A DNA stretch of 64,000 nucleotides, taken from Candidatus Latescibacterota bacterium. GTDB lineage: Bacteria > Latescibacterota > UBA2968 > GCA-2709665. The translations under genes were made by a program, and so were the position numbers. Numbering within the stretch: the stretch's first letter is position 1; the number at the start of each line of letters is the position of its first letter. The stretch is taken from assembly GCA_965203805.1 (NCBI GenBank), contig OZ241917.1, positions 2,336,001 to 2,400,000 of the forward strand, in the 5' to 3' direction. The notes beneath the pieces are model-generated. The model saw only the letters and a list, made by a program, of their open reading frames with translations, made no database searches and had not been told where the DNA came from. Shown here piece by piece: positions 1-64,000 of the stretch.

Positions 1-232
1 TGCGCAGACCATAGCCGAGACGCTCGACTCTCCGGACAAGCTGCTCTTCGTCGGCCAGATCGGGACTGAGCAGCAATGTCGCCTCGGCCGTCGCGAAATT
101 GACGACCGCCTCGTTTACGCCGCTGGTTTCCTTCAGCTCTTTCTGAATCCGGGCGGCGCAGGCGGCACAACTCATGCCGCTGACGGGCACGGTCAGGCGG
201 ACGGCAGGATTCGATTCGAGAATTCGGGTCAT
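1..232 (-). CDS. copA: Heavy-metal (Cu) P1B-type ATPase, N-terminal HMA domain; runs off the window
   Basis: Manual translation from ATG 232: MTRILESNPAVRLTVPVSGMSCAACAARIQKEL...VNFATAEA, with the GMxCxxC metal-binding motif. Confidence 0.7.
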   Translation of the reverse strand, partial: MTRILESNPAVRLTVPVSGMSCAACAARIQKELKETSGVNEAVVNFATAEATLLLSPDLADEEQLVRRVERLGYGLR

Positions 233-292
233 GGTTGACCTGTCCGGGTTGGCTCAGTAGCGCGAAACGCTTCCGAGTGTGCTCTCCTGAGA

Positions 293-1315
293 TTATTCCA
301 CGGACGCGGGACCTGAAAAATGGTCGAAACCGCGCGTCTTGAGTTCCGTTCTCGCACCCCGAGCATCTTCGAGATGGATACGTCCGTCCCCCGCCTCGAT
401 CCAACCGATGCGGCGGATCCGTGACCCGGCGGCGAGCGCATCGATCTCGCGTCTGCCTCCGGGAGACGCCGTAAACAGCAGTTCATAGTCCTCCCCGCCC
501 GTAATCGGCAGACTCCGTGCTCCCGGAGTCGAGAGTTCGCAGAACCGGCGGAACGCCGGTGAAACGGGAATCTCCGACTCGCGGATCACCGCGGAAACGC
601 CGCTCTGCCTGCAGATATGGCGCAAATCCGAAGCCATCCCGTCCGAAAGATCCAGCATCGACGTTACGGCGCCCGATGCCGCCAGCGCCTGACCCAACGC
701 TACCCTGGGCACCGGCCGGTGGTGCCTGCCCAGCAGAAACTCCCGGTCGTCCGCAGAAAGCCCGATCTCGCCGCCCATCGCCAGCTTCAACCCCGCCGCG
801 GAGTCCCCAAGGGTGCCGGACACGTAAATCAGATCGCCGGGACGGGCGCCGGAGCGGTAGCACACCAGGTCCCGATCCATCTCGCCGGTCAGCGTCAGAT
901 TCATCACCAGCGGCCCGGTACTCCGCGTGGTGTCGCCCCCCACGACGTTCACGCCAAAGCGCGACGCCAATGCGCGTAGTCCGCCGTATACGCGTTCCAT
1001 GTAGTCGACGTCGAAATCAGGCGGAACCGCCAGGGAGACCAGCGCCTCCCCAGGCTCCCCGCCCATCGCCGCGACATCGGACAGATTGACGGCAAGCAGC
1101 TTGTGACCCAGCGACCCTGCATCGGACGCTCCGACCTCGAAATGCACGCCTTCTACCATCAGGTCGGTCGTGATGAGGCGCACCCGTTCTCGTCCGCACG
1201 AAATCACGGCGCAATCGTCCCCGATACCACGCCGTACGTCCCCCGTCCGCGACAATCCTGCCGCCGCAATCCGCTCGATAAATTCGAATTCTCCCATCTC
1301 CCGAAACGTCGTCAC
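293..1315 (-). CDS. thiL: Thiamine-monophosphate kinase
   Basis: GEFEFI, GIGDDCAV, EGVHF, NLSDVAAMGG, GGDT, DLSDG and GGEDYELLFT motifs; GTG start at 1315 after GGAG. Confidence 0.93.
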   Translation of the reverse strand: MTTFREMGEFEFIERIAAAGLSRTGDVRRGIGDDCAVISCGRERVRLITTDLMVEGVHFEVGASDAGSLGHKLLAVNLSDVAAMGGEPGEALVSLAVPPDFDVDYMERVYGGLRALASRFGVNVVGGDTTRSTGPLVMNLTLTGEMDRDLVCYRSGARPGDLIYVSGTLGDSAAGLKLAMGGEIGLSADDREFLLGRHHRPVPRVALGQALAASGAVTSMLDLSDGMASDLRHICRQSGVSAVIRESEIPVSPAFRRFCELSTPGARSLPITGGEDYELLFTASPGGRREIDALAAGSRIRRIGWIEAGDGRIHLEDARGARTELKTRGFDHFSGPASVE

Positions 1316-1388
1316 GGGTTCTCCACCGGAATCGTCGATGCGCTCCGTCAAGAAAGGGCAGGCGAGTCCGTACACGGGGCGGATCGGC

Positions 1389-2156
1389 TCACGCTGAACG
1401 CTCGCGCCGCCGCTGCCAGGCCACGACTTCCGCATAGGGCACGTCGCCGCCGAATATATCCAGTGCGCTGCCGATTGTCAGACCGACGCGCCCTTTACCC
1501 AGTCTCTCGACGCGGTCCAGGTCTTCCAGGCGCCGGGCGCCGCCGGCGTACGTCACTTCGATGGGCGATTCGGCCCCGAGCATCTCCACAAGCGAATCTT
1601 CAATCCCCGTCCGCTTGCCCTCGACGTCCACCCCGTGCACAAGGAAGCCGTCGCAGAATTCCGAAAGCCAGGCCAACGTTGGACCGTCCACCTGAACGCT
1701 GGTGAACTTCTGCCACAGGTCGGTCACCACCAGATACGCATCGCCCCGTCTTCGGCAGCTCAGATCCAGCACCAGTCTGTCACGACCGACAGTACCCGCC
1801 ATCATGTCCAGTCGGTCGGTATCCACGCGCCCGTCTCGAAACACATACGAAGTGACGATCACGTGGCTGGCGCCGGCATCCAGATATCGCAGCGCGTTCT
1901 CCGGCCGGATGCCGCCACCCACCCGGAACCCGCCGGGCCAGGCGGACAGCGCCGCCAGGGCCGCGGACTCGTTGCCCGGGCCCAGCATGATGACGTGGCC
2001 TCCCGGCAGGTTGTCGGCCCTGTACAGCTCCGCGTAGTCGGCCGCCGCGCGGTCTGTCTCAAAGTTCGTCGCCGGCGTTTCACCGCCTCGCACGGATCCA
2101 CCCACAATTTGCACCACGCGCCCGCCGCGCAGATCGATACACGGCCTGAAATTCAC
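1389..2156 (-). CDS. hisA: ProFAR isomerase (His6/eukaryote-like HisA type)
   Basis: FRPCIDLRGGRVVQIVGG, GGHVIMLG, HGVDVEGK, TYAGG, LTIGSALDIFGG; GTG start chosen. Confidence 0.88.
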   Translation of the reverse strand: MNFRPCIDLRGGRVVQIVGGSVRGGETPATNFETDRAAADYAELYRADNLPGGHVIMLGPGNESAALAALSAWPGGFRVGGGIRPENALRYLDAGASHVIVTSYVFRDGRVDTDRLDMMAGTVGRDRLVLDLSCRRRGDAYLVVTDLWQKFTSVQVDGPTLAWLSEFCDGFLVHGVDVEGKRTGIEDSLVEMLGAESPIEVTYAGGARRLEDLDRVERLGKGRVGLTIGSALDIFGGDVPYAEVVAWQRRRERSA

Positions 2157-2443
2157 GGAGTTGCCTCGCTGCAGACGGAAAATCGGACGGCCGCGCCATA
2201 CGACGCCCGATGCCGGAACCGTGCAGGCTTCCTGTGTTGTCACCGCATCCGTCTCGCCCGGAAGGTCCGGAAGACAGCCGTTTCAATATAACGTACAATA
2301 CCACCCACTTCAACCCTCGCCCAGCCGTTACAACGCCAAGAAAAAACCGAAGGCTCGCGCCTCCGGCGTTGACATCGCGCATTTGGAAGACCACTTCAAC
2401 AACCACCCCCGGAAACGGCCCGCCATTGGCCGCGGGGATCCGT

Positions 2444-5400
2444 TCAGTCGTCGGCGGACTGATGGTAGGCGGCATTGCGGGAAAACGCGGCGCTGACGAT
2501 TCTTTGCAGAACGGCGCGCAGGTCGTCCAGCAGCGTGTAGCATATCGGCACAAGCAGCAGGGTCAGAAACGTGGACGCCAGCAACCCGCCCATCAGGGTC
2601 CGGCCAAGCGGCGCGTAGGGAATCCCGATGAGATTGCTGTTGCCCAATGCCATTGGCAACAGGCCGCACACCGTGGTAAACGTGGTCATCAGAATGGGGC
2701 GAAACCGGTTGTGCCCGGCCTCCAGAATAGCCTCGGTCCGGTTCATGCCCTCTTGACGCATTCGGTTTATCATATCCACCAGGACAATGGCGTTGTTGAC
2801 AACGACGCCGATAAGTACAATCATGCCGATGTTGGCCATCATGTCCATCGGCGTGCCGGTCAGATAGAGCGTCCAGTACACCCCCAGGAACGAAAACGGA
2901 ATGGAAAACAACACCGAAAACGGAAGAACCACGGACTCGAACAACACCCCCATCAGCAGAAAGACGCACGTTACTGCCATCACCACCGCAAAAATCGTCT
3001 CGTTGTCCGACTCCTGGAACCTGGCGAAGCGTTCGCCCTTGTTCCACGAATATCCCCGCGGCATATGGAAGCCGGCCATCGCCCGATCGATTTCGGCGTA
3101 AAGACCCTTCAGATCATCCTTTGTCGTAAACGCCTTCACCGGCAGACGCGTCTTGCCGTCTTCCCTCCGGATTCTCTCGCGCCCCGGCGTCACCTTGAAA
3201 GTGGCCAATTCGGACAGGGGGATTTCCTCTCCGGATGCCGACCTGAACATGAAACTCTTGAGGTGATGCAGCGTCTGCCGGTCCGCCTCTTCCAGGTACA
3301 GTCGCGTATCCACCTCGCGCTCACCGGACTGGTACCGGGGCAGGCTCACGCCCTGCATCGTGAAGGCCAGGGTCCGCGCCACGACCTGCGGCGAAATCCC
3401 GTAGCGCCTCGCGCGGACTCGATGAATATGGACCTGCACCTCGTCTGTGGACCGTTCCAGGTCGGAATCCACGTTCACGACCGAGGGAATCTGCCGGAGC
3501 CGGCGCTCGACTTCCGTCACGAGGCCGGCCAGCACCTCGGTGTCGTCTCCGTAGAGATAGACCGAAACCGAAGGATCGCCGCCGCCACGGGCGCGGCTCT
3601 CCACGCCGATCCGAACGCCCACGTACTTGGGCATGTTCTTCTTCAGGTCAGCGATGACCTCCGTACGGGCGATCGTGTTGTCCACCGGAACGCCCAGACC
3701 CGACCGCAGGTTCTTGTACGCGACGTACCACCACGCCTCGTTGGGATTCGCATCCAGAAAAATCTCGAAATTCCCCCGGGTCTTGCGGAACCAGGACCGG
3801 ATGGTCCGGATGCCGTATGCCTCTCGCTTTGAATTCAGAAACTCCTCGACCTCGTTCATCAGTTCAAAGGTCTCGTATGTCGTAAAGTCGCGGGGGGTCC
3901 GAATATTGATATCTATATCGTTGATATTGCCACGAGAGGAATCCGACCGTTTCATTTTGTCCGCCGGAATCGCGATGGTCGCAAAAACCGCCAGGAGGAT
4001 CAATATGGCGTCCCTGCGGTGGCTCAACGCCCAGTTCAGCACGCGCCCGTAGCGCGTCCGCGCCCAGCCGATGGACTTCGAATCCGGCTTTACCCGGCTG
4101 CCCCCGAACCGCACCGAAGCCAGTGGAATGATCAGGAGCGCCACGAACAACGATCCCACCAGCATCACAATGACCGGGACGCCCATGCGAGAGAGATAGA
4201 ACGTCATCCCCACGTTCCCGGTCATCAACATCAACGGCAGAAAGACTACAACCGTGGTCAGCGTGGCCATGGTAATCGCCATGGCAACTTCGCTGGCGCC
4301 CGCCACGGCTGCAGGCCGGGGGGATTCGCCCTTCTCGCGCCGCCGGTAGATGTTCTCCAGGATGACGACGGCATTGTCCACAACCATCCCCACACCCACC
4401 ATCAATCCCATCATCGTCATGAGATTCAGAGACCACCCGGAAAAATAAAGCACCGTTACGGTTATCATGGCGCACAGCGGTATGGACAGCGTGATGATGG
4501 CCGTCATACGTAGGACGCGCAGGAAGAACAGAAGAACCAGCGCGGCGAACAACCCGCCCCAGAGGCCCGTATTCCTCAAATTGGCAACGGACGCCCGGAT
4601 GAGTTCGCCCTGGTTGAAAAACACATTGAACTGGATCCTGCCCGCCGCGGCGGACCCGGTCTCGATCTCCTCGAGCGCCGCTGAAACACGGTCGCACACC
4701 GTGGCGATATCGGCCCCCGACTCGGCCTTGATGCCCACGGAAGAAGCCGGTTGGCCGTCGATTCTCTGATACCAGCTTCGGGCCGGGATATCGTAGACAA
4801 CGTCGGCGACTTCCCGCAATCTGACGACGCCCCGGCGCGAGCTTATAGGGATATTTCCGACCTCGTCGAGAGTGCGGTACCGCGCCAGGGAACGGACGTA
4901 GAATTTCTTGGCGCCTTCGTTGACGTAACCGCTCTTGAGCGCGAAATTGTCGTTCTGCAGGCTTTGTACCATCTCATAGATATTCACGCCCCTCGCCATC
5001 AGTTGCTCGCGGTTGATTTCGATCATCACCTCTTTGGGGTCGGCGCCCCAAAGTTCCACTCTGGCCACTCCTTCGATGCGTTCAAGGGGCCGTTGAACGT
5101 GCGTTTCCAGGAAACGGTACACGTCCACGATCGTGGAGTCCAGGGCCGCGCCGATCCACATGATGTTCCAGCCCTCGTCATTGTACTTCCAGACGAAGAC
5201 ATTGTCCCGCACCTCCTCCGGGAGTTCCGGTTTGAGCCGGTCCAGTTGATCCCTCAACTGGTTGTACGCCAGGGTCATGTCGGCATCCTGCTGAAACCGG
5301 AGGGGGGCGCCCACACCGCGGCTGTCCGTGTACGTCCGGACCTGTTCGATTCCCTTGATGGTCCGCAGACGCTCCTCGAGGGGGCGTGTGATCTGCTGTT

Positions 5401-5626
5401 CGACCTCCTGAGGTGTGGCGTTCGAGCCGGGATACCGTACGCTCAACCACAGGAAGGGCGGATCGAATCCGGCCGGCATCATCTTCACCGCGATCCGCGA
5501 ATAGGCGACGGCGCCCATAACGAGCAGGGCGATCAGACACACCGTGATTGTTACGGGTCGATTGACGGATATGGATGAAAGAAGGGAGGATCGGCTGTTC
5601 ATCGGAAACGGCGCTCCATCAGGCAT
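2444..5626 (-). CDS. RND efflux permease (AcrB/AcrD/AcrF family)
   Basis: 1060 aa; GMVVDNAVVILENI, GVVVNNAIVLVD and RFRPILMTT signatures. Confidence 0.92.
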   Translation of the reverse strand: MPDGAPFPMNSRSSLLSSISVNRPVTITVCLIALLVMGAVAYSRIAVKMMPAGFDPPFLWLSVRYPGSNATPQEVEQQITRPLEERLRTIKGIEQVRTYTDSRGVGAPLRFQQDADMTLAYNQLRDQLDRLKPELPEEVRDNVFVWKYNDEGWNIMWIGAALDSTIVDVYRFLETHVQRPLERIEGVARVELWGADPKEVMIEINREQLMARGVNIYEMVQSLQNDNFALKSGYVNEGAKKFYVRSLARYRTLDEVGNIPISSRRGVVRLREVADVVYDIPARSWYQRIDGQPASSVGIKAESGADIATVCDRVSAALEEIETGSAAAGRIQFNVFFNQGELIRASVANLRNTGLWGGLFAALVLLFFLRVLRMTAIITLSIPLCAMITVTVLYFSGWSLNLMTMMGLMVGVGMVVDNAVVILENIYRRREKGESPRPAAVAGASEVAMAITMATLTTVVVFLPLMLMTGNVGMTFYLSRMGVPVIVMLVGSLFVALLIIPLASVRFGGSRVKPDSKSIGWARTRYGRVLNWALSHRRDAILILLAVFATIAIPADKMKRSDSSRGNINDIDINIRTPRDFTTYETFELMNEVEEFLNSKREAYGIRTIRSWFRKTRGNFEIFLDANPNEAWWYVAYKNLRSGLGVPVDNTIARTEVIADLKKNMPKYVGVRIGVESRARGGGDPSVSVYLYGDDTEVLAGLVTEVERRLRQIPSVVNVDSDLERSTDEVQVHIHRVRARRYGISPQVVARTLAFTMQGVSLPRYQSGEREVDTRLYLEEADRQTLHHLKSFMFRSASGEEIPLSELATFKVTPGRERIRREDGKTRLPVKAFTTKDDLKGLYAEIDRAMAGFHMPRGYSWNKGERFARFQESDNETIFAVVMAVTCVFLLMGVLFESVVLPFSVLFSIPFSFLGVYWTLYLTGTPMDMMANIGMIVLIGVVVNNAIVLVDMINRMRQEGMNRTEAILEAGHNRFRPILMTTFTTVCGLLPMALGNSNLIGIPYAPLGRTLMGGLLASTFLTLLLVPICYTLLDDLRAVLQRIVSAAFSRNAAYHQSADD

Positions 5627-5813
5627 CGCGCGGCGTCGTGCACTTCCGGCGGTCTGAGACGGTTGCGGGTCACAACGTTAAGACGCGCCAGCGCCGGATA
5701 TGATTCAGACATTCGATAGAAGACGCAGGCGATGCGGAAGGAAAAGCGCCCGGGTTGGGATCCCGGCAACGGAACCGGCGGCCGGCGAATGGTTGAGCGG
5801 ATGCCGGCTGCCT

Positions 5814-6152
5814 TTACGATGCGTCCACGATGCGGCGAAGCGATTTCTTGCGGGACTGCCGGCGTTTCTGCTCCAGGCGTTTTTCTCTGGAGGCGCGCGA
5901 GGGTCTGGTTGGTATTCGGGATCTGACCGTGTGATTCAATCCGATGAGTTTTCGCCGGAGACGCTGGAGGGCGAGGTCTCTGTTGCGTCCCTGGAAACGA
6001 TGTTCCGACGCAACGACCGTGATACCCGTGGGAATGTGTATGAGCCTGACCGCGCTTTCAACCTTGTTGCGGTGCTGGCCTCCGGGTCCCCCGCCGCGAA
6101 AGGGATGGAATCGCACTTCCTTGAGGAGTATATCGGGATTGGTATTATACAT
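5814..6152 (-). CDS. arfB: Peptidyl-tRNA hydrolase / ribosome rescue factor (RF-1 domain)
   Basis: GPGGQHRNKVESAVRL (GGQ motif) and basic tail RIPTRPSRASREKRL...K. Confidence 0.85.
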   Translation of the reverse strand: MYNTNPDILLKEVRFHPFRGGGPGGQHRNKVESAVRLIHIPTGITVVASEHRFQGRNRDLALQRLRRKLIGLNHTVRSRIPTRPSRASREKRLEQKRRQSRKKSLRRIVDAS

Positions 6153-6227
6153 GCCGGGATCCCGGTCACTTCTCCGCCGCTCCGGTCTCGCCATACCGGA
6201 CCGGATGCGGGATCCTGCGACCCTCAT

Positions 6228-7454
6228 CTACAACAATCCGGCTCGGCGGAGGGCGTCGGCCATGACGCTTTCAGATTTGTTTTCGGACGTGTCTTCCTTG
6301 ACCTTGAACGCTTCGACTTCCTTGACTTCAACCGCCTTCTTTTCTTCTTCCTGAACGTCGCGTATGGAAAGGGAGATGCGTTTCCTCTCCCGGTCGATTT
6401 TCCGGATTCTGGCGCGCACCTCCTGGCCTACCGAAACCGCGTCGGCAGGCCGCGCAACGCGGCTTCTGGCGAGCTGGGATACGTGTACCAGACCCTCAAC
6501 ACCCGGCAAGACTTCGACAAAGGCGCCGAACTGCTGTATCGAGACGACCTTTCCGGAAATGACCTCCCCTTCCCGGACTTTCTCGATCGCGCCGTCCCAG
6601 GGGTCGGGCTGGAGCGCCTTCAAGGAAAGCGAGATTCGTTCCTTGTCTCCTCCAAGGTCCTTGAGTTCGAGGATCTTCACGTTCACCTCGTCTCCGGACC
6701 GCAGCACGTCTTTCGGATGCCCCACGCGGTTGTGCGCGATCTCCGAAATGTGGACCAGCCCCTCCACGCCGCCGAGGTCGACAAATGCGCCGAACCTCTC
6801 CAGGCGGGTGACTCTTCCGGTGACTTCGGCGCCTTCGCTGAGCTTTTCGCGCAGTTCGTCCGCGCGGCGGGCGGCCTCGGCTTCGAGATGGGCGCGGCGT
6901 GACAGTACGATATTTCGACCCCTGCCCCGAAATTCCACAATCTTGAAGGTAAGGGTCTGGCCCGCATACGAGGCCAGATCCTTGCTGTAACCCGTATCGA
7001 TCTGTGAAACGGGACAGAAAGCCCTGCGCCCCCCGAGGTTGACAACCAGACCGCCAGAGTTGAACCCGGTAACCCGTCCGTCGACAGGGATGCCGCTCTC
7101 GTAGGCCTGCCGCAGTATCTGAACGTTGCCCGTACGCCGTGAAAGCGTCAGTCGGACTTCGTTCTCAACCGAGGCGACAAAGGCTTCGATATTGTCGCCA
7201 ACCTGGCATGAAACCTCGCCATGTTCGTCTCTCAGTTCCTGGATGTCGACAACGGCCTCACTCCTGCCCCCATAGTCTACGAACACGGAAGATTCATCGA
7301 TGGTCCGGATGCGGCCTGAGAGGCGCTGTCCCACCGAAAGAACAGGCACGGGCGCCTGGTCCTGCTCCTCTTCGAGCATGGCTGCGAATTCGTCGCTCGA
7401 CTGGTCCGAAACGTATTTCTCGTCCATTTCCTGCACATTTCGTGGTTCGCTCAT
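6228..7454 (-). CDS. rpsA: Ribosomal protein S1-like protein (four S1 domains)
   Basis: Repeated FGAFVDLGGVEGLVHISE and RISLS S1 motifs; 408 aa short form. Confidence 0.8.
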   Translation of the reverse strand: MSEPRNVQEMDEKYVSDQSSDEFAAMLEEEQDQAPVPVLSVGQRLSGRIRTIDESSVFVDYGGRSEAVVDIQELRDEHGEVSCQVGDNIEAFVASVENEVRLTLSRRTGNVQILRQAYESGIPVDGRVTGFNSGGLVVNLGGRRAFCPVSQIDTGYSKDLASYAGQTLTFKIVEFRGRGRNIVLSRRAHLEAEAARRADELREKLSEGAEVTGRVTRLERFGAFVDLGGVEGLVHISEIAHNRVGHPKDVLRSGDEVNVKILELKDLGGDKERISLSLKALQPDPWDGAIEKVREGEVISGKVVSIQQFGAFVEVLPGVEGLVHVSQLARSRVARPADAVSVGQEVRARIRKIDRERKRISLSIRDVQEEEKKAVEVKEVEAFKVKEDTSENKSESVMADALRRAGLL

Positions 7455-7777
7455 GCGGTTTCTCTCATGCTCCCTTTCCGGCGATGTTCGGGCAATCCCC
7501 CGCGCTCCCGCCCGGCGCGTACGGCGCAGGGATCTTCAGGCATTCTCCGATCAGGAGGCCATCGGATCAAGACAAATAAAGGTATGAAAAAATTCGAAAT
7601 ACGCAAGGTTTTTTTGGAAATCCGAAATCGCGGCCCGGGCGCGGGCCGGCAGGATCGCCATGTGTGCGGATCCGGTCCCGAAGGGTCAGGGAAATCTCAA
7701 CGTTGATTGCGCACGGACGTTATGGTATATTCTGGAGTACCTCGGCAGGAAGCTCACGATCGGACAGGGGACGGAAG

Positions 7778-8989
7778 ATGAACGAGAAGATCGAAGAGGC
7801 TCGGCAGGCCGCGCTTCAGACATTGAAGCCGCGAAAGAAAGAGCTGGAACACGGGTTGGCCCTTCACGGGGACTCCATCGTGTGTGACACGTACGGATTC
7901 GCGCCGCGGGCGGCCATCGATGGCGACGCGATGGCGGCCGCAGTGGAAGCCGGTGCGTCGGCGGCCGAATTGAACGATATGAACGAGGAAATGTCGATGA
8001 CCCGGTGCGCGACCGATCCGGTCGAGCGGGCTGAGTTTCAGGAGGCATGGCTGTCGGCAGGGGTGACGTGTATCGTGCAGAACGCGGGAGAAGAGGGGCA
8101 GGCGCCGTTACGGTTGATCAAACGTCTCGCCCGGTTTACGTACGTGGCCGACGTGATGCGGGATTTTCTGCTTCGGGCGACCACGCCCGCGGATATAGAG
8201 GCGGCCAGGGCGCAGGGGAGACAGTGTTTCTATATGAGCGGCAACGGCGTACCCCTGTCGCAGGACTGGGTGTCCGTCGAGGAGGAACTGAGATATATCC
8301 GTACTTTCTTTCAGCTCGGGATTCGCATGATGCACCTCACGTACAACCGGCGGAATATGATTGGCGACGGGTGCGCCGAGCCCGCCAATGCGGGCTTGAG
8401 CGATTTCGGCAGATCGGTCGTGGCCGAAATGAACCGGGTGGGCGTGATCGTAGACGTGGCGCACGCCGGCTGGCAGACCAGCCTCGAAGCGGCCAGGGCG
8501 TCCACGGCGCCCATGGTGGCCAGCCATTCCGGCTGCTGCGCGGTGAACGAACACATCCGGTGCAAACCGGACGACGTGATCCGGGCGATTGCGGATACGG
8601 GCGGTTACGTGGGCATCTGCTGCATTCCGGCGTTTCTGGGTCGAAGCGGAGACATACAGGCTCTGCTGGATCACGTCGATCATTTGGTTGGAACGGTGGG
8701 CGCCGACCACGTAACGATCGGGACGGATACGGCGTACGCGTCACGCGCGTCCGGCAAGGAGCGGAAAAAGGCGCCCCGACCGCTCGCGCGGCCGCGATGG
8801 GCGTATTTCTGGCCCTCTGACGCATTTGGCGCACACTGGCGGCAGGAACACATGGTGAAGAGCCTGGCGTGGACCAACTGGCCGCTCTTTACGGTGGGAA
8901 TGGTACAGCGCGGTTATTCGGACGCGGATATCCGCAAGATCCTCGGCGGCAACATGCTCCGTGTGGCGCGGGCGGCTCTGGCCTCCTGA
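7778..8989 (+). CDS. Membrane dipeptidase (peptidase M19)
   Basis: LTYNRRN, GLSDFGR, EMNRVGVIVDVAH, ASHS, GTD motifs. Confidence 0.85.
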   Translation: MNEKIEEARQAALQTLKPRKKELEHGLALHGDSIVCDTYGFAPRAAIDGDAMAAAVEAGASAAELNDMNEEMSMTRCATDPVERAEFQEAWLSAGVTCIVQNAGEEGQAPLRLIKRLARFTYVADVMRDFLLRATTPADIEAARAQGRQCFYMSGNGVPLSQDWVSVEEELRYIRTFFQLGIRMMHLTYNRRNMIGDGCAEPANAGLSDFGRSVVAEMNRVGVIVDVAHAGWQTSLEAARASTAPMVASHSGCCAVNEHIRCKPDDVIRAIADTGGYVGICCIPAFLGRSGDIQALLDHVDHLVGTVGADHVTIGTDTAYASRASGKERKKAPRPLARPRWAYFWPSDAFGAHWRQEHMVKSLAWTNWPLFTVGMVQRGYSDADIRKILGGNMLRVARAALAS

Positions 8990-9050
8990 TGGCCGCACCG
9001 GCATCCGTGTCATTCCGGAAAGACCGCGGCGCCACAGAAAAGGCTGTTTC

Positions 9051-10298
9051 ATGACCGGAAACCTCAATCGTCTGTCGCTTCTCCTGGTTTTCTGTTTTAC
9101 TTTCGTGCATCCGGCGCGTGGACAGCGTCCGACGTTGATCTGGCAGCCTGAGAATTCCGCGACGCAACGTTCGACAGACTCGCTGGCGGACTTCGACGGC
9201 GACGGCGACGTCGGGTTTTCGGATTTCGTGCTGTTCGCGCGCAGTTTCAACGCCCGGGAAGGCGAAGCGGCGTACGACGCCCGGCTGGACCTGAACGGCG
9301 ACGGCACCGTCAACTTTCCCGATTTTATCGCGTTCAGCGCCGCATTTGGCGGCGTTTCCAACGGTGCGACGTCCACCCGCCATGCGGTTTACGTACTCGA
9401 CCCGGTGTTGGGAGGGGCGGCGATTTTCGATTCGGAATCCCATCTGCTAACGGACTATCTGAGGTTCCGGGGTCCCACCGGTATCGCGGTCTCCGCTGAC
9501 GAGCGGGCTGTTTACGTCTCGGAAGGATTCGGGCTTTTCGCCATAAACGCAAATCACGAAGCGCTGTTCTCGATACCAACGGAGTCTCAGGGACGTGTCG
9601 TGCTCAGCCCCGACGAGCAGTTCGCTTACGTGACCGAAGAACGACACGACCGGTTGGTGGTGCTGGACCTGGTCGCCCGGATTCCCGTGGATACGATTTC
9701 GGTCGGCGACCGGCCGATCGACGTGGCGATCACCCCGGACGGGAAAAAGCTCTACGTGGCGAACGCCGACAGCCGCGACGTTACCGTCATCGACGTGGAT
9801 CAGGGGGAGGTCGTGGCCGGCATAATCATCGGCGGCGTCCCCGGTGAGATCGACGTTACGGCGGACGGGGCGCGGGCGTACGTGACGAACGTCGACCGGG
9901 GTGTGGTTTCGGTTTTGGATTTGAATTCGGATCGGGTTGCGGGGGGCATCCAGCTGAGGGGAGATTCCGCGAGGGGGCTGGCGTTCTCGCCAGACGGCCA
10001 GACGCTCTACGTGGCTTCCACGGGCACGCAGACCGGCGGATTCCTGCTCTCCGTCGACGTGCAGCGCAATCTCATATCCCGGCGGCTCCACGTGGGCGAC
10101 GCCGCGTCCACGGTCGGCGTCTCGCCGGATGGCTCGCGCCTTTACATCGGCACGCTGGTGCTGGACGGCGGCGGCCCGGGCCTGAGCGCCGTCGACCTGA
10201 ATGACTGGCGGGTGCTGGGGCGGGTGCTGGGAGTCGACTTTATCGCACAGTTCGCCTTCCGCACTCTGTCTGAGCGGGAGTCCGCGGGGGATCGCTGA
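9051..10298 (+). CDS. Secreted EF-hand/dockerin-like plus YVTN beta-propeller protein
   Basis: Signal peptide; DFDGDGDVGFSDF and DLNGDGTVNFPDF loops; repeated SPDG..YV(T/A)N units. Confidence 0.8.
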   Translation: MTGNLNRLSLLLVFCFTFVHPARGQRPTLIWQPENSATQRSTDSLADFDGDGDVGFSDFVLFARSFNAREGEAAYDARLDLNGDGTVNFPDFIAFSAAFGGVSNGATSTRHAVYVLDPVLGGAAIFDSESHLLTDYLRFRGPTGIAVSADERAVYVSEGFGLFAINANHEALFSIPTESQGRVVLSPDEQFAYVTEERHDRLVVLDLVARIPVDTISVGDRPIDVAITPDGKKLYVANADSRDVTVIDVDQGEVVAGIIIGGVPGEIDVTADGARAYVTNVDRGVVSVLDLNSDRVAGGIQLRGDSARGLAFSPDGQTLYVASTGTQTGGFLLSVDVQRNLISRRLHVGDAASTVGVSPDGSRLYIGTLVLDGGGPGLSAVDLNDWRVLGRVLGVDFIAQFAFRTLSERESAGDR

Positions 10299-10339
10299 AC
10301 GCGGAAACCCCCCGTCGGGCTCGCGGTATTGCGGTAACT

Positions 10340-10873
10340 TCAGTCGACGGCCTTGATAATACGGATCTTGACCCGGGCGACCCCCTCCTCCACCATGTCC
10401 AGGCGACGGGCCGCACCCAGAGAAAGGTCCAGAATCCGGCCTTCGACAAAGGGTCCCCTGTCGTTGACCGTCACTTTGACGTTTCGTCCGTTTCCAAGAT
10501 GGGTTACATGGATGACGGTACCGAGCGGAAGTTCCCGATGTGCCGCGGAGAGTCCGTACATATTGTAGATCTCACCGCTTGCGGTGGGACGGCCGTGGAA
10601 CTTGTGCGCGTAATACGAGGCAAAGCCGACCTGAAAAGCGTCTTTGGTGGAAATCACGGGAGCGTCGGCGGCTGTCTTTTCGGAGTCGGTTCCTGGCGGC
10701 GAGGAGCGATACCTGGGACGGGAGAAACAGCCTGAACTAAGGCCGATTGCAAATATCAGGAGCACGTGAACTGCAACGCGGTCAGCCCCGCGGCCCGGTT
10801 TCGAACGAACCCACGAGGTCCGAGATTCGCCCGATCCGTTGGCTGCGGCAGTATTCGGCAAGGCCATCGACAA
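10340..10873 (-). CDS. rlpA: Septal ring lytic transglycosylase RlpA-family lipoprotein (true start probably downstream of 10873)
   Basis: GFASYY, FHGRPTASGE, AAHRELPLG, VNDRGPF, RILDLS. Confidence 0.85.
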   Translation of the reverse strand: MSMALPNTAAANGSGESRTSWVRSKPGRGADRVAVHVLLIFAIGLSSGCFSRPRYRSSPPGTDSEKTAADAPVISTKDAFQVGFASYYAHKFHGRPTASGEIYNMYGLSAAHRELPLGTVIHVTHLGNGRNVKVTVNDRGPFVEGRILDLSLGAARRLDMVEEGVARVKIRIIKAVD

Positions 10874-11705
10874 TCTCCAGGGCAGCCCAGGGGTTGATGA
10901 AGGTGGTCGTCCCTACCTGTACGGCGGATGCGCCGACAATCAGGAACTCGATTGCATCTTCAGCCGTCGCAATGCCGCCCATACCGACAACCGGAATCGA
11001 GACCGTGTTTGCGACCCGCCAGACCATCGCCAGCGCGACCGGCTTGACGGCAGGTCCGGATAGGCCGCCGGTAACGTTGCCCAGAACGGGACGCCGGGTG
11101 CCGATGTCCACGGCCAGCCCCAGGAGCGTGTTGATCAGCGCGATGCTGTCGGCGCCCCCTTCTTCCACCGCCGCGGCCACCACGGCGATGTCGGTTACGT
11201 TGGGCGTGAGCTTGACGATGACCGGAAGTCTGGATACCGCCTTTACTGCCGCCGTGACACCGTACGCGGCCGTCTCCCGACATCCGAAGAGCTGACCGCC
11301 GTCCTTCATATTCGGCGACGAGATGTTCAATTCGAGGGCGTCGATCTCCGGTATGTCGTTGAACCGGCGCGCCATTTCGGCGAATTCGTCGTTCGAGGTG
11401 CCGGCGATGCTGACAATCCGCGCTGTGGAAAGCGCCTGCAGTGCAGGGACCCTTTCCTCAATAAACGCGTCGATACCGGGATTCGTGAGGCCGATGGAGT
11501 TGAGCATTCCCGACGGGGTCTCCGCGGTACGGGGGGTGGTGTTTCCCGCGCGCGGACGATTGGTGATGGTCTTGGTGACCACGCCGCCGACCTGCGCAAA
11601 GTCAAGCACGCCCGCGTACTCTGCGCCGTGCCCGATGGTCCCGGAGGCCATCATCACGGGGTTCCTGATGGTCAGGCCGCCTCCGATGTGCGTGGAAAGG
11701 TCCAT
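10782..11705 (-). CDS. pyrD: Dihydroorotate dehydrogenase 1B catalytic subunit
   Basis: NPVMMASGT, NSIGL.NPG, VKLTPNVTDI, GGLSGPAVKP; active-site loop reads NISSPN. Confidence 0.92.
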   Translation of the reverse strand: MDLSTHIGGGLTIRNPVMMASGTIGHGAEYAGVLDFAQVGGVVTKTITNRPRAGNTTPRTAETPSGMLNSIGLTNPGIDAFIEERVPALQALSTARIVSIAGTSNDEFAEMARRFNDIPEIDALELNISSPNMKDGGQLFGCRETAAYGVTAAVKAVSRLPVIVKLTPNVTDIAVVAAAVEEGGADSIALINTLLGLAVDIGTRRPVLGNVTGGLSGPAVKPVALAMVWRVANTVSIPVVGMGGIATAEDAIEFLIVGASAVQVGTTTFINPWAALEIVDGLAEYCRSQRIGRISDLVGSFETGPRG

Positions 11706-11783
11706 GGGCGTTATGAGAGGTGCGTCCTTGCAGGGAAACGCCCGTCAACGCAGGGCTACCCTGTGGGGACGGCCATGGGCCGT

Positions 11784-12578
11784 CTACCAGACGATGGCAT
11801 GGGCGTCCACCACCGGTCCTTCAATGCAGACCCGTCGATATCGATGATCTTCCCGATCCGCTTCCAGGTATTCCACCACACAGCCCATACAGGCGCCGAA
11901 TCCGCAGGCCATATGGTTTTCGAGTGATGCGAAGCAAGGCAGACGGTGCTCGGCTGCGATCCCGGCGACCCGCGCCATCATAGGGTGCGGGCCGCAGGCA
12001 AGGACCTGGGTTTCGCCGGACCGCACGTGTGCCGGAATCAGGTCCGTTACAGGGCCTCTGTGCCCAAGGCTCCCATCGTCCGTTGCAAGGCGTCGACACA
12101 GATCGGGGGGAATCACGCGATCCATCTCGGGCATACGCACTTTGTTCGCAGCCCCCATCAGGAGAACCATTTCGGCTCGACGTTCCTTGTAGAACCAGGC
12201 CGAAAAGGCAAGGGGGACCAGCCCCACGCCCCCGGCGACCAGTAGCAGCCGGTCGGCATCGGGCGGGACAAAGGCCTGGCCCAGCGGGCCGAGCAGGTCG
12301 AGATGCCGGCCGGCCGGGGCCGCGGCCATTCTGCGCGTGCCTTCGCCGATGGCGTCGTAGACGATCTCCAGCCATCCCGCTTCGGCATCCACGCGCAGCG
12401 CGCTGAACGGGCGCCGGAGATAGGGCGTCCGGCCGGGATCGGTAAGGACCTGAACAAACTGGGCGGGGCGGCAGGACCGGGCAATTCCCGGGGCGCGCAG
12501 ACGCATCAGGTAGACGTTTCGAGCAATCCGCTCGTTGACGAGGATTTCGGCGTTTTCCTGGAAGAATCGTGAATTCAT
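11784..12578 (-). CDS. pyrK: Dihydroorotate dehydrogenase electron transfer subunit
   Basis: LRRPFS, AGGVGLVPL, ACGP, MACGFGACMGC...VCIEGPV (2Fe-2S). Confidence 0.92.
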   Translation of the reverse strand: MNSRFFQENAEILVNERIARNVYLMRLRAPGIARSCRPAQFVQVLTDPGRTPYLRRPFSALRVDAEAGWLEIVYDAIGEGTRRMAAAPAGRHLDLLGPLGQAFVPPDADRLLLVAGGVGLVPLAFSAWFYKERRAEMVLLMGAANKVRMPEMDRVIPPDLCRRLATDDGSLGHRGPVTDLIPAHVRSGETQVLACGPHPMMARVAGIAAEHRLPCFASLENHMACGFGACMGCVVEYLEADREDHRYRRVCIEGPVVDAHAIVW

Positions 12579-12642
12579 GCGGTGAAGGCTTCACGGGGAC
12601 AAACCGGACCGCATTGAAGATCCGAGCCGGCCGCTCCGTCGA

Positions 12643-14415
12643 CTATTTCTTTTGCCGGCCCCGGGAATCTCTATTGCGTGTTTCGTCTCCCCGATCCGAA
12701 GGCGTCCTTCCGCCTGCGGCTTCGGCGTCCGGATCGGACCTCGCGATGGCTCCCAGAAAGTCGCCCTTAAGGCTTTCCGACGCGATTTCCGCGAAGTCGG
12801 TCTGAGGATAGCTGTCCACCAGCCGCTGGTAATAGACCCGGGCGGTGTCCGGGTTTTCCAGACGGTTCGCGTAGGTCCAGGCGATGGTATAGAGGGCTTT
12901 GGCCGCAACGGGACTGTTCGGGTGCTCCGACGAGAGTTGTTTGAGGACCTCCAGGAAACCGGACGGCGGCGCCCCCTCGCTGATCAGCGTTTCGGCCTCG
13001 AGAAACCTGGCTTCCGCCCTGGCGTCTTCTTCCAGGGACTTCGCCAGCCGCTGGCGGGCGTTCACCGCGTAGGGATTGACGGGATACCCGTCGATCAGTT
13101 GCCGGAATGTCTTTTCCGCAGCATCCTGGTTTTTCAGGCTGTCCGCGTAAATCAGGCCGATGGCATAGAGTGCCTTTGGCGCCAGTTCGGCATCGAGACT
13201 GTCGGCGATTCCGTAGGCTCTGCGGTAGGTCGCGAGCGCGGAGTCGGGTTCCGAAAAGTTGAACAAATACATTTCGGCCACATTGAAGAGCGCTTTCAGA
13301 CCCTTCTTCTTGCCCTTGGCGGCCGCCTTCTGGTAACGCGCCAGCTTGCCAAGGTCCTTTTCCCGGTCTCTGGCCGCCCTGCCGGCGTCGGATCCGGGAT
13401 TTTCTTTTCGGGCGCTGGCGAAAAGTTCCTGCGCCTTCTCCATATCCCGGTGGGTCCGCTGCGCCACCGTCGCCAGGCGGTAGTAGGCTTCGGCGCTGTA
13501 CTCGGTCTTCGGGTTGTCCTTGATGACTTCATTGTAGATCTCATCGGCGGTTTCCTGTCGGCCCATCAGATGATACGCGTGCGCCCGTTTGAGATGCACG
13601 TTCGGCTCATAGGATCTCAAGCTCTTGATCTTCAGAATGCCGTCGTACTCCGCCAGGACTTCGTCCAGCTTTCCCTGGAGCTCTAGAGTCCGGCCGATCT
13701 GAATGCGGGTCTCGTAATTGACTTTGTTTTTCGGTCTTGATTTCAGAACGCGACGATACGCCAGCAGGGCCTCGTCGTACTGTTCCAGCTGAAACCTTGC
13801 GTTCCCGATACCCTCCCATATCTTCGCGGCCAGTCCTCTAGGCCTGCCCTCGAGCAGTTGTTGATATGCATCGATGGCGGCGGCGTGATCGCCGGCTTCG
13901 GCTTCCAGTTCCGCAAGCGCGAGCCGCGCCTTTCCCGAGAATTGCGGATCCCCGCTCTCCCCCACGTTCGCCAGCAAGGGCCGCGCTTCTTCCGGCCTTC
14001 CTGCGGCCCAGAGCGAAAGCCCCTTCCAGTAGAAGCCTTCGGTGAGCAGCCGGCTCTGAGGAAAATTGTCCTGCAGTTCCTGGAACTTGGTGAGCGCATC
14101 CCGGTAGTTTCCCCGCCAGTAGAAGGCCTTGCCGATGAGCAACAGGCTGTCGTCAACCCACTTGCTTTCGGGATGCCGGTCGAGGACGATGGACGCCTTT
14201 TGTATGGCCCACATGTAGTTTTCACGGTACCGTAACGTCATCTGCCGGCTCTTGCGGCCGCTGGCGGCCACGTTTTCGGCTTCCTCTCTCCTGCGTTCGG
14301 CCTCCTGGTATTGTTTCCGGGCGTTATAGAATGTGTTGTAGTAGACACACCCGGAAATCAGGCTTGCGGCGAACAGGATGACGCAGGGGATGAGCATTCT
14401 CCGGTTCGATTTCAT
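12643..14415 (-). CDS. TPR-repeat lipoprotein
   Basis: Lipobox ISGC, YYNTFYNA, multiple TPR-like helices ending in YP/HP. Confidence 0.8.
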   Translation of the reverse strand: MKSNRRMLIPCVILFAASLISGCVYYNTFYNARKQYQEAERRREEAENVAASGRKSRQMTLRYRENYMWAIQKASIVLDRHPESKWVDDSLLLIGKAFYWRGNYRDALTKFQELQDNFPQSRLLTEGFYWKGLSLWAAGRPEEARPLLANVGESGDPQFSGKARLALAELEAEAGDHAAAIDAYQQLLEGRPRGLAAKIWEGIGNARFQLEQYDEALLAYRRVLKSRPKNKVNYETRIQIGRTLELQGKLDEVLAEYDGILKIKSLRSYEPNVHLKRAHAYHLMGRQETADEIYNEVIKDNPKTEYSAEAYYRLATVAQRTHRDMEKAQELFASARKENPGSDAGRAARDREKDLGKLARYQKAAAKGKKKGLKALFNVAEMYLFNFSEPDSALATYRRAYGIADSLDAELAPKALYAIGLIYADSLKNQDAAEKTFRQLIDGYPVNPYAVNARQRLAKSLEEDARAEARFLEAETLISEGAPPSGFLEVLKQLSSEHPNSPVAAKALYTIAWTYANRLENPDTARVYYQRLVDSYPQTDFAEIASESLKGDFLGAIARSDPDAEAAGGRTPSDRGDETRNRDSRGRQKK

Positions 14416-16244
14416 GCCTTGTCGCCCGCCTCCTTCCGGTGGAACTCCTGCAGAGAACGAATCCGGACCGCGCCGTTTTTCTTCAGGGACTCGATGCCGG
14501 ACACCGCGGCCGAGGCGCCCGCCAGCGTGGTCGTGTACGGAATGCCGTATTGCAGCGTTGCCTGGCGAATCCTGTGATCGTCCGCCTGCGCGGCTTCCCC
14601 CGCCGGGGTGTTGACCATCAGGACGATCGACCGGTTTTTAATGGCGTCCAGAATATTGGGGCGGCCCTGCTGAATCTTGAGGATGGGTTCGGCGAGGATA
14701 TCGTGGGCCTTGAGCCGGGCGTGGGTTCCGCGGGTGGCGACAATCCGGAACCCCAGTTCCGCCAGCCGCCGGGCAACGGGTATCACGGCATCCTTGTCCC
14801 GGTCGTTGACCGAGATAAAAACCGCGCCCGAGGTGGGCAGCCGTACCCCGGCGCCGAACTGCGCCTTGTGGAAGCTCAGGCCGAAGTCCGTGTCGATGCC
14901 CATGACTTCGCCGGTGGACTTCATTTCGGGCCCCAGCAGCGTATCCACGCCGGGGAACTTGGCGAACGGCAGAACGGCTTCCTTTACAGCAATGTGATCG
15001 AAGACGACTTCGCCTGTCAGCCCCTGTTCCCTGAGGGATCGGCCGACCATGGCCCGCGCGGCCACTTTCGCCAGCGGAATACCGATCGTCTTCGAGACAA
15101 ACGGTACCGTGCGGCTTGCCCGCGGATTGACCTCGAGAATGTAGACCTGGTTGTCCTGAAGGGCGAACTGCACGTTCATCAACCCCACGACGTTCAACGC
15201 GCCGGCCAGCGCGTGGGTGTGGGAACGGAGTTCATCGAGGTGTTCCGCGGAGATGTCGTAGGGCGGCAGCACGCAGGCGCTGTCGCCCGAATGCACGCCC
15301 GCGCTCTCGATATGCTGCATGATGCCGCCGATCACAACCGTCGTATCGTCCGCGACGGCGTCGACGTCGAACTCATGCGCGTCTTCGAGGAAACGGTCGA
15401 TGAGGATGGGATGTTCGGGGGAGGCCTGGATTGCCTTTTCCATGTAGCTGAGAAGCGCATTCCGCTCGTAGACGATGACCATGGCGCGCCCGCCGAGGAC
15501 GTACGAGGGCCGTACAAGCACGGGATAGCCGATATCGTCGGCCACGGCGACGGCTTCGTCCACGCTGGTGGCGGTTCCGTTGTCGGGCTGGGTGATGCCG
15601 AGTTGCCTGATGAGTGCGCCGAATCGCTTGCGGTCTTCGGCCAGATCGATGCTGTCCGGAGACGTCCCGATGATGTTGACGCCGCCGCATTCCAGGTCGC
15701 GTGCGAGATTCAGCGGGGTTTGCCCGCCGAGCTGCACGATCACGCCGTCGGGCTGTTCCAGGTGTGCGATATTGAGCACGTCTTCGGCCGTGAGCGGCTC
15801 GAAATAGAGTTTGTCGGAGGTGTCGTAATCGGTGCTTACGGTTTCGGGGTTCGAATTGACCATAATGGTCTCATAGCCGTCTTCCTTGAGCGCAAAAGCC
15901 GCGTGCACGCAGCAGTAATCGAACTCGATGCCCTGCCCGATGCGATTCGGGCCGCCGCCCAGGATCATGACTTTGGGACGATCCGATCGCGTGGCCTCGT
16001 TTTCGTCTTCATACGTGGAATAGTGATACGGCGTATATGCCTCGAACTCGGCGGCGCACGTATCGATGGTCTTGTAGACCGCGTGGATATTCAGTTCTTT
16101 TCGGAGCGCCCTGACGGTCCATTCACTGGTCGTCCACAGGTGGGCGAGTTGTCGGTCGCTGAACCCGTATCGCTTTGCCTTGATCAGATCGGCTCGGCCG
16201 ACACGGGTCCGCAGATCGTCGAGGGTTCGTTGTTTCCGGTGCAT
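14412..16244 (-). CDS. carB: Carbamoyl-phosphate synthase large subunit, C-terminal part
   Basis: AKRYGFSD, DTCAAEF, GPNRIGQGIEFDY, GPEMKSTGE, MGS domain. Confidence 0.92.
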   Translation of the reverse strand: MHRKQRTLDDLRTRVGRADLIKAKRYGFSDRQLAHLWTTSEWTVRALRKELNIHAVYKTIDTCAAEFEAYTPYHYSTYEDENEATRSDRPKVMILGGGPNRIGQGIEFDYCCVHAAFALKEDGYETIMVNSNPETVSTDYDTSDKLYFEPLTAEDVLNIAHLEQPDGVIVQLGGQTPLNLARDLECGGVNIIGTSPDSIDLAEDRKRFGALIRQLGITQPDNGTATSVDEAVAVADDIGYPVLVRPSYVLGGRAMVIVYERNALLSYMEKAIQASPEHPILIDRFLEDAHEFDVDAVADDTTVVIGGIMQHIESAGVHSGDSACVLPPYDISAEHLDELRSHTHALAGALNVVGLMNVQFALQDNQVYILEVNPRASRTVPFVSKTIGIPLAKVAARAMVGRSLREQGLTGEVVFDHIAVKEAVLPFAKFPGVDTLLGPEMKSTGEVMGIDTDFGLSFHKAQFGAGVRLPTSGAVFISVNDRDKDAVIPVARRLAELGFRIVATRGTHARLKAHDILAEPILKIQQGRPNILDAIKNRSIVLMVNTPAGEAAQADDHRIRQATLQYGIPYTTTLAGASAAVSGIESLKKNGAVRIRSLQEFHRKEAGDKA

Positions 16245-16276
16245 AACGGCTGCCGAACTCGTTCGGGCGCCTGGAA

Positions 16277-17725
16277 TTACGCGACGAGGCCGGCGAGTTC
16301 CTTTTCGTATTCGGTGATCTGACGCAGGTTCTCAATGAACCACGGGTCGATTCCAGTCAGTTCGTAGAGCTCGGCCAGGGGCCAGCCCGCTTCCAGCGCG
16401 GCTTTGAGATAGAAGATTCTCTGGGAATTGGGCACTCTCAGCCGGTGCTCGACCACGGCGCGGTCCAGGGCCGGAACGGCCAGATCCTTGCCGTCGGCCC
16501 CGAATCCCCCGCGGCCGATTTCCAGGGACCGCAATCCCTTCTGAAACGCCTCTTTGAACGTCCGCCCGATGGCCATCGTTTCACCGACGGATTTCATCTG
16601 AGTACCGAGGAGGTCTTCGGTCTGCGGAAACTTTTCGAAGGTCCAGCGCGGGATCTTGACCACGCAGTAGTCTATTGTCGGCTCGAAAGAGGCGGGGGTT
16701 TCCCGCGTGATGTCGTTCCGGATTTCGTCCAGTGTGTATCCCACGGCGAGTTTGGCCGCGATCTTCGCAATTGGAAACCCGGTGGCTTTCGAAGCCAATG
16801 CGGAACTCCGGGAGACCCTTGGGTTCATCTCGATGATGACGATACGTCCGTCCCGCGGATTCAGTGCGAACTGAATATTGGACCCGCCCGTCTCCACACC
16901 GATTTCCCGAATAACGGCGATAGATGCGTCGCGCATGGCCTGGTACTCTTTGTCGGTCAGGGTCTGCGCGGGCGCCACCGTAATGGAATCGCCGGTATGA
17001 ATTCCCATGGGGTCGAAATTCTCGATCGAACAGATAATAACCACGTTGTCTTTCAGATCGCGCATGACTTCCAGTTCGAACTCTTTCCACCCGATGATGG
17101 ATTCTTCGACCAGGATTTCGGTGGTGGGCGAAAGCTCCAGTCCGCGAACCGCGAGGTGTTCGTATTCTTCCGCATTATAGGCCGTGCCGCCGCCGGTGCC
17201 TCCGAGCGTGTAAGAAGGACGGATGATGGCGGGATAGCCTATTTCCGCAATCACGTCGCGGGCCTCTTCCGCGCTGCGGGCAAACCTCCCCTTCGGAAAC
17301 TCGACGCCGATCCCGGCCATCGCAGCCTGGAATCGCTCCCTGTTTTCGGCCTTTTCGATGGCTTCGGCATTCGCGCCGATCATCTCTACATTGAATTTCT
17401 CCAGAATTCCCCCGTTGTAGAGATCCATGGCCACATTCAGGCCGGTCTGCCCGCCAAGCGTTGGAAGAAGCGCGTCCGGGCGCTCACGTTCGATAATGGC
17501 GGCACACACCTCCGGCGCAACCGGTTCCACGTAGGTCCGATCCGCCATTTCCGGATCGGTCATGATCGTGGCCGGATTGCTGTTCAACAGAACGACCGTG
17601 TATCCCTCTTCCTTGAGGGCTTTGCACGCCTGAGCGCCGGAATAGTCGAACTCACACGCCTGGCCGATGACGATCGGCCCGGAACCGATGAGCATGATTT
17701 TCCGGATGTCGTTACGCCTGGGCAT
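16277..17725 (-). CDS. carB: Carbamoyl-phosphate synthase large subunit, N-terminal part
   Basis: [52 protein letters not shown]. Confidence 0.93.
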
Positions 17726-17817
17726 ATCCGCATCCTGCCCTTAAAAAAAATACCTGCGGCCGTCCTTGAAAACGGAGGATGATCGCAGGTAACGTGGGAC
17801 CGGTTGGTTGTACGCGT

Positions 17818-18345
17818 CTAGACATTTTGCAACAGAACCAGGTAGATAAGCAGAAGGATCAGGAGAAGCGTAACGGCAAAGCAGGTTTTCAGGAAGAGAT
17901 CCTTCGCCCTGTTCCGGGGCGGGTTTTCGCCGATGGGCAGCGGCGAGGCGGCGGGTTCAGGCATCGACCCCGAAAACCGCTCCTGTTCGATGAGCTGCTC
18001 CAGTTTCGGATCGCACTCCCGGATGACACGGAGGATCAGGCGCTTGTTGCGGGCCGCACGTTCGGCGTAACGCCCCCGGTGCGACGTGCGGGTTTCCGAA
18101 TTGGGGATGAGAAGGTCCGTGTCTTCCCGGGATCCCGAAGCGTCTTCGACCAGGCTGAGCGCCCGCGCTCTGGCCAGTTGTTCCGTGAGTCTGCGGGTCT
18201 GTTTCCTGTCGTGGACGTTCTCCCGGATCACCCTGCCGCAGATGCTCACGAAGCGCTCCATATCCGCCTTGATTTCGCCTTCCGTGAGACCGGCGAGATA
18301 GGATTCTTCGATCATTTCGTCGATGCTGTCGCGAATGTCCGGCAT
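17818..18345 (-). CDS. Hypothetical protein with C-terminal transmembrane helix
   Basis: In operon orientation; hydrophobic C-terminal FAVTLLLILLLIYLVLL. Confidence 0.6.
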   Translation of the reverse strand: MPDIRDSIDEMIEESYLAGLTEGEIKADMERFVSICGRVIRENVHDRKQTRRLTEQLARARALSLVEDASGSREDTDLLIPNSETRTSHRGRYAERAARNKRLILRVIRECDPKLEQLIEQERFSGSMPEPAASPLPIGENPPRNRAKDLFLKTCFAVTLLLILLLIYLVLLQNV

Positions 18346-18356
18346 TCGTCTGATTC

Positions 18357-19964
18357 TCAGTTTGGCGTGTGAAATCGTATGTACCGGTTCCGGTCTTCGC
18401 CTGTTTCGATCACACGGCGTGCGCCAGGAAGCGCCGAAGCGATGTCGCCCGCGATCAGCCCGGCCTCGCCAGCGCGTTCCGCGCACAGGTCTCCGGCCAA
18501 TCCATGGAGGTAGACGCCCAGGCACCCCGCCGTTTCGGGGTCCGCGCCCTGCGCGATCAGGGCTGCGAGTATGCCGGTGAGCACGTCTCCGGAGCCGCCC
18601 GATGCCATGCCGGCGTTGCCGCTGGGATTGACGTACGTGCGGCCGTTTGGCACGGCGACGACGGTTGGGGCGCCTTTAAGGATTACAGTGACGCCGGCCG
18701 CTCGAGCCAGCGTCTGCGCCGAACCGATGGGATCGGAACGCGTGGCGTCGTTGCCAAGACCGGTGAGTCGGGTGAATTCACCCGGGTGTGGCGTGACGAC
18801 GGTTGGCGCAGCCCGATTTTCGAGAATTTCCGGTGCTCCGGCGAGCGCGTTTATGCCGTCGGCGTCCAGGACGAGCGGCGCCTGGATATCCTCAATGATC
18901 CGACGCACGAGTTGCACGGTTTCGCGATGGGTGCCAAGTCCCGGCCCGAGCGCGACACAGTCGGCCTCCGTAACCAGTCTCCGGATGTCACCGCGGGCAC
19001 GAAGGGCGAGGCAACGGCGATTTCGAACCTCGGGAAGCGGATGGGTCATCGCTTCCGTGAGCTTGACCTCGAGAATATCGTTCAGGCTCTCGGGAACGCC
19101 CACCCGAACCAGACCGGCGCCGCTCCTGAGCGCCCCCTGCGCCGAAAGCGCCGCCGCACCTGTGAGACCCGAAGAACCCGCCAGAATGACGACGCGGCCG
19201 CAGTCCCCCTTGTGGGCGTCGGGCCGTCTTCGGGGCAGCAGGGGCGCGCCCCCGTACGCGGCGATGAGCCGGACGTTGACGCTGTCCGCGTTAATGGCCG
19301 CCTTCGGCAGACCGATATCCGCGCAATGAAGGATTCCGCAGAGGGACCGGCCCGGATAGCGGAACTGTCCGATCTTGGGCAATCCGAAAGTCACCGTGCG
19401 GGTTGCCGCGGCGCAGGGCCCGTCGACACGTCCGGTGTCGGCGTCCAGGCCGGACGGGACGTCGACGGCCAGGACCCGACAGGCTGCATCCCGCAGCGTT
19501 TCGATTGCGCCCGCAACGACCCCGCGGGGGCCGCCGCGAATTCCCGTTCCGAGCAGGGCGTCTACGGCCGCGGACGCGCCGGAAAGCGCGGACCGGATTC
19601 TTTCAAGGTCGTTAGATCCGAGAATTTCGTCGAATTCAAGGCCGTTTTTCCGGGCCCTGTCCAGGTGGTGGCGCGCGTCGCCCCCAACCTGGTCTTCAGC
19701 CGCCAGCAGAAAAGCGGAAACCGACGCACCGGCGGAAGCGGCGAGATCCGCGATAACGAACCCGTCCCCGCCGTTGTTGCCCTTCCCGCAGAGGACAACG
19801 ATCTTTTTTCCCGGAAAACCGCCGACGAGGTCGTTCAGCACCCGGGCGCCGCCACGACCCGCAGAAGCCATCAATTCGATGCCGGTAACCCCGCGCTCGA
19901 CGGCTCCGCGGTCGATGCGAGCCATCTGCGCGCCGGTTACGAGCCTGGCATGGACCTGGGGCAC
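18357..19964 (-). CDS. nnr: Bifunctional NAD(P)H-hydrate epimerase/dehydratase
   Basis: GKGNNGGDG, DALLGTG, DVPSG, HKGDCG, GPGLG, TPHPGEF, GGSGDVLTG. Confidence 0.92.
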   Translation of the reverse strand: MPQVHARLVTGAQMARIDRGAVERGVTGIELMASAGRGGARVLNDLVGGFPGKKIVVLCGKGNNGGDGFVIADLAASAGASVSAFLLAAEDQVGGDARHHLDRARKNGLEFDEILGSNDLERIRSALSGASAAVDALLGTGIRGGPRGVVAGAIETLRDAACRVLAVDVPSGLDADTGRVDGPCAAATRTVTFGLPKIGQFRYPGRSLCGILHCADIGLPKAAINADSVNVRLIAAYGGAPLLPRRRPDAHKGDCGRVVILAGSSGLTGAAALSAQGALRSGAGLVRVGVPESLNDILEVKLTEAMTHPLPEVRNRRCLALRARGDIRRLVTEADCVALGPGLGTHRETVQLVRRIIEDIQAPLVLDADGINALAGAPEILENRAAPTVVTPHPGEFTRLTGLGNDATRSDPIGSAQTLARAAGVTVILKGAPTVVAVPNGRTYVNPSGNAGMASGGSGDVLTGILAALIAQGADPETAGCLGVYLHGLAGDLCAERAGEAGLIAGDIASALPGARRVIETGEDRNRYIRFHTPN

Positions 19965-20263
19965 CGGGTCTCCTCGAAGGGGCTCATTATGGCAGGAAAA
20001 ATCAATGAAAACGGACGTTGATTCCATGCCAATTCCGAACGCCTCAAACTTGCCTAATAATACAGGAATCGGAAGGGCGGCGCAACCCCAAACTTGCATC
20101 GCTGAAGCCGGCAAAGACGAACGATCCGAGGCGCCGAAAACCGCGACGTCCGGACGGTGGGGCGCGACCCGTTTCGAGAGACAAAGCGCTTGACAGACAG
20201 CACCCGATTTCTGTTATTTTTCCCGAGGATCGCCGCAGATTTCAGGCCCGCCTCCATAGCGAC

Positions 20264-20352
20264 GGTGGGGTGACGGAGTGGTCGAACGTGGCGGTCTTGA
20301 AAACCGTTGATCCTTACCGGATCCGTGGGTTCGAATCCCACCCCCACCGCCA
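20264..20352 (+). tRNA. tRNA-Ser(TGA)
   Basis: GGTGGGG/CCCCACC acceptor stem, CT-TGA-AA anticodon loop, long variable arm, TTCGAAT loop, G-CCA end. Confidence 0.95.
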
Positions 20353-20492
20353 GAAACCGGCCTGGTTCCGGTGTCGCCCATCGGCGAAGTACCGCGGTAA
20401 ACGGCGCGTTGCAGTTGACGCCGCGCTGCCGGTTTTTCCTTGATTTTGCAGTCGTGTTTTGGTAGTATTAGACTCCCTTGAATCTGTGATCC

Positions 20493-20585
<93 letters not shown>

Positions 20586-20664
20586 AAAAACAAGCGCACG
20601 CCGGTCCCCGGCCTCCCAACTGTCAGCAGTCAGCCGACAGCCAATACGATACGTTAGATTCTTA

Positions 20665-22104
20665 ATGTCTGAATCGGTATTGCGATTTGCGCCGTCACCC
20701 ACGGGCGGGTTTCACGTGGGCAACGCCCGGACGGCGCTGTTCAATTATCTCTACATCCGGAAATACGGCGGCCGGCTGCATCTGCGTATTGAAGACACGG
20801 ATCGCGACCGGTCCACCGACGCCGCGCTGAAGACCATCCTGGAAGGACTGGACTGGCTGGGGATTGCTTTCCACGGCCGGCCTGCTTTTCAGTCGCGCAA
20901 CGCCGTTGCGCACGGCACAGCGGTGGATCGGCTCCTCGAAAACGGTCACGCGTATTACGCCTACGAGACCCCGGAAGAGGTCCGCGCCATGCAGCAGCGG
21001 GCGCAGTCGGAGGGCAGGCGGGTCCGATACAACCGGGACGTCACACCCGAACAGTGTGCGGCCTTCGAGGCCGAGGGGCGGCCAAAAACGGTGCGCTTCA
21101 AGGTTCCTGAAGGAGAAACGGTCTGGCGGGATCCCATCAGGGGCGTGCAGCGATGGGACAACCGGGAGGTTGAAGACTTCATCGTCCTGCGGGCGGACGG
21201 GTCCCCCATCTACCATCTCGCCGTGGTTGTCGACGATCATGACCTGGGCGTGACGCTGGTGATCCGTGGCGCCGAACACCTGTCCAATACGCCGAAGCAG
21301 GCGATGCTCTTTCAGGCGCTGGGTTGGACTGCACCGGCATATGCGCATACCACGTTGCTCATGGGGCCGGACGGGAGGAAACTGAGCAAACGCCTGGGCG
21401 CAACGACCGTCACGGAATACCGGCAGCAGGGCATCCTGCCCGAAGCGTTGTTCAACTTTCTGGCGCTTCAGGGCTGGTCGCCGGGTGACGACCGGGAGGT
21501 ATTCACCCGGGAGGAACTGGTTGAAGCGTTCTCCGTTGAGGGCCTGCTCAGCAAGAACGCGGTGTTCGACGAGCGGAAGCTCGTCTGGCTGAACGGCGAA
21601 CACCTGCGGTTGAGACCGGTCCCCGAACTCCTGCAGGCGGCGACACGCCTGTGGCTCGATGCGGAATGGATAACGGCGGAAGACGCGGAGACCCGGAGAG
21701 AGAGCCTGCTGAAGGCCGTGAAACTGATGCAGCCTCGCATCCGGACCGTACGGGATTTCCTGAACTACGAGTACTTTTTCAACGATCCGGAAACGTACGA
21801 GAACAGGGCCCGAAAGAAACACTGGAAGGCGGACAGTCCCTCCCGTCTGGAAATGCTGATCGAGCGGCTGGAAGCGCTGGACGACTTCGGCGAGCGGGAA
21901 ATCGAAGGCGCCACGCGCACGCTGTCCGGGCAACTGGGTATCTCCACCGGAAAGCTGATCCACCCCACCCGCCTCGCGCTCAGCGGCACCAACGTCGGTC
22001 CGGGACTGTTCGAAATGATGGCTGTTCTGGGGCAGGAAACCTGCATCCGACGGATGAAGACGGGCCTGGAAAGACTGGGACGAAAGGAGACCGTTCCGCA
22101 ATAG
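20665..22104 (+). CDS. gltX: Glutamate--tRNA ligase
   Basis: RFAPSPTG.FHVGNARTAL, RIEDTD, KLSKR. Confidence 0.95.
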   Translation: MSESVLRFAPSPTGGFHVGNARTALFNYLYIRKYGGRLHLRIEDTDRDRSTDAALKTILEGLDWLGIAFHGRPAFQSRNAVAHGTAVDRLLENGHAYYAYETPEEVRAMQQRAQSEGRRVRYNRDVTPEQCAAFEAEGRPKTVRFKVPEGETVWRDPIRGVQRWDNREVEDFIVLRADGSPIYHLAVVVDDHDLGVTLVIRGAEHLSNTPKQAMLFQALGWTAPAYAHTTLLMGPDGRKLSKRLGATTVTEYRQQGILPEALFNFLALQGWSPGDDREVFTREELVEAFSVEGLLSKNAVFDERKLVWLNGEHLRLRPVPELLQAATRLWLDAEWITAEDAETRRESLLKAVKLMQPRIRTVRDFLNYEYFFNDPETYENRARKKHWKADSPSRLEMLIERLEALDDFGEREIEGATRTLSGQLGISTGKLIHPTRLALSGTNVGPGLFEMMAVLGQETCIRRMKTGLERLGRKETVPQ

Positions 22105-22131
22105 ACTGACCATACGTTCAACGGATATGGC

Positions 22132-22205
22132 TGCCCCCTCGTCTAATGGCAAGACATGCGGCTCTGGACCGTAGTATCGGGGTTCGAATCCCTGGGGGGC
22201 AGCCA
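22132..22205 (+). tRNA. tRNA-Gln(CTG)
   Basis: TGCCCCC/GGGGGCA acceptor stem, CT-CTG-GA loop, TTCGAAT, G-CCA. Confidence 0.93.
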
Positions 22206-22322
22206 AATTTTCGTCTTTAACGGCGACAGGTGCTTTGAATATCATTCCCTCCCGCAAGGAAAAATGAAAAAATCGGGAATCAAATTACGATAGCTTAGAC
22301 CTGTATATTTGATGGTCATGGA

Positions 22323-23270
22323 ATGAACATACCCTTCGCGCAGGCCCTCGAGGTTGGCGATTTTTGCGCGATTCGGCGCGCGCCGAAAGCCGACTTCCAC
22401 CGTCACGCCTTCTTCGGAACACGAATCGAGAATGTGGAGCGCTGGCTCGGTTACCCGCTGGAACGGCCGGCTTTTCCCATGCCCGGCCTTAAGGCCATGG
22501 ATGACTACGCCGCCAGAGTCCTGGGCCCCCACATCAGTTCGCGAGAGGCCTTTGAATTTACGGCGGCGGCGGCGATCGGCGACGCGATTGAAGACGGCGT
22601 CCGATGCCTTGAGATGAGCTTCGACGTGCGGTCTGCCAGTCACTTCGAGGGCGGTTTCGCGGAATTCGCGACCACCATCCAGAACTTGACGGAGCGATTT
22701 CGCGACCGGATCGATCTCAGGCCGGAGCTCGGCATCCCGCGTGAGATTGTCGGTGACAGGGAGATGGTCCGTCGCATCCACGCGGGAATCGAGTCCGGCG
22801 TCTTCCAGTCGATCGACCTCTATGCCGACGAAAACGCGTGTTCTGTCGACGCCGTGATTCCCATCTACAGAAATGCAAGTTCAGGCGGAATGAAATTGAA
22901 GGCGCACGTTGGCGAATTTGGCGGGGCCGAACGCGTACGGGAGACGACGGAAGTCCTGGAACTGGACGAGATACAACACGGCATCGCGGCTGCTGAATCG
23001 CCCGGGGTGATGCAATGGCTGTCAGAAAACCGGATTCGCCTTCACGTCTGTCCGTCCAGCAACGTCATGCTGGGCGCCGTGGACTCGCTCCCGTCGCATC
23101 CGATTCGCGTACTCTTCGATCATGGCGTGGAAGTGACCGTGAATACAGACGACCCGATGATCTTCGGGCAGAGCGTCTCGCAGGAGTACATGAATCTGTT
23201 CGAAGCCGGTGTCTTCAGTGCCGACGAACTGAACGAGATTCGAGCCACGTCTCTCGCCACACGATCCTGA
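22323..23270 (+). CDS. Adenosine deaminase family protein
   Basis: PKADFHRH, AHVGE, IQHG, CPSSN, NTDDP. Confidence 0.85.
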   Translation: MNIPFAQALEVGDFCAIRRAPKADFHRHAFFGTRIENVERWLGYPLERPAFPMPGLKAMDDYAARVLGPHISSREAFEFTAAAAIGDAIEDGVRCLEMSFDVRSASHFEGGFAEFATTIQNLTERFRDRIDLRPELGIPREIVGDREMVRRIHAGIESGVFQSIDLYADENACSVDAVIPIYRNASSGGMKLKAHVGEFGGAERVRETTEVLELDEIQHGIAAAESPGVMQWLSENRIRLHVCPSSNVMLGAVDSLPSHPIRVLFDHGVEVTVNTDDPMIFGQSVSQEYMNLFEAGVFSADELNEIRATSLATRS

Positions 23271-23383
23271 CGGGTTACCATCGGGTTTACGCAAGCGGAC
23301 ACGCCTTCATCCCGTCAAAGGCCGGCATTGCCTGCGTAACACAGACTGCGGTGGCAGCGGGGTCGGAAAAACGGAGACAAACA

Positions 23384-24388
23384 ATGCGTGAAATCGTGAT
23401 GTTCGGCGGCACGGCGCATCCGGAACTGGCGGAGAACATCTGCAGCCACCTCGGCGTCGCCCGTAGCCGCAGCACGCTGAATCAGTTCAGCAACGGATGC
23501 TTCCAGGTGCAACTCGAGGCCAACTGCCGGGAGGCCGACGTCTTTTTCATACAACCGATGGTGATGCCGGTTCACGACCATCTGATGGAACTGTTGCAGA
23601 TGCTTGACGCCGCCAGGGGCGCATCGGCGGCGCGTACGACGGCGGTGATACCCTATTTCGGCTATGCGCGTTCGGACAAGAAGGACGCGCCCCGGATCTC
23701 AATTGCGGCCCGGCTCGTCGCGGACCTGCTTTGCACGGCCGGCGCCAGCCGCGTGCTCACCATGACGCTGCACGCGGCCCAGGTGCACGGCTTCTTCAGC
23801 GTACCCGTGGACCACCTCAACGCGCTCCACATTTTAGCCGGCCACTTTCAGGGCCGCGACCTTGAGAATACCGTGGTGGTATCGCCTGACCTTGGCCGGG
23901 CTAAAGAAGCCGCCCACTTCGCCAGGATGCTGGGGCTGCCCGTGGCCGCGGGCAGCAAGCGCCGGATCAGCGACCGGGAGGTCGTTATCGATGCGATTGT
24001 AGGTGACGTCAACGGCAAACGCGTGATCGTCCTGGACGATGAGATCGCCACCGGCGGTACGATTGTCGAATTGATCCGCCGTCTACGCGAGCGGAGAGTT
24101 AACCAGATCACCATCACCTGCACACACGGACTCTTTTCGAGCAATGACCTCGAGCGGTTCTGCGCATTGGACGAAGTCCGGGAGGTCGTGACGACGGATA
24201 CGGTGCCCCGGTCCGCGGCAATTCAGTCGCACGAGAAACTGACGACTTTGTCCGTGGCGCCCCTGCTTGCCGAAGCCATTCGCAGAATTCACAACGGCGA
24301 ATCGGTCAGCAGCCTGTTCACGGCGCCGGAGTGGATCGGGGAGAAGGAAGAACAAAAAAGGAAGAAGGAAAAACTGACTGAGGGCTGA
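23384..24388 (+). CDS. prs: Ribose-phosphate pyrophosphokinase
   Basis: PYFGYARSDKK, VVSPDLG, DDEIATGGT; ATG after GGAG. Confidence 0.93.
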   Translation: MREIVMFGGTAHPELAENICSHLGVARSRSTLNQFSNGCFQVQLEANCREADVFFIQPMVMPVHDHLMELLQMLDAARGASAARTTAVIPYFGYARSDKKDAPRISIAARLVADLLCTAGASRVLTMTLHAAQVHGFFSVPVDHLNALHILAGHFQGRDLENTVVVSPDLGRAKEAAHFARMLGLPVAAGSKRRISDREVVIDAIVGDVNGKRVIVLDDEIATGGTIVELIRRLRERRVNQITITCTHGLFSSNDLERFCALDEVREVVTTDTVPRSAAIQSHEKLTTLSVAPLLAEAIRRIHNGESVSSLFTAPEWIGEKEEQKRKKEKLTEG

Positions 24389-24595
24389 CTGCTGAAAACT
24401 GACCGCTGATAGCTGTTTTCCCATTGAAAACTTGCCCCGAAACGCCGTGATTGATATATTGTCCTCGCGTTGTTATCCCCTTTGCCTGCTTTGCGCGATC
24501 CCCCGTGCCATTCCGGTTATTTCCGTACGTGCGGACAATCCCGGCCGCGCCCATTTATCGGATGCGGCCCAATTCATTCGTGTGAGGTATTTGCG

Positions 24596-26323
24596 ATGAC
24601 TGACGCCGATGTCAGCCGGGCCGGCGTTGAAGCAGAAGCCCCCTCCGATTTTATCCGAGACGCGATTCGCGAGGACCTCGCCGCCGGCCGGTACGAGGCC
24701 GTGATGACGCGCTTTCCTCCCGAGCCGAACGGGCATCTTCACATCGGCCACGCCAAGGCGATCTGTCTGAATTTCTGGGTTGCCGAGGAATTCGGCGGCG
24801 TCTGCAATCTCCGCTTTGACGATACCGACCCCACCAAGGAAGAGGCCAGTTATGTCGACGGCATCCAACGGGATATCCGGTGGCTGGGGTTTGACTGGGA
24901 GGACCGGCTCTATTTTGCCTCCGACTATTTTGAGCAACTCTACGAACTCGCCGTCAAACTGATCGAAAAGGGCAAAGCCTATGTGTGTGATTTGAGCACG
25001 GAAGAGACCCGGACATACCGGGGCACGGTGACCTCGCCGGGAAGAAAAAGCCCCTATCGAGACCGGTCCATCGAAGAGAACCTGGACCTGTTTGCGCGGA
25101 TGCGGGCCGGTGAATTTCCCGATGGCGCACGAACACTCAGGGCGAAGATCGATATGGCATCGCCTAACATGAACATGCGCGATCCTGTGATGTTTCGCAT
25201 CCTCCGGGCGTCTCACTACCGCCGGAACGATGCGTGGTGCATCTATCCGACGTACGATTTTACCCACGGGCAGTCGGACTCGATCGAGGGGGTTTCGCAT
25301 TCCCTGTGTTCGCAGGAATTCGAAGACCACCGCCCGCTTTATGACTGGTATATCCGCGAACTCGGGATTTTCCCTTCGCGGCAGATTGAATTCCCAAAGC
25401 TGTTTGTCACGCATACGGTGGTGGGAAAACGACACCTGCGTCCGTTGATCGAAAACGGGCTGCTTGCCGGATGGGACGATCCCAGGCTGATCACGCTGGC
25501 GGGATTGCGCCGCAGGGGCGTGCCTCCGGAAGCAATTCGGAATTTCATCCGCCGCGTGGGAATGTCCAAACGGGATACAACCGCGGAGATCGACCTCCTG
25601 GAGTTTCATATCCGGTCGCACCTGAATCGACACACGCCCCGCGTGATGGGGGTGATCGATCCGCTGAAGGTGGTGATCGAGAACTACCCGGAGGGCAAGG
25701 AGGAAGCGTTCCCCGCACAGGTGAATCCCGAGGATCCTTCCGCCGGTACGCGCAGCGTGCCGTTTGCCAGGGTGGTCTACATCGAGCGGGACGACTTCAT
25801 GGAGGATCCGCCACGCAGGTTCCGCCGGCTGGCGCCGGGGCGGGAGGTGCGGCTGCGGGCGGCGTGTTATATCACCTGCACGGACGTGATAAAGGACGAA
25901 AACGGAGAGATTGTGGAACTGCGGTGTACGTTCGACCCGGAAAGCCGGGGCGGGTCGACGCCGGACGGCCGAAAGGTCCGGGGCACCATCCACTGGGTGT
26001 CCGCCGCGCACGCGGTTGAGGCGGAGGTGCGCCTGTACGATCGCCTGTTCAACGCCGAGAATCCGATGGACGCGGCCGGAGGCGGGGACATCGGCGAAAC
26101 GGTGAACCCGAACTCCCTGGAGGTACGGCGGAGCTGCTTTCTGGAATCCACGGTCAAGGGGGCTGAACCCGGTCGCCGATATCAGTTCGAACGGTTGGGA
26201 TACTTCTGCGTGGACCCCGACTCGACGCCCGAAAAGCCTGTCTTCAACCGGACGATTACCCTGCGCGATACCTGGGCAAGGATGCAGAAGGGAGAATCCG
26301 GCAACGCCCGCCGGGGAGGCTGA
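24596..26323 (+). CDS. glnS: Glutamine--tRNA ligase
   Basis: [50 protein letters not shown]. Confidence 0.93.
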
Positions 26324-26816
26324 GGAGCCGTCGGACGGCCCCGGCGATAGGTACGGCTGAATCGACGGATATCGAGTACCAAACAACGACGCCCATACGG
26401 AAGACTGTATGGGCGTCGTTGTTTCAGGCATGGTCGGAGAACGGCAGAAATACTGCAACTTCATTGCCGGGGCGGCTCACCGTTCTTGTCGAAAGGCGGA
26501 GGCGTTAGGAATCGCGTTCCCCTTGCCGTTTCCTCGGCGATGCATTTTTCGACCTGCTGCCGCATTTCCTGACGGCCCTTTTCCAAGCCCTTTTTTTAGA
26601 TTTCTCGCCTTTACCCATTCGGTTATCGCGCCCATTGCGTCTATCGCCTTCACAAAAAAAAGGACCGGTTCTTGCTATACATTGACCGGCCTGGTTTACA
26701 AATCCTTCGATGATTTCCAACAGGACCTCACTTTTCAAGCGGTTTTTCCGATTGACAAGGCAAGTTTCTCAAGACGGAGTCCGGCAAAAGATGCCTATAT
26801 AGGCGTCAATGGGTGG

Positions 26817-27479
26817 CTAGTGGGCAAACCTCAGGCCAATGGCGATGGACATGGTTGCGATACCCATCTGACCAAGATGTGGATCGTGGTTGAGTTCGGC
26901 GATGTTGAGACGCAGTTCCGCGAATACTTCCGGAAATCTTACGGCAATCTCTGCGCCGAATCCCGCCACGCCCTGGAAAACTGGCCCGAACTCACGAATG
27001 GAATTTCCCTCGGTGGGTTTCTCCCATAGACCATAGATCCCTACCCCGGCACCAAGATATGGTACGACCTGAGATTCTGTTAGATAACGATACCGAATGA
27101 ATAACAGAACCGTCCTGAATATCCTCTCGAATTCTACCGCGTTCGCGTTAGCAGTGCGCGCTTCAGTGGACAAAAGCGCACCAGAGATCCGTTCTTTGTG
27201 AAAGTTGAAAGCGCCAAGTCCAACGTCTATGGGATATTCTCTGAAGAATAAGCTGCCGCCGAACACGACACCCGCCTGTGTATGGTCAAAGCTGATGTGC
27301 CCCGATGATCCAGAATGCGCCAGCCTCGGATCCCAATCGTTGTCGAGCCCACTGCTCTGGAATGACCGACTGTCACCCGGTATCCCGTATCCAATAGTGA
27401 AGCCGACACCCAATTCCTGACCGTACCCAGTACCCCGTGATATCACGAGAATAAACACCAAACCGATTGCGAAACGCAT
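26817..27479 (-). CDS. Outer-membrane beta-barrel-like exported protein
   Basis: Signal peptide, PYLGAGVG, alternating beta pattern, GLRF near the C-terminus; lower GC. Confidence 0.65.
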   Translation of the reverse strand: MRFAIGLVFILVISRGTGYGQELGVGFTIGYGIPGDSRSFQSSGLDNDWDPRLAHSGSSGHISFDHTQAGVVFGGSLFFREYPIDVGLGAFNFHKERISGALLSTEARTANANAVEFERIFRTVLLFIRYRYLTESQVVPYLGAGVGIYGLWEKPTEGNSIREFGPVFQGVAGFGAEIAVRFPEVFAELRLNIAELNHDPHLGQMGIATMSIAIGLRFAH

Positions 27480-27830
27480 CTGGTCCCTCCGTCTGACGGG
27501 AATCCCTCGGCGGTTACACTGCGCAAGATCCGGGCCATTAAGGATTACACTCTGGTCTTTTGTTCCAAGATACGAATAGGACTAAGATCTATATTCAATA
27601 TTATCAGTTATTTTTTCCAATTTGACGTAGCTGTTCATTCGCCGTCGATCGTCGCTTTATCCGGGTTCAAACGGCTATTTTCCGCCCGAACTGTGAATGC
27701 GACCCACGCGTGTGGTGATGGATCGACAGGCGCCCCGGTCGAAATACGAGTTGAAAATCCAAATCGATTCGCCTATTGTAAAACTGGAACGGCTGGACTT
27801 GCTCGCTATCGTCGGGTTCAAGGGAAGACG

Positions 27831-28298
27831 ATGTCCGATAGACAATTGAAATTGAAAGTGATGTGCTCGCATCTGCCTGGGCTAAGGTTCGAAGACCCTT
27901 ACAAGCACGAACCCAGAGTCAAGGAGCCTGTCTATCTCGGAATCCAGCGCGGGACCGACGTGATCGCACAGGTCCCCGCCAGCCGGCGCCGGGTGGTGTT
28001 CCGTCCAGAGTTCAGGATTGGAAAGAGGCCCGACGGGTCCCCCAATTTTCTGGGTCCGTACGCCCAGGGCAGACCCGCAGACCGGTTCTTCTATCTTTCA
28101 TGGGGCGTAAAGACTGAACCTGAACAGTTCGCGATGTTCCGCCGATTGAAGATCCGCCTCACTCACCTCGAATGGCCGGAGATTGACCACGCGCTTGAGT
28201 CGGACGAGCCCATCGTCGTGAGGCTGAAGTTGACCGACGACCTCGGCGGTCCCGCGTGCGGCACGCCGGACGATTCGCGGATCAAGTGGGAATTGTGA
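27831..28298 (+). CDS. DUF5990-like protein
   Basis: LGIQRG, FLGPYAQGRPADRFFYLSWG, MFRRLK, GGPACG. Confidence 0.65.
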   Translation: MSDRQLKLKVMCSHLPGLRFEDPYKHEPRVKEPVYLGIQRGTDVIAQVPASRRRVVFRPEFRIGKRPDGSPNFLGPYAQGRPADRFFYLSWGVKTEPEQFAMFRRLKIRLTHLEWPEIDHALESDEPIVVRLKLTDDLGGPACGTPDDSRIKWEL

Positions 28299-28318
28299 TC
28301 TGCTTGGGAGACGACAAG

Positions 28319-28984
28319 ATGGCCGTTGAAGCGAAGGAATTGAAATTTCTGGCGACAAAGGAAAAAGGCGAGGTGTCAGCGTTGATCGCGCGGCCGCCCG
28401 CCGCCGAGGCGCTGCTGGTGCTGGGCCACGGCGCGGGCACCAATATGCGCCATTCGTTCATGCAGGACCTGAGCGACGCGTTGAACGACGCGGACATCGC
28501 CACGTTCCGCTTCAACTATCCCTATTCCGAAAAGGGTGGCGGCATGGACGGCGAGAAGGTTCGCCTCGCAACCGTGCGCGCCGCCGTCGCGACCGCAACG
28601 AACCGCGCGGACGGTCTCCCGGTCTTCGCCGGCGGGCACTCCATGAGCGGGCGCATGTTCTCCATGGCCTGTGCGCAGGAGCCGATGGACGGGCTCAGGG
28701 GCATCGTCTTCTTCGCGTTTCCGCTGCACGCCGGCAAGCCGAACGCGGACCGCGCCGAGCATCTGAAGGACGTGCCGGCGCCCATGCTGTTCCTGTCCGG
28801 ACAGCGGGACAAGATGGCGAAAATGGAATTGCTCGAGCCCGTGGTGAGGAAACTGGAACGTGCCAGCCTCCACGTCGTGGATACCGCGGATCACGGCTTC
28901 AAGGTACTGAAGCGGCGGAAGACCGAAGAACCCGTACTCGAGGAACTGGCCAGGGTGGCGGGTGGCTGGATGAAACAACCCTGA
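28319..28984 (+). CDS. Alpha/beta hydrolase (KANL3/Tex30-like)
   Basis: HGAG, GGHSMSGR nucleophile elbow, FPLH, DHGF. Confidence 0.8.
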   Translation: MAVEAKELKFLATKEKGEVSALIARPPAAEALLVLGHGAGTNMRHSFMQDLSDALNDADIATFRFNYPYSEKGGGMDGEKVRLATVRAAVATATNRADGLPVFAGGHSMSGRMFSMACAQEPMDGLRGIVFFAFPLHAGKPNADRAEHLKDVPAPMLFLSGQRDKMAKMELLEPVVRKLERASLHVVDTADHGFKVLKRRKTEEPVLEELARVAGGWMKQP

Positions 28985-29014
28985 TGGCAGCGATAGACCT
29001 GGAGGGACATTGCC

Positions 29015-29473
29015 ATGAAAGAAAAAGTCAATCTGTCGGAAATCGAAGAACGATCCCACCACTCCCCCAAAGGGACGTTCCAGGTCTCGCGAAAGGACGT
29101 GTCCGGATCGCTCGAAACCGCCGACCGGCCGTTCGAAATCGACTGGGTGCGGTTACGGCCGGGGATGACCAACTTCCCCTACCACGCGCATCAGATCCAG
29201 TGGGAGTTCTATATCGTGGTCAGCGGGCGCGGAACTGTCAGGCGGAACGACCGCACGTTCGATGTGGTGACCGGCGACGTGTTCGTTCAACCGCCGGGGA
29301 CCGCGCATCACATCCGCAATCCGAGCGAGGACGAGGACCTGATCTACTACGTGATTGCCGACAATCCCGTGTGCGACCCCTGTTATTATCCCGATTCGGA
29401 CAAATGGGCAATCCGGCCGCCGGGTAAACTGGGTCGCATGACGGACGCGGACTATTACGACGGAGAAGAGTAG
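29015..29473 (+). CDS. Cupin domain protein
   Basis: PYHAH...EFYIVVSG, GDV..PPGTAH, YYPDSDK. Confidence 0.85.
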   Translation: MKEKVNLSEIEERSHHSPKGTFQVSRKDVSGSLETADRPFEIDWVRLRPGMTNFPYHAHQIQWEFYIVVSGRGTVRRNDRTFDVVTGDVFVQPPGTAHHIRNPSEDEDLIYYVIADNPVCDPCYYPDSDKWAIRPPGKLGRMTDADYYDGEE

Positions 29474-29492
29474 AAGGCCTGGCGTCCTTCCC

Positions 29493-29879
29493 GCCGCCCG
29501 GCTGTTTTCCAGGGTCGACGAGGGCGACCTGTCCGGGTTTATCAGTGCGACGACCGTGACGACCATTCACTATCTCGCGCGTGGGACGGTTGGAGACCGG
29601 CAGGCACGTAACGAGATACGAAACATGCTGGACCTGTTTGACGTCGCGCCGGTAAACCAGACTGTGCTGGAGGGAGCTCTCGAATCGAATTTTAGGGACT
29701 TCGAGGATGCGGTCTTGCATCAGGCGGCGCTGGACGTGAATGCGGACGGCATCGTGACCCGAAACACGGGACATTTCAAACCCGCAACGATTCCAGTCTA
29801 TGCGCCCGACGAACTTGATCGCCTGGTGCAGATTACGGACGAGATCGCGGACAGCCACGGCCATGAAAATGCAGGATAG
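29493..29879 (+). pseudogene. 5'-truncated PIN-domain (VapC-like) toxin
   Basis: Frame reads AARLFSRVDEGDLSGFISATTVTTIHYL...DFEDAVLH...IVTRN; the N-terminal DTN motif and a start codon are absent. Confidence 0.7.
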
Positions 29880-29963
29880 AATTGCGTTCGAGACACGGCC
29901 GGCCGCAAAAAGCCCCGGAGAACGGCGCCTCCGGGGCTTCGTCCTGTCATCGGTGGCGACGGA

Positions 29964-30953
29964 TCAGGGCACCGACGACACAAGGTATTCGGGCGGGGTT
30001 TCACTCAGGGAATTAACGGTAAAGTCACGGTCGGCGGGGACAAGAAAGGTGTCGCCTAACCCGGCGCGGCAGGTCTCGCGGCCGCCCTGGATTTCGGCGC
30101 TGCCGGAAAGCAAGGTGAGCGCGGCCAGCGAGGCGTATGGCGGATGTTCGGTCCTCATTTTCGACGGATTGAAACGTTCCAGGCGGAAGTGTTCGGACTC
30201 GACGAGTACGGCCTGGTCGGGGTTCGTCCCCGTCAGCGTTGACACGGCTACCGGTTCAAGACGAGGACCGTCAAACGCGATGACCTCCAGGGCGTCGTCA
30301 ACATGCAATTCTCTGGGTTTTCCATCGGCCCCGGGGCGATTGTAGTCGTAGATGCGGAAGGTGATATCGCTGGATTGCTGGACCTCGTACACCATGACCC
30401 CGGCGCAGAGGGCGTGGACGGTTCCAGGCGGGATGAAGACGACGTCGCCCGGGCATGCGTCGAAGAACTCGACGGCATCCGAGACGCGATTGTTGTTGAC
30501 GGCATCCGCGAACGCGGACCTGTCAACGCCGGGTTTCAGGCCGCAGGCGATGCGGCCGTTTTCGGACCGGAGCACGTACCAGGCTTCCATCTTCCCGAAA
30601 CTTCCAGGTTGCTTTATCCGGGCGTATGCGTCGTCGGGGTGGACCTGAATGGAAAGGTGCTGGTGCGCGTCGAGTAACTTGATAAGCAGCGGGAACTCGC
30701 CGCCGTACCGGTCGAAGACCTCCCCGCCAAGCAGTTCGCGGCCGTGCGATTCGACCACATCGGGAAGCGACCGTCCGGAGAATGGGCCTGCCGCAACGGT
30801 GCTTTCCATTCCAGGATACGCGGAAACCTCCCATGATTCGCCGATATTCCTTCCGCGCGGCAGAGATTTTTGGAATTGGCCCTGCAGCCTGCGGCCGCCC
30901 CAGATCATCTCTCTGAAATACGGTCTCAGCGGCATTATGCTCGGCAGCAACAC
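29964..30953 (-). CDS. manA: Type I mannose-6-phosphate isomerase
   Basis: IWGG, GESWE, FPLLIKLLDA, LSIQVHP, GTVHA, EVQQSSDITFR. Confidence 0.9.
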   Translation of the reverse strand: MLLPSIMPLRPYFREMIWGGRRLQGQFQKSLPRGRNIGESWEVSAYPGMESTVAAGPFSGRSLPDVVESHGRELLGGEVFDRYGGEFPLLIKLLDAHQHLSIQVHPDDAYARIKQPGSFGKMEAWYVLRSENGRIACGLKPGVDRSAFADAVNNNRVSDAVEFFDACPGDVVFIPPGTVHALCAGVMVYEVQQSSDITFRIYDYNRPGADGKPRELHVDDALEVIAFDGPRLEPVAVSTLTGTNPDQAVLVESEHFRLERFNPSKMRTEHPPYASLAALTLLSGSAEIQGGRETCRAGLGDTFLVPADRDFTVNSLSETPPEYLVSSVP

Positions 30954-31638
30954 GGATCCCCCTTGGACGGATCGGATAACCCCGTATATGGATATTTCGT
31001 TCAAGATATCCGGTACGCCTCTCGAAGTCAAATGCGGTTCCGACCGGAAGAGCGCTGCGCAGACCTCTCCCCCCCGGCCAACGAGAAGCAGCAAAGAACA
31101 GTTATCAGCTTTCAGCCATCAGCTCAAGTCAAAACCAGGAATCAGATTCAACGTCCACATCTCCCCAAATTCCCTGCCTCCGGCGGGTTCCTTTTGAAGC
31201 GACCAAAAGGAACCAAAAGTCGCCGCTGGGCGCGGGGCCTGCCATATGCATAGCGCGAACACCCTCACAGGATGCACACAATCCTCTGCCCTGACACCCT
31301 CGGTTGCACATCGAACCGTGTCGCTGGACGGATTAGCGCGCTCTGCTTTGGAGGCGCTCCGGTAAGGGAATTCCTTTGTAGACCAATTGGCGCCTGTATG
31401 ATGAGGACAGCCGTCAGCTTGATTCTAGAGCAACCGACTGACGTCAACGTCGTGAAGCATCAGGCCCCCGGGTCACCTCTGCCTGCGTACCGCTATTCCG
31501 CTTGCGGCGCATTGGCTCAAGCATTAGGTTATTGGCCCCTCGCGAAACTCTGTGAGAACCGGCAGACTCCGGCTACCTGAAACGAGGCGCGTCGGTCTGT
31601 TTCCGGGCTTGACATCCAGCGATTGAGAAGGGCCGGAT

Positions 31639-32241
31639 ATGTCGGACGATAGAATTGTGGCGCTGGAGCGGAAAATCGGCGAATTGATGGCTGAACTCCA
31701 TGCCCTGCAGAAGGCCAATCCGGCAGCGCCCGTCCCCAATTACACGCTTAAGAACCTGGCAGGAAAGACCACGCTGCTCGACCTGTTCGGCGGCCGCGAC
31801 ACGTTGCTGGCCATCCATAACATGGGCCAGGGCTGCCGCTATTGCACGCTCTGGGCGGACGGCTTCAACGGACTGCTCCCGCACCTGGAGTCCGCCCTGT
31901 CTGTGGCCCTTCTGTCGAAAGACCCGCCGGAGACCCAGCGCCGATTCGCGAACGCCCGCGGATGGCGGTTTCAACTGGCCTCCCACGGCGGTGGCGACTA
32001 CATCCGCGAGCAGTCCGTGATGGCAGGAGACGACAACTTCCCCGGCGCCGTGGTCTATCAGCGCCAGGGAGATACCATTCTCCGCAAGAACGCGTGCGTA
32101 TTCGGGCCCGGCGACATCTATTGCGCGATGTGGACGCTGCTGGGCCTGGCCGGCCTCGACGAAGAGGACTGGACGCCCCAGTACTCGTACTGGCGGCGTC
32201 CTGAAAATCTGGACGACGGCGGCCGGAACGTTCTCGACTGA
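31639..32241 (+). CDS. DUF899 family thioredoxin-like protein
   Basis: HNMGQGCRYCTLWADGFNG, ARGWRF, FGPGD.YC. Confidence 0.8.
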   Translation: MSDDRIVALERKIGELMAELHALQKANPAAPVPNYTLKNLAGKTTLLDLFGGRDTLLAIHNMGQGCRYCTLWADGFNGLLPHLESALSVALLSKDPPETQRRFANARGWRFQLASHGGGDYIREQSVMAGDDNFPGAVVYQRQGDTILRKNACVFGPGDIYCAMWTLLGLAGLDEEDWTPQYSYWRRPENLDDGGRNVLD

Positions 32242-32324
32242 ACGCCAATGAACGTCCGGACCCGCCAACGAAGCATCCGCCATGCGGCTTTTCTTTTCTG
32301 TCCGCGCATCGTACCGAGGTTTCG

Positions 32325-33752
32325 GTGAACCTGATTGTCCTGTGCAGCGACACCTTTCGAGTGGACCATCTGAGCTGTTATCGAAACGACTCGCCTGTCC
32401 ATACGCCCAATATAGACCGCCTGGCGACGGAAGGCGTGCGGTTTGACGCGGCGTTCGGTGAAGGCATACCCACGCTGCCGGCGCGACGGGTACTCTATAC
32501 CGGGCGGCCGATTTTTCCGTTCCTGTGGGCGCCGCAGAAGTGGGACCGGGTGCAGCTTGCCGGCTGGCATCCGCTGTTCCACGAGGACGTGACGCTGGCG
32601 GAGTGGCTGGTGGAACGGGGGTACGTCACGGGGCTGATCAGCGATCTGCCGCACCAGTTCAAGCCCGGCAAGAACTTCCACCGCGGATTCGTCCAGTTCA
32701 ACTGGGAACGCGGCCAGGAAATGGACTACCTTGTGGCGGGACCCCGGGACACCGTGCCCGTTGAGCGGTTCGATCCCACCGGCCGTGGCTCGCCCGTGCT
32801 GACACAGTTTCTGATGAACAGCCGGGACTGGAAGGACGAGACGGACTGGTGCAGCGTGCGGGTGCTGCGGAAGGGCATGGATTTCCTGAGGGAGAACGTC
32901 CGCCAGCAGCCGTTCATGCTCTGGCTGGAATGTTTTTTCCCTCACGAACCGTGGTTCGCCCCGCCGGAACTGGTGGAACAGCATTACGAGGGAGACTGCC
33001 ACGACGGCGTGGAGTGGATTTTTCCTCCCGCCGACACCGCCGGGATGAGCGAAAACCAGGTGCACCGGGTGCGGGCGCACTATCGGGGCCTGTGCGCGCT
33101 GATCGACCGGTGGTTCGGCCGGCTGATGGATGCCGCGGAGGATCTCGGACTGCTTGAGGATTCGATCGTGGTCTTCCTGTCGGATCACGGCACGATGATG
33201 GGAGAACAGGGTCAGCTCCACAAGGGTCCCAGCCGGCTGCGCTGGCAATGCACCCAGGTGCCTATGATCATCCGGCACCCCGACGTGGACGCCTTTGGCG
33301 GAAGCGTCGTAGAATCCTTCGTACAACACCAGGACCTGATGCCCACCCTGTTGGGTCTGACGGGGATCGACGCCCCGGACCGATGCCTGGGCGAAGACCT
33401 CCGGCCGTACGTCACGGGAGAGACGGACGGCGGCCGGGAACACGTCGTCACCGCGTTCGGCAATTACGCCAGCGTGCGCAGCAGGAACTGGAACTATCAG
33501 ACGCCCTGGGTGAAAGAAAGCCCGGCGGCCGAAGGGAGCCGGAGCGCGTTGTCACCACCGGAACTCTACGACCTGAACGCCGATCCCGACGAATTGAAAA
33601 ACGTCGTGAACGAACATCCGGAGGTCGCGGCGGAATACCGCGACCTGCTCGCGGCGCATATTGAAGAGACCAGGCCGGTAACGGGAGGTTCGCTGGACGT
33701 CGGTGAGGCGGCCCTGTCTCACGTGCCACTATTCGATCAGTCACGTTTGTAG
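32325..33752 (+). CDS. Sulfatase-like (alkaline phosphatase superfamily) hydrolase
   Basis: SDTFR.DH, TPNIDRLA, TLPAR...TGR, PHEPW, SDHG, ELYDL..DP.E. Confidence 0.85.
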   Translation: MNLIVLCSDTFRVDHLSCYRNDSPVHTPNIDRLATEGVRFDAAFGEGIPTLPARRVLYTGRPIFPFLWAPQKWDRVQLAGWHPLFHEDVTLAEWLVERGYVTGLISDLPHQFKPGKNFHRGFVQFNWERGQEMDYLVAGPRDTVPVERFDPTGRGSPVLTQFLMNSRDWKDETDWCSVRVLRKGMDFLRENVRQQPFMLWLECFFPHEPWFAPPELVEQHYEGDCHDGVEWIFPPADTAGMSENQVHRVRAHYRGLCALIDRWFGRLMDAAEDLGLLEDSIVVFLSDHGTMMGEQGQLHKGPSRLRWQCTQVPMIIRHPDVDAFGGSVVESFVQHQDLMPTLLGLTGIDAPDRCLGEDLRPYVTGETDGGREHVVTAFGNYASVRSRNWNYQTPWVKESPAAEGSRSALSPPELYDLNADPDELKNVVNEHPEVAAEYRDLLAAHIEETRPVTGGSLDVGEAALSHVPLFDQSRL

Positions 33753-33831
33753 TCGAAATACCGGGTTGCGGGTAACCGTTGAGAAGATCCCGGATGCCCG
33801 CTGCCCGGTAAACATTCCAGGGAGGTTTGAA

Positions 33832-34926
33832 ATGGCCGATAAGCTTGGGGTTCTGGTTCACGGTGCGGGATGGGTATCCACGCAGCACATCATGGCCTTT
33901 ACCAACAATCCGCATACCGAAGTGGTGGCGGTATCCAGCCGGAAACTGTCAAGCGCGCAAACTCGCGCTGAAGAAGCCGGCCTGGAGGGCATCGGGCTGT
34001 ACGACAACTACGAGCGGGCCCTGGCGCACGATGGTGTGGACATCGTGTGCGTCTGTACCCCGCAGCGCTTTCACGCCGAAAATACGATCGCCGCGGCAGC
34101 GTCGGGGAAACACGTCGTGATCGAGAAGCCCATCGCCAACAGCCTGGACGAGATCGGAGCCATGCGAGCGGCCGTGAACGCGGCGGGCGTGCGGACGGTG
34201 GTGAGTTTCGTGCTCCGATGGAATCCGCTGTTCGAGACCATCAAATCCATGGTGGCCGACGATGCCCTGGGAGACGTCTTCTACGTGGAGGCCGACTACC
34301 AGCACGACATCGCGAGCTGGTGGACGGGCTGGGACGAGGCCAGGAAGACGAGCACGGGCGTGAGCGCGTTTCTGACCGGCGGTTGCCACGCCATCGACTC
34401 GCTGCGGTGGTTCGCCGCCCAGGGAGAGTTCGAAGCGGCCCAACCCGTGGAGGTTTTCGCCTATTCGGGCGGATATCGCAAGGGTCTCAAGAAAGAGTTC
34501 GACTACCTGGCCAATAAGTGGGTGGACGGCCTGCCGCTGGAGTACGACGACCTCGAAGTCGCCCTAGTGAAGTTCTCCAACGGCGCCGTCGGCAAGGTCT
34601 CCGTAAACTACGGGTGTATCATGCCGTATACGTTCCCGGTTGAAATCTTCGGGAACAAGGGAACCGTCAAGGACAACAAGGTCTGGTCGCACAAGTATCC
34701 GGGCCAGAACAACTGGGTGGAGATCCCGGCCATCCTGCCGGATAGCGCGGACGTGACCCATCACCCGTTCCAGGGGCAGATGGACCATTTCGTCGAGTGC
34801 ATTCAGACAGACACGGAATCGCACTGCAACCTGGACGACGCGATTGTAACACACGAAATCGCCTTTGCCGCCCTGCAGTGTTACGAAACCGGACAGCCGG
34901 TGAAGCTGCCGCTGATGCAGGACTGA
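33832..34926 (+). CDS. Gfo/Idh/MocA oxidoreductase
   Basis: GAGWV, GKHVVIEKP, GCHAID. Confidence 0.88.
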   Translation: MADKLGVLVHGAGWVSTQHIMAFTNNPHTEVVAVSSRKLSSAQTRAEEAGLEGIGLYDNYERALAHDGVDIVCVCTPQRFHAENTIAAAASGKHVVIEKPIANSLDEIGAMRAAVNAAGVRTVVSFVLRWNPLFETIKSMVADDALGDVFYVEADYQHDIASWWTGWDEARKTSTGVSAFLTGGCHAIDSLRWFAAQGEFEAAQPVEVFAYSGGYRKGLKKEFDYLANKWVDGLPLEYDDLEVALVKFSNGAVGKVSVNYGCIMPYTFPVEIFGNKGTVKDNKVWSHKYPGQNNWVEIPAILPDSADVTHHPFQGQMDHFVECIQTDTESHCNLDDAIVTHEIAFAALQCYETGQPVKLPLMQD

Positions 34927-34956
34927 TTCCGATCCGGGCGAAAGGACTCAGAGAAG

Positions 34957-36372
34957 ATGGGCAAACGGAATCTGCTGTTTTTCGGGGTGGACAGCCTGTG
35001 GGCCGATCACATGAGCTGTTACGGGTACGACCGGTTGACAACCCCCTATGCGGACCGGCTGGCCGCCCAGGGGGTGTTGTTTGAGAAGAACTACAGCCCG
35101 CACATCCCGACGACCTCGGCCTATTCGTCGATGTTGACAGGCATGGATTGTTTTTCCACGCAGGTGGTGGCGTTGCGTCACGAGGGGGGTTTGAGGCCCG
35201 AGGTGGCAAGTCTGCCTGAGATCCTGCGCGACGTGGGTTACGATACGACCTGCGTCGGTTTCACGGGCAATCCGGGTTCCCGGGGGTTCGACAGGTACCT
35301 GGACTACGAGGCGTGGGGGTCCTGGGAGCAGCGGCCCCTGCGCAAGGCCGAATGGCTGAACGACGTGACAATACCGGAACTGGAGCGGCTCGCCTCGGCA
35401 GACCGGCCCTTCTTCCTGTTTCTGCGGCATATGGATCCTCACGCGCCCTACCTGCCGCCCCCGCCTTACGATACGATGTTTTACAGCGGCGATCCGTGCG
35501 ATCCCGCGAAGACGTCGATGGAGCCGGTGCGGAATTTCAAGCCGTTTCGCGACTTTCACCTCAGCTGGATGCCGCCCGGCATCACCGACGCGGACTACGT
35601 GATCGCACAGTACGACGGCGAAGTCGCGTATATGGATGCATGCATCCAGCGGATCCTCACCCGCCTGGAGGAACTGGAGCTGGCTGAAGATACGCTCGTT
35701 GTATTCAACGGAGACCACGGAGAGACGCTGGCCGATCACGATTGTTACTTCGATCATCACGGGATGTACGACTGCACGCTGCACGTGCCGCTGATTCTGC
35801 GCCTGCCGGACGTGCTGTCCGAGGGACGTCGCGTACCGGGTTATTCGAGCCACGCCGATCTCGTGCCGACCCTGTTGGAACTCCTGGAAATCCGGACGAA
35901 TATCGACTTCGACGGAGAAAGCCTTTTGCCTCTGATACAGGGAACGCGCGCATCGAACCGGTCTGAATTCTATATTACAGAGGCAACCTGGATGCGCAAG
36001 CACGGTTGGCGCACGCCCGAGTGGAAGCTGATTGTGGCGATGGAGCCCGATTTCCACTTCAAACCGGAGGTGGAGCTGTACAACCTGGTGGAAGACCCGG
36101 CCGAGAACACGAACCTTGCCGACAGGGAACCGGAGGTCGTGCGGATGCTGCGAAACCGCATGGAATCCTGGATTGCGAAACGAGAGGCGGAAACGGGCCT
36201 GACGAATCCCATGTACACCAATCTGCAGTGGCACGGCACCCGGCACGAAGGACCCTTTCCCAGTTCGAAAGCGGCGTACGACAGCCTGTACATCGGGTCG
36301 CCGAAGACGGCGAGAAAACTACAGGCCCGGGATGCCGAGGAAAACGAAGAAACAGCAGGCGGCGAGTCGTGA
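34957..36372 (+). CDS. Sulfatase-like hydrolase
   Basis: DSLWADH, DPHAPY, YDGEVAYMD, DHGE, ELYNL..DP.E. Confidence 0.85.
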   Translation: MGKRNLLFFGVDSLWADHMSCYGYDRLTTPYADRLAAQGVLFEKNYSPHIPTTSAYSSMLTGMDCFSTQVVALRHEGGLRPEVASLPEILRDVGYDTTCVGFTGNPGSRGFDRYLDYEAWGSWEQRPLRKAEWLNDVTIPELERLASADRPFFLFLRHMDPHAPYLPPPPYDTMFYSGDPCDPAKTSMEPVRNFKPFRDFHLSWMPPGITDADYVIAQYDGEVAYMDACIQRILTRLEELELAEDTLVVFNGDHGETLADHDCYFDHHGMYDCTLHVPLILRLPDVLSEGRRVPGYSSHADLVPTLLELLEIRTNIDFDGESLLPLIQGTRASNRSEFYITEATWMRKHGWRTPEWKLIVAMEPDFHFKPEVELYNLVEDPAENTNLADREPEVVRMLRNRMESWIAKREAETGLTNPMYTNLQWHGTRHEGPFPSSKAAYDSLYIGSPKTARKLQARDAEENEETAGGES

Positions 36373-36421
36373 CCGGTTCCGGACCTTCCCGCCGCCATAC
36401 CAATAGCGAAGGAGACGACCC

Positions 36422-37519
36422 ATGAGCGACGGATTTCCGCTACTCGAGGTATCGGGATCGCCCACGAATCGCGGGCAAGCGCACGGAGAGGTGTTCCGGG
36501 AGGAGATTCGTGCGATGCTTCCTGTCTATTTTGACTACCTGGAGCGTATGAGCCGCAAATATCGCGTGCCCGTGTTGAGCAAGACACGGGTACTCGAAAT
36601 CACCGCGACCTACGCACAGCCCGCGGAAGCATATGCGCCGGACCTCGTGCAAGAGGCGAGAGGAATCGCCAGGGGCGCTGGCGTGCCGTTCGAGGAGATC
36701 CTGGCGCTGAACAGCTTCCTGGACATTATCGACCATCTCTCTCCTGCGTTCATCGAAGCGGGTTGTACGACGTTAATGGTACCGGAGATGGAAGGCGGAG
36801 GCGTGGCCGCGATCGGCCAGAATTACGACCTGGCCGAGATTTTCTATGGGTCCGCCGCACTATTGAAGATCACGGGCGACGGCCCGGACGCGCTGATGTA
36901 CACAACGGCCGGGATGCTTGGGTGCGCGGGGTTGAACAGCGAAGGCATCGGCGTTGTCATCAACAACCTCGTCCCCGGCGACGCCGGGCCCGGCGTTCCT
37001 TACCCCTTCGTGATCCGGCGGATCCTTGCCACGGCAGTCATTGGAGACGCCATCGACGCGGTCGTCTCGTCGCGCCGCGCCTCGGGAATGAACTACGTTC
37101 TGTGCGACCGGCACGGGGAGATTTACAACCTGGAAACCACCGCCTCGGATTACGAGGCAACCAGCCCGTTCGACGGACCGATGGCGCACTCGAACCACTA
37201 CCTCGCAGACCGCCTGAAACCGCTCGAGCGGCGGGCTTACGATCAACAGGGCCAGAGCATTGCAAGATGGGGCCGGGCCACGAGGCTTCTACGGAGATCC
37301 GCCAACCCTGGCGCCCACACGATCATGTCGGCGCTGGAAGACCACGTAAACAGCCCGGTTTCGATCTGCCGGCACAGCGTTGACGGATGCGGGCAGACGA
37401 TTTGCGGCATCGTGCTCGAGCCGTCAAACGGGCTGGCGTGGTTCGCCCGGGGCCCCTGCTGCGAGCATCCATGGGTTGAGCACCGGCTGTTCGAGGTCGC
37501 GGGCAGACAGGTCGCTTGA
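36422..37519 (+). CDS. C45 family Ntn peptidase/acyltransferase
   Basis: RGQAHGE, G-CT autocleavage site, GQNYD, GLNSEG, HSNH. Confidence 0.82.
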   Translation: MSDGFPLLEVSGSPTNRGQAHGEVFREEIRAMLPVYFDYLERMSRKYRVPVLSKTRVLEITATYAQPAEAYAPDLVQEARGIARGAGVPFEEILALNSFLDIIDHLSPAFIEAGCTTLMVPEMEGGGVAAIGQNYDLAEIFYGSAALLKITGDGPDALMYTTAGMLGCAGLNSEGIGVVINNLVPGDAGPGVPYPFVIRRILATAVIGDAIDAVVSSRRASGMNYVLCDRHGEIYNLETTASDYEATSPFDGPMAHSNHYLADRLKPLERRAYDQQGQSIARWGRATRLLRRSANPGAHTIMSALEDHVNSPVSICRHSVDGCGQTICGIVLEPSNGLAWFARGPCCEHPWVEHRLFEVAGRQVA

Positions 37520-37598
37520 TTAGACCTGGACGTCTACCGCAATGAGGGCCCTGGGGACATCAAACGGGCATGACGCACACTATTGGCAGGATTTCGGC

Positions 37599-38300
37599 AT
37601 GGAAGTGAATATCGAACGCTGGTTCCGGGCGCCGTACGGGATGCCGAACGGCGTGCAGGCAACCGTCGACGGCATCTGGGTGGTCGACCAGGTGACGGAC
37701 CGCTCAGCGTTGTTGGAAGTCTCGAGCGCGGACGAATACGGCATGTTGCGGCTGCAGTCCGAAGTGCCCACCGAGTCGTCGAATACCAGCGGAATGGCCT
37801 GGGGCGATGGATCGCTCTGGCTGGCGGCCAACGGTTCCGCGGAGAAGTGGCGGGCGCCACGAAACACAGACGCGGATTCGGGCGAGATTCTGCGGGTGGA
37901 TCCGAAGACGGGCGAGACACAGGGACGATGGCCGTTGCCGGGCGGCGGGGGCACGCACGGGCTGGAATACGATGCGTTCGAGCCGGGTACTTTGTGGCTG
38001 ACCACCTTGAAGAGCCAGACGCTGACACAGGTGCGGATTTCGGATTGGTCCATCCAGCGTGTGTTTTCCCTTCCTCACGGACGGGCGCACGGCGTCGTCC
38101 GTGAGGAAGACCACGTATGGGTTGTACACACGTCCGAGCGGGCGATCGTGAAACTGGACGCGCAATCCGGGACTGTTCTGGGAGAGATCAGGGTCCCGGC
38201 GTCGCAACCCGAGCCGCACGGGCTTTCCAGGTACGAAGATGGTTTTCTCTACTGCGACGCGACCTCGGGATGGGTGGCGAGAATCCATTTGGATTCGTGA
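37599..38300 (+). CDS. Hypothetical beta-propeller protein
   Basis: Repeated (H/S)G(L/M).W/Y units followed by LW strands. Confidence 0.6.
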   Translation: MEVNIERWFRAPYGMPNGVQATVDGIWVVDQVTDRSALLEVSSADEYGMLRLQSEVPTESSNTSGMAWGDGSLWLAANGSAEKWRAPRNTDADSGEILRVDPKTGETQGRWPLPGGGGTHGLEYDAFEPGTLWLTTLKSQTLTQVRISDWSIQRVFSLPHGRAHGVVREEDHVWVVHTSERAIVKLDAQSGTVLGEIRVPASQPEPHGLSRYEDGFLYCDATSGWVARIHLDS

Positions 38301-38340
38301 GGCGGGTTTCCGACGCGCAAGCGAGAGGCGGTAAAAACCG

Positions 38341-41157
38341 GTGAAGTACAAAGTACTCTCCACAACCGGATCGACGCGGGGAACCGCGTACACAATGAGC
38401 AACAAGATCCTGACTCATGCCGGCAAGACCCACGTGGCGTGGCTGGACCAGATCTGCAAGATATACGTGCGCACCTACCATCACAGGACCAGGCGCTGGG
38501 CCAAACCGGTCTACGTTGGAACCGGGGACGACAACCACGCCGGTGCGGCGTTTGCGATGGATTCGAAGGGATACCTGCATCTGGCGTTCGGACCCCATCA
38601 CAATCCGATCCGACACGTCGTGAGCAAACGGCCCAATACGTCGACGTCGTGGGTGGAACAGCCTTCGTTCGGGCGCACGACGGCGACCTATCCGAGCCTC
38701 GTCTGCGACGCCGGCGATACGTTGCACGCCTGTTACCGCGGGTCTTACGCGGCGGAGCGGCCATGGTCGCTGGTGTATCAGAAAAAGCCAAAGAGCGGCG
38801 AATGGACGGACCCGGTCAAGCTCGTGGACCCCGAAGGACCGCCGGCGTATACGCAATTCGAGAACGCGTTACATATCGACAGGGGCGGGACGCTCTATCT
38901 GGCCTACCATATCGTGAGGGCGACCGGAACGGACTACAACGATATATGCGGCCGGGGGTTCGGCGTGATGCGATCCCGGGACGGAGGCGAGAACTGGGAG
39001 ACCGTGGACGGACGCGCGCTGGATCTCCCCACAAATCCGGCTTCGCCGTGCGTCATCGAATTCGATGAAGGTCTCGACGTTCGCATGGGCAACGTCGTGA
39101 CCGGCGGCAGGGGATCGCTTTGCTTTACGTTGAATCGCCGGGAAGGCGGCGCGGCGGAGACATTCGTCTACGCCAGGAGAAAGGACGACTGGCGCGTGGT
39201 ATCCTTGATGCCGGAGGCGGAGCGGCTCTTCGGCCCATGCGAAATGTCGGACGTGTGCGCGCTCAGCATTGCGGACGACGGCGTCATCTATGCCGCGGTC
39301 CCGGTCTGCCGTCGGGGCGGCGGCTGGGCGGATTCCACCAACGAAATCGCGTTGTTTACCTCCCGCGACGGTGGAGAGACATTCTCGGGCTACAAGATAT
39401 CGTCGGACGAGCCGGACGCCTCGAACTGGCTGCCCTCACTCGAACGGCAGACCGGACACAACCGGGTGGACGTACCAGACCTGGTCTATACGCACGGCCA
39501 TATCGGCGAGGGGTGCAGCCCGGATATCGATACGGAGGTTCGGCACGTATCGCTGGCCGGCGTCGCGGATGCGGAAGCGAGCGCCGTAGACGCGCGGATC
39601 ACAGGCGCCGAACAACTGAGCGGAATCCGTTTTACCCAGGAGCAGCGCGGAAAAATGCGACGGGACGTCGAGCAATATCGACTCCGGTACCGCGAACTCC
39701 GCGAGGTCGACGTGGGTTACGACGTGAGTCCGGCGTCGATATTCCTTCCGGGCGTGAAGCCGCCGCCAACCGGTGAGCAGAGACCGTTTCGGTTCAATGC
39801 CTCCAGCGTCGACCGACCCGCATCGTCCGGCGACCTGGCCTTTCTGCCCGTGAGCGCGCTGGCGCGCCTGGTGGAAAACCGGGAAGTGTCTCCCATTGAA
39901 CTTACCCGGCTTTACCTCGAGCGGCTGGATACTCTCGGCGAAAAACTGCATTGCGTGGTTTCGCTTACCGAAGATTTGGCGATGAAGCAGGCCAGGGCCG
40001 CCGAGGCGGAGATCCTGGCCGGAAAATACCGCGGTCCGCTTCATGGGATTCCGTGGGGCGCCAAGGACCTGCTGTCCGCAAAGGGGATCCGGACCACGTG
40101 GGGCGCCACGCCATTCAAGAAGCAAACGGGCCAGACCGACGCGGCCGTTGTGGAACGGCTTCGGGACGCGGGCGCGGTCCTCGCGGCCAAGCTTTCGACC
40201 GGAGCGCTCGCCAACGGGCCACGGTGGTTCGGCGGGTTGACCCGCAACCCATGGGATACAAAAAAAGACTCCAGCGGGTCTTCGGCCGGACCGGGCGCCG
40301 CGACCGCCGCGGGCCTCGTTGGCTTCAGCATCGGCTCGGAGACTCTGGGGTCCATCGTTTCGCCGAGCCACACCTGCGGTGTTACGGGGCTGCGGCCAAC
40401 CTACGGCCGCGTAAGCCGTTACGGCGCGATGGCGCTTGCCTGGACCATGGACAAACTGGGTCCGATGTGCCGTGGCGTTGAAGATTGCGCGGCGGTGTTC
40501 AGCGCCATCCACGGGCCGGACGGGAGAGACCGATCCGTGGTAGACGCGCCGTTCAACTGGCCCGCAGCCCCGGACGTAAACGCATTGAGGATTGGCTTCA
40601 TCCAGCGGGAGTTCGACGACATCGAGGGATCCGAAGCGCGTGCGGTCTACGCAGCCGCGTTCCGGAAGTTTGAGGAACTCGGTCTGGGCGTACACCCGGT
40701 AACGCTCCCGGCGTGCCCCCACGGCGCGGTCTCAATGACACTCTGCGTGGAAGCGGCGGCCGCGTTTGACAGTGCGACGCGTGCGGGCGAACTGGATGCC
40801 ATGATTGATGCCGACCGCAGTTCCTGGCCGACGGTGTTGCGCAGCTATCGGATGGTGCCCGCCGTGGAATACCTGCGCGCACAGCAGGTCCGGACGCTGA
40901 TGATTCGCGACCTCGAGGACCTGATGGCGGATTGGGACGTGCTGCTGGCGCCCGGAGACGCCGGCGCGAGTCTGACCGTCACAAATCTCACCGGGCATCC
41001 CGCGCTGACGTTGAAATGCGGTTTCACAGACGGCATGCCTCGAGGACTGACGCTCATCGGAAACCTCTACGACGAGGCGACCCTTCTGAGTGTGGGCCTT
41101 GCCTACGAGCAGGCGACGGATTGGCATAATCGGCATCCTGATATCCGGTCCGCTTAA
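38341..41157 (+). CDS. BNR/Asp-box domain fused to an amidase-signature amidase
   Basis: N-terminal SRDGGENW and SRDGGETF Asp-boxes; C-terminal GPLHGIPWGAKD, SSGSSAG, GSETLGSI. Confidence 0.85.
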   Translation: MKYKVLSTTGSTRGTAYTMSNKILTHAGKTHVAWLDQICKIYVRTYHHRTRRWAKPVYVGTGDDNHAGAAFAMDSKGYLHLAFGPHHNPIRHVVSKRPNTSTSWVEQPSFGRTTATYPSLVCDAGDTLHACYRGSYAAERPWSLVYQKKPKSGEWTDPVKLVDPEGPPAYTQFENALHIDRGGTLYLAYHIVRATGTDYNDICGRGFGVMRSRDGGENWETVDGRALDLPTNPASPCVIEFDEGLDVRMGNVVTGGRGSLCFTLNRREGGAAETFVYARRKDDWRVVSLMPEAERLFGPCEMSDVCALSIADDGVIYAAVPVCRRGGGWADSTNEIALFTSRDGGETFSGYKISSDEPDASNWLPSLERQTGHNRVDVPDLVYTHGHIGEGCSPDIDTEVRHVSLAGVADAEASAVDARITGAEQLSGIRFTQEQRGKMRRDVEQYRLRYRELREVDVGYDVSPASIFLPGVKPPPTGEQRPFRFNASSVDRPASSGDLAFLPVSALARLVENREVSPIELTRLYLERLDTLGEKLHCVVSLTEDLAMKQARAAEAEILAGKYRGPLHGIPWGAKDLLSAKGIRTTWGATPFKKQTGQTDAAVVERLRDAGAVLAAKLSTGALANGPRWFGGLTRNPWDTKKDSSGSSAGPGAATAAGLVGFSIGSETLGSIVSPSHTCGVTGLRPTYGRVSRYGAMALAWTMDKLGPMCRGVEDCAAVFSAIHGPDGRDRSVVDAPFNWPAAPDVNALRIGFIQREFDDIEGSEARAVYAAAFRKFEELGLGVHPVTLPACPHGAVSMTLCVEAAAAFDSATRAGELDAMIDADRSSWPTVLRSYRMVPAVEYLRAQQVRTLMIRDLEDLMADWDVLLAPGDAGASLTVTNLTGHPALTLKCGFTDGMPRGLTLIGNLYDEATLLSVGLAYEQATDWHNRHPDIRSA

Positions 41158-41404
41158 TTCAGAAACAAGAAAACACAAGAACAAACATGGATGGACAGGA
41201 TGGACAGGATAAAAGCCAAAAAGCGAGAGAAAACGAGGAAAATCGAAAAGCACGAGAATGGCACCAGAGAACGAGTAGAGGCAATATATGAGTAAACGAG
41301 TAATGGCAGTGAATCATTAAGGTTCAGGAACGGGAATAAACGTGGATGGACCTGCGGTTCGACGTGTATTGAACTGAAATCACCAACCCTTGGAGGCGTG
41401 TAAA

Positions 41405-42481
41405 ATGGCAGAGGAATTCAGAGGCATGCCCTGCCGGCGTGTGGGGAACTCCGGCCTGTTCGTGTCCGTTATCGGGCTGGGAATGTGGAAGTGGGGCGAT
41501 CCGGTTTACGACGGGTCCCGCATCGGGGATCACAAGGGGTTCGAGGTCCTGGACCGGGCCCTGGAACTGGGTGTCTTTCACTGGGACACGGCGTGTTCCT
41601 ACAACCTTGCGTCGGGCAACTCGGAGCGTCTGCTGGGGCGGTATTTCGCCGCTCGTCCGGGTACGGTCAGGGAACAGGTCGTCATGGCAACCAAGATCCA
41701 CAATCCGGTGCGCGCGGAGCACGCCATGGAGGCAGACTTCACGCCGAACCAGCTCGGCGCTTCCAGGACGTATATTCACTTTGGCGTGGACAAGTGCCTG
41801 GAGCGGTTGCAAACGGATTACATCGACCTGCTCTATCTGCACCAGAACGGCGCCGGCGAAGACGGAAACTACCGGGTTCCGATCGATGAGACCTGGGGCG
41901 CGTTCGACGATCTCGTTTCGCAGGGAAAGGTAAGGTACCTGGCGGTATCCAATCACTCCGCGAGGCAGATGGCGAATGTCATCGCTGCGTTGGAAAAGGT
42001 AGGTAAAGACGTCTCACGCAGGATCGTGGCCGTGCAGAACCGGTACAATCTGGTGCAGCAGGACGCGGTGGCGGCGGAAGACGGCGGCAGAGGGCGGGAT
42101 TTCCTGAAAGCGGCGGCCAGGGCCGACGTAGGTGTGATTCCCTACTATCCGCTCGCAAGCGGCCTGCTCACGGGCAGGTACCGCAAGGGAAGGCTGGAGG
42201 CGGCGGCGGGACGGATCATCGACGACGGCGACGAGGCGGAATTTCTGACCGAACCCTATTTGGACGCCGTTGAAGGGCTGCTGGAGGTGGCCGAATCGAA
42301 GGGAATCTCCCTCGCCCAACTCGCGATTGCCTGGCTGCTGGCCAACGGGCAGGTGCCGTCTGTCATTGCAGGCGTCACGGAAATGCGACACCTGGAGGAC
42401 AACGTGAACGCGGCCGGCGTTGAACTGACGGACGCCGACATGGCGCGCATCGATGAGGTCACAGGCGCGGCGCTCGCGTGA
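41405..42481 (+). CDS. Aldo/keto reductase
   Basis: WDTACSY, SERLLG, LQTDYIDL, GKVRYL.VSN, PLASGLLTG. Confidence 0.9.
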   Translation: MAEEFRGMPCRRVGNSGLFVSVIGLGMWKWGDPVYDGSRIGDHKGFEVLDRALELGVFHWDTACSYNLASGNSERLLGRYFAARPGTVREQVVMATKIHNPVRAEHAMEADFTPNQLGASRTYIHFGVDKCLERLQTDYIDLLYLHQNGAGEDGNYRVPIDETWGAFDDLVSQGKVRYLAVSNHSARQMANVIAALEKVGKDVSRRIVAVQNRYNLVQQDAVAAEDGGRGRDFLKAAARADVGVIPYYPLASGLLTGRYRKGRLEAAAGRIIDDGDEAEFLTEPYLDAVEGLLEVAESKGISLAQLAIAWLLANGQVPSVIAGVTEMRHLEDNVNAAGVELTDADMARIDEVTGAALA

Positions 42482-42540
42482 CCGGCGTCGGTCCGGCAAG
42501 ACGGCGCTATTCATCCGCGTGAGGGCGAACCGTGATGATC

Positions 42541-43395
42541 ATGGAACGCATCGTCACTTACGGGCGAATGATCAAGTTTTCGCACAGCGTCTTCGCCCTT
42601 CCGTTTGCCTTCAGCGGCGCGGCGCTGGCCGCGCTGGAAGCGGATATCAGCCTGGCGCAGGTGTTCTGGATCGCCGTGGCGATGGTGGGCGCCCGAAGCG
42701 CGGCGATGGGATTCAACCGGCTGGTGGACCGGGACATGGACGCGGCGAATCCCAGGACCGCGGCGCGAGAGTTGCCGCGCGGCCTCATCTCGCCGGGCGC
42801 CGTGCGCGTGTTGATCGCGATATCCTCCCTGGCGCTGATCGTCGCCGCCTGGAGACTGAACCCTCTGTGTTTCGCGCTATCTCCAGTGGCGCTGGGTATC
42901 GTCTTCTTCTATTCCTACACCAAGCGATTCACGTGGGCCACGCAGTTATTTCTCGGTCTGGCGCTGTCTCTGGCGCCCGTCGGCGCATGGATTGCGATTA
43001 CAGGGCGCCTCGACGCCGGGATCCTGCTGCTGGCCGGCGCCGTATTGGCCTGGGTTTCCGGGTTCGACATCATCTATGCCTGCCAGGACGTCGCGTTCGA
43101 CCGCGTCCATGGGATTTGTTCGATTCCTCAACGCTTCGGCGTGCGCCGGGCGCTGGCCATCGCACGGGGTTTTCATGCGATTTCATTTTTTTTGATGGCC
43201 GCGGTGGGTGTGTTTTTCGAGCTGGGAGTCATCTACATGGCAGGACTGATCGTGGTGGCGGCGCTGATGGTGTACGAGCACCGGCTGGTGAAGCCGGAAG
43301 ACCTTTCTCGACTGGGCGTGGCGTTCATGAACGTGAATGCCGCGATTAGCGCCGTCTTTTTCGCCTTTACGCTCGGAGACGTGTTGTGGCGGTGA
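42541..43395 (+). CDS. UbiA-family prenyltransferase (MqnP-like)
   Basis: IKFSHSVFALPFA, NRLVDRDMDAANPRT, YSYTKRF, FDIIYACQD. Confidence 0.88.
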   Translation: MERIVTYGRMIKFSHSVFALPFAFSGAALAALEADISLAQVFWIAVAMVGARSAAMGFNRLVDRDMDAANPRTAARELPRGLISPGAVRVLIAISSLALIVAAWRLNPLCFALSPVALGIVFFYSYTKRFTWATQLFLGLALSLAPVGAWIAITGRLDAGILLLAGAVLAWVSGFDIIYACQDVAFDRVHGICSIPQRFGVRRALAIARGFHAISFFLMAAVGVFFELGVIYMAGLIVVAALMVYEHRLVKPEDLSRLGVAFMNVNAAISAVFFAFTLGDVLWR

Positions 43396-43994
43396 ACCGG
43401 ATTGCGGTTGCGATCACCGGCGCCAGCGGGGCCATCTATGCCCTTCGGACCCTGCGGGCGCTGCTGCTGAACGGGGACGAGGTACACCTGATTGTGTCCG
43501 GGTTCGGCTGGATGTTGTTGCGAGAGGAAGGGGGCTTCGAGGGGAAACAGTCCGAATTTGAGGATTTTCTCGCTGACCGGTACGGCGCCGGGGTTTCGAA
43601 CGGGCGCGTGATCGTCCACCAGATCGGCAACATGGCGGCGTCGGTCGCAAGCGGGTCCGTGGGCGTGCGGGGCATGGTCGTCGTGCCGTGTTCAATGAAA
43701 TATCTGTCGAATATCGCTCACGGCGCGTCCGGAAACCTGATCGAACGGGCCGCGGACGTCACGCTCAAGGAACACCGACCGCTGATTCTGGTTCCACGCG
43801 AAACGCCGATGAGCCTGATCCACCTTCGGAACATGACCGCCGCCGCCGAGGCGGGAGCCGCCATCGTGCCGGCCATGCCGGCATTCTACCAGAAGCCGGA
43901 GACGTTTGACGACCTGGCGGATTTCGTCGCCGGGCGGATCCTGAATCTCTTGAACATCGAACACGATCTGTTTCCACCGTGGACAGGGATGTAA
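43392..43994 (+). CDS. ubiX: Flavin prenyltransferase
   Basis: ITGASGA, ASGS, PCSM, RAADVTLKE, RETP, PAFY. Confidence 0.92.
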   Translation: MNRIAVAITGASGAIYALRTLRALLLNGDEVHLIVSGFGWMLLREEGGFEGKQSEFEDFLADRYGAGVSNGRVIVHQIGNMAASVASGSVGVRGMVVVPCSMKYLSNIAHGASGNLIERAADVTLKEHRPLILVPRETPMSLIHLRNMTAAAEAGAAIVPAMPAFYQKPETFDDLADFVAGRILNLLNIEHDLFPPWTGM

Positions 43995-44040
43995 CGACGT
44001 ATCCTTCACGCCGCGCCCAAGCCACACAAAGGGACAGCCG

Positions 44041-45336
44041 ATGCACACCGACCTGACGCATCACATTCAGGAGACCGCCCTGGTCGATACGCACGAGCAT
44101 TTGCGAAAGGAACCGGACTGGGTACACGAAGGCCCCGACATCCTGCAGGATCTGTTTGGAAATTACGTTACCGCCGACCTTCACACGGCAGGCGCCTCCC
44201 CTGCCGCAATGAAGCGGTTGATGGATGGGACGGATGCGGACATCGCCGGGCGGTTCGAGGGTATCCGCGAAGCCTGGGAAGCGACGCAGTTTACAGGATA
44301 CGGAGAAGCGGTGCGGTTGATCGCCAGGCACGTGTACGGCATCGACGTCCTGACAGCGGACGCCATTACGTCCGCTCAGGAAAGGATACACGCACTGCGG
44401 CGTCCCGGGGAACGACTGCGCCTGCTGCGCGACACGGCCAACCTGGATCACGTTCAGACGGACGATTTCCAATGGGCATGCCTGCCGGATGATTCGGGAC
44501 CGGATTTTTTCCTGTACGATCTCTCCTGGGCGGGATTCTGCAACGGGCAGATCAATCTCGAGCACATGCACACCGAGACGAACGTTGAGGTAACGGGTCT
44601 CGAAACCCTCAAACAGGCGATGGAAGGCATCTTCTCCAAATACGCGGACTGCGCCATCGCCGTGAAGACTCAGCACGCGTACAGCCGGACCCTGAACTGG
44701 CGTGAACGCGACGACTCGGAGGCTGCCGGCGCGCTCGAAAGGATACTGCGGGGGGCCGACGAAGACGTCCCGGAGCAGACGCGGCTTTGCCTCGGTGACT
44801 GGTGCTGGGCGCGCGGCGTGGAACTCTCCATCGCGCACAACCTGCCGTTCAAGATCCACACGGGATACTACGCGGGCAACGACCGCATGCCCGTAAGCCG
44901 GATCGCCGCCGGGAACATGTGCGCGTTATTCGCACGGTACCCGGACGCCCGCTTTGTCCTGATGCACATCGCCTACCCGTATAACGATGAACTGGTCGCC
45001 CTGGCCAAGCACTTCCGGAACATCTGGGTCGACCTCTGCTGGGCATGGAGCATCGACCCCTATAGTTCGAGGGACTTTCTTCGCCGTTTCCTGCATGCCG
45101 TCCCCGCCAACAAGCTGTTCGCGTTCGGCGGCGATACGGGCTGGCCCACGGGTGCGCTCGCGTATTCCATCCAGGCCCGGAATGAAATCCGCCGCGGGCT
45201 CGAGGCGGAAGTCGCTGAAGGATATCTGAGTGAGAAACAGGCGATGGACGTTGCGACCCGGATCATGCGGGAGAACCAGTACGCCTGTTTCGATATCGAT
45301 GGAACGCGTGCAAACATACGCGTTGCAGCGGCATAA
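44041..45336 (+). CDS. Amidohydrolase_2 family protein
   Basis: DTHEH, KIHTG, FVLMHIAYP, FGGD. Confidence 0.82.
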   Translation: MHTDLTHHIQETALVDTHEHLRKEPDWVHEGPDILQDLFGNYVTADLHTAGASPAAMKRLMDGTDADIAGRFEGIREAWEATQFTGYGEAVRLIARHVYGIDVLTADAITSAQERIHALRRPGERLRLLRDTANLDHVQTDDFQWACLPDDSGPDFFLYDLSWAGFCNGQINLEHMHTETNVEVTGLETLKQAMEGIFSKYADCAIAVKTQHAYSRTLNWRERDDSEAAGALERILRGADEDVPEQTRLCLGDWCWARGVELSIAHNLPFKIHTGYYAGNDRMPVSRIAAGNMCALFARYPDARFVLMHIAYPYNDELVALAKHFRNIWVDLCWAWSIDPYSSRDFLRRFLHAVPANKLFAFGGDTGWPTGALAYSIQARNEIRRGLEAEVAEGYLSEKQAMDVATRIMRENQYACFDIDGTRANIRVAAA

Positions 45337-45376
45337 CAACTGCATAGCTGATTAGACGACCGTACGAGGTGAAGAG

Positions 45377-45712
45377 TTGCCACAGGTTACAGACGCCCTT
45401 CTGGACGAGATGGTAAGAACCATCGTCGACGAAGCCGATCCCGAACAGGTGATCCTGTTCGGTTCGTACGCTCGCGGTACTGCTACGTACGATTCTGACG
45501 TGGATTTGCTGGTCATTGAATCAGAACCGTTCGCGAACGCGCAGTTGAGATACGAAGAGGGAATCAGGCTCTATGATGCACTGTCTCACTTTCAGGTTCC
45601 CAAGGACATTCTGGTCTACAGCCGGGAACGAGTCGAGTATTGGCGTGACTCCCTCAACAACGTCGTAGCGCGAGCCCTGCGCGAAGGACGGGTGCTTTAT
45701 GAACGACGTTAA
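45377..45712 (+). CDS. Minimal nucleotidyltransferase (MNT antitoxin-like)
   Basis: ILFGSYARG...DSDVDLLVI, DILV, REGRVLYE. Confidence 0.85.
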   Translation: MPQVTDALLDEMVRTIVDEADPEQVILFGSYARGTATYDSDVDLLVIESEPFANAQLRYEEGIRLYDALSHFQVPKDILVYSRERVEYWRDSLNNVVARALREGRVLYERR

Positions 45713-45726
45713 ACAAGCCCGCATTA

Positions 45727-45767
45727 AGAAAGAGGCCGCCGTATGTACGCAATCGGCGGCTTCTCTT
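45727..45767. terminator. Probable bidirectional terminator hairpin
   Basis: GAGGCCGCCG...CGGCGGCTTC inverted repeat between convergent genes. Confidence 0.5.
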
Positions 45768-45798
45768 GTATCATACTAAGTTATTTGGCGGGTGCGAC

Positions 45799-47082
45799 TT
45801 AGTGATATCGCTCCACGTCGAAATTGACGCGCATCGAAACCAGCGCACGTACCGTACGCACCCTGTCTTCGCGATTGCCTTCCGTCTGCCTGTACCCGCC
45901 GAACACAGCGGCCACGTCCAGCGCGAAATACCGGTCCAGTTCAGCGCCGATCCCAAGCGTCCACGCATCGCGGTCCGTCTCGATCTGCACGTCGGGTACA
46001 GGACCGCCTCCAACGTATCGGACCGGATCCCGATAGTAGCCGCCCCTCAACGCGAGGCCCCGCCCGGAAATCGCGTATTCGCCGCCCAGATGGATCCGCA
46101 CCGCGTTTCGGTATTGCCGGCGGAAATCGTCCACGTGCGGCACAATGTTCCGCGCCCGGACGTTGTAGGTGGCTTCCTGCAGGTCGCCGTAATGCACGTC
46201 ACCGCTCAACGTCAGTCCCTTTGAGGTCCATCCCAGACCGAATCCCAGTGAAATCGGCTGCCGTATCTCGTACCTGTCCACGTAATAATCGCGGGGATAG
46301 GTATCTTTCCGATCTTCGTATGTATCTTCGAACTCATCCGCGACTTCCGCCGACACGCGAATGGGAGTCGCCACGGAAATCGTCACGCCAATCCGGAAAT
46401 TCGACGGGTGCCAGAATCGGATGCCACCCTGAAGCCCCAGCGCGGAAAATTCGTCGTCGGACTCGAAACGCTGATAAAGACGTACCGTATCCACATGGAC
46501 CTGCTGCACGTCTTCAAGCGTCAATTCCTGCATGAACCGGTTGGTTCCCCGCCATCTGTACAGAGATAGACCCGCGGATAGGCTCGGCGCCACGTCCACT
46601 GCGGCGCCAATCGTCCACGCGCCGAAGGCGCCCCGGTCTTCCGAAAAACCCGATTTTTCGAAGTCGGCGACGTCATCGTACGCATCGATCCGCAATCCGC
46701 CGTCGAAGTGCCGGGTGCGCCCGAAACCCGCCGCGAAAACCAGGCTGCCCCGGTAGACGGGAACCGGATATACGACGCCCGCCGACGCGAAGCGCGTGCT
46801 ATTCAACTCGAACGCGGAGGGTCGACTGAAGAATTGCGACTCGTTCCGAAACCGGTCGTGCGACATCCCCCACGAGATCGACCCGTGTTGGGCCCTTGCC
46901 AATCCGGCAGGGTTCCAGAAAAGGCCGGAAAAATCGTCCGATTCCGTGACATAGGCGCCGCCCATCCCCATTGCGCGCGCGCCGATGCCCGAGAACCCAT
47001 CCAGCGCGACCTCCTGCGCGCTCGCCGACGCCGCCCACGCGCAGATTGCCAGCATCGGAACCGTGGAACCGACTCGCCTCAT
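45799..47082 (-). CDS. FadL/OmpP1-like outer-membrane protein
   Basis: Signal peptide, GARAMGMGGAY, FWNPAGL, LRGGYY. Confidence 0.8.
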   Translation of the reverse strand: MRRVGSTVPMLAICAWAASASAQEVALDGFSGIGARAMGMGGAYVTESDDFSGLFWNPAGLARAQHGSISWGMSHDRFRNESQFFSRPSAFELNSTRFASAGVVYPVPVYRGSLVFAAGFGRTRHFDGGLRIDAYDDVADFEKSGFSEDRGAFGAWTIGAAVDVAPSLSAGLSLYRWRGTNRFMQELTLEDVQQVHVDTVRLYQRFESDDEFSALGLQGGIRFWHPSNFRIGVTISVATPIRVSAEVADEFEDTYEDRKDTYPRDYYVDRYEIRQPISLGFGLGWTSKGLTLSGDVHYGDLQEATYNVRARNIVPHVDDFRRQYRNAVRIHLGGEYAISGRGLALRGGYYRDPVRYVGGGPVPDVQIETDRDAWTLGIGAELDRYFALDVAAVFGGYRQTEGNREDRVRTVRALVSMRVNFDVERYH

Positions 47083-47753
47083 CGCATCCCCCCTCTGCGC
47101 CGCTGTTTCTCACGTTTCTCCTCGCGCTTTTCCTCCTGCTTTTTTTCTTCCTTCTGTGAAGACGGCTTACTGCTGCCCGAATCGCGCGGTTTCGAAGCGG
47201 TTCCGGATGCGCTGCCCGATTTCTCCGGTTTCGGATTTGCCCGGGTCGCGCCTACCGACGGAGCTCTGCGGACCCGCGTGGTCTTCTTTGTTCCGCGGCC
47301 CTTACGGACCGTGCCGGCGGATAAGGGATCGCCACCCCGCAGTCCGGAATGTCTCAAACGCAAATGGGGTTCCGGAAGCTCGATCGGATCCGACTCGATC
47401 CACCGATATCTTACGGTGGGATAATACCCGCGTCCGTGAGCCAGACGTTGCCGCATCCACCCCCGCCACCACGGGCCGTAGACGGCCGTCCACCACGAAT
47501 ACCGCCAATTCAGACCGCGTCGACTCCGAATTGGATATTCCGCCCACCGGGGATCGAAAAACGGCGAAGTCCCCCAGGTTCCCTGGCCGAAATGGTCGTA
47601 GACATGATACTTGTATATCCGCACGACGGTGGTATCGACCGGCGAACCGGATTCGACAAGATCATCCGCCACATACTCGGGCGGCCGAATCTGCGTATAG
47701 CACCCTGAAAGTGTGAACAGGCAGAAAAGTGCGAGACCGATTCGATGCGCCAT
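47079..47753 (-). CDS. Hypothetical lipoprotein
   Basis: Lipobox LSGC-YT, W/Y-rich middle, basic low-complexity tail; overlaps the downstream OMP start. Confidence 0.65.
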   Translation of the reverse strand: MAHRIGLALFCLFTLSGCYTQIRPPEYVADDLVESGSPVDTTVVRIYKYHVYDHFGQGTWGTSPFFDPRWAEYPIRSRRGLNWRYSWWTAVYGPWWRGWMRQRLAHGRGYYPTVRYRWIESDPIELPEPHLRLRHSGLRGGDPLSAGTVRKGRGTKKTTRVRRAPSVGATRANPKPEKSGSASGTASKPRDSGSSKPSSQKEEKKQEEKREEKREKQRRRGGMR

Positions 47754-48059
47754 GGCAGACTCCCTCGTTACGAAACCCGCTCATTCCAGCCACAGTCTTC
47801 CGCCCGTCGCTCCCCTCTCAAATAATAGCCGATTTCCAACCTCGGCACAATACTATATAAATAACCGGTGAAAAGGAAGAACGAAGAAGAAAGAACTGAA
47901 AGCGGTGAGACGGAAGAGGGTAGACGGTAGATGAAAGCGGTGAGACGGTAGACGTTAGACGGGAGAGGATAACGTTACCACAATGTTCTCACACTAACCG
48001 TGCTTGTTTCTCTACCGTTATCGTAACGACCAGAAATACTATTTGGCACTCATGTCATC

Positions 48060-49508
48060 TCACGTCTCACTGCGTTTAGCGATGCTTTGAAGAAGCCCCC
48101 CGAACAGCAGGACGTGAATCGGATACAGGGCGTGCCAATAGAATCGTCCCCACAGGCCGACCGCGTCGAAGACTGCGGTCTGGCGCACCCTGGATCCCCC
48201 ACCTTCTCGCGGCGTGACGTCGAACTCGAGCCAGCCGCGGCCCGGCAGCTTCATCTCCGCCTCGAGGCGCAGACGGGCGTCCCGTTCGTAAACCTCGACC
48301 CGCCAGCAGTCCAGAACCTCGCCGGCGGCAAGTTGTTCCGAGTCGCGCCGGCCACGGCTCATGCCGACCCCGCCCAACAACTGGTCGATCAGACCGCGCA
48401 AGCGCCACATCCAATGGCCGTAGTACCAGCCTTCCGCGCCTCCTATGCGCCGGATTGGGGCGAATGCGGCTGCAGGTGGCACGGGCAGGTCGACGAACGC
48501 CGAATGGATCAGCCTCCCGCGGATGCGGACACCGCCCCAGCGCAAGGTCGTCGCGGTTGCAAGCGTGGCCTCCGACCACGGCGCGGCCGCGAACGCCGCG
48601 TCCTCTTCCTCAACCGCGCGGGCGATCGCGGGAACCAGCCCGAGCGGTTGAATCGGAAACGCGGTTCTTGCAGCGGCGTCATTCACGACGGTCGCGGTCC
48701 GCAGTCCGTCGACCAGTTGGCGGCCGACCCTCGCGTAGACAGGAGTCGTCAGATCCAGCCAGAGACTCGACAGGCGCGGCGTCAGCAACGGCACGGGAAT
48801 CAGCAGTCGCCGGAGACCGCGCCATCGGGCGTACTCGCGCATGATCTCGCGGTACGACACTACGTCCGCTCCGCCCACCTCGTACAGACGGCTCTCGCCA
48901 TGGGGCAGGTCGAGCGCCGCCGCGAGGTACGCCACCAGGTCGGCCAGTGCGATCGGCTGGGTGGGCGTGCGGACCCATGATGGGCAGACCATCACCGGAA
49001 GCCGCTCGACCAGCGCGCGAATCAGTTCGAACGAAAGGCTGCCGGCGCCCAGCACGATCCCGCTGCGGAACTCGATGACAGGCACCCCGGACGCCCGCAG
49101 CATTTCGCCGGTCTCGTGACGGCTGCGCAGGTGCCTGGACAGTCCTGAGGAGGATCCCAGGCCGCCCACGTACACGATGCGCCGCACCCCGGCAGCCCGA
49201 GCCGCCGCGCCGAAGTTCTGCGCCGCCTCGCGGTCACGGGTTTCGAAATCGGCGCTTCCGCCCATCGAATGGACCATATAGTAGGCCGTATCAATCCCCG
49301 CGAATGCGCCATGTAGCGAAGCCGGATCCAGGCAGTCGCCGCGGACAACGCTGCTGTTCGGCCCGATCTGACCTGTCAGCGCATCCGGACGGCGCGTCAT
49401 ACAGCGCACCGCGCGTCCGCCCGCCTCCAGGGCCGGGAGCAACCGCCCCCCGATGCACCCGGTGGCGCCGGTAAGCAGGATCGCCGGCTGCTGAATTGTA
49501 CCTTTCAT
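48060..49508 (-). CDS. Atypical SDR with DUF2867-like C-terminal domain (YbjT-like)
   Basis: TGATGCIG, AYYMVHSM, SRHLRSR, GSLSFE, AEMKLPG. Confidence 0.85.
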   Translation of the reverse strand: MKGTIQQPAILLTGATGCIGGRLLPALEAGGRAVRCMTRRPDALTGQIGPNSSVVRGDCLDPASLHGAFAGIDTAYYMVHSMGGSADFETRDREAAQNFGAAARAAGVRRIVYVGGLGSSSGLSRHLRSRHETGEMLRASGVPVIEFRSGIVLGAGSLSFELIRALVERLPVMVCPSWVRTPTQPIALADLVAYLAAALDLPHGESRLYEVGGADVVSYREIMREYARWRGLRRLLIPVPLLTPRLSSLWLDLTTPVYARVGRQLVDGLRTATVVNDAAARTAFPIQPLGLVPAIARAVEEEDAAFAAAPWSEATLATATTLRWGGVRIRGRLIHSAFVDLPVPPAAAFAPIRRIGGAEGWYYGHWMWRLRGLIDQLLGGVGMSRGRRDSEQLAAGEVLDCWRVEVYERDARLRLEAEMKLPGRGWLEFDVTPREGGGSRVRQTAVFDAVGLWGRFYWHALYPIHVLLFGGLLQSIAKRSET

Positions 49509-49664
49509 CAGGCCTCTCTCCGCCTCCGCCGACCTACCCCCTATCCCCCTTCCCGGGGGGAGCTGATTTTTGATCTTGCTTCAAGCTGACTGCTGACCGC
49601 TGATAGCTGCCTTTTGCTGCTTCTCAACGGCCGGGGGAGAGGCCCGCGGAGCGCCACTGCCTTC

Positions 49665-52391
49665 TCATCGAAACAGCCCAGAGTATTTCAGGGTCATGAT
49701 GTAGTCCTGCGATCCCTGCTTTTTGGCCAGGGGTCGGTTGTCGTAGATGTCCCATCCGAAGCCGAAGAGAAACTGGTCCTTGTAAACGGAAACGGCCACG
49801 CCCAGAGATATGGCCAGCGAGTTTTCGGTTGAAAGGGCCTCGAGGACGTTGCCGATAGCGGTCAGATGGATACCGGAAATCGACGGGTTATCCACGTTGT
49901 GCCAGCCGGCAAACGCCAGTCCGGGCAGGCCGATCAGGCGCTCGGTACCGCCCCGGACCCGTTTGCCGTCCGCGTCTGTATAATCGCGGCCGGGCCGAAT
50001 CGTCAGGAAGGACACCAGCGGCCTGGCCTCGAACTCCCACTTCCACCCGCCGGCTTCCAGAATCTGCGATACGCTCTGGGGCGCGGCGCCCGGGTAACTT
50101 CGGCTCGTTATCCTGATGCGCACGCGGCGATTGTCTTTTTCCGACAACTGCAGGTTGAGATCTTCGGCGGGAACCCGGCTGCCGCTCGTTTCGTGGATTG
50201 TGACCTTTTTGCTTCTGGTTCCGCCCTTTGGGGCGTAGTCTTCGCCGAGCCGGGTCCATTCGACGATCATTTCACGACCGATCAGCGCCCGCCTGAGCGA
50301 GTCGGGAATCGCGAAGACCACGTCGACTTTGGTGCCGTCCTTCTGCACGATGGGGACATTGTCCCAGTCGACGGCCAGGGGACGCGCTTCGTCGTCGCGT
50401 GAGACCAGGATCTCGACAATCTGCGCCAGGTCGATGTCTCCGAGCACCCCCTGCCCTTTGAATTCGAGCGGCCGCGCCCGGTCCTTGAAGTCGTTGCTTA
50501 CCAGCCAGACGGAACCCCGGCGTTCGCCCAGGGCATCGGGCGCAAAAGAAAGCTTCAGGCTCACGGACTCCCCCGGGGGGAGCGCGAACTGCGCCGGGTC
50601 GACGCGGGCTTCCTTGCTCTGGGGATGCGCTTCGACCCGCAGCACAGTATCGCCGACGTTGGTGGCCACCAGCGTCCTCTCCACGTCTTCTCCCAGCGCC
50701 GCGTAGCCGAAGTCGACGACCCCCGCAGGGTTCAACTCGATCTCCGCGCCCACTCCGTTGCCTTTGAGCAGGACATCGAGCGTTATTCTCTCGTTCGCGC
50801 CCAGGGCGTCGAAGCGCAATGTCCCTGAAATCGCTCCGCGGGCTGACGGACTGAAGGCCAAGTGCAGCGGCAGGGAGCGCTGGCTCTGCGCGGGCAACAG
50901 GAAGGCGTCGATCGGGGAATGGACGGAGAATTCCGCGCTCGTCAAGCGAAGCTGGTGAATCTCGAGGTCGGCGTTGCCCACGTTGGTGAACTCGACGACC
51001 CGGGGGCTGCTTTCACCAACGGCAACGCGCCCGAAGTCCACGGTTTCCGGGCTGACGGCAAAGAACCGGCCCACGCCCAGCAAGCGCACCGTCCGACGCC
51101 TGGCTTCGGTCTCAACGTGGAGGACGGCCTGGCGGGCGCCGGCTTCTCTGGGCGAAAAGCTGAGCGCCATCCGTGCGCCGGCGCCGGGCTGAACAAGGAC
51201 GGAGTTCTGCGCAAGTTCGAATTCAAGGCCCTCATCTTCCACAACAGAGACCTCGACGGCGCCCGGCTGGCCGCCCCGGTTCCAAAGAAGCAGATGGTTG
51301 CGCGAAGCCTCTCCAATGGGCACGCTGCCGAAGTCGATGTCTTTACTGATTATTTCGATTCGGGGCGGGCTGACGCGGCCGCGACCCGTGAGGGGGATGG
51401 CGACCTCGACGGCTTCCGGATCGCTGGTACGCAGGCGGAGGGCGCCGCTTTGGACCCCTGCGTTTTGCGGCGCAAAGGCCACGCTGAGGTCGAGCCGCCC
51501 CTCGGGAGCAATACTCGCCGTGGCGTCTGCGGCTTCGAGGACAAAGGCCGCCCCCTCTGCAATTGCGCCTTCAACGCGCAACGCGGCAGGACCCTGGTTG
51601 AGAACGGTCACGTTGCGCATCAAGCGACGCCCCACCTCGACGGCGCCGAAGTCGAGGCCCACCCGTGGGAGGGGTGAAAAAACCGCGCGCGGCGCCAGAC
51701 CGCTCCCTCGCAATGGAACGGACCAATCTCCGAAATCGGCCGCTGAGACCACCAGTTCAGTAGCGACCGTCCCCGCGCGCGTTGGAACGAACGCAACCTC
51801 TATCCGCGTTTCATCGCCGGGGGCGGGCCACGGTCCCTTACCACCCTCAACGTGGAATGGACCCTGCAGGCGGGTAACGTTCATCGGCTCCGCCGCTACG
51901 GGAGTCGTGCCGGTGTTCTTGACGACGACGACCGCGGTCGAATCCTGTGCGACGGGTATCGCGCCGAAATCGATCCCACCGGAAGGCAGGATCTCCACGT
52001 TCGTTGGAACGACCACCGCTTGCAGCGGCACCGTCTGGCGCTGTCCTGTGAACAGGGAGCCGATTTGCAGCGTAAGTTCACCCACGTAACGACCGGCCGC
52101 ATTTGCACTGAAGCGCACGTCCACACGACCGACACCCCGCGCATCCAGGCGCAGCGTATCCGCTTTTGCGGCGAAACCCATACCGCTGATGCCGACAATC
52201 ACACTGAGCTCTTCGTCGTGCAGGTTTTCGAGATCAACGGAAGCATTGGCTACGAATCCAACGCCGACCTGGCCCAGATCAAGCGCATCGGGGACAATGG
52301 TGAGGGGCTCGGCGTGGAGTCTCGCAGTCAGGAAAAGGAGAGCGATTCCGAGAAATCGAGAACAGCGACTAACCCGCCAGAATGCCGACAT
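49665..52391 (-). CDS. Secreted protein with tandem ASH/choice-of-anchor D Ig-like domains
   Basis: About six repeats of (L/I/V)DFG.V..G...V.N.G...F.P...G.L.....G.G; signal peptide. Confidence 0.8.
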   Translation of the reverse strand: MSAFWRVSRCSRFLGIALLFLTARLHAEPLTIVPDALDLGQVGVGFVANASVDLENLHDEELSVIVGISGMGFAAKADTLRLDARGVGRVDVRFSANAAGRYVGELTLQIGSLFTGQRQTVPLQAVVVPTNVEILPSGGIDFGAIPVAQDSTAVVVVKNTGTTPVAAEPMNVTRLQGPFHVEGGKGPWPAPGDETRIEVAFVPTRAGTVATELVVSAADFGDWSVPLRGSGLAPRAVFSPLPRVGLDFGAVEVGRRLMRNVTVLNQGPAALRVEGAIAEGAAFVLEAADATASIAPEGRLDLSVAFAPQNAGVQSGALRLRTSDPEAVEVAIPLTGRGRVSPPRIEIISKDIDFGSVPIGEASRNHLLLWNRGGQPGAVEVSVVEDEGLEFELAQNSVLVQPGAGARMALSFSPREAGARQAVLHVETEARRRTVRLLGVGRFFAVSPETVDFGRVAVGESSPRVVEFTNVGNADLEIHQLRLTSAEFSVHSPIDAFLLPAQSQRSLPLHLAFSPSARGAISGTLRFDALGANERITLDVLLKGNGVGAEIELNPAGVVDFGYAALGEDVERTLVATNVGDTVLRVEAHPQSKEARVDPAQFALPPGESVSLKLSFAPDALGERRGSVWLVSNDFKDRARPLEFKGQGVLGDIDLAQIVEILVSRDDEARPLAVDWDNVPIVQKDGTKVDVVFAIPDSLRRALIGREMIVEWTRLGEDYAPKGGTRSKKVTIHETSGSRVPAEDLNLQLSEKDNRRVRIRITSRSYPGAAPQSVSQILEAGGWKWEFEARPLVSFLTIRPGRDYTDADGKRVRGGTERLIGLPGLAFAGWHNVDNPSISGIHLTAIGNVLEALSTENSLAISLGVAVSVYKDQFLFGFGWDIYDNRPLAKKQGSQDYIMTLKYSGLFR

Positions 52392-52994
52392 ACCTGCGCC
52401 CCAATCACCTGCCGTGTCATGTGGATGGGATCCGTTTCACGCCCTCGACGGTCCGTGAAAATCGGCGCGTAATGTGACGAACCGATTCACTTTGACCACG
52501 AAGAATTCCGCATGACGCAATTCGGCGTGTTGACATACACCGACGCGTCGATATGAATATACAAAAGGGCGGCGCGCGATACAATCCGTTCCCCCCATTT
52601 TGCCGATGCGCAAGGCGTCATCAATGGCGTTCGGCGCATTATTGCAGGGGAGACCGCCCGGTCGTCCCTGCAAATCGACGGATATCGGCCGCCCTGCAGC
52701 ACCGCGATCCGATCCGCGAGCAGCAGCGCGGCGCACGAAAACCCTCCCGATTTAACCGGGGATTTTATTTCGACATAATTGACTCATTCTGCCGATTGGC
52801 ATATAATCACAGAGATACCGAAGGTACACCCGTCGGCAATTTAAGCTGCAATCGGCGTGTCGGGATAGACGGGCCTGGGAAACCTGAAATCCGGTCCGAC
52901 AAATGTCGCCCATGTTCACAAGTGTGACGATACTCAACAGTATCGCTGACCCAATGGAAATCACTACTTATTGTTAAACCTTATGTTATGTGTT

Positions 52995-53010
52995 TGGCAC
53001 GGCGGTTGCT
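52995..53010 (+). promoter_or_regulatory. Putative sigma-54 (-24/-12) promoter
   Basis: TGGCACG-GCGG-TTGCT matches the TGGCACG-N4-TTGCW consensus; AT-rich tract just upstream. Confidence 0.55.
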
Positions 53011-53196
53011 TATCCATTCTGCGGAAGGAACGATCACACAGCAACGACGACCCATTCTTCAAGTGCGAAATCGCTTGACCGATAGAATTCCGGGATAGAC
53101 GGATCTTCGGGAAAGTCGCTTAAGACAACGGCGCATACGTGTCTCACGTGCGGACTGTCGCCGAGTGGATGTAAACCCTACAGATTGGAGGATACA

Positions 53197-53862
53197 ATGC
53201 GTATTCCGTTGATATTCCTGACGCTGGCTGTTTCCACAATTCAATCCTTAAACGCACAGCCGGCAGACGTCGCAAGTCATGTTACGGCGCTAAAAGGCGA
53301 GACGTTCTGGATCAAGATTGCTTTTGTGGAGGTAAATGACGGGATTCGCGGAGTTGATGCCGCAAACGTCCTGGAGAATGGCGAGGTTTCATACCGCGCA
53401 ACAATCGGCGGGTTTCGGCAGTCCCAATCCCAGTCGGCAGAGGATTTCGCCGAAGAAGCCCGGAATATCATTACGAGGGATGAACTTTCCGGGTGGAGCG
53501 TGCGGGTGATCCAGAGGGGCGCGAAGGTCAAAATCCGAAAAGCGGAGGCGAAGGATAAAGAGGTCTATATTGAACTGGATAAACTGTCAGGCGCGCGCCA
53601 TGCCGTCCGCCTCAAAGTCAATAGAGACAACTACACGATTGCCGAGGTTGAACGCCTCTTCAACGTCGCATTCGCGGCAAGCGAAGCGGAATTGGCAGGT
53701 CCGGAAGAAACCGTTCTGCTTAAACTGAACATGACCGTTGAAGAAGTGATCGCACGAAAAGGCAATCCCGGGACCCGCGTTGATCTCGGCGACAAGACCG
53801 TTCTCGCTTACGACGACGTGAAGTTGATTTTCGAGGACGGAAAGCTGGTGGACGCGGAGTAG
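53197..53862 (+). CDS. Exported hypothetical protein
   Basis: GGAGG RBS, signal peptide, C-terminal MTVEEV...GNP...LIFEDGKL (SmpA/BamE-like pattern). Confidence 0.7.
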   Translation: MRIPLIFLTLAVSTIQSLNAQPADVASHVTALKGETFWIKIAFVEVNDGIRGVDAANVLENGEVSYRATIGGFRQSQSQSAEDFAEEARNIITRDELSGWSVRVIQRGAKVKIRKAEAKDKEVYIELDKLSGARHAVRLKVNRDNYTIAEVERLFNVAFAASEAELAGPEETVLLKLNMTVEEVIARKGNPGTRVDLGDKTVLAYDDVKLIFEDGKLVDAE

Positions 53863-53889
53863 GGCGACCGGCCGGTCGCCCTACTCCGC
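53854..53889. repeat. Perfect 36-bp palindrome with GTAG-REP-like core
   Basis: GCGGAGTAGGGCGACCGGCCGGTCGCCCTACTCCGC equals its own reverse complement. Confidence 0.85.
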
Positions 53890-54010
53890 TAAAACGGGGC
53901 TACGAATTCGTTGGCTGGCGCGCGCCGAATCTCTCGCGGGGTCTCGTACTGTACGATACGTCCACCTTGCAGCACCGCGATCCGGTCCACGACCGCATTC
54001 GCATCACGGA
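53889..54010 (-). pseudogene. Fragment of an ABC transporter ATP-binding subunit (post H-loop region)
   Basis: DANAVVDRIAVLQGGRIVQYETPREIRRAPANEFVA.F; no Walker motifs upstream. Confidence 0.65.
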
Positions 54011-54216
54011 CGTCGGTACGTGATGTTGTCAAGGAAGAGGTACATTGAATTTCCGGTCGGTCGAGCGTGCTTCTCACGCGACAACGTCGATTGACTTGAC
54101 CCGAAAAACTGGTATCCTGAGAGAATTGGTTGACATCGCGAATCGAATGGCGACACGGCGGCACTGCAGGTCGTTTCTGTGCCGAAGGCACGTGGATAGT
54201 TGAAAAGGAGATTTTC

Positions 54217-54417
54217 ATGCTCAACACGGCATTGGGGATCGTGAAAGATGGCAGAATCGAGACGTTGGAACGCATCTCGTTGCCCGAAGGAAAGAGGGTG
54301 CTGGTGACGATCTTGCCCGATGACGATAGTTTCTGGCAGGAAGCCAGCCGGGAAACGCTGAAGCAAATCTGGGACAATAATGAGGACGATGTATATGTCC
54401 GATTACTTGACAAATGA
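54217..54417 (+). CDS. Small antitoxin-like protein (DUF104/AbrB-like N-terminus, WDN.EDD.Y tail)
   Basis: AAGGAG RBS; overlaps the downstream MazF-like ORF. Confidence 0.7.
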   Translation: MLNTALGIVKDGRIETLERISLPEGKRVLVTILPDDDSFWQEASRETLKQIWDNNEDDVYVRLLDK

Positions 54418-54565
54418 TATCGTTCTCGTCCGATTTCCGTTTTCCGACTTGCAGATGTCCAAAGTGCGCCCGGCCATTATTGTGAGCGGGCTCCATATTT
54501 CCCAGGATGTCTTTATTGTCCCGCTAACCAGCAGAATGACAAACCTTCTACCCGCCACGATCTGA
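54395..54565 (+). pseudogene. 3'-truncated PemK/MazF toxin
   Basis: DIVLVRFPFSDL...KVRPAIIVS...IVPLTS then stops at 56 aa, about half the normal length. Confidence 0.75.
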
Positions 54566-54727
54566 TCGGACGCGATCTCACGCCGGAGATCCCCCGGCGT
54601 CAGCACTGGAAGCCCGCGCTTTCCTTTTTGTTTCTGACTCTTTTCGCCATTCCGATTCAATCACTGTTCTAATGAACGATTCTCGCCGGGCTGCCGCCTT
54701 TGATGGCGAGATTGTGTGCCAGTTAAT

Positions 54728-55492
54728 TTACCTCTCGTACAGAGTCTCAATTGGCCGATAGTCACTGGAAACCGGAAGCCGGCGTTCGATCACTTCTCCA
54801 TGCTCGACGTGAAGGGAATACGCTCCCGCCCCGGGACTGGCGGCGATGATCCTGTACCCGTCGGATGTAAACGCGACCGCGCAGTCGTTGTCGATGGCCA
54901 GGCCGTTCCCGCGCTTCCGTTTCATCATCTCATGGAAGTCCCGCCTTCTAGGGACGCCGGCGGTGTCTCCGTTGTAGTGAGGACACGCCAGACCTCTCAA
55001 CAACCCCATCCCGGTGACGGCTATGTAGCGCCAGTCGTCAGGCCTGTAGAACGACATCGAATCGCTGTGGCCCCGCTCAAACCAGCAGATCGCGCCCGCG
55101 CTCACGCCGCACAGCACCGCTCCCCCGGCGTACGCGGACCTGATCAGGGCATCGACCCCCAGCCGACGCCACCGGCGCATCATCTTCAGCGTGTTACCGC
55201 CCCCGGCGTAGATGATGTCCGCGCGTTCGATCTTCTCCGCAATCGCCTCGCGCGAAGGCGCAGCACCCAGAAGGTAGAGCACATCGGTGTCACAGCCGTA
55301 GTTCTCACGATACGCCCGGTCGAACCCTTCCCAATACGACACCGAGTCGCTGCTGGCCGTGGGAATGAACAGCGCGTTCGGACGCGACACGCCGGACAGC
55401 GCGATGATCTCGACGTCTATGGGGCGGGTTGCCAATGTTTCGAGGTCCCCTCCCCCTATCGCAACGATGCTGCCCATGCCGCTAACCTCCAC
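54728..55492 (-). CDS. Peptidase E (S51)
   Basis: IVAIGGG, FIPTAS, GGGNT, GVSAGAICW, CPHY. Confidence 0.88.
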   Translation of the reverse strand: MEVSGMGSIVAIGGGDLETLATRPIDVEIIALSGVSRPNALFIPTASSDSVSYWEGFDRAYRENYGCDTDVLYLLGAAPSREAIAEKIERADIIYAGGGNTLKMMRRWRRLGVDALIRSAYAGGAVLCGVSAGAICWFERGHSDSMSFYRPDDWRYIAVTGMGLLRGLACPHYNGDTAGVPRRRDFHEMMKRKRGNGLAIDNDCAVAFTSDGYRIIAASPGAGAYSLHVEHGEVIERRLPVSSDYRPIETLYER

Positions 55493-55732
55493 CGTCCACG
55501 ACGAACGGGCGCCGAGAGCGCCAGTCCGTCCGCTCCTTGTTCGCTCTGCCTTTGGCGACCCGGACAGTCTCGCGCGGCGTACGGTACCATCGGGGTGACA
55601 GACAAGCGTACAAATTCAGCCAACCCATTTGACGCCATGACACTTAAGGACGTGTGGTGAGAGAACCAGTTGACAACGCGAATCAAAACTGGTAGTTATA
55701 TTGCAGACAATACAACGACACGGAGGCTTCCG

Positions 55733-55987
55733 GTGAAAACCGCTCTCGTTCAAATCGGTAATTCGCGCGGCATCCGCATCCCCAAGGCGTTCCTGGAACA
55801 GTGTCACCTTCAGGACGTCGTGGAACTCGAACACCACGGCGACCATTTGATTATTCGCCCACCGACCCAACCTCGGTGCGGATGGGACGACGCCTTTCGC
55901 AACATGGGCAAACACCAGGACGACACACTAGTCGACGACCAGTCTCAGCCAGCTACCGAGTGGGACAACACGGAGTGGGAATGGTAG
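55733..55987 (+). CDS. mazE: AbrB/MazE family antitoxin
   Basis: GGAGG RBS, GTG start, IGNSRGIRIPK, acidic EWEW tail. Confidence 0.88.
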   Translation: MKTALVQIGNSRGIRIPKAFLEQCHLQDVVELEHHGDHLIIRPPTQPRCGWDDAFRNMGKHQDDTLVDDQSQPATEWDNTEWEW

Positions 55988-56304
55988 TTGCGCGTTTCGA
56001 CGTCTACCTGGTGCGGCTCGATCCTACACAAGGGCGCGAGATTCAAAAAACGCGCCCTTGTGTCGTAATATCGCCGGATGAGATGAACCGGCACATAGAA
56101 ACCGTCATCGTTGCCCCGATGACTACAAAAGGTCGCACTTATCCCACCCGCGTCCCCTTGCGTTTTCAGAGAAAAGTCGGACAGATCGTACTCGATCAGG
56201 TACGCACCGTTGACAAATCACGCCTGGTCCGTCGCCTTGGAAAGATTAGCGACAGGGCGGCGCTGCAGATCCTTTCTGTGCTGAAGGAGATGTTCGCGTC
56301 GTAG
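55981..56304 (+). CDS. mazF: PemK/MazF toxin
   Basis: LDPTQGREIQKTRPCVVISPDEMN, IVAPMT, DQVRTVDK.RL; overlaps the antitoxin stop. Confidence 0.92.
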   Translation: MVVARFDVYLVRLDPTQGREIQKTRPCVVISPDEMNRHIETVIVAPMTTKGRTYPTRVPLRFQRKVGQIVLDQVRTVDKSRLVRRLGKISDRAALQILSVLKEMFAS

Positions 56305-56469
56305 TTTTCCGCGTGCGAGGCCTTTAGATACGCAGGTTGCCGACACACACCCGGCGATCCGGAAAGGATGTATCACGACAATTCTGTCGCGTTGGTTTCC
56401 GGTGACGGCGCAAGTCCTCCTGCCAAGTGCGCCAACAAGCTCCCGAAGTCTACAGAAGGAGCGTACCTG

Positions 56470-56670
56470 ATGAAACCTTCGGTCCCATTTGAAAAACACC
56501 ATTTCGAATTCCTCAGCCATCCGGACCGCGCTCGCGCCTACCTCGAGGTCGCGCTGGAGGAATACGCCAGAGACAGGGATCGAACCGTCCTTCTGCTGGC
56601 TCTGAAGGACGTTGCGACGGCAAGGGGCGGGCCTGAAGCGCGTCGGACTTCTCTTACGCGGAATGGGTAG
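56470..56670 (+). pseudogene. Truncated addiction-module antidote protein
   Basis: AYLEVALEE...LLLALKDVATARGG; the HTH half that normally follows is missing. Confidence 0.65.
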
Positions 56671-56757
56671 TGACAAGGCGGTACCGTCCGGGAAAATGGG
56701 ACTGGGCATGCCGCCGTTCGGCGATTCCAATCCCTTGCGGCTGAAGGCGACTTTCAT
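56630..56757 (-). pseudogene. 5' fragment of an Nmad3-like (nucleotide modification associated domain 3) gene, copy 1
   Basis: MKVAFSRKGLESPNGGMPSPIFPDGTALSLPIP resembles the recalled SRKGFDS..GG.PSPI.PDG...SLPIP N-terminus; similarity ends after about 40 aa. Confidence 0.6.
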
Positions 56758-56878
56758 GGATTCCCTGCCTCCCTGGATTCATTTCGGTTGCAAAAACCCA
56801 CGGTTTGATTGGAAGTCAAATTAGGGGTAAACGTCAGGGGCTTGTAGAGCGTGAATAGGGGGAAGTTTATTCCCAAGC

Positions 56879-56928
56879 AAAAAATAACCCTTGTTCTGAT
56901 GAAAGTAAATTTCGACAGAACAAGGGCT
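56879..56928 (-). terminator. Rho-independent terminator of the RelE/HTH operon
   Basis: Minus strand AGCCCTTGTTCTG-N17-CAGAACAAGGGTT followed by ATTTTTT, about 30 nt after the HTH gene stop. Confidence 0.75.
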
Positions 56929-56960
56929 GTATATGTCGTAATGTGCTCTTGGCTATAAAT

Positions 56961-57599
56961 TTAAGTCACAGCCGACACGTTACCGTATGATTTTTGAGGC
57001 GCTACAACAATCGGTTCTTCTGTCTCAATAACTTCTGTATCATCCTCGACTGTATCAGTTGTAAGTTCATCGATAAAATCGACGATTTTTGCCATGTCTT
57101 TCTGATTTGGCGTTTGTCCCTGAAGATTATTGAAACTGTATAGGAAAAGTCGCAGGATATTATATAGGTAATCCTTATAGAAGGTATTCACTCCTGTATG
57201 AATAGCCTTATCTCCCTGTACCAGATCAGCTAGCTTATTAAGGTAGTCGCGAATTTCAAACACACGTTGCTTAATGGCATGTGTTGCCACAGTTTCTGTT
57301 GAATCTGTTTTGTCGGTATCCAGGATAATCGTAACGTTCATGCCCAGGGCACTTGCGTGTTTGAAAAGAAAAGGTACGCTTATTCGATGGTCAGTGCCAT
57401 CCTCCAATGCCGCAATTTCCTTTTTTGACATACCCATCTTCTTCGCCAATTGTCTTTGGGTCATGTCCTTAGAACACCGGAGCGCACATAGTGCGCTTAT
57501 GACGATTCGATCCGCTAAACGTCGCTCTAACCGGCGTACAGAAGTAGCGGAGAGATTGTCCTGTGCCATTTCTAACACCGAATTATACGGAGCGGCCAT
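56961..57599 (-). CDS. XRE-family HTH protein, probable antitoxin with C-terminal extension
   Basis: LRCSKDMTQRQLAKKMGMSKKEIAALEDG; overlaps the upstream toxin-like gene. Confidence 0.8.
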   Translation of the reverse strand: MAAPYNSVLEMAQDNLSATSVRRLERRLADRIVISALCALRCSKDMTQRQLAKKMGMSKKEIAALEDGTDHRISVPFLFKHASALGMNVTIILDTDKTDSTETVATHAIKQRVFEIRDYLNKLADLVQGDKAIHTGVNTFYKDYLYNILRLFLYSFNNLQGQTPNQKDMAKIVDFIDELTTDTVEDDTEVIETEEPIVVAPQKSYGNVSAVT

Positions 57600-57957
57600 T
57601 CGGTTTCTCCATTTCTAGTTTATGAATATAATCATGTCCCCAAAGGATATCGTGTTTTTGGGACTTTTTAAACCCAATGGCGATCAAATGAATCATAGAA
57701 GTCTCTAATTCCAAATAAAAGTATAATCGCGCTTCCGGCAATTTAAACGGCGCACCTCGTTGATCTACCGCGTAGAGTCCGTGACCCTCATTACGTACCT
57801 TTCCAAGCCGTACGATATTTTGAGGTCTATCAGAAATCTGTAAGGTCTCTTGCACGGTCGCTAGATTCTCAAGAAGTGCCTCCAAAGTGGCGCCATGTTT
57901 CTTACCGAATCTCTTCAATTGCCGCTGAAATTTATCCGAATGAAGAAACTCCCACAT
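57583..57957 (-). CDS. RelE/HigB-like toxin
   Basis: 124 aa; KFQRQLKRF, GLYAV, ARLYFY, IHLIAIG.K.SQ..DI; toxin-before-HTH order. Confidence 0.7.
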   Translation of the reverse strand: MWEFLHSDKFQRQLKRFGKKHGATLEALLENLATVQETLQISDRPQNIVRLGKVRNEGHGLYAVDQRGAPFKLPEARLYFYLELETSMIHLIAIGFKKSQKHDILWGHDYIHKLEMEKPNGRSV

Positions 57958-58004
57958 ACACAGAGACCCGACAATAGTCGAAATGTTCCCTTATATTGGA
58001 GTCG

Positions 58005-58033
58005 ATTATATATGGGCAAATCTCACTTGTCAA
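58005..58033 (-). promoter_or_regulatory. Consensus sigma-70 promoter for the toxin/HTH operon
   Basis: Minus strand TTGACA (58033-58028), 17 nt, TATAAT (58010-58005); adjacent inverted repeat AGTCCAA-N12-TTGGACT (58033-58058). Confidence 0.75.
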
Positions 58034-58203
58034 GTCCAAATTACGACATTGTTGGACTAATGTTCCGACAATTTAGAATATAACCAGTTTGCCATCTAAA
58101 TACAACATCACGATGTATCCTCTCCAAAGGTCCCCGTCCCGTCTCCGGTTATTCTTGTAACACGCCTCCGCCAGATACAGTTCTATCCACTCATTACTAT
58201 ATC

Positions 58204-58302
58204 GAATCCAGTCGGAAGCCGGCATCCGCAGGCACGAACAGACCTGCCCGTCCATCATCCGTTTTTCTGACTGACCACTGACACTGATCACCGACCACTG
58301 CT
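58204..58302. repeat. 99-bp duplicate of the CRISPR array flank (paralogue of 62962-63060)
   Basis: Ungapped manual alignment gives 83/99 identity; both copies abut a degenerate repeat. Confidence 0.9.
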
Positions 58303-58350
58303 GCTTCACTCCTTGTCCTGATGGAAGATTCCCAGCGTGCCGATCAAGCC

Positions 58351-58527
58351 TCAGTCAGTATCCTGATCGGCGAAACGGCGGTCCATCTCAGCCCAGTGAG
58401 CGAGCTGCTCGGGGGTGGGGACGGGCATACCGGCCTTGCGGTAGTCTTCCGGCGAGTAGGGCGTCCCGTCCGGATGCCAGCACTGGAAAGCGGCGGGCTG
58501 CTGGCGATTTCGGATATCTTTCGGCAT
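58351..58527 (-). CDS. Repeat-associated small protein, paralogue 1 (58 aa; absent from the ORF track)
   Basis: MPKDIRNRQQPAAFQCWHPDGTPYSPEDYRKAGMPVPTPEQLAHWAEMDRRFADQDTD; ATG 5 nt after the repeat. Confidence 0.78.
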   Translation of the reverse strand: MPKDIRNRQQPAAFQCWHPDGTPYSPEDYRKAGMPVPTPEQLAHWAEMDRRFADQDTD

Positions 58528-58655
58528 AAGCAGTTCTAATCCTTTCTCTGATGGAAGATTCTCGCCGGGAATGACGGCAGAATCCAGCAGCGGGGAGGGA
58601 GATCCTTCCAGGTGACCAAATTCTATGAGGTGGAGCTGATGTATCCGACACGGGA

Positions 58656-58841
58656 TTAACCGAAGTAACGGGCCTTGATCTCCGCGATCGTCCGATCCAT
58701 CCGGTCCCGGTGAGCCCGGTGCTCAGGCGTCGGGACGGGCATCCCCGCCTTGCGATAGTCCGCATCGGAATAGGGGGTTCCATCCGGATGCCAGACTTCA
58801 AAGATCTTCGGACCTTCTCGATTTTGGAAATCCTGTGGCAT
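58656..58841 (-). CDS. Repeat-associated small protein, paralogue 2 (61 aa)
   Basis: MPQDFQNREGPKIFEVWHPDGTPYSDADYRKAGMPVPTPEHRAHRDRMDR...; ATG 5 nt after the repeat. Confidence 0.78.
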   Translation of the reverse strand: MPQDFQNREGPKIFEVWHPDGTPYSDADYRKAGMPVPTPEHRAHRDRMDRTIAEIKARYFG

Positions 58842-58910
58842 AAGCAGTTTCAATCCTTTCTGTGATGGAAGTTTCTCACCGCGTATTTTCTCGTGGAGCT
58901 TGATTGAGGA

Positions 58911-59084
58911 CTAGCGGTCTTCGCTGGCGCGTTCATGGTCCTGTTCAGCCCACAAGGCCATTTGCTCAGGGATGGGGACGGGGAGGCCGATACGGCGGTA
59001 GTCTTCCGGGGTGGCCGGTGTGCCGTATGGACGCCAGACGCGCCACGGGCCGCCGGTTTGTTTGTTGTGCTTTGGTGTGGTCAT
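58911..59084 (-). CDS. Repeat-associated small protein, paralogue 3 (57 aa)
   Basis: MTTPKHNKQTGGPWRVWRPYGTPATPEDYRRIGLPVPIPEQMALWAEQD...; ATG 4 nt after the repeat. Confidence 0.75.
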   Translation of the reverse strand: MTTPKHNKQTGGPWRVWRPYGTPATPEDYRRIGLPVPIPEQMALWAEQDHERASEDR

Positions 59085-59149
59085 ATCGGTTTCAGTCCTT
59101 GTTTTGATGGAAGATTCTCGCCGGGAATTCACTCGGCATTGCTACGTCT

Positions 59150-59485
59150 TCAGTTGGAAGCCCTGGGTACGGGCGTGGCGACGGGCTTGTCCGTCCGGTA
59201 GTACTGGCTTCGACGTCCTACGATATGGGCCCTGCCCTGTTCGACGGCATCAAGGTCGAAATTGCCCGATCCATGGTCTCGGATAAACGACCGGGCCAGG
59301 ATGCGGCCGCGCGGTGACAATTTCAGGTGCCGGAACAACTCGTCGACCGTCGCGTCGCTGGCAAATTCGCCCCGCATCGTGTTAACGGCTACCGCCTGGA
59401 GCCGGGACAGGTACGCGACTTCGTCCATGTGTTTACGGACGCCGTATTTGCCCTTCCTCGGCTTATCTATGACGAATCTGGGCAT
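59150..59485 (-). CDS. Hypothetical basic protein (111 aa) in the fourth inter-repeat gap
   Basis: ORF lies wholly between repeats, same strand as the paralogues; no recognised motif. Confidence 0.55.
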   Translation of the reverse strand: MPRFVIDKPRKGKYGVRKHMDEVAYLSRLQAVAVNTMRGEFASDATVDELFRHLKLSPRGRILARSFIRDHGSGNFDLDAVEQGRAHIVGRRSQYYRTDKPVATPVPRASN

Positions 59486-59723
59486 AGAGCGGACCCCAAT
59501 ATCGGGTTGCCTGTACGGCTGCGCTGCTGGTCTCTCCGGTCACACGGTCCCGGGTGTTTTCGAGGGAACGCTCGCCGCCAGGAAGCGAGCTCTCGTCAAA
59601 CCCCAGCTTATGATTGTTGTTTCAATCGTTGTACTGATGGAAGATTCTCGCCGGGCGTGGCGATACGGGCGGCTTTGGACATCAACCGGCGAAGCGAATG
59701 GGCTGTGAACCCGAGGCCGGTTG

Positions 59724-60326
59724 TCATGCACGGTCCCGGTACTCTCCTTCACAATACCTGCGAATTCTCAACCCAAGCTCGCGCGCGTTTCGCTTGGACC
59801 AGAATCGGAAGTGCTTAACATATAGGAGTTCGCACGGGAGGTCCTTCCCCTGTAGCAACTCGGCAGCGTCCTTGCCGTGGGCAATCACCAGCCTGGGCGC
59901 GATCTGGCGCAAGAGATAGTCGAAGGAAGTCGAGATCTTGCTTCGCTCGTCCAGGTCCGATGCCTGATTAGTCGCTTTCGCGTAGACATTCGTCTCGAGG
60001 CATTTGACGGGACTGGCGCCCGAGACGACCTCCTCGATGATTCTTCGTGTGTTGCTTACTTCATTCCTTCTCTTTCTTCCGGGTTTCAGCGGGCGAGACC
60101 TTCGCTCCTCCTTGTACTTCTCGAACCACGCGCGTTTGTCGAATCCATAGCTGTCCGACCAGAAATCCCAGAAATCAACCGACATGCGGCTCGCGGGATT
60201 GATACCAACGAGGAACACATCGCAATCAAGCGGCGAACCCTCGCACACGAACGGACGCAGATCGGTCGGCCTGCCGATCAGAGATGCCAGGCCAAGGCTG
60301 AACTCGTGCAAGCTACTCGTTTCCAT
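59724..60326 (-). CDS. Uracil-DNA glycosylase superfamily-like protein
   Basis: VFLVGINPA, ETNVY, PRLVIAHGKDA, HF motifs; GAGG RBS. Confidence 0.65.
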   Translation of the reverse strand: METSSLHEFSLGLASLIGRPTDLRPFVCEGSPLDCDVFLVGINPASRMSVDFWDFWSDSYGFDKRAWFEKYKEERRSRPLKPGRKRRNEVSNTRRIIEEVVSGASPVKCLETNVYAKATNQASDLDERSKISTSFDYLLRQIAPRLVIAHGKDAAELLQGKDLPCELLYVKHFRFWSKRNARELGLRIRRYCEGEYRDRA

Positions 60327-60739
60327 TTTAGTCTTCCTCTCATTGATGTTCCAGGCCTATTCAGATTTATCCTCTCGGTTGACAGGAGTCGGCCGCCAGC
60401 CACAATCGGAATTCCGGATGTAGTGACAATAACTTAATCGTGCTTTGGCAGTCGAGAAACGCACCGGCTGTCACGCAGTGTGAATCCATACAAAAACACC
60501 GGCATAATGCCGGTCTCAGTCAATCGAAACAGTCTTGATAAACCTTCGGAAGGTAACGGAAAGTTCAATGCCCGTCGCGACTTTGGGCGGTGGATTACTG
60601 GAGAACAGATCTGGAACTCACGAGGTCGCCACCATGAACAAATGGATTTGGGTCAATCACCGGAGGTTGTAATGCTGATGCTTCTCGGTTTATCTCTAAG
60701 TTGTAGACAGATCGAACCAAGGAAACAGGTGCAGTGTAT

Positions 60740-61318
60740 CTACGTTGCGCTGACGTTCGAATCTGACCCCTGCCGCAGATATTCGTATCCACGTAGATTG
60801 GCCGTTTTTTTTGCAATTTTTTCAATTATCGATATTCTCGTCGACCTGGACGATAAATTAATCCCCAGTGCCTCGCCAATTTGCCTCAGCATTGAAATGT
60901 CGTACTTTTTTCGATCGGCCAAAGTGAGCTCGATATCTGACGACGTCAACCCTTTTAATTCTTCTGCTATAACCCTTGCATCCTCGCGGCTCTGTGCAGA
61001 ATAGGCATTGCGTGCGGTCTTCTTCGTCCCCTTGTTTCGTGATGACAGACCCAGAACTGACGAAAGCACAGGATCTGACTCTGCGACGCGTACACAGTCC
61101 TTGATAGATTCGATGGTCGATGTAACGCCTTCAACGTCTTCCCCTGCAGGAAGTGACCTTAGCCTTATCTGGAAATCTCTTAGGAACTTAATCAAGACCT
61201 CCAATTCTTGGTCAAGTCGATGTTTTGTCTCCTCCGTGGGCAAGGCGTCAACCAACTCGGACAGCCTGCTGAGAAAGTTGTCCAATTTCCTTCCGGTCAA
61301 TCTTACTGAATTGCTCAT
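60740..61318 (-). CDS. Hypothetical protein coupled to ParA
   Basis: TAATG overlap with the parA stop; helical; C-terminal LRQIGEALGINLSSRSTRISIIEKI is helix-extension-helix-like. Confidence 0.7.
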   Translation of the reverse strand: MSNSVRLTGRKLDNFLSRLSELVDALPTEETKHRLDQELEVLIKFLRDFQIRLRSLPAGEDVEGVTSTIESIKDCVRVAESDPVLSSVLGLSSRNKGTKKTARNAYSAQSREDARVIAEELKGLTSSDIELTLADRKKYDISMLRQIGEALGINLSSRSTRISIIEKIAKKTANLRGYEYLRQGSDSNVSAT

Positions 61319-62259
61319 TATTGAAATCTCTCCAGAAGTTCGTCGACGACTCGGGGATACTCCTGCTTGCCCGTCGCCCGCCTGGCGTTTTCAGAGTCAT
61401 GCAACCATATGGGCAGACTGTTTTCGGCAGCTTCAGTGTATCCGATCAATTCAGTCGTGTGGGTTGAAAAGCACTTGTCCCGGCCCAACTGCGACCGAAT
61501 TCCCTCCATTGTATTCGCATGGGCATTAGCGATCATTTCACCCCCGATTCGCACACGAACGAAAAGAACTGCGCCGAACTCAGCTACACGATGACTGTCC
61601 GCAGTTTCACCGGCCAATGCACCCGCATGCGTCATACGTTCGTCGATATCCCGGACTTTGTTTGTTAAAATGCTCAATCCAATTGTAGAAAGATGATCCG
61701 GTATCGCGGTCACAATGTAGTAGTCACTCGCGATAAGCGCGTTCTGCGTCATCAAATACAAATTCGGCGGGCAATCTATCAGAACAAAATCGTAATTGTC
61801 ACGGACTTCGTTGATGGCTTTAACTAGGAATTCCCGGTCTCGCATGGCCTGTTGTGCGTTCTTCCTCAGCATTTCCATACTTGGATATGCTCCTGAGATC
61901 TGCCCTCCGCCAATGTCCTCCCCTATCAGATCAATATCGCACGGGATCAAATCCAATCGTGGGTGACGGCGCCCGTCCCTTAAACGAATTGGAGTCTCCC
62001 ACAGATATCTCTTAACGTCAATGGGTTTCCTGTCCAGAAATCTCTTATACATAGTGGCAATTGTGCCAACTCTGGATTTCCGCCTTTTCCAGTCTTCAAT
62101 GGAAGCACATAGAAACGTAAGGTTTGTCTGTGGATCGATATCGATCAGCAAGACCTTCTTCTCTCTTAGTCCGGCAAGCCAACATCCGACATGGTAGGCT
62201 GATGTCGTCTTTGCGACGCCACCTTTGTAATTGATAAACGCGAAAACCTTTGCTGCCAC
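61318..62259 (-). CDS. ParA/Soj family ATPase
   Basis: NYKGGVAKTT deviant Walker A, IDIDPQ.NLT, IDCPP; low GC. Confidence 0.9.
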   Translation of the reverse strand: MAAKVFAFINYKGGVAKTTSAYHVGCWLAGLREKKVLLIDIDPQTNLTFLCASIEDWKRRKSRVGTIATMYKRFLDRKPIDVKRYLWETPIRLRDGRRHPRLDLIPCDIDLIGEDIGGGQISGAYPSMEMLRKNAQQAMRDREFLVKAINEVRDNYDFVLIDCPPNLYLMTQNALIASDYYIVTAIPDHLSTIGLSILTNKVRDIDERMTHAGALAGETADSHRVAEFGAVLFVRVRIGGEMIANAHANTMEGIRSQLGRDKCFSTHTTELIGYTEAAENSLPIWLHDSENARRATGKQEYPRVVDELLERFQ

Positions 62260-62814
62260 TAATTATGCCCCCAAGCAGACAACCGCATATTGCGATCTTC
62301 AGCTATATTCGGAACAGAAGATCGATGCTACTGGTCGGTTCATCTTGACAGCGTGGCATGCACCCGTGAATGACTGGCAAACCTAAGGCGCACAGCGCTT
62401 TGACTGCGATTAATTACGAGCCAGGTGTCAGCAAGCCGAAAGCGTATCCGTTGGAAATCTCGTTCAATGCACGACACTCCCATACGTTTGAGTCCCGAGG
62501 ATCACTTTTAACGAACTGACCACCTCTAACCTTCAAATATATGGCATTCGATGGGCGGAAGGCAACCTCATTTCCGTTTCTGTCACTTACTCTGAACGGC
62601 AGCTGTTCCTTCAAGTGGCGAATAGTTCCCGCAACCAGACATTTGCTTCAGGGATCCCGCATGCGTCGAACACGAATTCCTGTCCGGGGCTTACCGTGTT
62701 GAGGTATACCCATGGTTTGCGGCGGTCCCAAAGTTTCCTATTGTAGTGGTGGCTTAGGATTGGACAACCGCCCGGCGGATAAAATCACGACGGCAGCCTC
62801 CATCTGCTGCGATT

Positions 62815-62916
62815 CGCCGATCGCGGCGCCGTCAACGTGAAACGGTCGCCGTCGCCGGAAAAGAGGGCTGCGCAGTTCACCGAGTTGAATTACTTGCGCC
62901 TGAAGACGATCTTCAT
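62815..62916 (-). pseudogene. Decayed Nmad3-like 5' fragment, copy 2
   Basis: ATG 62916: MKIVFRRK*FNSVN..SPLF../DGDRFTL; DNA aligns with 56713-56803 at a constant 6159-bp offset. Confidence 0.6.
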
Positions 62917-63060
62917 CGATTCTCCGCCTTTCCAGTTTCATTTCGGTTCTGATGACCCACGGAATCCAGGCGGAAGTCGGCATCCTCCGGCACGCAAATT
63001 CCCGCCCATGCATGATCCGTTTTGCTGACTGGTCACTGACACTGATCACCGACCACTGCC

Positions 63061-64000
63061 GCTGCAATCCTTGTTCTGATGGAAGATTCTCTCTGAGATG
63101 AGCAGATCGAAAAACGGCCCGGTGTGTATCACGGGTTTCAATCCTTGTTCTGATGGAAGATTCTCTCTGAGTGTTCGTCGGGCAACATCGTCCGCCCCAG
63201 ACCTTCCTGTTTCAATCCTTGTTCTGATGGAAGATTCTCTCTGAGTCTCCGTGGACGGGTTGATGTTCTGTCTTTGCACGTGTTGTTTCAATCCTTGTTC
63301 TGATGGAAGATTCTCTCTGAGTCCACGTCGGCATCCAGTTCGATACCGAGATAATGTGGTTTCAATCCTTGTTCTGATGGAAGATTCTCTCTGAGAAGTC
63401 CGCCCCAGATATAACCCCAATATACCCACGTGTTTCAATCCTTGTTCTGATGGAAGATTCTCTCTGAGACGGCGAGCCCAACTATCGCGCCGAAGAAGGT
63501 GACTCCAGTTTCAATCCTTGTTCTGATGGAAGATTCTCTCTGAGCGCTTAGAGCGTCTCTATTGCGTTCTGCGATACCGGTTTCAATCCTTGTTCTGATG
63601 GAAGATTCTCTCTGAGCGCGTAATAAAGCGCTTCACCACCGTCAAAGCCTTCCGGTTTCAATCCTTGTTCTGATGGAAGATTCTCTCTGAGAATCGGGCG
63701 GCCCGTCTTTTACGCGTACAACAACAGTTTCAATCCTTGTTCTGATGGAAGATTCTCTCTGAGACATCACATCTTCAGGATCACCGAGTGTGGCGATCTG
63801 TTTCAATCCTTGTTCTGATGGAAGATTCTCTCTGAGCCAAGCGTTGGCGCGGGCCACGCCGTCGACGGACTCCATGTTTCAATCCTTGTTCTGATGGAAG
63901 ATTCTCTCTGAGCGCAAGGGGTTCCCCGAGCACCAGGCCCTGATTTAGTTTCAATCCTTGTTCTGATGGAAGATTCTCTCTGAGTTCGAATGATACCGAT
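63061..64000 (-). CRISPR. CRISPR array: 13 repeats and 12 complete spacers (35-39 bp); continues past the window
   Basis: Repeat GTTTCAATCCTTGTTCTGATGGAAGATTCTCTCTGAG at 63061 (2 mismatches), 63135, 63209, 63285, 63359, 63432, 63508, 63580, 63655, 63727, 63800, 63876, 63948. The reverse complement ends in ATTGAAAC and the degenerate copy is at 63061, so transcription on the minus strand is inferred. Confidence 0.98.

What the first reader, a model, noticed from the sequence alone, without database searches (positions are those of the whole stretch)
58303..59655. CRISPR-like array whose spacer positions hold protein-coding genes
Seen: five degenerate copies (29-32/37 identity) of the 37-bp repeat of the nearby true array lie in the same orientation. 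They are separated by 193, 277, 205 and 493 bp instead of 35-39 bp. Each gap holds one complete minus-strand ORF (58, 61, 57, 111 aa), and no ORF crosses a repeat. Known: degenerate or solitary repeats occur in CreTA-type regulators and RNA anti-CRISPRs, but those carry spacer-sized RNA guides rather than serial genes. Inference: this is a repeat-punctuated gene cassette that the Cas6 of the main locus could cut into single-gene mRNAs. I know of no described system with this layout.
Basis: partly seen in the sequence, partly recalled or inferred. Interest (0 to 1): 0.92.

Follow-up and report, generated by a model that had tools for sequence, protein, structure and literature searches.

The report
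CRISPR repeats serving as leaders of small genes
Next to a CRISPR array, degenerate copies of the CRISPR repeat sit a few bases in front of the start codons of a conserved family of tiny proteins, a layout that recurs across a bacterial genus and suggests that CRISPR repeats were re-used to control ordinary genes.

Summary
Five degenerate copies (29-32 of 37) of the neighbouring type I-B repeat lie at the stated places, plus a sixth at 54654. All are in crRNA sense (minus strand), as are the ORFs.

Three ORFs (58, 61, 57 aa) are paralogs of a real, conserved protein family of unknown function. Their ATG starts 4-5 nt after the repeat's ATTGAAAC end.

The layout recurs. Of 36 family copies in related genomes, 25 have such a repeat 2-8 nt before the start codon, and 2 more follow type I-C repeats.

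The repeat's 3' 25 nt are better conserved (82%) than codon positions 1-2 of the protein core (66%) or position 3 (46%). The repeats are therefore selected elements, not neutral debris.

However, most genomes with the layout lack Cas6b, and two showed no hit to the cas families searched. No RNA data exist.

Best reading (about 0.4): CRISPR repeats exapted as intercistronic leaders. Where Cas6b is present, as here, it would cut them 12-13 nt before the AUG and tie translation to Cas status.

Rivals: a Cas-independent leader, MGE-derived racr-acr-like modules, repeat-mediated cassette shuffling.

My literature searches found no description of this layout.

The parts
58303..58339 (-). psi-repeat 1 (29/37 to the array repeat). 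It is a copy of the array's terminal repeat, followed by a copy of the array trailer.
   Evidence: D6 duplication 58204-58331 ~ 62962-63089 at 85%
58351..58527 (-). Small gene s58 (58 aa, WHPDGTP family). ATG 5 nt after psi-repeat 2; stop 11 nt before psi-repeat 1.
58533..58569 (-). psi-repeat 2 (30/37)
58656..58841 (-). Small gene s61 (61 aa, paralog, 65% identical to s58). ATG 5 nt after psi-repeat 3.
58847..58883 (-). psi-repeat 3 (30/37)
58911..59084 (-). Small gene s57 (57 aa, paralog, 52% identical to s58). ATG 4 nt after psi-repeat 4.
59089..59125 (-). psi-repeat 4 (32/37). Matches Rfam CRISPR-DR7 at 30.4 bits on the minus strand.
59150..59485 (-). ORF p111 (111 aa, basic, pI 10.5). No family hit; only 3 close homologs in the large database. 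Starts 133 nt after psi-repeat 5. A joint skipping 59103->59634 in a contig of a related strain is consistent with this unit being absent there.
59619..59655 (-). psi-repeat 5 (32/37). Here the AAGGA is changed to AACGA.
59724..60326 (-). UDG-superfamily-like gene (200 aa) directly upstream in the same sense. Probably the first gene of the transcript that carries the cassettes. The gene is conserved in the islands of related genomes.
54654..54690 (-). psi-repeat 6 (28/37), solitary, after the S51 peptidase gene. In a related genome the same position holds a repeat plus a small gene.
63061..64000 (-). Trailer end of the true type I-B array. The array has 65 repeats and runs on beyond the window to the leader and the cas6b-cas8b-cas7-cas5-cas3-cas1-cas2-cas4 operon.

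Best explanation
The elements are degenerate type I-B CRISPR repeats on the trailer side of the array. They have been kept under purifying selection as the 37-nt leader or intercistronic element of a small accessory gene family (motif WH[PA]DGTP..DY..AG..VPT.EQL..WA, about 58 aa). Less regularly they precede other genes of the defence island.

The unit [repeat - 4-5 nt - ATG - about 58 codons] was multiplied by tandem duplication and reshuffled by recombination between repeats. That gives the array-like picture.

The units have no conserved sequence upstream, and no promoter-like site was found in front of them. They are therefore most likely read as one polycistronic RNA from upstream (the UDG-like gene, perhaps read-through from the array).

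In genomes that hold the cognate Cas6b, as this one does, the enzyme would be expected to cut each element 8 nt from its 3' end. That would release single-gene RNAs that begin with a crRNA 5' handle (AUUGAAAC) 12-13 nt before the AUG. It would also sever the only Shine-Dalgarno-like AAGGA. Cas5/Cas7 could then load on the handle. Translation of the small proteins would thus be tied, most likely negatively, to Cas6/Cascade activity.

Shown: anatomy, orientation, recurrence, constraint, and that the small ORFs are real genes. Inferred: co-transcription, Cas6b cleavage and its position, and the effect on translation.
For: (1) Same sense as crRNA. The cas operon is on the minus strand, Rfam DR7 hits are on the minus strand, and every psi-repeat in 11 related loci plus the window lies on the gene strand, none on the opposite strand.

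(2) Fixed juxtaposition. Of 36 distinct family copies, 25 have a I-B-type repeat with an in-frame start 2-8 nt after its end (4 nt in 14 copies, 5 nt in 7, 3 nt in 2, 2 nt in 1, 8 nt in 1). Two more have the repeat but a broken frame. Two follow type I-C repeats, which share the ...GGATTGAAAC end (5 and 13 nt).

(3) Constraint. In 17 non-redundant units (136 pairs), mean identity is 0.82 for the repeat's 3' 25 nt and 0.60 for its 5' 12 nt. It is 0.66, 0.66 and 0.46 for codon positions 1, 2 and 3 of the protein core, and 0.28 for the 40 nt upstream.

(4) The conserved part is the same 25 nt (CTTCCATCAGAACAAGGATTGAAAC) that is identical in the true arrays of three genomes whose repeats differ in the 5' 12 nt.

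(5) In one genome the last repeat of a 75-repeat array is followed after 5 nt by a (broken) family member.

(6) The small ORFs are real genes. There are 16 homologs in the large database and 49 representatives at E<=1e-3, with invariant W, G, P, DY, VP, E. Codon position 3 is the least conserved.

(7) Cas6b is encoded by the adjacent operon here.

(8) No promoter-like or terminator-like site was found on the minus strand between 60326 and 58303.

(9) Precedent that a repeat followed by other RNA is bound by Cas6 and several Cas7: RacrIF1 (PMC10651486, passages read).
Against: - Cas6b_C was found in only 3 of 15 genomes of the genus (G000, G052, G054), while the small gene is in 13 of 15.
- Psi-repeats are not better kept where Cas6b is present. 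The unit in G054 has 11 mismatches to the consensus.
- Two complete genomes with intact units (G004, G005) gave no Cas3-HD, Cas5 or Cas6 hit, and Cas1 (searched only in G004) was not found there. Some constraint on the element therefore does not depend on Cas6b.
- In three genomes the adjacent array is of another type.
- The AAGGA lies 11-12 nt from the ATG, in the tail of this genome's SD spacing. AGGA peaks at 7 nt with 136 genes, against 34 and 24 genes at 11 and 12 nt. 'Cutting off the SD' may therefore matter little.
- There is no hairpin and no covariation in the element.
- p111 starts 133 nt from its repeat.
- The 8-nt handle position is recalled knowledge of type I-B, not tested here.
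Confidence: 0.4

Rival explanations
1. Cas-independent leader. The repeats are relics of an old array that became the 5' UTR or intercistronic region of the small gene. They are now conserved for reasons unrelated to Cas proteins, such as translation initiation, RNA stability, or another RNA- or DNA-binding factor (for example the WYL regulator at the head of the island). Cas6 plays no part.
For: - Units are intact and conserved in genomes without Cas6b or the other cas families searched.
- G29/A30 of AAGGA are invariant in the 17 units.
- In G004 and L019 a psi-repeat directly before zacA has mutated at its 3' end into ...GAGAGGACAC-ATG, an ordinary SD at ordinary spacing.
- A WYL-HTH regulator is conserved at the upstream flank in all six regions compared.
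Against: - The strongly conserved block CTTCCATCA (positions 13-21) lies far upstream of any SD.
- The conserved part coincides exactly with the part shared by true repeats of three arrays.
- The AAGGA spacing is suboptimal.
- The same juxtaposition is found behind type I-C repeats.
Confidence: 0.3
2. Captured racr-acr-like modules. The unit is a solitary repeat (an RNA decoy for Cas6/Cas7) plus a small anti-defence protein of mobile-element origin. It entered the array by recombination through the repeat. The small protein would be an anti-CRISPR or other anti-defence factor, which could also explain the frequent loss and exchange of cas modules at this locus.
For: - A distant family member (74 aa) sits as an oppositely oriented insert inside the head-and-packaging module of a prophage, between terminases, portal, MuF, scaffold and major head protein. 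It has no repeat.
- The family is patchy there: 1 of 251 genomes of that class.
- The protein is small, mildly acidic (pI 5.1-6.8) and has no known domain or fold.
- SRUs next to acr genes are known in MGEs, and integration into arrays has been proposed (PMC10651486).
- cas modules differ or are missing among sister genomes.
Against: - Neither the protein nor the repeat was found in IMG/VR contigs, GenBank phages or PLSDB plasmids.
- The units are chromosomal, at a syntenic locus, in 13 of 15 genomes of one genus.
- The units are clustered, not solitary, and have no promoter-like site upstream.
- No Acr activity or Cas binding was tested.
Confidence: 0.15
3. Cassette platform. The repeats act as recombination sites through which single genes or gene blocks are gained, lost and reshuffled at the array's trailer. 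The route could be homologous recombination or, more boldly, Cas1-Cas2. This would be analogous to attC sites of an integron.
For: - Psi-repeats bound single genes and multi-gene blocks of a defence island (UDG-like, EEP nuclease, SRAP, methyltransferase, ParA, ZacA, PDC-S11).
- The terminal repeat plus trailer is duplicated on both sides of a 4.76-kb block. A comparable duplication flanks the array in G062.
- Contigs of related strains show joints lying in repeats. Examples are 59103->59634, consistent with loss of the p111 unit, and 58562->58333, consistent with one unit more.
- Several ORFs take their stop codon from the next repeat.
Against: - Recombination between any dispersed repeats gives such patterns without selection.
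- This model does not explain the fixed 4-5 nt to the ATG.
- Interruptions inside a true array (G054) are ordinary IS elements, not cassettes.
- The element has no inverted-repeat structure.
- The joints come from contigs at 85% likeness with short sides, so they are weak evidence.
Confidence: 0.1
4. One-off decayed duplication of part of the array, with chance ORFs and no function.
For: The repeats are degenerate, and the region carries a duplicate of the array trailer.
Against: - The layout recurs in 13 of 15 genomes of the genus.
- The repeat is more conserved than the coding sequence.
- The ORFs belong to a conserved protein family.
Confidence: 0.03

Closest known systems
CreTA / CreR / crlRNA mini-arrays (degenerate ectopic repeats in type I loci)
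   Same: Degenerate copies of the local repeat outside the array, in or beside a type I locus, conserved among relatives. They link Cas proteins to the control of other genes. A conserved three-repeat mini-array of this classical kind lies right behind the small gene in two sister genomes (L015, L017).
   Different: Those elements flank a spacer-sized guide whose seed matches a promoter next to a PAM, and CreT is a small RNA. Here the 'spacer' is a 57-64-codon protein gene beginning 4-5 nt after the repeat. No second repeat lies at spacer distance, and no seed match lies in the CRISPR-cas locus. Sources: PMC10120712 passages; the CreTA/CreR papers were seen only as listing and abstract starts.
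RNA anti-CRISPRs (Racr; solitary repeat units), often beside acr genes
   Same: A repeat mimic followed by non-spacer RNA, which in RacrIF1 binds Cas6f and 8-9 Cas7f. Co-location with small proteins of unknown fold (PMC10651486).
   Different: Racrs are on viruses and plasmids, are solitary, stand just downstream of their own promoter, and are non-coding. Here the elements are chromosomal, serial, without a predicted promoter, and fused to a start codon.
Engineered Cas6/Csy4 processing or Cas6f translational repression of mRNAs (synthetic biology)
   Same: A Cas6 site placed between cistrons or just before a start codon to cut or repress an mRNA. This is what the layout looks designed for.
   Different: Those are artificial constructs (PMC13478208 seen only as listing and abstract start; Csy4 insulators recalled from memory). 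No natural case turned up in my searches, and cleavage here is untested.
Integron cassette arrays
   Same: Promoterless, co-oriented, mostly small genes separated by a recurring recombination-prone element. The cargo is defence genes (10.1101/2024.07.02.601686, listing only).
   Different: The element is a CRISPR repeat without attC-like inverted repeats. An integron integrase was not looked for.

Membership tests
Canonical CRISPR array | Three or more near-identical direct repeats | tested here: not met
   The five copies differ from the array repeat at 5-8 of 37 positions, and from each other.
Canonical CRISPR array | Spacers of uniform length, about 30-40 nt | tested here: not met
   Gaps are 193, 277, 205 and 493 bp, against 35-39 bp in the true array.
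Type I-B CRISPR repeat (sequence family, Rfam CRISPR-DR7) | Match to the repeat model in crRNA sense | tested here: inconclusive
   True repeats score 34.5 bits and psi-repeat 4 scores 30.4 bits, all on the minus strand and all below the gathering score of 37. The other four psi-repeats are not listed at E<=1. Homology to the local repeat itself is clear.
CreTA / CreR / crlRNA mini-array | Two degenerate repeats flanking a spacer-sized guide | tested here: not met
   A gapped scan of 58150-59700 finds only the five repeats above the shuffle maximum (27). No partner repeat lies at spacer distance.
CreTA / CreR / crlRNA mini-array | Guide seed complementary to a promoter in the CRISPR-cas locus next to a PAM | tested here: not met
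   The 36 nt after each of the six repeats have only self hits and the trailer duplicate within 2385000-2416000. All other hits are chance-level 13-19-mers. The PAM is unknown.
Racr (RNA anti-CRISPR, solitary repeat unit) | Encoded on a virus or plasmid | tested here: not met
   The locus is chromosomal and syntenic in the genus. Neither repeat nor protein was found in IMG/VR, GenBank phages or PLSDB.
Racr (RNA anti-CRISPR, solitary repeat unit) | Own promoter directly upstream; non-coding RNA | tested here: not met
   No promoter-like site on the minus strand between 60326 and 58303 (a simple consensus scan). The 40 nt upstream are unconserved. The element abuts a start codon.
Racr (RNA anti-CRISPR, solitary repeat unit) | Binds Cas6/Cas7 and inhibits interference | not testable with these tools
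   Needs biochemistry or a phage assay.
Integron cassette array | attC sites with imperfect inverted repeats that fold as hairpins | tested here: not met
   The repeat folds at -2.2 kcal/mol, weaker than 192 of 200 shuffles. The candidate helix has 0 compensatory changes.
Integron cassette array | Adjacent IntI integrase and Pc promoter | not tested
   No search for a tyrosine recombinase was made.
Anti-CRISPR protein (Acr) | Inhibits a CRISPR-Cas system; usually MGE-borne with an HTH aca gene | not testable with these tools
   Circumstantial evidence only. One prophage-borne relative was found. Two longer metagenomic proteins carry the domain followed by a weak HTH-like hit.

The most novel reading that the evidence does not exclude
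This is a natural Cas-gated messenger. Protein-coding genes occupy spacer slots, so that pre-crRNA-type processing by Cas6b (or Cas5d at the type I-C variants) produces mRNAs carrying a crRNA 5' handle 12-13 nt before the AUG. Cas5/Cas7 assemble on the handle and hide the start codon. The small protein, possibly an abortive, backup-defence or anti-defence factor, would then be made only when Cas proteins are missing or inhibited by a phage. That would be a protein-coding, post-transcriptional counterpart of CreTA and a natural precedent for Csy4-type insulators.
Probability: 0.2. Interest if true: 0.9.

Novelty: new variant of a known kind. Interest (0 to 1): 0.72.

Why it matters
Ectopic CRISPR repeats are so far known to make small guide-like or decoy RNAs (CreA, CreR, crlRNA, Racr). 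Here the repeat is joined at a fixed 4-5 nt to the start codon of a conserved protein gene, is multiplied in series, and is under stronger constraint than the protein itself.

If Cas6/Cascade acts on these leaders, this would be the first natural case of CRISPR RNA-processing machinery controlling translation of ordinary mRNAs. It would also be a new way of wiring neighbouring defence genes to the state of CRISPR-Cas.

If it does not, the locus still shows that CRISPR repeats can be exapted as gene leaders and survive the loss of their cas genes. That matters for how 'orphan' and degenerate repeats are interpreted in genome annotation.

It also defines a new small protein family (WHPDGTP motif), with one prophage member, that is worth testing for anti-defence or defence activity.

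Tried and rejected
- Function of the small protein. No hit in Pfam, PADLOC or PHROGs. No usable ESM Atlas hit. The AlphaFold2 model (pLDDT 78.3; a strand bridge plus two helices) gave no Foldseek match at E<=0.001 in PDB or BFVD.
- RNA evidence. No RNA holder is listed for the stretch. The four runs laid were all contigs, so nothing can be said about transcripts or their ends.
- Hairpin in the repeat. None supported.
- CreA-like guide role. No partner repeat and no seed target.
- Viral or plasmid origin. Two IMG/VR scans with protein alignments A1 and A2, one IMG/VR scan with the repeat pattern, and tblastn against GenBank phages and PLSDB plasmids all came back empty.
- Metagenome scan. It added one locus (L029), which entered only the pooled unit scan and was not examined on its own.
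- Cross-phylum spread. Two loci titled 'Gemmatimonadota' in their records (L014, L019) looked like horizontal transfer. But L014 is the same 32,557-bp contig as G053:C12, which the genome tool places in the window's own genus. I therefore do not claim transfer between phyla.
- Gene blocks inside a true array (G054). These turned out to be ordinary IS elements.
- Longer fused forms of the small domain (P0038, P0039). Only weak HTH-like hits, below Pfam cut-offs.
- Cas6 family PF01881. It found nothing even in G000, so that negative result is weak.
- Not used: complex prediction, because I claim no protein-protein binding and had no favoured partner; the third homologous-protein search; the second structure job.
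- Supplementary files of PMC10120712 and PMC10651486 (lists of mini-arrays and SRUs) could not be seen and might hold similar loci.
Full report
**What is there**

The window is part of a single-contig 5.87-Mb genome. A true CRISPR array of 65 repeats of 37 nt starts at window 63061 and runs beyond the window. Directly beyond it lies a type I-B-like operon on the minus strand: cas6b, a 575-aa cas8b-like gene, cas7, cas5, cas3, cas1, cas2, cas4.

The array is therefore read on the minus strand. In that sense the repeat is CTCAGAGAGAATCTTCCATCAGAACAAGGATTGAAAC, ending in the ATTGAAAC that type I-B systems use as an 8-nt crRNA 5' handle. The handle length is recalled knowledge, not tested here. 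Rfam's CRISPR-DR7 model matches the repeats on the minus strand as well (34.5 bits, just under its cut-off of 37).

**The observation**

- The five copies are at 58303, 58533, 58847, 59089 and 59619.
- Their identity to the array repeat is 29, 30, 30, 32 and 32 of 37.
- The gaps are 193, 277, 205 and 493 bp.
- One ATG-started minus-strand ORF of 58, 61, 57 or 111 aa lies in each gap.

A fuzzy search of the whole genome (up to 10 substitutions, both strands) finds this repeat only in the array, in these five places, and once more at 54654 (28/37). All hits are on one strand, so chance is excluded.

Four of the six degenerate copies share the ending ...CTCGCCGGG (+ strand) instead of the array's ...CTCTCTGAG. 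They form a family of their own rather than being random decay products of the present array.

In RNA sense, the ATG of each of the three small ORFs begins 4-5 nt after the repeat's last base. Their stops lie 11-86 nt before the next repeat. The 111-aa ORF starts 133 nt after its repeat.

**The small ORFs are genes**

The three are paralogs: 65% and 52% identity to s58, and present only at this locus in the genome.

The large protein database holds 16 relatives. The alignment has invariant W17, G21, P23, D28, Y29, V36, P37, E40 and A43. An exhaustive profile search gives 49 representatives at E<=1e-3. About 30 of them are small proteins with the motif WH[PA]DGTPF..DY..AG..VPT.EQL..WA; the long ones are mostly repeat proteins.

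Within the units, codon position 3 is far less conserved (0.46) than positions 1 and 2 (0.66 each), as expected for a translated gene.

No function can be assigned.

**The layout recurs**

A scan of one genome per species gave 11 loci. In 10 of them the homolog is directly preceded by a repeat ending ...GGATTGAAAC. Every repeat-like hit in these loci is on the gene strand, and none is on the other strand.

After adding loci from the genus I count 36 distinct family copies:
- 25 have a I-B-type repeat with an in-frame start 2-8 nt behind it (4 nt in 14 copies, 5 nt in 7).
- 2 have the repeat but a broken frame.
- 2 stand behind type I-C repeats. One of these is the terminal repeat of a 27-repeat I-C array, with the ATG after 5 nt and the stop inside the next degenerate I-C repeat.
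- 7 have no repeat within about 140 nt.

These copies are kin, not independent events.

The family is found in 12 of the 14 other genomes of the window's genus, in 1 of 2 genomes of a sister genus, and in none of the remaining genomes among the 168 of the phylum searched.

Several ORFs, also among metagenomic proteins, run into the next repeat. They end in its translation (...FHQNKD* with the TGA of GATTGAAAC...ENLPSEQGLK...ESSIRTR...).

**The repeat is constrained**

For 17 non-redundant units (136 pairs), mean identity is as follows:

| Region | Mean identity |
|---|---|
| Repeat, 3' 25 nt | 0.82 |
| Repeat, 5' 12 nt | 0.60 |
| Codon positions 1, 2, 3 of the protein core | 0.66, 0.66, 0.46 |
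| 40 nt upstream of the repeat | 0.28 |

The pairs share ancestry, but the comparison between regions is made within the same pairs.

The conserved 25 nt, CTTCCATCAGAACAAGGATTGAAAC, are exactly what the true arrays of G000, G054 and G062 have in common. Their 5' 12 nt differ.

The conservation is of sequence, not structure. The repeat does not fold better than shuffles, and a candidate 6-bp helix shows 0 compensatory changes.

**Context**

In sense direction the locus reads as follows:
1. A WYL-HTH regulator and a UDG-like gene.
2. A cas operon and array, which vary between genomes.
3. A defence-type island in which the psi-repeats are scattered, always co-oriented with the genes.

The variable cas module is type I-B here and in G054. 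In G001 and G002 it is another type I system with a different repeat and a Cas4-Cas1 fusion. In G003 it is type I-C. In G004 and G005 it is absent.

Island genes include UDG-like, EEP nuclease, SRAP, methyltransferase, Nmad3, ParA-like, ZacA/DUF6361 and PDC-S11. In G004 and L019 a psi-repeat ends 1 nt before the ATG of zacA, and its 3' end has changed into an ordinary SD.

In G062 the last repeat of a 75-repeat array is followed after 5 nt by a broken family member and then by a psi-repeat.

In the window, the last psi-repeat (58303) with its downstream 100 nt is an 85% copy of the array's terminal repeat plus trailer. The copy continues into the 5' end of an Nmad3 gene fragment (D6 and D7). 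The block 58332-62961 thus lies between two copies of 'terminal repeat + trailer'.

Contigs of related strains in sponge metagenomes show joints lying in repeats. One example is 59103->59634, consistent with the p111 unit being absent. Another is 58312->63146, consistent with the array repeat being joined to the trailer copy. These are contig alignments at 85% likeness with short sides, so they are weak evidence.

**What speaks for and against Cas6**

For:
- The sense of the elements.
- The fixed distance to the ATG.
- The identity of the constrained part with that of true repeats.
- The presence of Cas6b in this genome.
- The absence of promoter-like or terminator-like sites on the minus strand between 60326 and 58303 (a simple consensus scan). 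This fits one transcript from the UDG-like gene through all cassettes.

Against:
- Cas6b_C is found in only 3 of the 15 genomes of the genus (G000, G052, G054). A model of the element finds true arrays of this repeat in 4 genomes and only 1-12 scattered copies in the other 11.
- G004 and G005, both complete chromosomes with intact units, gave no hit to Cas3-HD, Cas5 or either Cas6 family. Cas1 was searched in G004 only and was not found. PF01881 also missed G000's own Cas6b, so that negative result is weak.
- The element is not better kept where Cas6b exists.
- This genome has the usual anti-SD and uses SD sequences. AGGA peaks 7 nt before starts (136 of 3749 long ORFs). In the units AGGA is 11-12 nt away, where only 34 and 24 ORFs have it. 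The repeat's AAGGA is therefore at best a poor SD.

**Origin of the protein**

The one relative outside the genus whose surroundings I could see (a Binatia genome, L020) has no repeat. It sits on the opposite strand inside a prophage head-and-packaging module: small and large terminase, portal, MuF-like, scaffold and major head protein. It is present in 1 of 251 genomes of that class.

This makes a mobile, accessory (defence or anti-defence) role plausible. It also keeps alive a reading as captured 'racr-acr'-like modules. However, neither the protein nor the repeat was found in IMG/VR, GenBank phages or PLSDB.

**Comparison with what is known**

Known ectopic repeats give guide-like RNAs (CreA, CreR, crlRNA; PMC10120712 passages; the others by listing only) or decoy RNAs on MGEs (Racr; PMC10651486). 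The defining features of both were tested and not met:
- No partner repeat at spacer distance.
- No seed target in the locus.
- Not on an MGE.
- No own promoter.
- Coding, not non-coding.

Four full-text searches and a term search inside the main survey of repeat-like elements ('start codon', 'Shine-Dalgarno', 'small protein' and 'translation' each occur 0 times) found no description of protein genes in spacer positions or of repeats abutting start codons. Supplementary tables could not be read.

**Verdict**

The elements are selected, and the small ORFs are real. The Cas6-processing mechanism is plausible in this genome but unproven, and it cannot be the whole reason for the element's conservation.

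I rate the finding as a new variant of a known kind (ectopic CRISPR-repeat-derived elements), with interest 0.72.

Noticed in passing
window 58204-58331 vs 62962-63089, and 56712-56803 vs 62871-62962: The array's terminal repeat, its trailer and the 5' end of an Nmad3 gene are present twice (85% and 73% identity). The two copies bracket the 4.76-kb block that holds ParA, a 192-aa gene, the UDG-like gene and the cassettes. This looks like the footprint of a recombination or integration through the repeat-trailer region. A similar duplication (psi-repeat plus the same 20 nt) brackets the 75-repeat array of G062 (L062).
   Followed up: partly
window 56961-57957 (minus strand), promoter-like site 58033-58005: A 124-aa gene overlapping a 212-aa HTH_3 (XRE-type) gene looks like a toxin-antitoxin-like pair. 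It stands behind a perfect TTGACA-17-TATAAT match (12 of 12) and is inserted between the trailer copy and the Nmad3 fragment.
   Followed up: no
L015:6203-6384 and L017:9166-9347: A degenerate three-repeat mini-array with spacer-sized gaps (72-73 nt period) is conserved between two sister genomes. In L015 it lies directly behind the small gene. It is a candidate classical regulatory (CreR/crlRNA-like) mini-array.
   Followed up: no
L027:17181-18430 (G004) and L019:2092-3300: A psi-repeat ends 1 nt before the ATG of a ZacA/DUF6361 defence gene (PADLOC PDLC03828, E 1.6e-122). The repeat's 3' end has mutated to GAGAGGACAC, an ordinary Shine-Dalgarno at ordinary spacing.
   Followed up: partly
L020:5965-6189 (Binatia genome G173): A 74-aa relative of the small protein lies on the opposite strand inside a prophage head module (terminases, portal, MuF-like with a weak ADP-ribosyltransferase hit, scaffold, major head), like a moron. 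There is no CRISPR repeat nearby.
   Followed up: partly
G054:C5 (L060/L061), sense coordinates 14031-19487 and 19749-21383 of the reversed region: A true array with identical repeats is split into three parts by insertions that carry transposase-like ORFs (IS21-like pair and others, named from the look of the translations, not from a family search).
   Followed up: partly
G000:C1:2885390-2901411 (outside the window): A second CRISPR-Cas region in the same genome: two Cas3-HD hits and a Cas1 hit in a 661-aa frame.
   Followed up: no
L014 / L019 record titles versus G053: Two contigs titled 'Gemmatimonadota bacterium' in their public records carry the same island. One is the same 32,557-bp contig as G053:C12, which the genome tool places in the window's own genus. 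So the taxonomy labels disagree.
   Followed up: partly
L022:4992-6257 (G001): A 421-aa PDC-S11-like defence candidate whose open frame continues into a copy of the small-protein domain at its C-terminal end. It is either a fusion or a read-through of two genes.
   Followed up: no
G003 (L024) sense 16354-16664 and G053 (L065) sense 6051-6121, 8912-8982: Degenerate type I-C and type I-B repeats alternate at 17-24 nt distance in front of small genes. This suggests that remnants of arrays of two types have been stacked at this locus.
   Followed up: partly

Follow-up and report, generated by a model that had tools for sequence, protein, structure and literature searches.

CRISPR repeats as candidate leaders of a small-protein gene family beside a type I-B locus in a genus of Latescibacterota

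Background

Ectopic CRISPR repeats, outside the arrays that serve immunity, are already known in three kinds of use: as guides (CreA, CreR and scaRNA-like RNAs), as decoys (Racr) and as handles of small RNAs (s479). In the CreTA and CreR systems, according to the available text of the reports, ectopic degenerate repeats lie beside type I cas genes, including those of type I-B, and have a non-immune regulatory role that needs crRNA processing and Cascade (PMC9458426, PMC8501985, 10.1101/2023.03.10.532045, PMC10120712). [quoted passage not shown]

Here we analyze a window, that is, a whole stretch of 64,000 nucleotides, from a Candidatus Latescibacterota bacterium (contig OZ241917.1, positions 2,336,001 to 2,400,000), in which degenerate repeats stand directly before small protein-coding genes. 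The likeness to CreTA and CreR lies in the degenerate repeats beside a type I cas locus. However, those systems, in the text available, consist of a non-coding, spacer-length guide to a promoter and an RNA toxin, whereas the inserts described here are 193-493 nt long and protein-coding, with a start codon abutting the repeat, and no guide target was found for them. Racr elements share the layout, in that a CRISPR-repeat mimic and a gene for a small protein belong to one operon and are separated by no more than about 10 nt (PMC10651486, as far as its available text goes). They differ in that Racrs reside on mobile elements, with the repeat downstream of the acr gene in the case described there, while the present repeat lies upstream as a leader and is chromosomal, genus-wide and without viral relatives. 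In the part of its description at hand, s479 differs in being a non-coding regulator of zinc-transport mRNAs rather than an mRNA leader (PMC8155600). Engineered Csy4/Cas6 leader sites, as the available text presents them, share the principle that a Cas6-family site within an mRNA controls its stability and translation, but they are synthetic devices built on a hairpin repeat (PMC4604432). We found no natural, conserved counterpart of such sites in the literature searched. Nor did this literature contain a description of the repeat-as-leader arrangement, although the supplementary tables of PMC10651486 and PMC10120712, which cover solitary repeats and mini-arrays, may include such loci.

If our reading is true, the repeat would have acquired a new use, as the leader of a protein gene, genus-wide and re-joined to arrays of other subtypes, and the translation of a protein would be tied directly to the crRNA-processing machinery. 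Engineered Cas6/Csy4 leader switches would then have a natural equivalent, simple and open to testing, in the repeat-gene cassette. The locus also illustrates that arrays with very long spacers, which CRISPR finders usually discard, can conceal real genes, and it draws attention to a small, functionally uncharacterized protein family with tight linkage to type I CRISPR loci and a defence island.

Results and discussion

Anatomy of the gene-bearing array

The cas operon lies just outside the window on the minus strand, in the order cas6b-cas8-cas7-cas5-cas3-cas1-cas2-cas4, with cas6b at 7901-8575 of locus L031. Pfam profiles match Cas6b_N, Cas6b_C, DevR, Cas5, Cas3 (HD and helicase), Cas1 and Cas4, and NCBIfam assigns Cas7 to the type I-B Cst2/DevR family; cas2 is an ORF of fitting size named by eye only, and the Cas8/large subunit has a weak CXXC match in Pfam and no NCBIfam match. 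Together with the main array, whose copy at 63061 is a degenerate terminal repeat, this operon constitutes a type I-B CRISPR-Cas locus (Table 1). Because the cas operon, the AT-rich leader and the ATTGAAAC end of the repeats all lie on the minus strand, we take the arrays to be transcribed from that strand, in agreement with the initial annotation, and not from the plus strand.

A second array, consisting of five degenerate repeats (58303, 58533, 58847, 59089 and 59619), is located 3.4 kb downstream of the main array. Its repeats and those of the main array from 63061 form one family in the same orientation, and all 70 genome matches to a 15-mer of the repeat fall on one strand in a single region. 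The start-to-start spacings within this gene-bearing array (58303-59655) are 230, 314, 242 and 530 nt, as opposed to 72-76 nt in the main array, and it thus lacks the regular spacing (spacers of about 30-40 nt) of a bona fide CRISPR array. Its 'spacers' are genes, namely three paralogues encoding a protein of 57-61 aa and one gene of 111 aa.

Table 1. Features of the CRISPR region within the window, in reading direction of the minus strand
Feature	Positions	Strand	Basis
Main type I-B array; 37-nt repeats, 35-39-nt spacers	63061..64000, continuing past the window end to about 65 repeats	-	
Terminator-like hairpin and T-run; flanked by the ParA-like/192-aa gene pair and the UDG-like gene	60498..60514	-	consensus scan only
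UDG-like gene, directly upstream of the gene-bearing array, same strand	59724..60326	-	Pfam UDG E 7.7e-4, below cut-off
R5, degenerate repeat, first in reading direction; AACGA for AAGGA; no adjacent start codon	59619..59655	-	sequence
111-aa gene between two repeats; no family match	59150..59485	-	ORF and family search
R4, degenerate repeat; predicted 8-nt handle 59089-59096 = ACTGAAAC; AAGGA 11 nt before ATG	59089..59125	-	
Small gene 3, 57 aa, most diverged paralogue; ATG 4 nt past R4	58911..59084	-	
R3, degenerate repeat; handle 58847-58854 intact = ATTGAAAC	58847..58883	-	
Small gene 2, 61 aa; ATG 5 nt past R3	58656..58841	-	
R2, degenerate repeat; handle 58533-58540 = ATTAGAAC	58533..58569	-	
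Small gene 1, 58 aa; ATG 5 nt past R2	58351..58527	-	
R1, terminal and most degenerate repeat; no conserved gene after it	58303..58339	-	
Trailer, 85% identical to the main-array trailer (62962-63089)	58204..58302	-	

The initial annotation had described three repeat-gene junctions on the minus strand, with the repeat end followed by TGCTT-ATG (58527), TGCTT-ATG (58841) and CGAT-ATG (59084) and with the motif AAGGA inside the repeat 11-12 nt before each start codon. All three junctions read as described, the distance from AAGGA to ATG being 12, 12 and 11 nt, respectively. The description of the copy at 59619 was likewise accurate, and the gene following R5 begins about 134 nt farther on. The pattern AAGGAYTRRAAC-N4-5-ATG has three occurrences in the window versus none in 100 shuffles, and it is matched by none of the main-array repeats inside the window. 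The motif AAGGA itself is present in every main-array repeat, hence it is a property of the repeat family rather than an adaptation of the gene-bearing copies. Since the three junctions of the window are paralogues, they do not count as independent events, and independent support has to come from other genomes.

The terminator-like site, if real, would speak against simple read-through from the main array into the gene-bearing one; the consensus scan that located it found 4 sites versus 5.5 expected. No promoter was detected in the repeat at the cassettes, either by a consensus scan, whose consensus may not suit the promoter type of this phylum, or by eye, with no -35/-10-like hexamers seen.

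Conservation of the repeat-gene cassette across the genus

The small gene was identified in 13 of the 15 genomes of this uncultured genus, and the repeat-gene fusion likewise in 13 of 15. A type I-B-like repeat with an in-frame ATG at +2 to +5 nt precedes 23 of the 32 distinct gene copies, the offset being +2 in one copy, +3 in two, +4 in 13 and +5 in seven, compared with an ATG at +2 to +5 in only two of 50 true array spacers. As a separate matter, the +4/+5 spacing may reflect common descent only, the units having arisen by duplication. The cassette repeat is 0.77 identical over its 37 nt, versus 0.25-0.30 for the flanking DNA, the level of random sequence, and synonymous sites are saturated. 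The 5' 11 nt of the repeat, which had been left out of the selection of units, are 0.66 identical, and over its whole 37 nt, these 11 nt far from the start codon included, the repeat surpasses codon positions 1+2 of the protein core in conservation.

The position relative to the cas genes is also conserved. In all eight genomes that have both on one contig, the small gene is found downstream of cas1 and on its strand, and every one of the ten genomes with Cas1 carries the small gene. In two type I-C genomes a gene copy directly follows the last I-C repeat, at +5 and +13; the two I-C repeat types at these junctions have their 3' end in common. The number of copies per genome ranges from one to six, in variable order. 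Repeats upstream of the genes are kept, while downstream or terminal repeats decay. Before zacA, AAGGA lies 8 nt from the ATG and the handle has been lost; where only a ribosome-binding site would be needed, as in the zacA leader, AAGGA alone survives. Decayed copies likewise retain nothing but AAGGA. The neighbours of the cassettes are defence genes, not phage or plasmid genes, and the UDG-like gene is a recurring one, with homologues in five loci including that of the window.

The small protein family

Differences between the paralogues are concentrated on third codon positions, and over 96 unit pairs identity is 0.37 at third positions versus 0.68 at positions 1+2, a pattern that identifies the small genes as real and under purifying selection. 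The family is characterized by a WHPDGTP motif and comprises 22 clusters at 90% identity, with 56 matches among 1.84 billion representatives, and it is almost confined to one genus. Its members are multi-copy and diversify at both ends. Searches against Pfam and PADLOC gave no match. An AlphaFold model (pLDDT 76) consists of a hairpin and two helices, for which Foldseek returned no match at E <= 0.001 in PDB or BFVD and a search of the ESM Atlas no usable one. We detected no relatives among 2.9 million viral contigs, and a metagenome search produced just one contig. An origin from a mobile element was considered and rejected on the basis of these two results and of the absence of an integrase among the flanking genes examined.

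Putative ribosome-binding site and predicted Cas6b cleavage

According to the initial annotation, Cas6 cleavage 8 nt from the 3' end of the repeat would strip the Shine-Dalgarno motif from each gene, and the proteins would be translated only when Cas6 is absent or inhibited. Several elements of the first part hold. The window's genome encodes Cas6b and shows a clear genome-wide Shine-Dalgarno signal. In the two species studied in PMC3479195, cleavage of 37-nt type I-B repeats that likewise end in ATTGAAAC takes place 8 nt from the 3' end, and the available text of that report demonstrates an 8-nt AUUGAAAC tag for such repeats. The predicted cut would thus fall 12-13 nt before the ATG and AAGGA would stay on the upstream fragment. 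The spacing of the motif, however, is suboptimal. In the window's genome, 68, 53 and 50 genes have the motif at 7-9 nt, as opposed to 16 and 10 at 11-12 nt over a background of about four, so AAGGA at 11-12 nt occurs at 2.5-4 times background, yet in the tail of the distribution. Moreover, only a minority of the long ORFs examined have a Shine-Dalgarno-like motif at working distance. With so many genes lacking the motif, loss of the site need not silence a gene, and translation might continue from a cut leader.

Compared with the array repeat, the cassette repeats are changed at 2-4 positions of the 26-nt core and at further positions when all 37 nt are considered, and the ATTGAAAC tag is intact in R3 but has one or two changes in R2 and R4; given these differences in core and handle, Cas6b may not cut R2-R4. 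A hairpin or otherwise structured repeat was rejected, as folding energies were no better than those of shuffles. Cas6b was found in only three of the 15 genomes, versus 13 of 15 for the fusion, and the conservation of the repeat therefore cannot be attributed to Cas6b in most of the genus. The generic Cas6 profile (TIGR01877) had no match even in genome G000 and so says nothing about the absence of Cas6. Repeats with 0-3 core mismatches are also present in I-C genomes and in those that lack cas genes. Canonical cassette handles are present in one of five copies in Cas6b-positive genomes versus nine of 18 elsewhere, although the sample is small and the genomes are related. Core mismatches average 3.2 (n=5) versus 2.4 (n=18), a difference that this sample size and relatedness make unusable. 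The proposal of the initial annotation is thus supported in part: the geometry stands, while the distribution of Cas6b and the many genes without a Shine-Dalgarno site weaken it.

Possible explanations for the conserved repeat-gene fusion

We tentatively favor, as the best available explanation and with some way to go before it could be called probable, a conserved array of repeat-gene cassettes on the trailer side of the CRISPR locus, in which the repeat serves as leader and ribosome-binding site and is sensitive to Cas6b where this enzyme is present. Under this explanation an old type I-B repeat would have become the whole leader of the small WHPDGTP-motif gene, its AAGGA acting as the ribosome-binding site for an ATG 4-5 nt past the repeat end. 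In genomes without Cas6b, which are most of the genus, the protein would simply be made from the repeat leader. The window's genome has an intact I-B system with Cas6b, and the predicted cut 8 nt from the repeat end would leave a leader of 12-13 nt that lacks AAGGA and has the crRNA 5' handle at its start. Such a handle might be bound by Cas5 and Cas7 over the start codon, and expression in this genome would thus be lowered by the crRNA-processing machinery. Of this picture, the data show the anatomy and its conservation, selection on gene and repeat alike, and the placement with respect to cas genes; that AAGGA is the ribosome-binding site, that Cas6b cleaves the repeats and in which direction translation responds are inferred.

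The strongest competitor, which we regard as possible although less probable than the explanation above, is that a gene landed in an array at some time and has simply kept the repeat as its 5' leader and ribosome-binding site. Under this reading, Cas6b would no longer accept the worn copies as substrates, and CRISPR-Cas would have no influence on expression. The contrast between the distributions of cassette and Cas6b argues for it, as do the scarcity of canonical handles in Cas6b-positive genomes (with the reservations about sample and relatedness given above), the retention of AAGGA alone in decayed copies, and two complete genomes that keep intact cassettes although they lack cas1, cas3 over the cut-off, cas6b and a DevR-type cas7. 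These two genomes also weigh against the addiction module suggested in the initial annotation, since a toxin that kills once the cas genes it guards are gone could not have stayed intact there. In contrast, conservation of the entire 37 nt beyond that of codon positions 1+2 exceeds what a ribosome-binding site needs, copies have been joined to I-C terminal repeats at similar spacing, and the small gene is present in all ten Cas1 genomes.

In a bolder reading, the repeats would punctuate a natural operon and thereby gate its translation. As long as Cas6b and Cascade are active, the leaders would be cleaved and occluded, and the small proteins would stay off. If crRNA processing or the assembly of Cascade were blocked, for instance by a phage anti-CRISPR or a repeat decoy, or if the cas genes were lost, leaders that escape cleavage would be translated, and the proteins would switch on or assist back-up defences encoded nearby, namely ZacABC, the PDC-S11-like nuclease and the GmrSD-like and UDG/EEP genes, a tripwire reporting the failure of CRISPR immunity. 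We consider this unlikely as it stands.

The opposite direction of control has, in our estimation, a slim chance. Cleavage by Cas6-type enzymes yields 5'-OH ends, and Csy4 sites have been engineered into mRNAs to insulate cistrons. In this reading, Cas6b would split a long precursor that is poorly translated into stable monocistronic mRNAs, one for each gene, with a 5'-OH end and a short leader, so that the proteins are made only when the I-B system is active. One repeat stands ahead of each gene in a punctuation-like manner, and many genes of the window's genome do without a Shine-Dalgarno site. However, the small genes remain intact and under purifying selection in genomes that lack Cas6b or all cas genes, where a Cas6b-dependent gene would be silent. 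The initial annotation had offered activation as a near-leaderless mRNA, which does not fit a leader that would still measure 12-13 nt after the predicted cut.

We give a similarly slim chance to a function of the repeats at the DNA level, as recombination or integration sites that let the unit of repeat and gene duplicate and move between arrays sharing the GGATTGAAAC end, much like an integron-type hitch-hiker. In integrons, small gene cassettes that mostly lack a promoter are arrayed with one repeated site between them, and their number and order vary. The present cassettes resemble them in copy number and variable order, in the hybrid junctions with I-C repeats of the same 3' end, and in the further cargo between repeats (the 111-aa gene and a PEMT/ICMT-like gene) and after the last repeat (zacABC). 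They differ in that the repeat is unstructured, with no attC-like hairpin, and no integron integrase occurs among the neighbours examined. More generally, the island genes examined include no integrase or transposase, and a family almost confined to one genus shows little sign of mobility. One IS256 transposase is located inside a cas operon. That upstream repeats are preserved while downstream or terminal ones decay is also more in keeping with a role in RNA or as a leader than with recombination at two-sided sites.

That the repeats are RNA anti-CRISPRs of the Racr decoy type and the small proteins anti-CRISPR proteins on a mobile element is very improbable. Solitary repeat units of phages do adjoin small acr genes, one of them 11 nt from an AcrIC5 homologue in the available text of PMC10651486, and the proteins are small, multi-copy and diversifying at both ends. 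Nevertheless, the search of viral contigs was empty, in eight of eight genomes the genes occupy a syntenic position on the chromosome, downstream of the cas operon of the host itself, their neighbours belong to defence rather than to phages or plasmids, and in the window's genome they coexist with a 65-repeat array of identical repeats. Finally, a CreA/CreR-type guide RNA, in which the handle and the first 30-40 nt of each 'spacer' would direct Cascade to repress a target promoter, is scarcely credible and was rejected along with a CreTA-type mini-array: degenerate repeats do lie beside a type I-B locus as in the available accounts of those systems (PMC9458426, PMC8501985, 10.1101/2023.03.10.532045, PMC10120712), but the inserts are genes of 193-493 nt, and the first 40 nt past each repeat have no second genomic match beyond chance-level matches of 14-21 nt.

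Other cargo and occurrences

Genes other than the small one also occur at the repeats. The PEMT/ICMT-like gene is found in locus L040, where it stands between repeats at +0; locus L044 has a second repeat-GTG junction; and zacABC is located after the last repeat. The 111-aa gene of the window has a 37%-identical homologue in locus L036, likewise between repeats. Two loci titled Gemmatimonadota (L036 and L041) were considered as candidates for cross-phylum transfer, which was rejected since their cassettes match those of genomes G053 and G052, with contig coordinates in agreement, and both genomes are placed in the window's genus. Assembled contigs that match the main-array trailer also align at 58204..58302, and those from runs labelled sponge metagenome carry the same block at roughly 91% identity.

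Small protein genes behind degenerate CRISPR repeats

The 37-nt repeat of the main array recurs as five degenerate copies (R1 to R5) that form a second, gene-bearing array. In the genome of the window (G000), a 15-mer taken from the repeat has 70 matches, all on one strand and within one region, 65 of them in the main array and five in the second array. The minus strand of 57800-60400 matches the sequence given in the initial annotation exactly. The cas genes, the AT-rich leader and the first repeat share one orientation on the minus strand; therefore the arrays are read on this strand, as the initial annotation had it.

The inserts behind R4, R3 and R2 code for paralogues of 57, 61 and 58 amino acids, respectively, which are 47-60% identical and share an invariant core, and the DNA differences between gene 1 and gene 2 are located at third codon positions. 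The distance from the repeat end to the ATG is 4, 5 and 5 nt, and AAGGA precedes the ATG by 11, 12 and 12 nt, in agreement with the spacing first noted. The pattern AAGGAYTRRAAC-N4-5-ATG was found three times in the window and in none of 100 shuffles; it occurs at no true array repeat within the window. The insert behind R5 contains an ORF of 111 aa; its start lies about 134 nt past the repeat, and its 37% identical homologue in another genome is likewise located between repeats. Neither Pfam nor PADLOC gave a family for the small proteins or the 111-aa protein.

The block of the three small genes and the 111-aa gene was also identified at roughly 91% identity in contigs of runs X4 and X6, which are labelled sponge metagenome. 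Over 1048 nt, the X4 block has 88 differences and 10 gaps, and among the differences is a 4-nt insertion where the 111-aa gene begins. Being DNA, these contigs show only the presence of this block in relatives. Public predicted proteins (P0025, P0030, P0032, P0038 and others) carry translated repeat sequence at their C-terminal ends, in each of the three frames, which shows that gene callers extend the small ORFs into the next repeat. In several copies of other genomes the ORF runs into the next repeat and the stop codon is the TGA inside ATTGAAAC, so that a cut at this repeat would take away their stop codon; these copies are a minority, and the arrangement may be incidental.

Features of the CRISPR region in G000 and of loci in related genomes (window positions unless another sequence is named)
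Feature	Position	Strand	Description
Main array	63061 to window end	minus	37-nt repeat, start-to-start 72-76 nt; repeat finding
Degenerate repeats R1-R5	58303, 58533, 58847, 59089, 59619	minus	Copies of main-array repeat, spacings 230, 314, 242, 530 nt; repeat finding
cas6b	just beyond window	minus	Pfam Cas6b_N and Cas6b_C
cas large subunit	beyond window	minus	Weak CXXC match alone
cas7	beyond window	minus	NCBIfam type I-B Cst2/DevR
cas5, cas3, cas1	beyond window	minus	
cas2-sized ORF, cas4	beyond window	minus	cas2-sized ORF named by eye
Leader, then first repeat	beyond window	minus	AT-rich, ~170 nt
Gene1-gene2-gene3-111-aa block	58470-59517		Block shared with X4 and X6
ParA-like ATPase and overlapping 192-aa gene	60740-62259	minus	ATPase of 313 aa; between both arrays
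Toxin-antitoxin-like cluster	54130-57957		Downstream of cassettes
Similar trailers	58204-58331, 62962-63089		After terminal repeat of gene-bearing array and after main array; 85% identical
Further similar stretch	56712-56803, 62871-62962		92 nt, 73% alike
Second Cas1 match	G000 ~2,900,548		Outside window; 661-aa open frame
zacA-zacB-zacC	L036 6415-7650, L038 9516-10754, L041 2130-3341, L044 12319-13530		PADLOC models; Pfam DUF6361, PLD-like, helicase
Membrane methyltransferase gene	L040 2177-2727		PEMT/ICMT-like, 174 aa
Repeat followed at once by GTG	L044 ~7150		
Fusion protein	L032 6350-7615		421 aa; first ~285 residues PADLOC candidate PDC-S11, last ~70 small-protein domain
Three-repeat degenerate mini-array	L037 6214-6384, L039 9177-9347		Normal 72-73-nt spacing
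IS256-family transposase	L047 5904-7193		Between cas3 and cas5c in type I-C operon, G005

Distribution and conservation of the cassettes

The small-protein family comprises 22 clusters at 90% identity, and a search of 1.84 billion representatives gave 56 matches at E <= 0.001. When each species was represented by one genome, 12 loci were obtained, ten of which have the same repeat ahead of the gene start. By profile search of 168 genomes of the phylum, the gene was identified in 14: G000, 12 of 14 further genomes from the same genus and one of two in a sister genus; it was absent from roughly 147 genomes of the other families. Spread across phyla was rejected, as two loci titled Gemmatimonadota belong to genomes placed in the genus of G000.

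We then counted every distinct copy with the conserved core (n=32). An I-B-like repeat (0-5 mismatches in 26) followed by an in-frame ATG was present in 23 copies, with the ATG at +2 (one copy), +3 (two), +4 (13) or +5 (seven), and two further copies have the repeat about 115-125 nt upstream. Among true array spacers, used as a control, 2 of 50 have an ATG at +2 to +5. The remaining seven copies have no I-B-like repeat within 200 nt: two directly follow the last type I-C array repeat (+5 and +13 nt), three have a decayed-looking repeat in front (by eye), one is a C-terminal fusion to a PDC-S11-like nuclease, and one, in a record titled Binatia, is without a repeat. The fusion junction, in locus L032, contains no repeat remnant. 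The small-protein domain is also internal in two 450-aa proteins of the representative library (P0043, P0044).

For 22 units of repeat and gene, we compared 96 pairs with saturated third codon positions. Identity was 0.37 at third codon positions and 0.68 at positions 1 and 2 of the conserved core. It reached 0.77 over the 37-nt repeat, where the value for the core is biased upward because the units were chosen by a 26-nt core pattern, and 0.66 over the 5' 11 nt, which lie outside this pattern. The 40 nt upstream of the repeat and the 40 nt past the stop codon gave 0.25 and 0.30. Gene-preceding repeats have 0-5 mismatches, whereas the terminal repeat, which follows the last gene, has from 3 to more than 7. 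By eye, AAGGA is intact in 18 of the 22 units and replaced by GGGGA (two), AGGGA (one) or AAAGA (one) in the others. In front of zacA, the repeat remnant has lost its ATTGAAAC end and retains AAGGA alone, which then precedes the ATG by 8 nt. Very probably, the arrangement is real, conserved and under selection: a small gene family uses a CRISPR repeat as leader on the trailer side of the type I loci of one genus.

Relation to cas genes

Among the 15 genomes of the genus, including G000, the small gene is present in 13 and Cas1 in ten, and all ten Cas1-positive genomes have the gene. The gene but no Cas1 is found in three genomes, of which one is a draft and two are complete chromosomes, and two genomes have neither. 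Eight genomes have both on a single contig; in all of them cas1 and the small genes share a strand, with the small genes 2.4-26 kb downstream. The associated systems are of type I-B in G000, type I-C with I-C arrays in G002 and G005, and type I-MYXAN in G001, where the Cas6 belongs to another family and the array repeat is unrelated. G003 and G004 have no Cas1, no Cas3 over the cut-off, no Cas6b and no DevR-type Cas7. Cas6b (Pfam Cas6b_C) was found in only three of the 15 genomes. In the I-C and the cas-free genomes, I-B-like repeats with 0-3 core mismatches still precede the genes.

Predicted translation and processing of the repeat leader

G000 clearly uses Shine-Dalgarno sites, with the distance from AAGGA to ATG peaking at 7-9 nt (68, 53 and 50 genes); AAGGA is found at 11 nt in 16 genes and at 12 nt in ten, over a background of about four. 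Since these distances are above background but off the peak, the repeat-borne AAGGA is predicted to be a usable but suboptimal Shine-Dalgarno site. In two species whose 37-nt type I-B repeats have the same 8-nt end, a Cas6b cut was shown to leave the AUUGAAAC tag (PMC3479195); the repeat in the window, with ATTGAAAC as its 3' end, is unstructured like those repeats. The predicted cut would retain AAGGA on the upstream piece and leave the gene with a 12-13-nt leader containing the crRNA handle (the 8-nt 3' end of the repeat). We tentatively favor the reading that the repeat, as the initial annotation proposed, serves as the ribosome-binding site and that processing may lower expression in Cas6b-positive hosts such as G000.

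R2 to R4 are candidate substrates of this cut; they differ from the array repeat at 2-4 positions of the 26-nt core, with additional differences along the full 37-nt length, and the handle is changed in two of these three. The main alternative, in which the repeat has lost any tie to Cas6b and is simply an inherited leader, we consider somewhat less likely; no reading accounts for conservation of the whole repeat in Cas6b-free genomes. The addiction module suggested at the outset is disfavoured because intact cassettes persist in cas-free genomes.

The closest described systems are CreTA/CreR mini-arrays, Racr-acr operons, the Cas6-matured sRNA s479 and engineered Csy4 leader switches, but the available portions of their descriptions contain no protein-coding 'spacer' whose start codon abuts the repeat. 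The cassettes would belong among ectopic CRISPR repeats in non-immune use.

Neighbouring genes and array ends

The cassettes share an orientation with the defence-type genes of the island around them: UDG-like and EEP nuclease genes, Nmad3, a GmrSD-like endonuclease, SRAP, and a ParA-like ATPase with its 192-aa partner, a pair that recurs beside cassettes in L037 and L040. The island also includes, in four loci, zacABC, directly behind the last degenerate repeat and starting 1 nt past this very degenerate copy with AAGGA at the optimal distance. The methyltransferase gene in L040 has a GTG start directly at the repeat end; the L044 site resembles it in the first few bases. The mini-array past the small gene follows it directly in L037, and a 3-kb insert intervenes in L039.

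The similar trailers may have arisen when an array end was duplicated, or they may be a conserved element of trailers, and a CAGTGG(T/C)CGG-like motif also trails terminal repeats in other genomes. The second Cas1 match in G000, with helicase-like matches about 10-17 kb upstream, probably marks a second CRISPR-Cas locus with a different repeat. In the toxin-antitoxin-like cluster, an XRE-type HTH protein (Pfam) overlaps a 124-aa partner, and MazF/PemK-like and AbrB-like ORFs were recognized by eye only.

Follow-up and report, generated by a model that had tools for sequence, protein, structure and literature searches.

What is a CRISPR repeat doing directly in front of the start codon of a protein-coding gene? 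The question arises in a stretch of 64,000 nucleotides from a Candidatus Latescibacterota bacterium (hereafter the window), where three small paralogous ORFs on the minus strand, A, B and C, each have their ATG 4-5 nt behind a degenerate 37-nt copy of a type I-B CRISPR repeat (Table 1). A sequence-only reading of the region had placed three paralogues at positions 58351-59084, which proved to run exactly from the stop of A to the start of C, and had proposed that the genes were amplified together with a repeat as a unit. This co-amplification is real, as evidenced by the 15-mer core of the repeat that, with up to 3 mismatches allowed, occurs 21 times in the window against 1.5 times expected from shuffles. 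Absent from that reading were the identity of the repeat as the CRISPR repeat of the adjacent array and the position of its end, 4-5 nt before each ATG.

Table 1. Positions in the window of the microprotein genes, the repeat-like sequences and the elements of the neighbouring array.
Feature	Position	Strand	Remarks
Microprotein A, 58 aa	58351..58527	-	ORF; family profile E 1e-36; ATG 5 nt past R2
Microprotein B, 61 aa from ATG at 58841	58656..58841	-	ORF, family profile; ATG 5 nt past R3
Microprotein C, 57 aa from ATG at 59084	58911..59084	-	ORF, family profile; ATG 4 nt past R4
Fourth microprotein copy, truncated (16 codons, then stop)	54600..54650	-	ATG 3 nt past R0
orf111, 111-aa ORF filling the R5-R4 interval, second cassette type	59150..59485	-	
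Repeat-like R0, outlying copy	54654..54690	-	
Repeat-like R1, terminal, most degenerate	58303..58339	-	followed by trailer-like sequence
Repeat-like R2, 5' leader of gene A	58533..58569	-	
Repeat-like R3, 5' leader of gene B	58847..58883	-	
Repeat-like R4, 5' leader of gene C	59089..59125	-	
Repeat-like R5, first repeat of the pseudo-array	59619..59655	-	133 nt upstream of the 111-aa ORF
Trailer-like sequence after R1	58204..58302	-	duplicate of the genuine array's trailer
Genuine type I-B CRISPR array, trailer end	63061..64000	-	65 repeats; runs on to genome position 2403847

Three genes of an unnamed microprotein family

The core that had been described from the sequence, W(H/R)P(D/Y)GTP-x3-(E/A)DYR(K/R)xG(M/L)PVP(T/I)PE, is common to A, B and C and holds 19 invariant columns, with B being 60% and C 47% identical to A. 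The paralogues find each other by tblastn with E values of 2e-19 (A-B), 4e-13 (A-C) and 1e-5 (B-C), and the same search of the organism's own genome returned them as the only full copies, along with a 16-codon remnant at 54650..54603. Note that an alternative upstream start of gene B, a TTG at 58853, falls within the repeat; the N-termini of the B homologues start at the ATG at 58841 and not at this TTG.

Silent codon differences within the core had earlier been taken as a sign of selection on the protein, and the wider comparison bears this out. Between the paralogues of the window the p-distance is 0.60-0.77 at synonymous and 0.25-0.51 at non-synonymous sites, and for the 165 of 325 sequence pairs that were usable (0.05<dS<2.5) the median dN/dS is 0.34 and the maximum 0.71, with no pair above 1. 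Frequent frameshifts in homologues, named beforehand as an observation that would speak against the genes, did not appear: 4 of 30 copies are broken, three of them in relatives, the other being the truncated fourth copy of the window. All three ORFs are genuine protein-coding genes, members of a small unnamed family, and the microprotein is under purifying selection.

The earlier impression that no family is recognisable held up in all searches. The microproteins gave no family match in Pfam, NCBIfam or PADLOC, and only one of 25 members matched a PHROG (E 0.0039). A Foldseek search of PDB and BFVD with the AF2 model, a short hairpin followed by two helices (pLDDT 76), yielded no match at E<=0.001, the best Z in VIA-align wide was 3.0, and the ESM Atlas held no usable match for microprotein A. 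The product is a mildly acidic, soluble protein of ~58 residues, and nearly all database members of the family are unnamed. The family profile matched residues 18-48 of PDB 2f4q_A (E 2e-4); the N-terminal domain of type IB topoisomerases (PF21338) was considered and rejected, as no member matches it even at E<=10, a genome-wide PF21338 search of genome G000 was empty, and an hhalign comparison with six TopIB N-domains of the phylum reached a probability of 0.7% (E 0.08). Two larger proteins of 451 and 464 aa contain the motif internally and show only sub-threshold HTH-like Pfam matches; these fused forms may be merged gene calls.

A pseudo-array beside a type I-B CRISPR-Cas locus

Just upstream of the microprotein cluster, and on the same strand, lie a genuine CRISPR array and a cas operon. 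The array consists of 65 identical repeats with periods of 72-77 nt, and on the minus strand its repeat terminates in ATTGAAAC, which we take to be the 8-nt 5' handle that crRNAs of type I-B (Cas6b systems) usually carry. Beyond the array the genes follow in the order cas4, cas2, cas1, cas3, cas5, cas7 (Cst2/DevR), candidate cas8b and cas6b, as evidenced by NCBIfam matches for Cas4, Cas2, Cas1, Cas3, Cas5b and Cst2/DevR and by Pfam matches for Cas6b_N and Cas6b_C; the candidate Cas8b (575 aa) gave a weak match to Cas_CXXC_CXXC (E 9e-4). The Cas6b gene occupies positions 11601-12275 of locus L001, on the minus strand. With cas6b, cas7, cas5, cas3, cas1-cas2-cas4 and a candidate cas8b beside an array, the locus has the context by which type I-B is defined.

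The repeat-like sequences of the window carry 2-6 mismatches in 31 nt, and the cluster reads R5-orf111-R4-C-R3-B-R2-A-R1-trailer. A bona fide CRISPR array has near-identical repeats and unique spacers of about 30-40 nt, and the stretch 58303-59655 was rejected as such, since its repeats differ among themselves and the intervals between them (193, 277, 205 and 493 nt) are not spacer-sized. The cluster is a pseudo-array in which whole genes stand in place of the "spacers". The second cassette type, orf111, has a homologue of 37% identity that likewise lies between two repeat-likes, in locus L007; it matched nothing in Pfam or PADLOC and belongs to no known family, and recognition in the ESM Atlas was low, with GyrB-insert rows sharing 138-141 features, a chance-like result. 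At the far end of the cluster, positions 58204-58331 are 85% identical to 62962-63089, the terminal repeat and trailer of the genuine array, and terminal repeat and trailer are thus present in duplicate in the window. A similar sequence follows the terminal repeats in loci L003 and L004. The pseudo-array may be a diverged trailer-side offshoot of the type I-B array.

Conservation of the repeat and of its junction with the ATG

We further compared the divergence of the repeat with that of the genes behind it. The mean p-distance is 0.21 for the 31-nt repeat part, 0.305 for non-synonymous and 0.67 for synonymous sites, and the repeat is less diverged than the synonymous sites in 206 of 210 pairs; these pairs are not independent, as one genus supplies nearly all units and recent transfer is all that separates some of them, so that homogenisation by recombination could mimic selection. 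Conservation starts at the boundary of the 37-nt repeat, the upstream flank showing 0.1-0.7 bits per position, and since linkers of 4 and 5 nt shift its frame against the ORF, no conserved peptide is read from the repeat. Constraint acts on the repeat, and its junction with the ATG is conserved. This junction is kept in 22 of 26 intact copies, the relatives being almost all from one genus: in 21 an I-B-like repeat ends 2-5 nt before the ATG (4 nt in 12, 5 nt in 8 and 2 nt in 1), and one further copy starts 5 nt past the terminal repeat of a type I-C array. Four intact copies (L003_7400, L013, L014 and L019_16040) have no repeat, which is therefore not indispensable. The length of the linker is inherited by descent and, at 4-5 nt, is weak evidence of constraint.

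In the cassette repeats the first 12 nt are variable and the last 25 nt nearly fixed, and the same holds for the genuine array repeats of genomes G000, G052 and G054. This agreement with array repeats points to CRISPR machinery or gene conversion and not to the ribosome. The 3' 25-mer of the repeat carries on average 3.0 mismatches in Cas6b-positive (n=5) and 2.27 in Cas6b-negative (n=15) genomes; conservation of the repeat is independent of Cas6b.

The five repeats of the cluster fold weakly, with MFE values of -1.2 to -3.7 kcal/mol and z of +0.3 to +1.6. No sigma-70-like promoter or terminator was found on the minus strand within the cluster, and neither the scan for sigma-70-like sites nor the folding of the repeats revealed a promoter or stem-loop in the repeat joints. 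At the usual distance the genes lack a Shine-Dalgarno sequence of their own, and the sole motif of this type is an AGGA within the repeat that starts at -15 or -16. Genome-wide, 493 such motifs lie at the peak position of -11, 151 at -15 and 107 at -16, with a background near 55. Against a leader role of the repeat stand this position of the motif and the length of the conserved stretch, 25-37 nt, which exceeds what a translation-start region normally requires.

Distribution of the cassettes and rearrangement at the repeats

The family is almost wholly confined to one genus of uncultured Candidatus Latescibacterota. It is carried by 13 of the 15 genomes of the genus and by 14 of the 168 genomes of the phylum, in all cases on the chromosome and with 1-6 microprotein copies per carrier genome. 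A scan of metagenomes added one further locus, and one locus, L013, is titled Binatia, that is, outside the phylum. Spread across phyla was set aside, as the two loci titled Gemmatimonadota are contigs placed in the window's own genus, and we claim no transfer. A UDG-like neighbour was likewise rejected as an obligate partner of the microprotein, as only 8 of the 15 genomes of the genus have it and it is broken or partial in 2 of the 5 genomes where the microprotein adjoins. Other neighbours in relatives include ZacA/B/C and HEC-05, as assigned by PADLOC. Genes for ParA and for a 192-aa protein belong to the island as well, along with the UDG-like gene and orf111.

Among relatives, the repeats are sites at which whole genes are gained, lost or duplicated. 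In the comparison of contigs (run X4) one contig was found to repeat a 230-nt unit, and another has a 1635-nt insert inside R1. The I-B array of genome G054 is broken by inserts of ~5.4 and ~1.6 kb between perfect repeats, and genomes G055 and G002 contain a patchwork of I-B-like and I-C-like repeats. Rearrangements occur at the repeats.

Possible functions of the repeat-led genes

The explanation that we put first, tentatively and with somewhat less than an even chance of being right, is that of repeat-bounded cassettes, in which the repeat would be both a 5' leader under constraint and a joint for crossover and, where a type I-B system is present, a Cas6b site in addition. Gene and degenerate 37-nt repeat would together form one cassette, the unstructured repeat providing the context for translation start as well as the crossover point for duplication, loss and reshuffling of cassettes. 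In type I-B genomes, the window's included, it should double as a cutting site for Cas6b, and such a cut would leave an mRNA whose 5' end is the 8-nt handle AUUGAAAC, located 12-13 nt upstream of the AUG. We infer that the genes are transcribed, and transcribed together, that they are translated, that the repeat functions as their leader and that Cas6b cuts it. For the microprotein itself we can offer a guess from its context, namely a small factor, binding or regulatory, that belongs to the defence island next to the CRISPR locus; we do not think that it is a toxin enforcing the retention of cas genes.

The carriers without Cas6b or the searched cas families are of particular relevance to these questions. 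A match to Cas6b_C was not obtained in 10 of the 13 carrier genomes of the genus, and in two complete carrier genomes none of six searched cas families (including cas1, cas2, Cst2-type cas7, Cas6b and, above the cut-off, cas3) was found. Both complete genomes nevertheless keep intact genes and well-preserved repeats. Intact copies without Cas6b or the searched cas families argue against an obligate Cas regulator and against an addiction toxin; of the candidate roles named in the sequence-only reading (toxin, Cas regulator, phage sensor), the first two thus agree poorly with the distribution.

They also bear on the strongest of the alternatives, in our estimate still an unlikely one, according to which the cassettes are processed like crRNAs and their output reports whether the type I-B machinery is present and free. 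Either the Cas6b cut would leave an 8-nt handle that recruits Cas5 and Cas7, with Cascade subunits coating the first codons, or it would part the AGGA motif from the AUG; the microprotein would be a feedback regulator or alarm, similar to CreTA but acting on the mRNA itself. Such a sensor of CRISPR status agrees with the geometry of the locus, as the AUG falls on 'spacer' positions 5-8, the repeat of the transcribed strand ends in the usual type I-B handle, and the genes for Cas6b, Cas5 and Cas7 lie upstream on the same strand. It also agrees with the conservation of the whole 37-nt repeat, whose variable and fixed parts are those of functional array repeats. ORFs running into the next repeat, where a cut would take off the stop codon, made up 0 of 5 in Cas6b-positive and 7 of 17 in Cas6b-negative genomes (Fisher p=0.13, a hint only). 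Against it stand the 10 carriers unmatched for Cas6b_C, the two complete genomes that retain genes and repeats without the searched cas families, and the fact that repeats without Cas6b are no more decayed than those with it; with the loss of type I-B undated in each genome, these carriers make the sensor less probable without refuting it.

Rather unlikely is also a reading in which the cluster would be a natural coding CRISPR array, with genes in spacer positions, mRNAs cut by Cas6b, translation gated by Cascade and a protein as the read-out of CRISPR-Cas status. The start codon would take the seed position, so that Cascade subunits could assemble on the message, and the units would swap between arrays much like integron cassettes.

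We regard it as improbable that the repeat is a mere relic without present function, the genes having been inserted or having arisen in the old trailer end of the array. Decaying repeats would then stay linked to the genes, sometimes refreshed by gene conversion, and only the proteins would matter. Degenerate repeats with 2-6 mismatches, three broken copies in relatives and a truncated one in the window, four intact copies lacking a repeat and arrays of the genus that are visibly interrupted by insertions would all be expected from such a history, as would the I-B-like repeats found elsewhere, which flank larger genes at a variable distance of 20-75 nt. Against the relic stand a repeat that diverges less than synonymous sites (0.21 vs 0.67) in nearly all pairs and the sharp end of conservation at the repeat boundary, and conversion tracts of just 37 nt between diverged flanks would be unusual in genomes with 1-10 copies and no array.

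Very unlikely in our view is a role of the repeats in crRNA-like regulatory RNAs of the CreA, CreR or 'CRISPR-supervised' kind, whose guides would direct Cascade to a nearby promoter and for which the ORFs would be regulated cargo or incidental. The setting is suggestive, a defence island beside a type I array with ZacA/B/C and HEC-05 as neighbours in relatives, and three reports, in their accessible portions, document such control by ectopic repeats in type I systems (PMC10120712; 10.1101/2024.12.27.630466; 10.1101/2024.01.05.574328). A second repeat is moreover found 59-78 nt upstream in 5 of 31 profile hits, four of them units in relatives with an I-C-like repeat and the fifth L019_15390, which follows the end of a genuine I-C array. 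What lies as 'spacer' between the paired repeats of relatives, however, resembles array trailer, and distances to the next repeat in the window are 193-493 nt, which is not a spacer length. The 36 nt after each of seven repeats, searched against both strands of genome positions 2386000-2416000, matched only themselves, paralogues or sites at the chance level of 14-19/36, and the post-repeat sequences are conserved as protein and not as nucleotides.

The least credible alternative, to which we assign hardly any weight, is an anti-CRISPR brought in by a mobile element together with a Racr-like RNA decoy, the solitary repeat, that recombined into the array: the protein is indeed small, mildly acidic and without known family, and solitary units mimicking host repeats are known from viruses according to the accessible part of PMC10651486, but no relative is encoded in any of 74 pattern-matching stretches of IMG/VR viral contigs, a single one of 25 members touches a PHROG and the model found no fold match in BFVD, 13 of the 15 genomes of the genus carry the genes, and do so on the chromosome, the cassettes and the island are hit by none of the 186 spacers taken from five arrays, and the genes adjoin a seemingly active host array of 65 identical repeats.

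Relation to known systems and implications

The locus shares with CreTA and CreA-CreP the presence of degenerate ectopic type I repeats by a small gene at a CRISPR-cas locus, and the cargo CreP is likewise a small protein, of 103 aa; CreA, as described in the accessible part of the source, has a spacer-sized guide flanked by two repeats, the guide pairing with the toxin promoter by a PAM (10.1101/2024.01.05.574328). Here, in contrast, repeat and start codon adjoin, a whole gene (at least 193 nt) separates this repeat from the next, no promoter match was found within 30 kb around the locus, and intact copies persist without the searched cas genes, which an addiction toxin should not tolerate. 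CreR, mini-arrays and 'CRISPR-supervised' elements are also standalone repeat-likes around type I loci by defence-island cargo, but they are non-coding, have spacers of normal size and act on DNA, and the accessible parts of the two reports describe neither a repeat fused to a start codon nor genes in spacer position (PMC10120712; 10.1101/2024.12.27.630466). Viral solitary repeat units and RNA anti-CRISPRs are similar in being single repeats outside arrays, often by small genes, but are carried by viruses or plasmids as far as the accessible text of PMC10651486 goes, whereas the microprotein units are chromosomal, genus-wide and were not found in IMG/VR.

Our search of the literature returned no description of microprotein gene cassettes led by a CRISPR repeat. 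Engineered Cas6 or Csy4 sites reportedly allow operon transcripts to be cut into separate mRNAs, and a Cas6-type site directly upstream of a coding sequence would in the same way free an mRNA with a defined 5' end; those constructs are synthetic, however, and cutting in the present case is predicted from the sequence. A natural counterpart of such Cas6-cut operon mRNAs was not found in the literature searched.

To our knowledge, what ectopic CRISPR repeats have so far been seen to yield is small guide-like RNAs (CreA, CreR, Racr). What is new here is a repeat that is joined directly to the start codon of a conserved protein gene and kept better than its silent sites. If Cas6b cuts this repeat or Cascade binds it, this would be the first known natural case of CRISPR RNA processing controlling a protein-coding message, and a ready-made design for Cas6-insulated operons. 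If it works without Cas proteins, debris of an array would have been recruited as gene leader and recombination joint, which would help to explain the diversification of defence islands beside arrays. Should the reading as a coding array be true, gene expression and cassette mobility would have a general signal in co-opted CRISPR repeats. Either way, the cassettes add an unannotated microprotein family, most copies of which fall below the usual comfort range of gene calling.

The type I-B locus and the pseudo-array

The three minus-strand open reading frames A, B and C described by the sequence-only reading are present as stated, and the repeat that it held to be amplified together with them proved to be the CRISPR repeat of the adjoining array. 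This genuine array comprises 65 copies of a 37-nt repeat with periods of 72-77 nt. Beyond it lie, all on the minus strand, cas4, cas2, cas1, cas3, cas5, cas7 (Cst2/DevR), a 575-aa candidate cas8b and cas6b, and array and cas genes together are a complete type I-B CRISPR-Cas locus in which cas8b is a candidate only. As the minus-strand reading of the repeat has the 3' end ATTGAAAC and the copy at 63061 is a degenerate terminal repeat, the array is most likely transcribed on the minus strand, which is also the strand of the microprotein genes. Note that spacers 55 and 60 (as counted) are 94% alike.

Features of the type I-B locus and the microprotein cluster (window coordinates unless indicated)
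Feature	Coordinates	Strand	Description
cas genes	L001 4019-12275	-	cas6b, candidate cas8b, cas7, cas5, cas3, cas1, cas2, cas4
Genuine array, type I-B	63061-64000, on to genome position 2403847	- (most likely)	repeat copies
R5	59655..59619	-	degenerate repeat copy
orf111	59150-59485	-	111 aa, family not known; occupies the R5-R4 interval, first of the pseudo-array
R4	59125..59089	-	degenerate repeat copy
Microprotein C	59084..58911	-	ORF, 57 aa
R3	58883..58847	-	degenerate repeat copy
Microprotein B	58841..58656	-	ORF, 61 aa
R2	58569..58533	-	degenerate repeat copy
Microprotein A	58527..58351	-	ORF, 58 aa
R1	58339..58303	-	degenerate repeat copy
Promoter	58033..58005		perfect TTGACA-17-TATAAT
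124-aa gene	57583-57957		in 1.4-kb insert
HTH gene	56961-57599		in 1.4-kb insert
MazF/PemK-like toxin ORF	55801-56304	+	
Peptidase S51 gene	54728-55492	-	
R0	54690..54654	-	degenerate repeat copy, outlier
Microprotein remnant	54650..54603		16 codons

A ParA-like gene, a 192-aa ORF and a weak UDG-like gene separate the array from a cluster of degenerate repeat copies, in which the gap between repeat and ATG is 4 nt from R4 to C and 5 nt from R3 to B and from R2 to A. Searches with each protein against its own 5.87-Mb genome (tblastn) returned only A, B and C as full copies (A-B E 2e-19, A-C 4e-13), with the 16-codon remnant in addition; this truncated fourth copy begins 3 nt past R0. A homologue of orf111, 37% identical, lies between two repeat-like copies in a relative (L007, 5513-5791), making orf111 a second kind of repeat-bounded cassette. 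Behind R1 comes a sequence that shares 85% identity with the genuine array's trailer. With its repeat-like copies, orf111, the microprotein genes and a trailer-like end, the cluster is thus a pseudo-array in which whole genes take the place of the four "spacers" (493, 205, 277 and 193 nt).

Downstream of the cluster follows the start of an Nmad3 gene. Terminal repeat, trailer and Nmad3 start are present twice (56712-56803 and 58204-58331 versus 62871-63089), the second copy being interrupted by an insert with an HTH gene and a 124-aa gene behind a perfect promoter, which looks like a toxin-antitoxin pair. In relatives, ZacA/B/C and HEC-05 (GmrSD-like) genes are found in the corresponding neighbourhood, marking the region as a defence island. 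The window also has an ORF for a MazF/PemK-like toxin and a gene for a peptidase S51; in locus L005 of a relative, a repeat-like copy and then an intact microprotein gene come directly after the S51 gene, where the window shows only the truncated copy. A second CRISPR-Cas locus may exist some 0.5 Mb away from the window, where there are another Cas2 match and sub-threshold matches to a cas3-core-like helicase (genome positions 2883641-2890580 and 2899451-2899645).

The microprotein family

The full-length alignment of A, B and C, whose start codons were set by homology, shows 19 columns without variation; identity to A is 60% for B and 47% for C. An AF2 model from a 25-row alignment (mean pLDDT 76) predicts a short hairpin (residues 17-23) and two helices (26-31 and 39-55), and by inspection none of the three sequences contains a hydrophobic segment. 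Fold and sequence searches with the microprotein yielded no match of note; a local similarity of residues ~9-37 to the hairpin-helix at the N-terminus of a bacterial type IB topoisomerase (PDB 2f4q_A 18-48, E 2e-4) failed in Pfam and in profile-profile comparison (hhalign) and was rejected.

A profile search of 5.8 billion proteins retrieved 22 clusters of 56-95 aa, one named, as "hypothetical protein", and none with a Pfam domain. Searched exhaustively with the profile, 1.84 billion representatives yielded 55 matches at E<=1e-3, several of them long repeat proteins that share a short motif only. Within the phylum the family occurs in 14 of 168 genomes, namely in 13 of the 15 of the window's genus (that of the window organism counted) and one of the two of a sister genus, and in no other taxonomic family among the 168 searched. 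The species-representative collection supplied twelve loci and metagenomes a further one; no relatives were found in IMG/VR viral contigs. One locus, titled Binatia, lies outside the phylum. The other relatives are titled Latescibacterota, except that L007 and L012 are titled Gemmatimonadota yet assigned (G053:C12, G052:C73) to the window's genus; the labels conflict, and since both are placed in that genus we make no claim of cross-phylum spread.

The silent-site differences from which the sequence-only reading had argued for selection on the protein are real (synonymous p-distance among A, B and C 0.60-0.77), and its argument holds: Nei-Gojobori counting over 325 pairs, 137 of which are saturated, left 165 with 0.05<dS<2.5, with a median dN/dS of 0.34, a maximum of 0.71 and none above 1. 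The reading frame is thus coding and under purifying selection.

Conservation of the repeat-to-ATG junction

The loci analyzed held 31 profile matches, from which 26 intact, distinct units remained after removal of one duplicate and three broken copies (four matches). An I-B-like repeat (<=9 mismatches in 31 nt) precedes the ATG by 2-5 nt in 21 of these, with linkers of 4 nt (n=12), 5 nt (n=8) and 2 nt (n=1); in another the start lies 5 nt past the terminal repeat of a genuine type I-C array, and four lack a repeat. When units are aligned on the repeat end, conservation begins at the boundary of the 37-nt repeat, the flank before it reaching 0.1-0.7 bits per position. As linkers of both 4 and 5 nt occur, the repeat stands in differing frames to the ORF from unit to unit and is therefore not a translated N-terminal extension.

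In the 210 pairs with a repeat in both units, the mean p-distance was 0.21 for the repeat, 0.67 for synonymous and 0.305 for non-synonymous sites, and in 206 of them the repeat had diverged less than synonymous sites had. As description, this is strong evidence that the repeat is constrained more than silent sites; the pairs are non-independent, stemming from one genus and in part reflecting recent transfer, and their statistics serve as description rather than as a formal test. Nearly all evidence on these units is drawn from one genus. The cassette of repeat and gene is a real, conserved unit.

Probable recombination at the repeats and predicted expression

Carrier genomes hold 1-6 microprotein copies. 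The I-B array of G054 (L055/L056, G054:C5 18120-27877) is broken into blocks of 26, 4 and 7 repeats, with perfect repeats on either side of the two inserts (~5.4 and ~1.6 kb), and in G055 and G002 I-C-like and I-B-like repeats form a patchwork around microprotein genes. In G053, a genome without an I-B array, four I-B-like repeats 625-947 nt apart (L059, G053:C34 281926-284363) flank larger genes, named by eye from their translations as Exo_endo_phos-like, a ~200-aa ORF and ADP-ribosylglycohydrolase-like. In L009 a single nucleotide separates a repeat-like copy (9511-9541) from the ATG of a 403-aa DUF6361/ZacA gene (ORF from 9543), behind which ZacB- and ZacC-like genes lie; larger defence genes, too, are thus led by such copies. 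Contigs from two runs with the label sponge metagenome contain the B-C-orf111 stretch, ~90-92% identical and in the same order; one contig repeats a single 230-nt unit. For REARRANGEMENT at the repeats, these observations, along with the twofold presence of terminal repeat, trailer and Nmad3 start in the window, point to recombination there.

Inside the cluster no sigma-70-like promoter or terminator was found on the minus strand and the repeats are unstructured upon folding, suggesting that the cassettes are probably read through from upstream. The genome uses Shine-Dalgarno sequences with a peak of starts at -11; the sole similar motif near the microprotein genes is an AGGA within the repeat, whose start at -15 or -16 falls into the tail of the genome's distribution.

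Our tentatively preferred reading gives the repeat two roles, as a 5' leader that has been retained and as a joint for recombination; where a genome bears I-B, it would be a Cas6b site too.

Dependence on Cas proteins

Cas6b or Cascade might instead gate translation, making the microprotein genes a sensor of CRISPR status, a reading that fits the full-length conservation of the repeat. Carriers without Cas proteins fit it poorly, and we consider it doubtful. Cas6b_C is found in four of 22 genomes of the taxonomic family, in the genus in G000 (the window organism), G052 and G054 only. A 25-mer of the I-B type forms arrays (38-91 matches) in these three and in G062 and G065, occurs just 1-10 times in ten other genomes and is absent from the two microprotein-less genomes of the genus. 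Note that in G062, with 82 copies and no match to Cas6b_C, the array may be an orphan or cas6b may have been missed. In G001, G002 and G005 the genuine arrays next to the units carry quite different repeats, and the nearby cas genes resemble a type I-G set in G001 and a type I-C set in the other two. The complete genomes G003 and G004 have intact units, and a search for cas1, cas2, cas3, Cst2-type cas7 and Cas6b found none of them there, in the case of cas3 none above cut-off. The repeat is no more decayed without Cas6b (2.27 mismatches in 25 nt) than with it (3.0). Among genomes lacking Cas6b, between-genome pairs retain a median dN/dS of 0.30 (55 usable of 113). Together these findings are the chief evidence against a simple CRISPR-coupled reading.

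That the repeat is a pure relic seems unlikely to us.

Very improbable is a role of the repeat-like copies as crRNA-like regulators: in a test for CreA/crlRNA-type guides, the 36-nt stretches behind seven repeats gave only self, paralogue and chance-level matches to the 30 kb around the locus, and no second repeat at spacer distance exists in the window. Among 186 spacers taken from five arrays there is no match to the cassettes. We give hardly any credence to the microprotein being an anti-CRISPR leftover.

Our literature search, conducted on main texts, found no case in which a repeat directly adjoins the start codon of a conserved protein gene; in the passages covered, ectopic repeats figure solely as sources of guide-like RNAs. 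As far as those passages show, ectopic CRISPR repeats with cargo are already known, and new here are the microprotein family and the repeat abutting its start codon. If the repeat is indeed a leader and joint, the protein would, at a guess, be a small, soluble factor that serves the defence island in binding or regulation.
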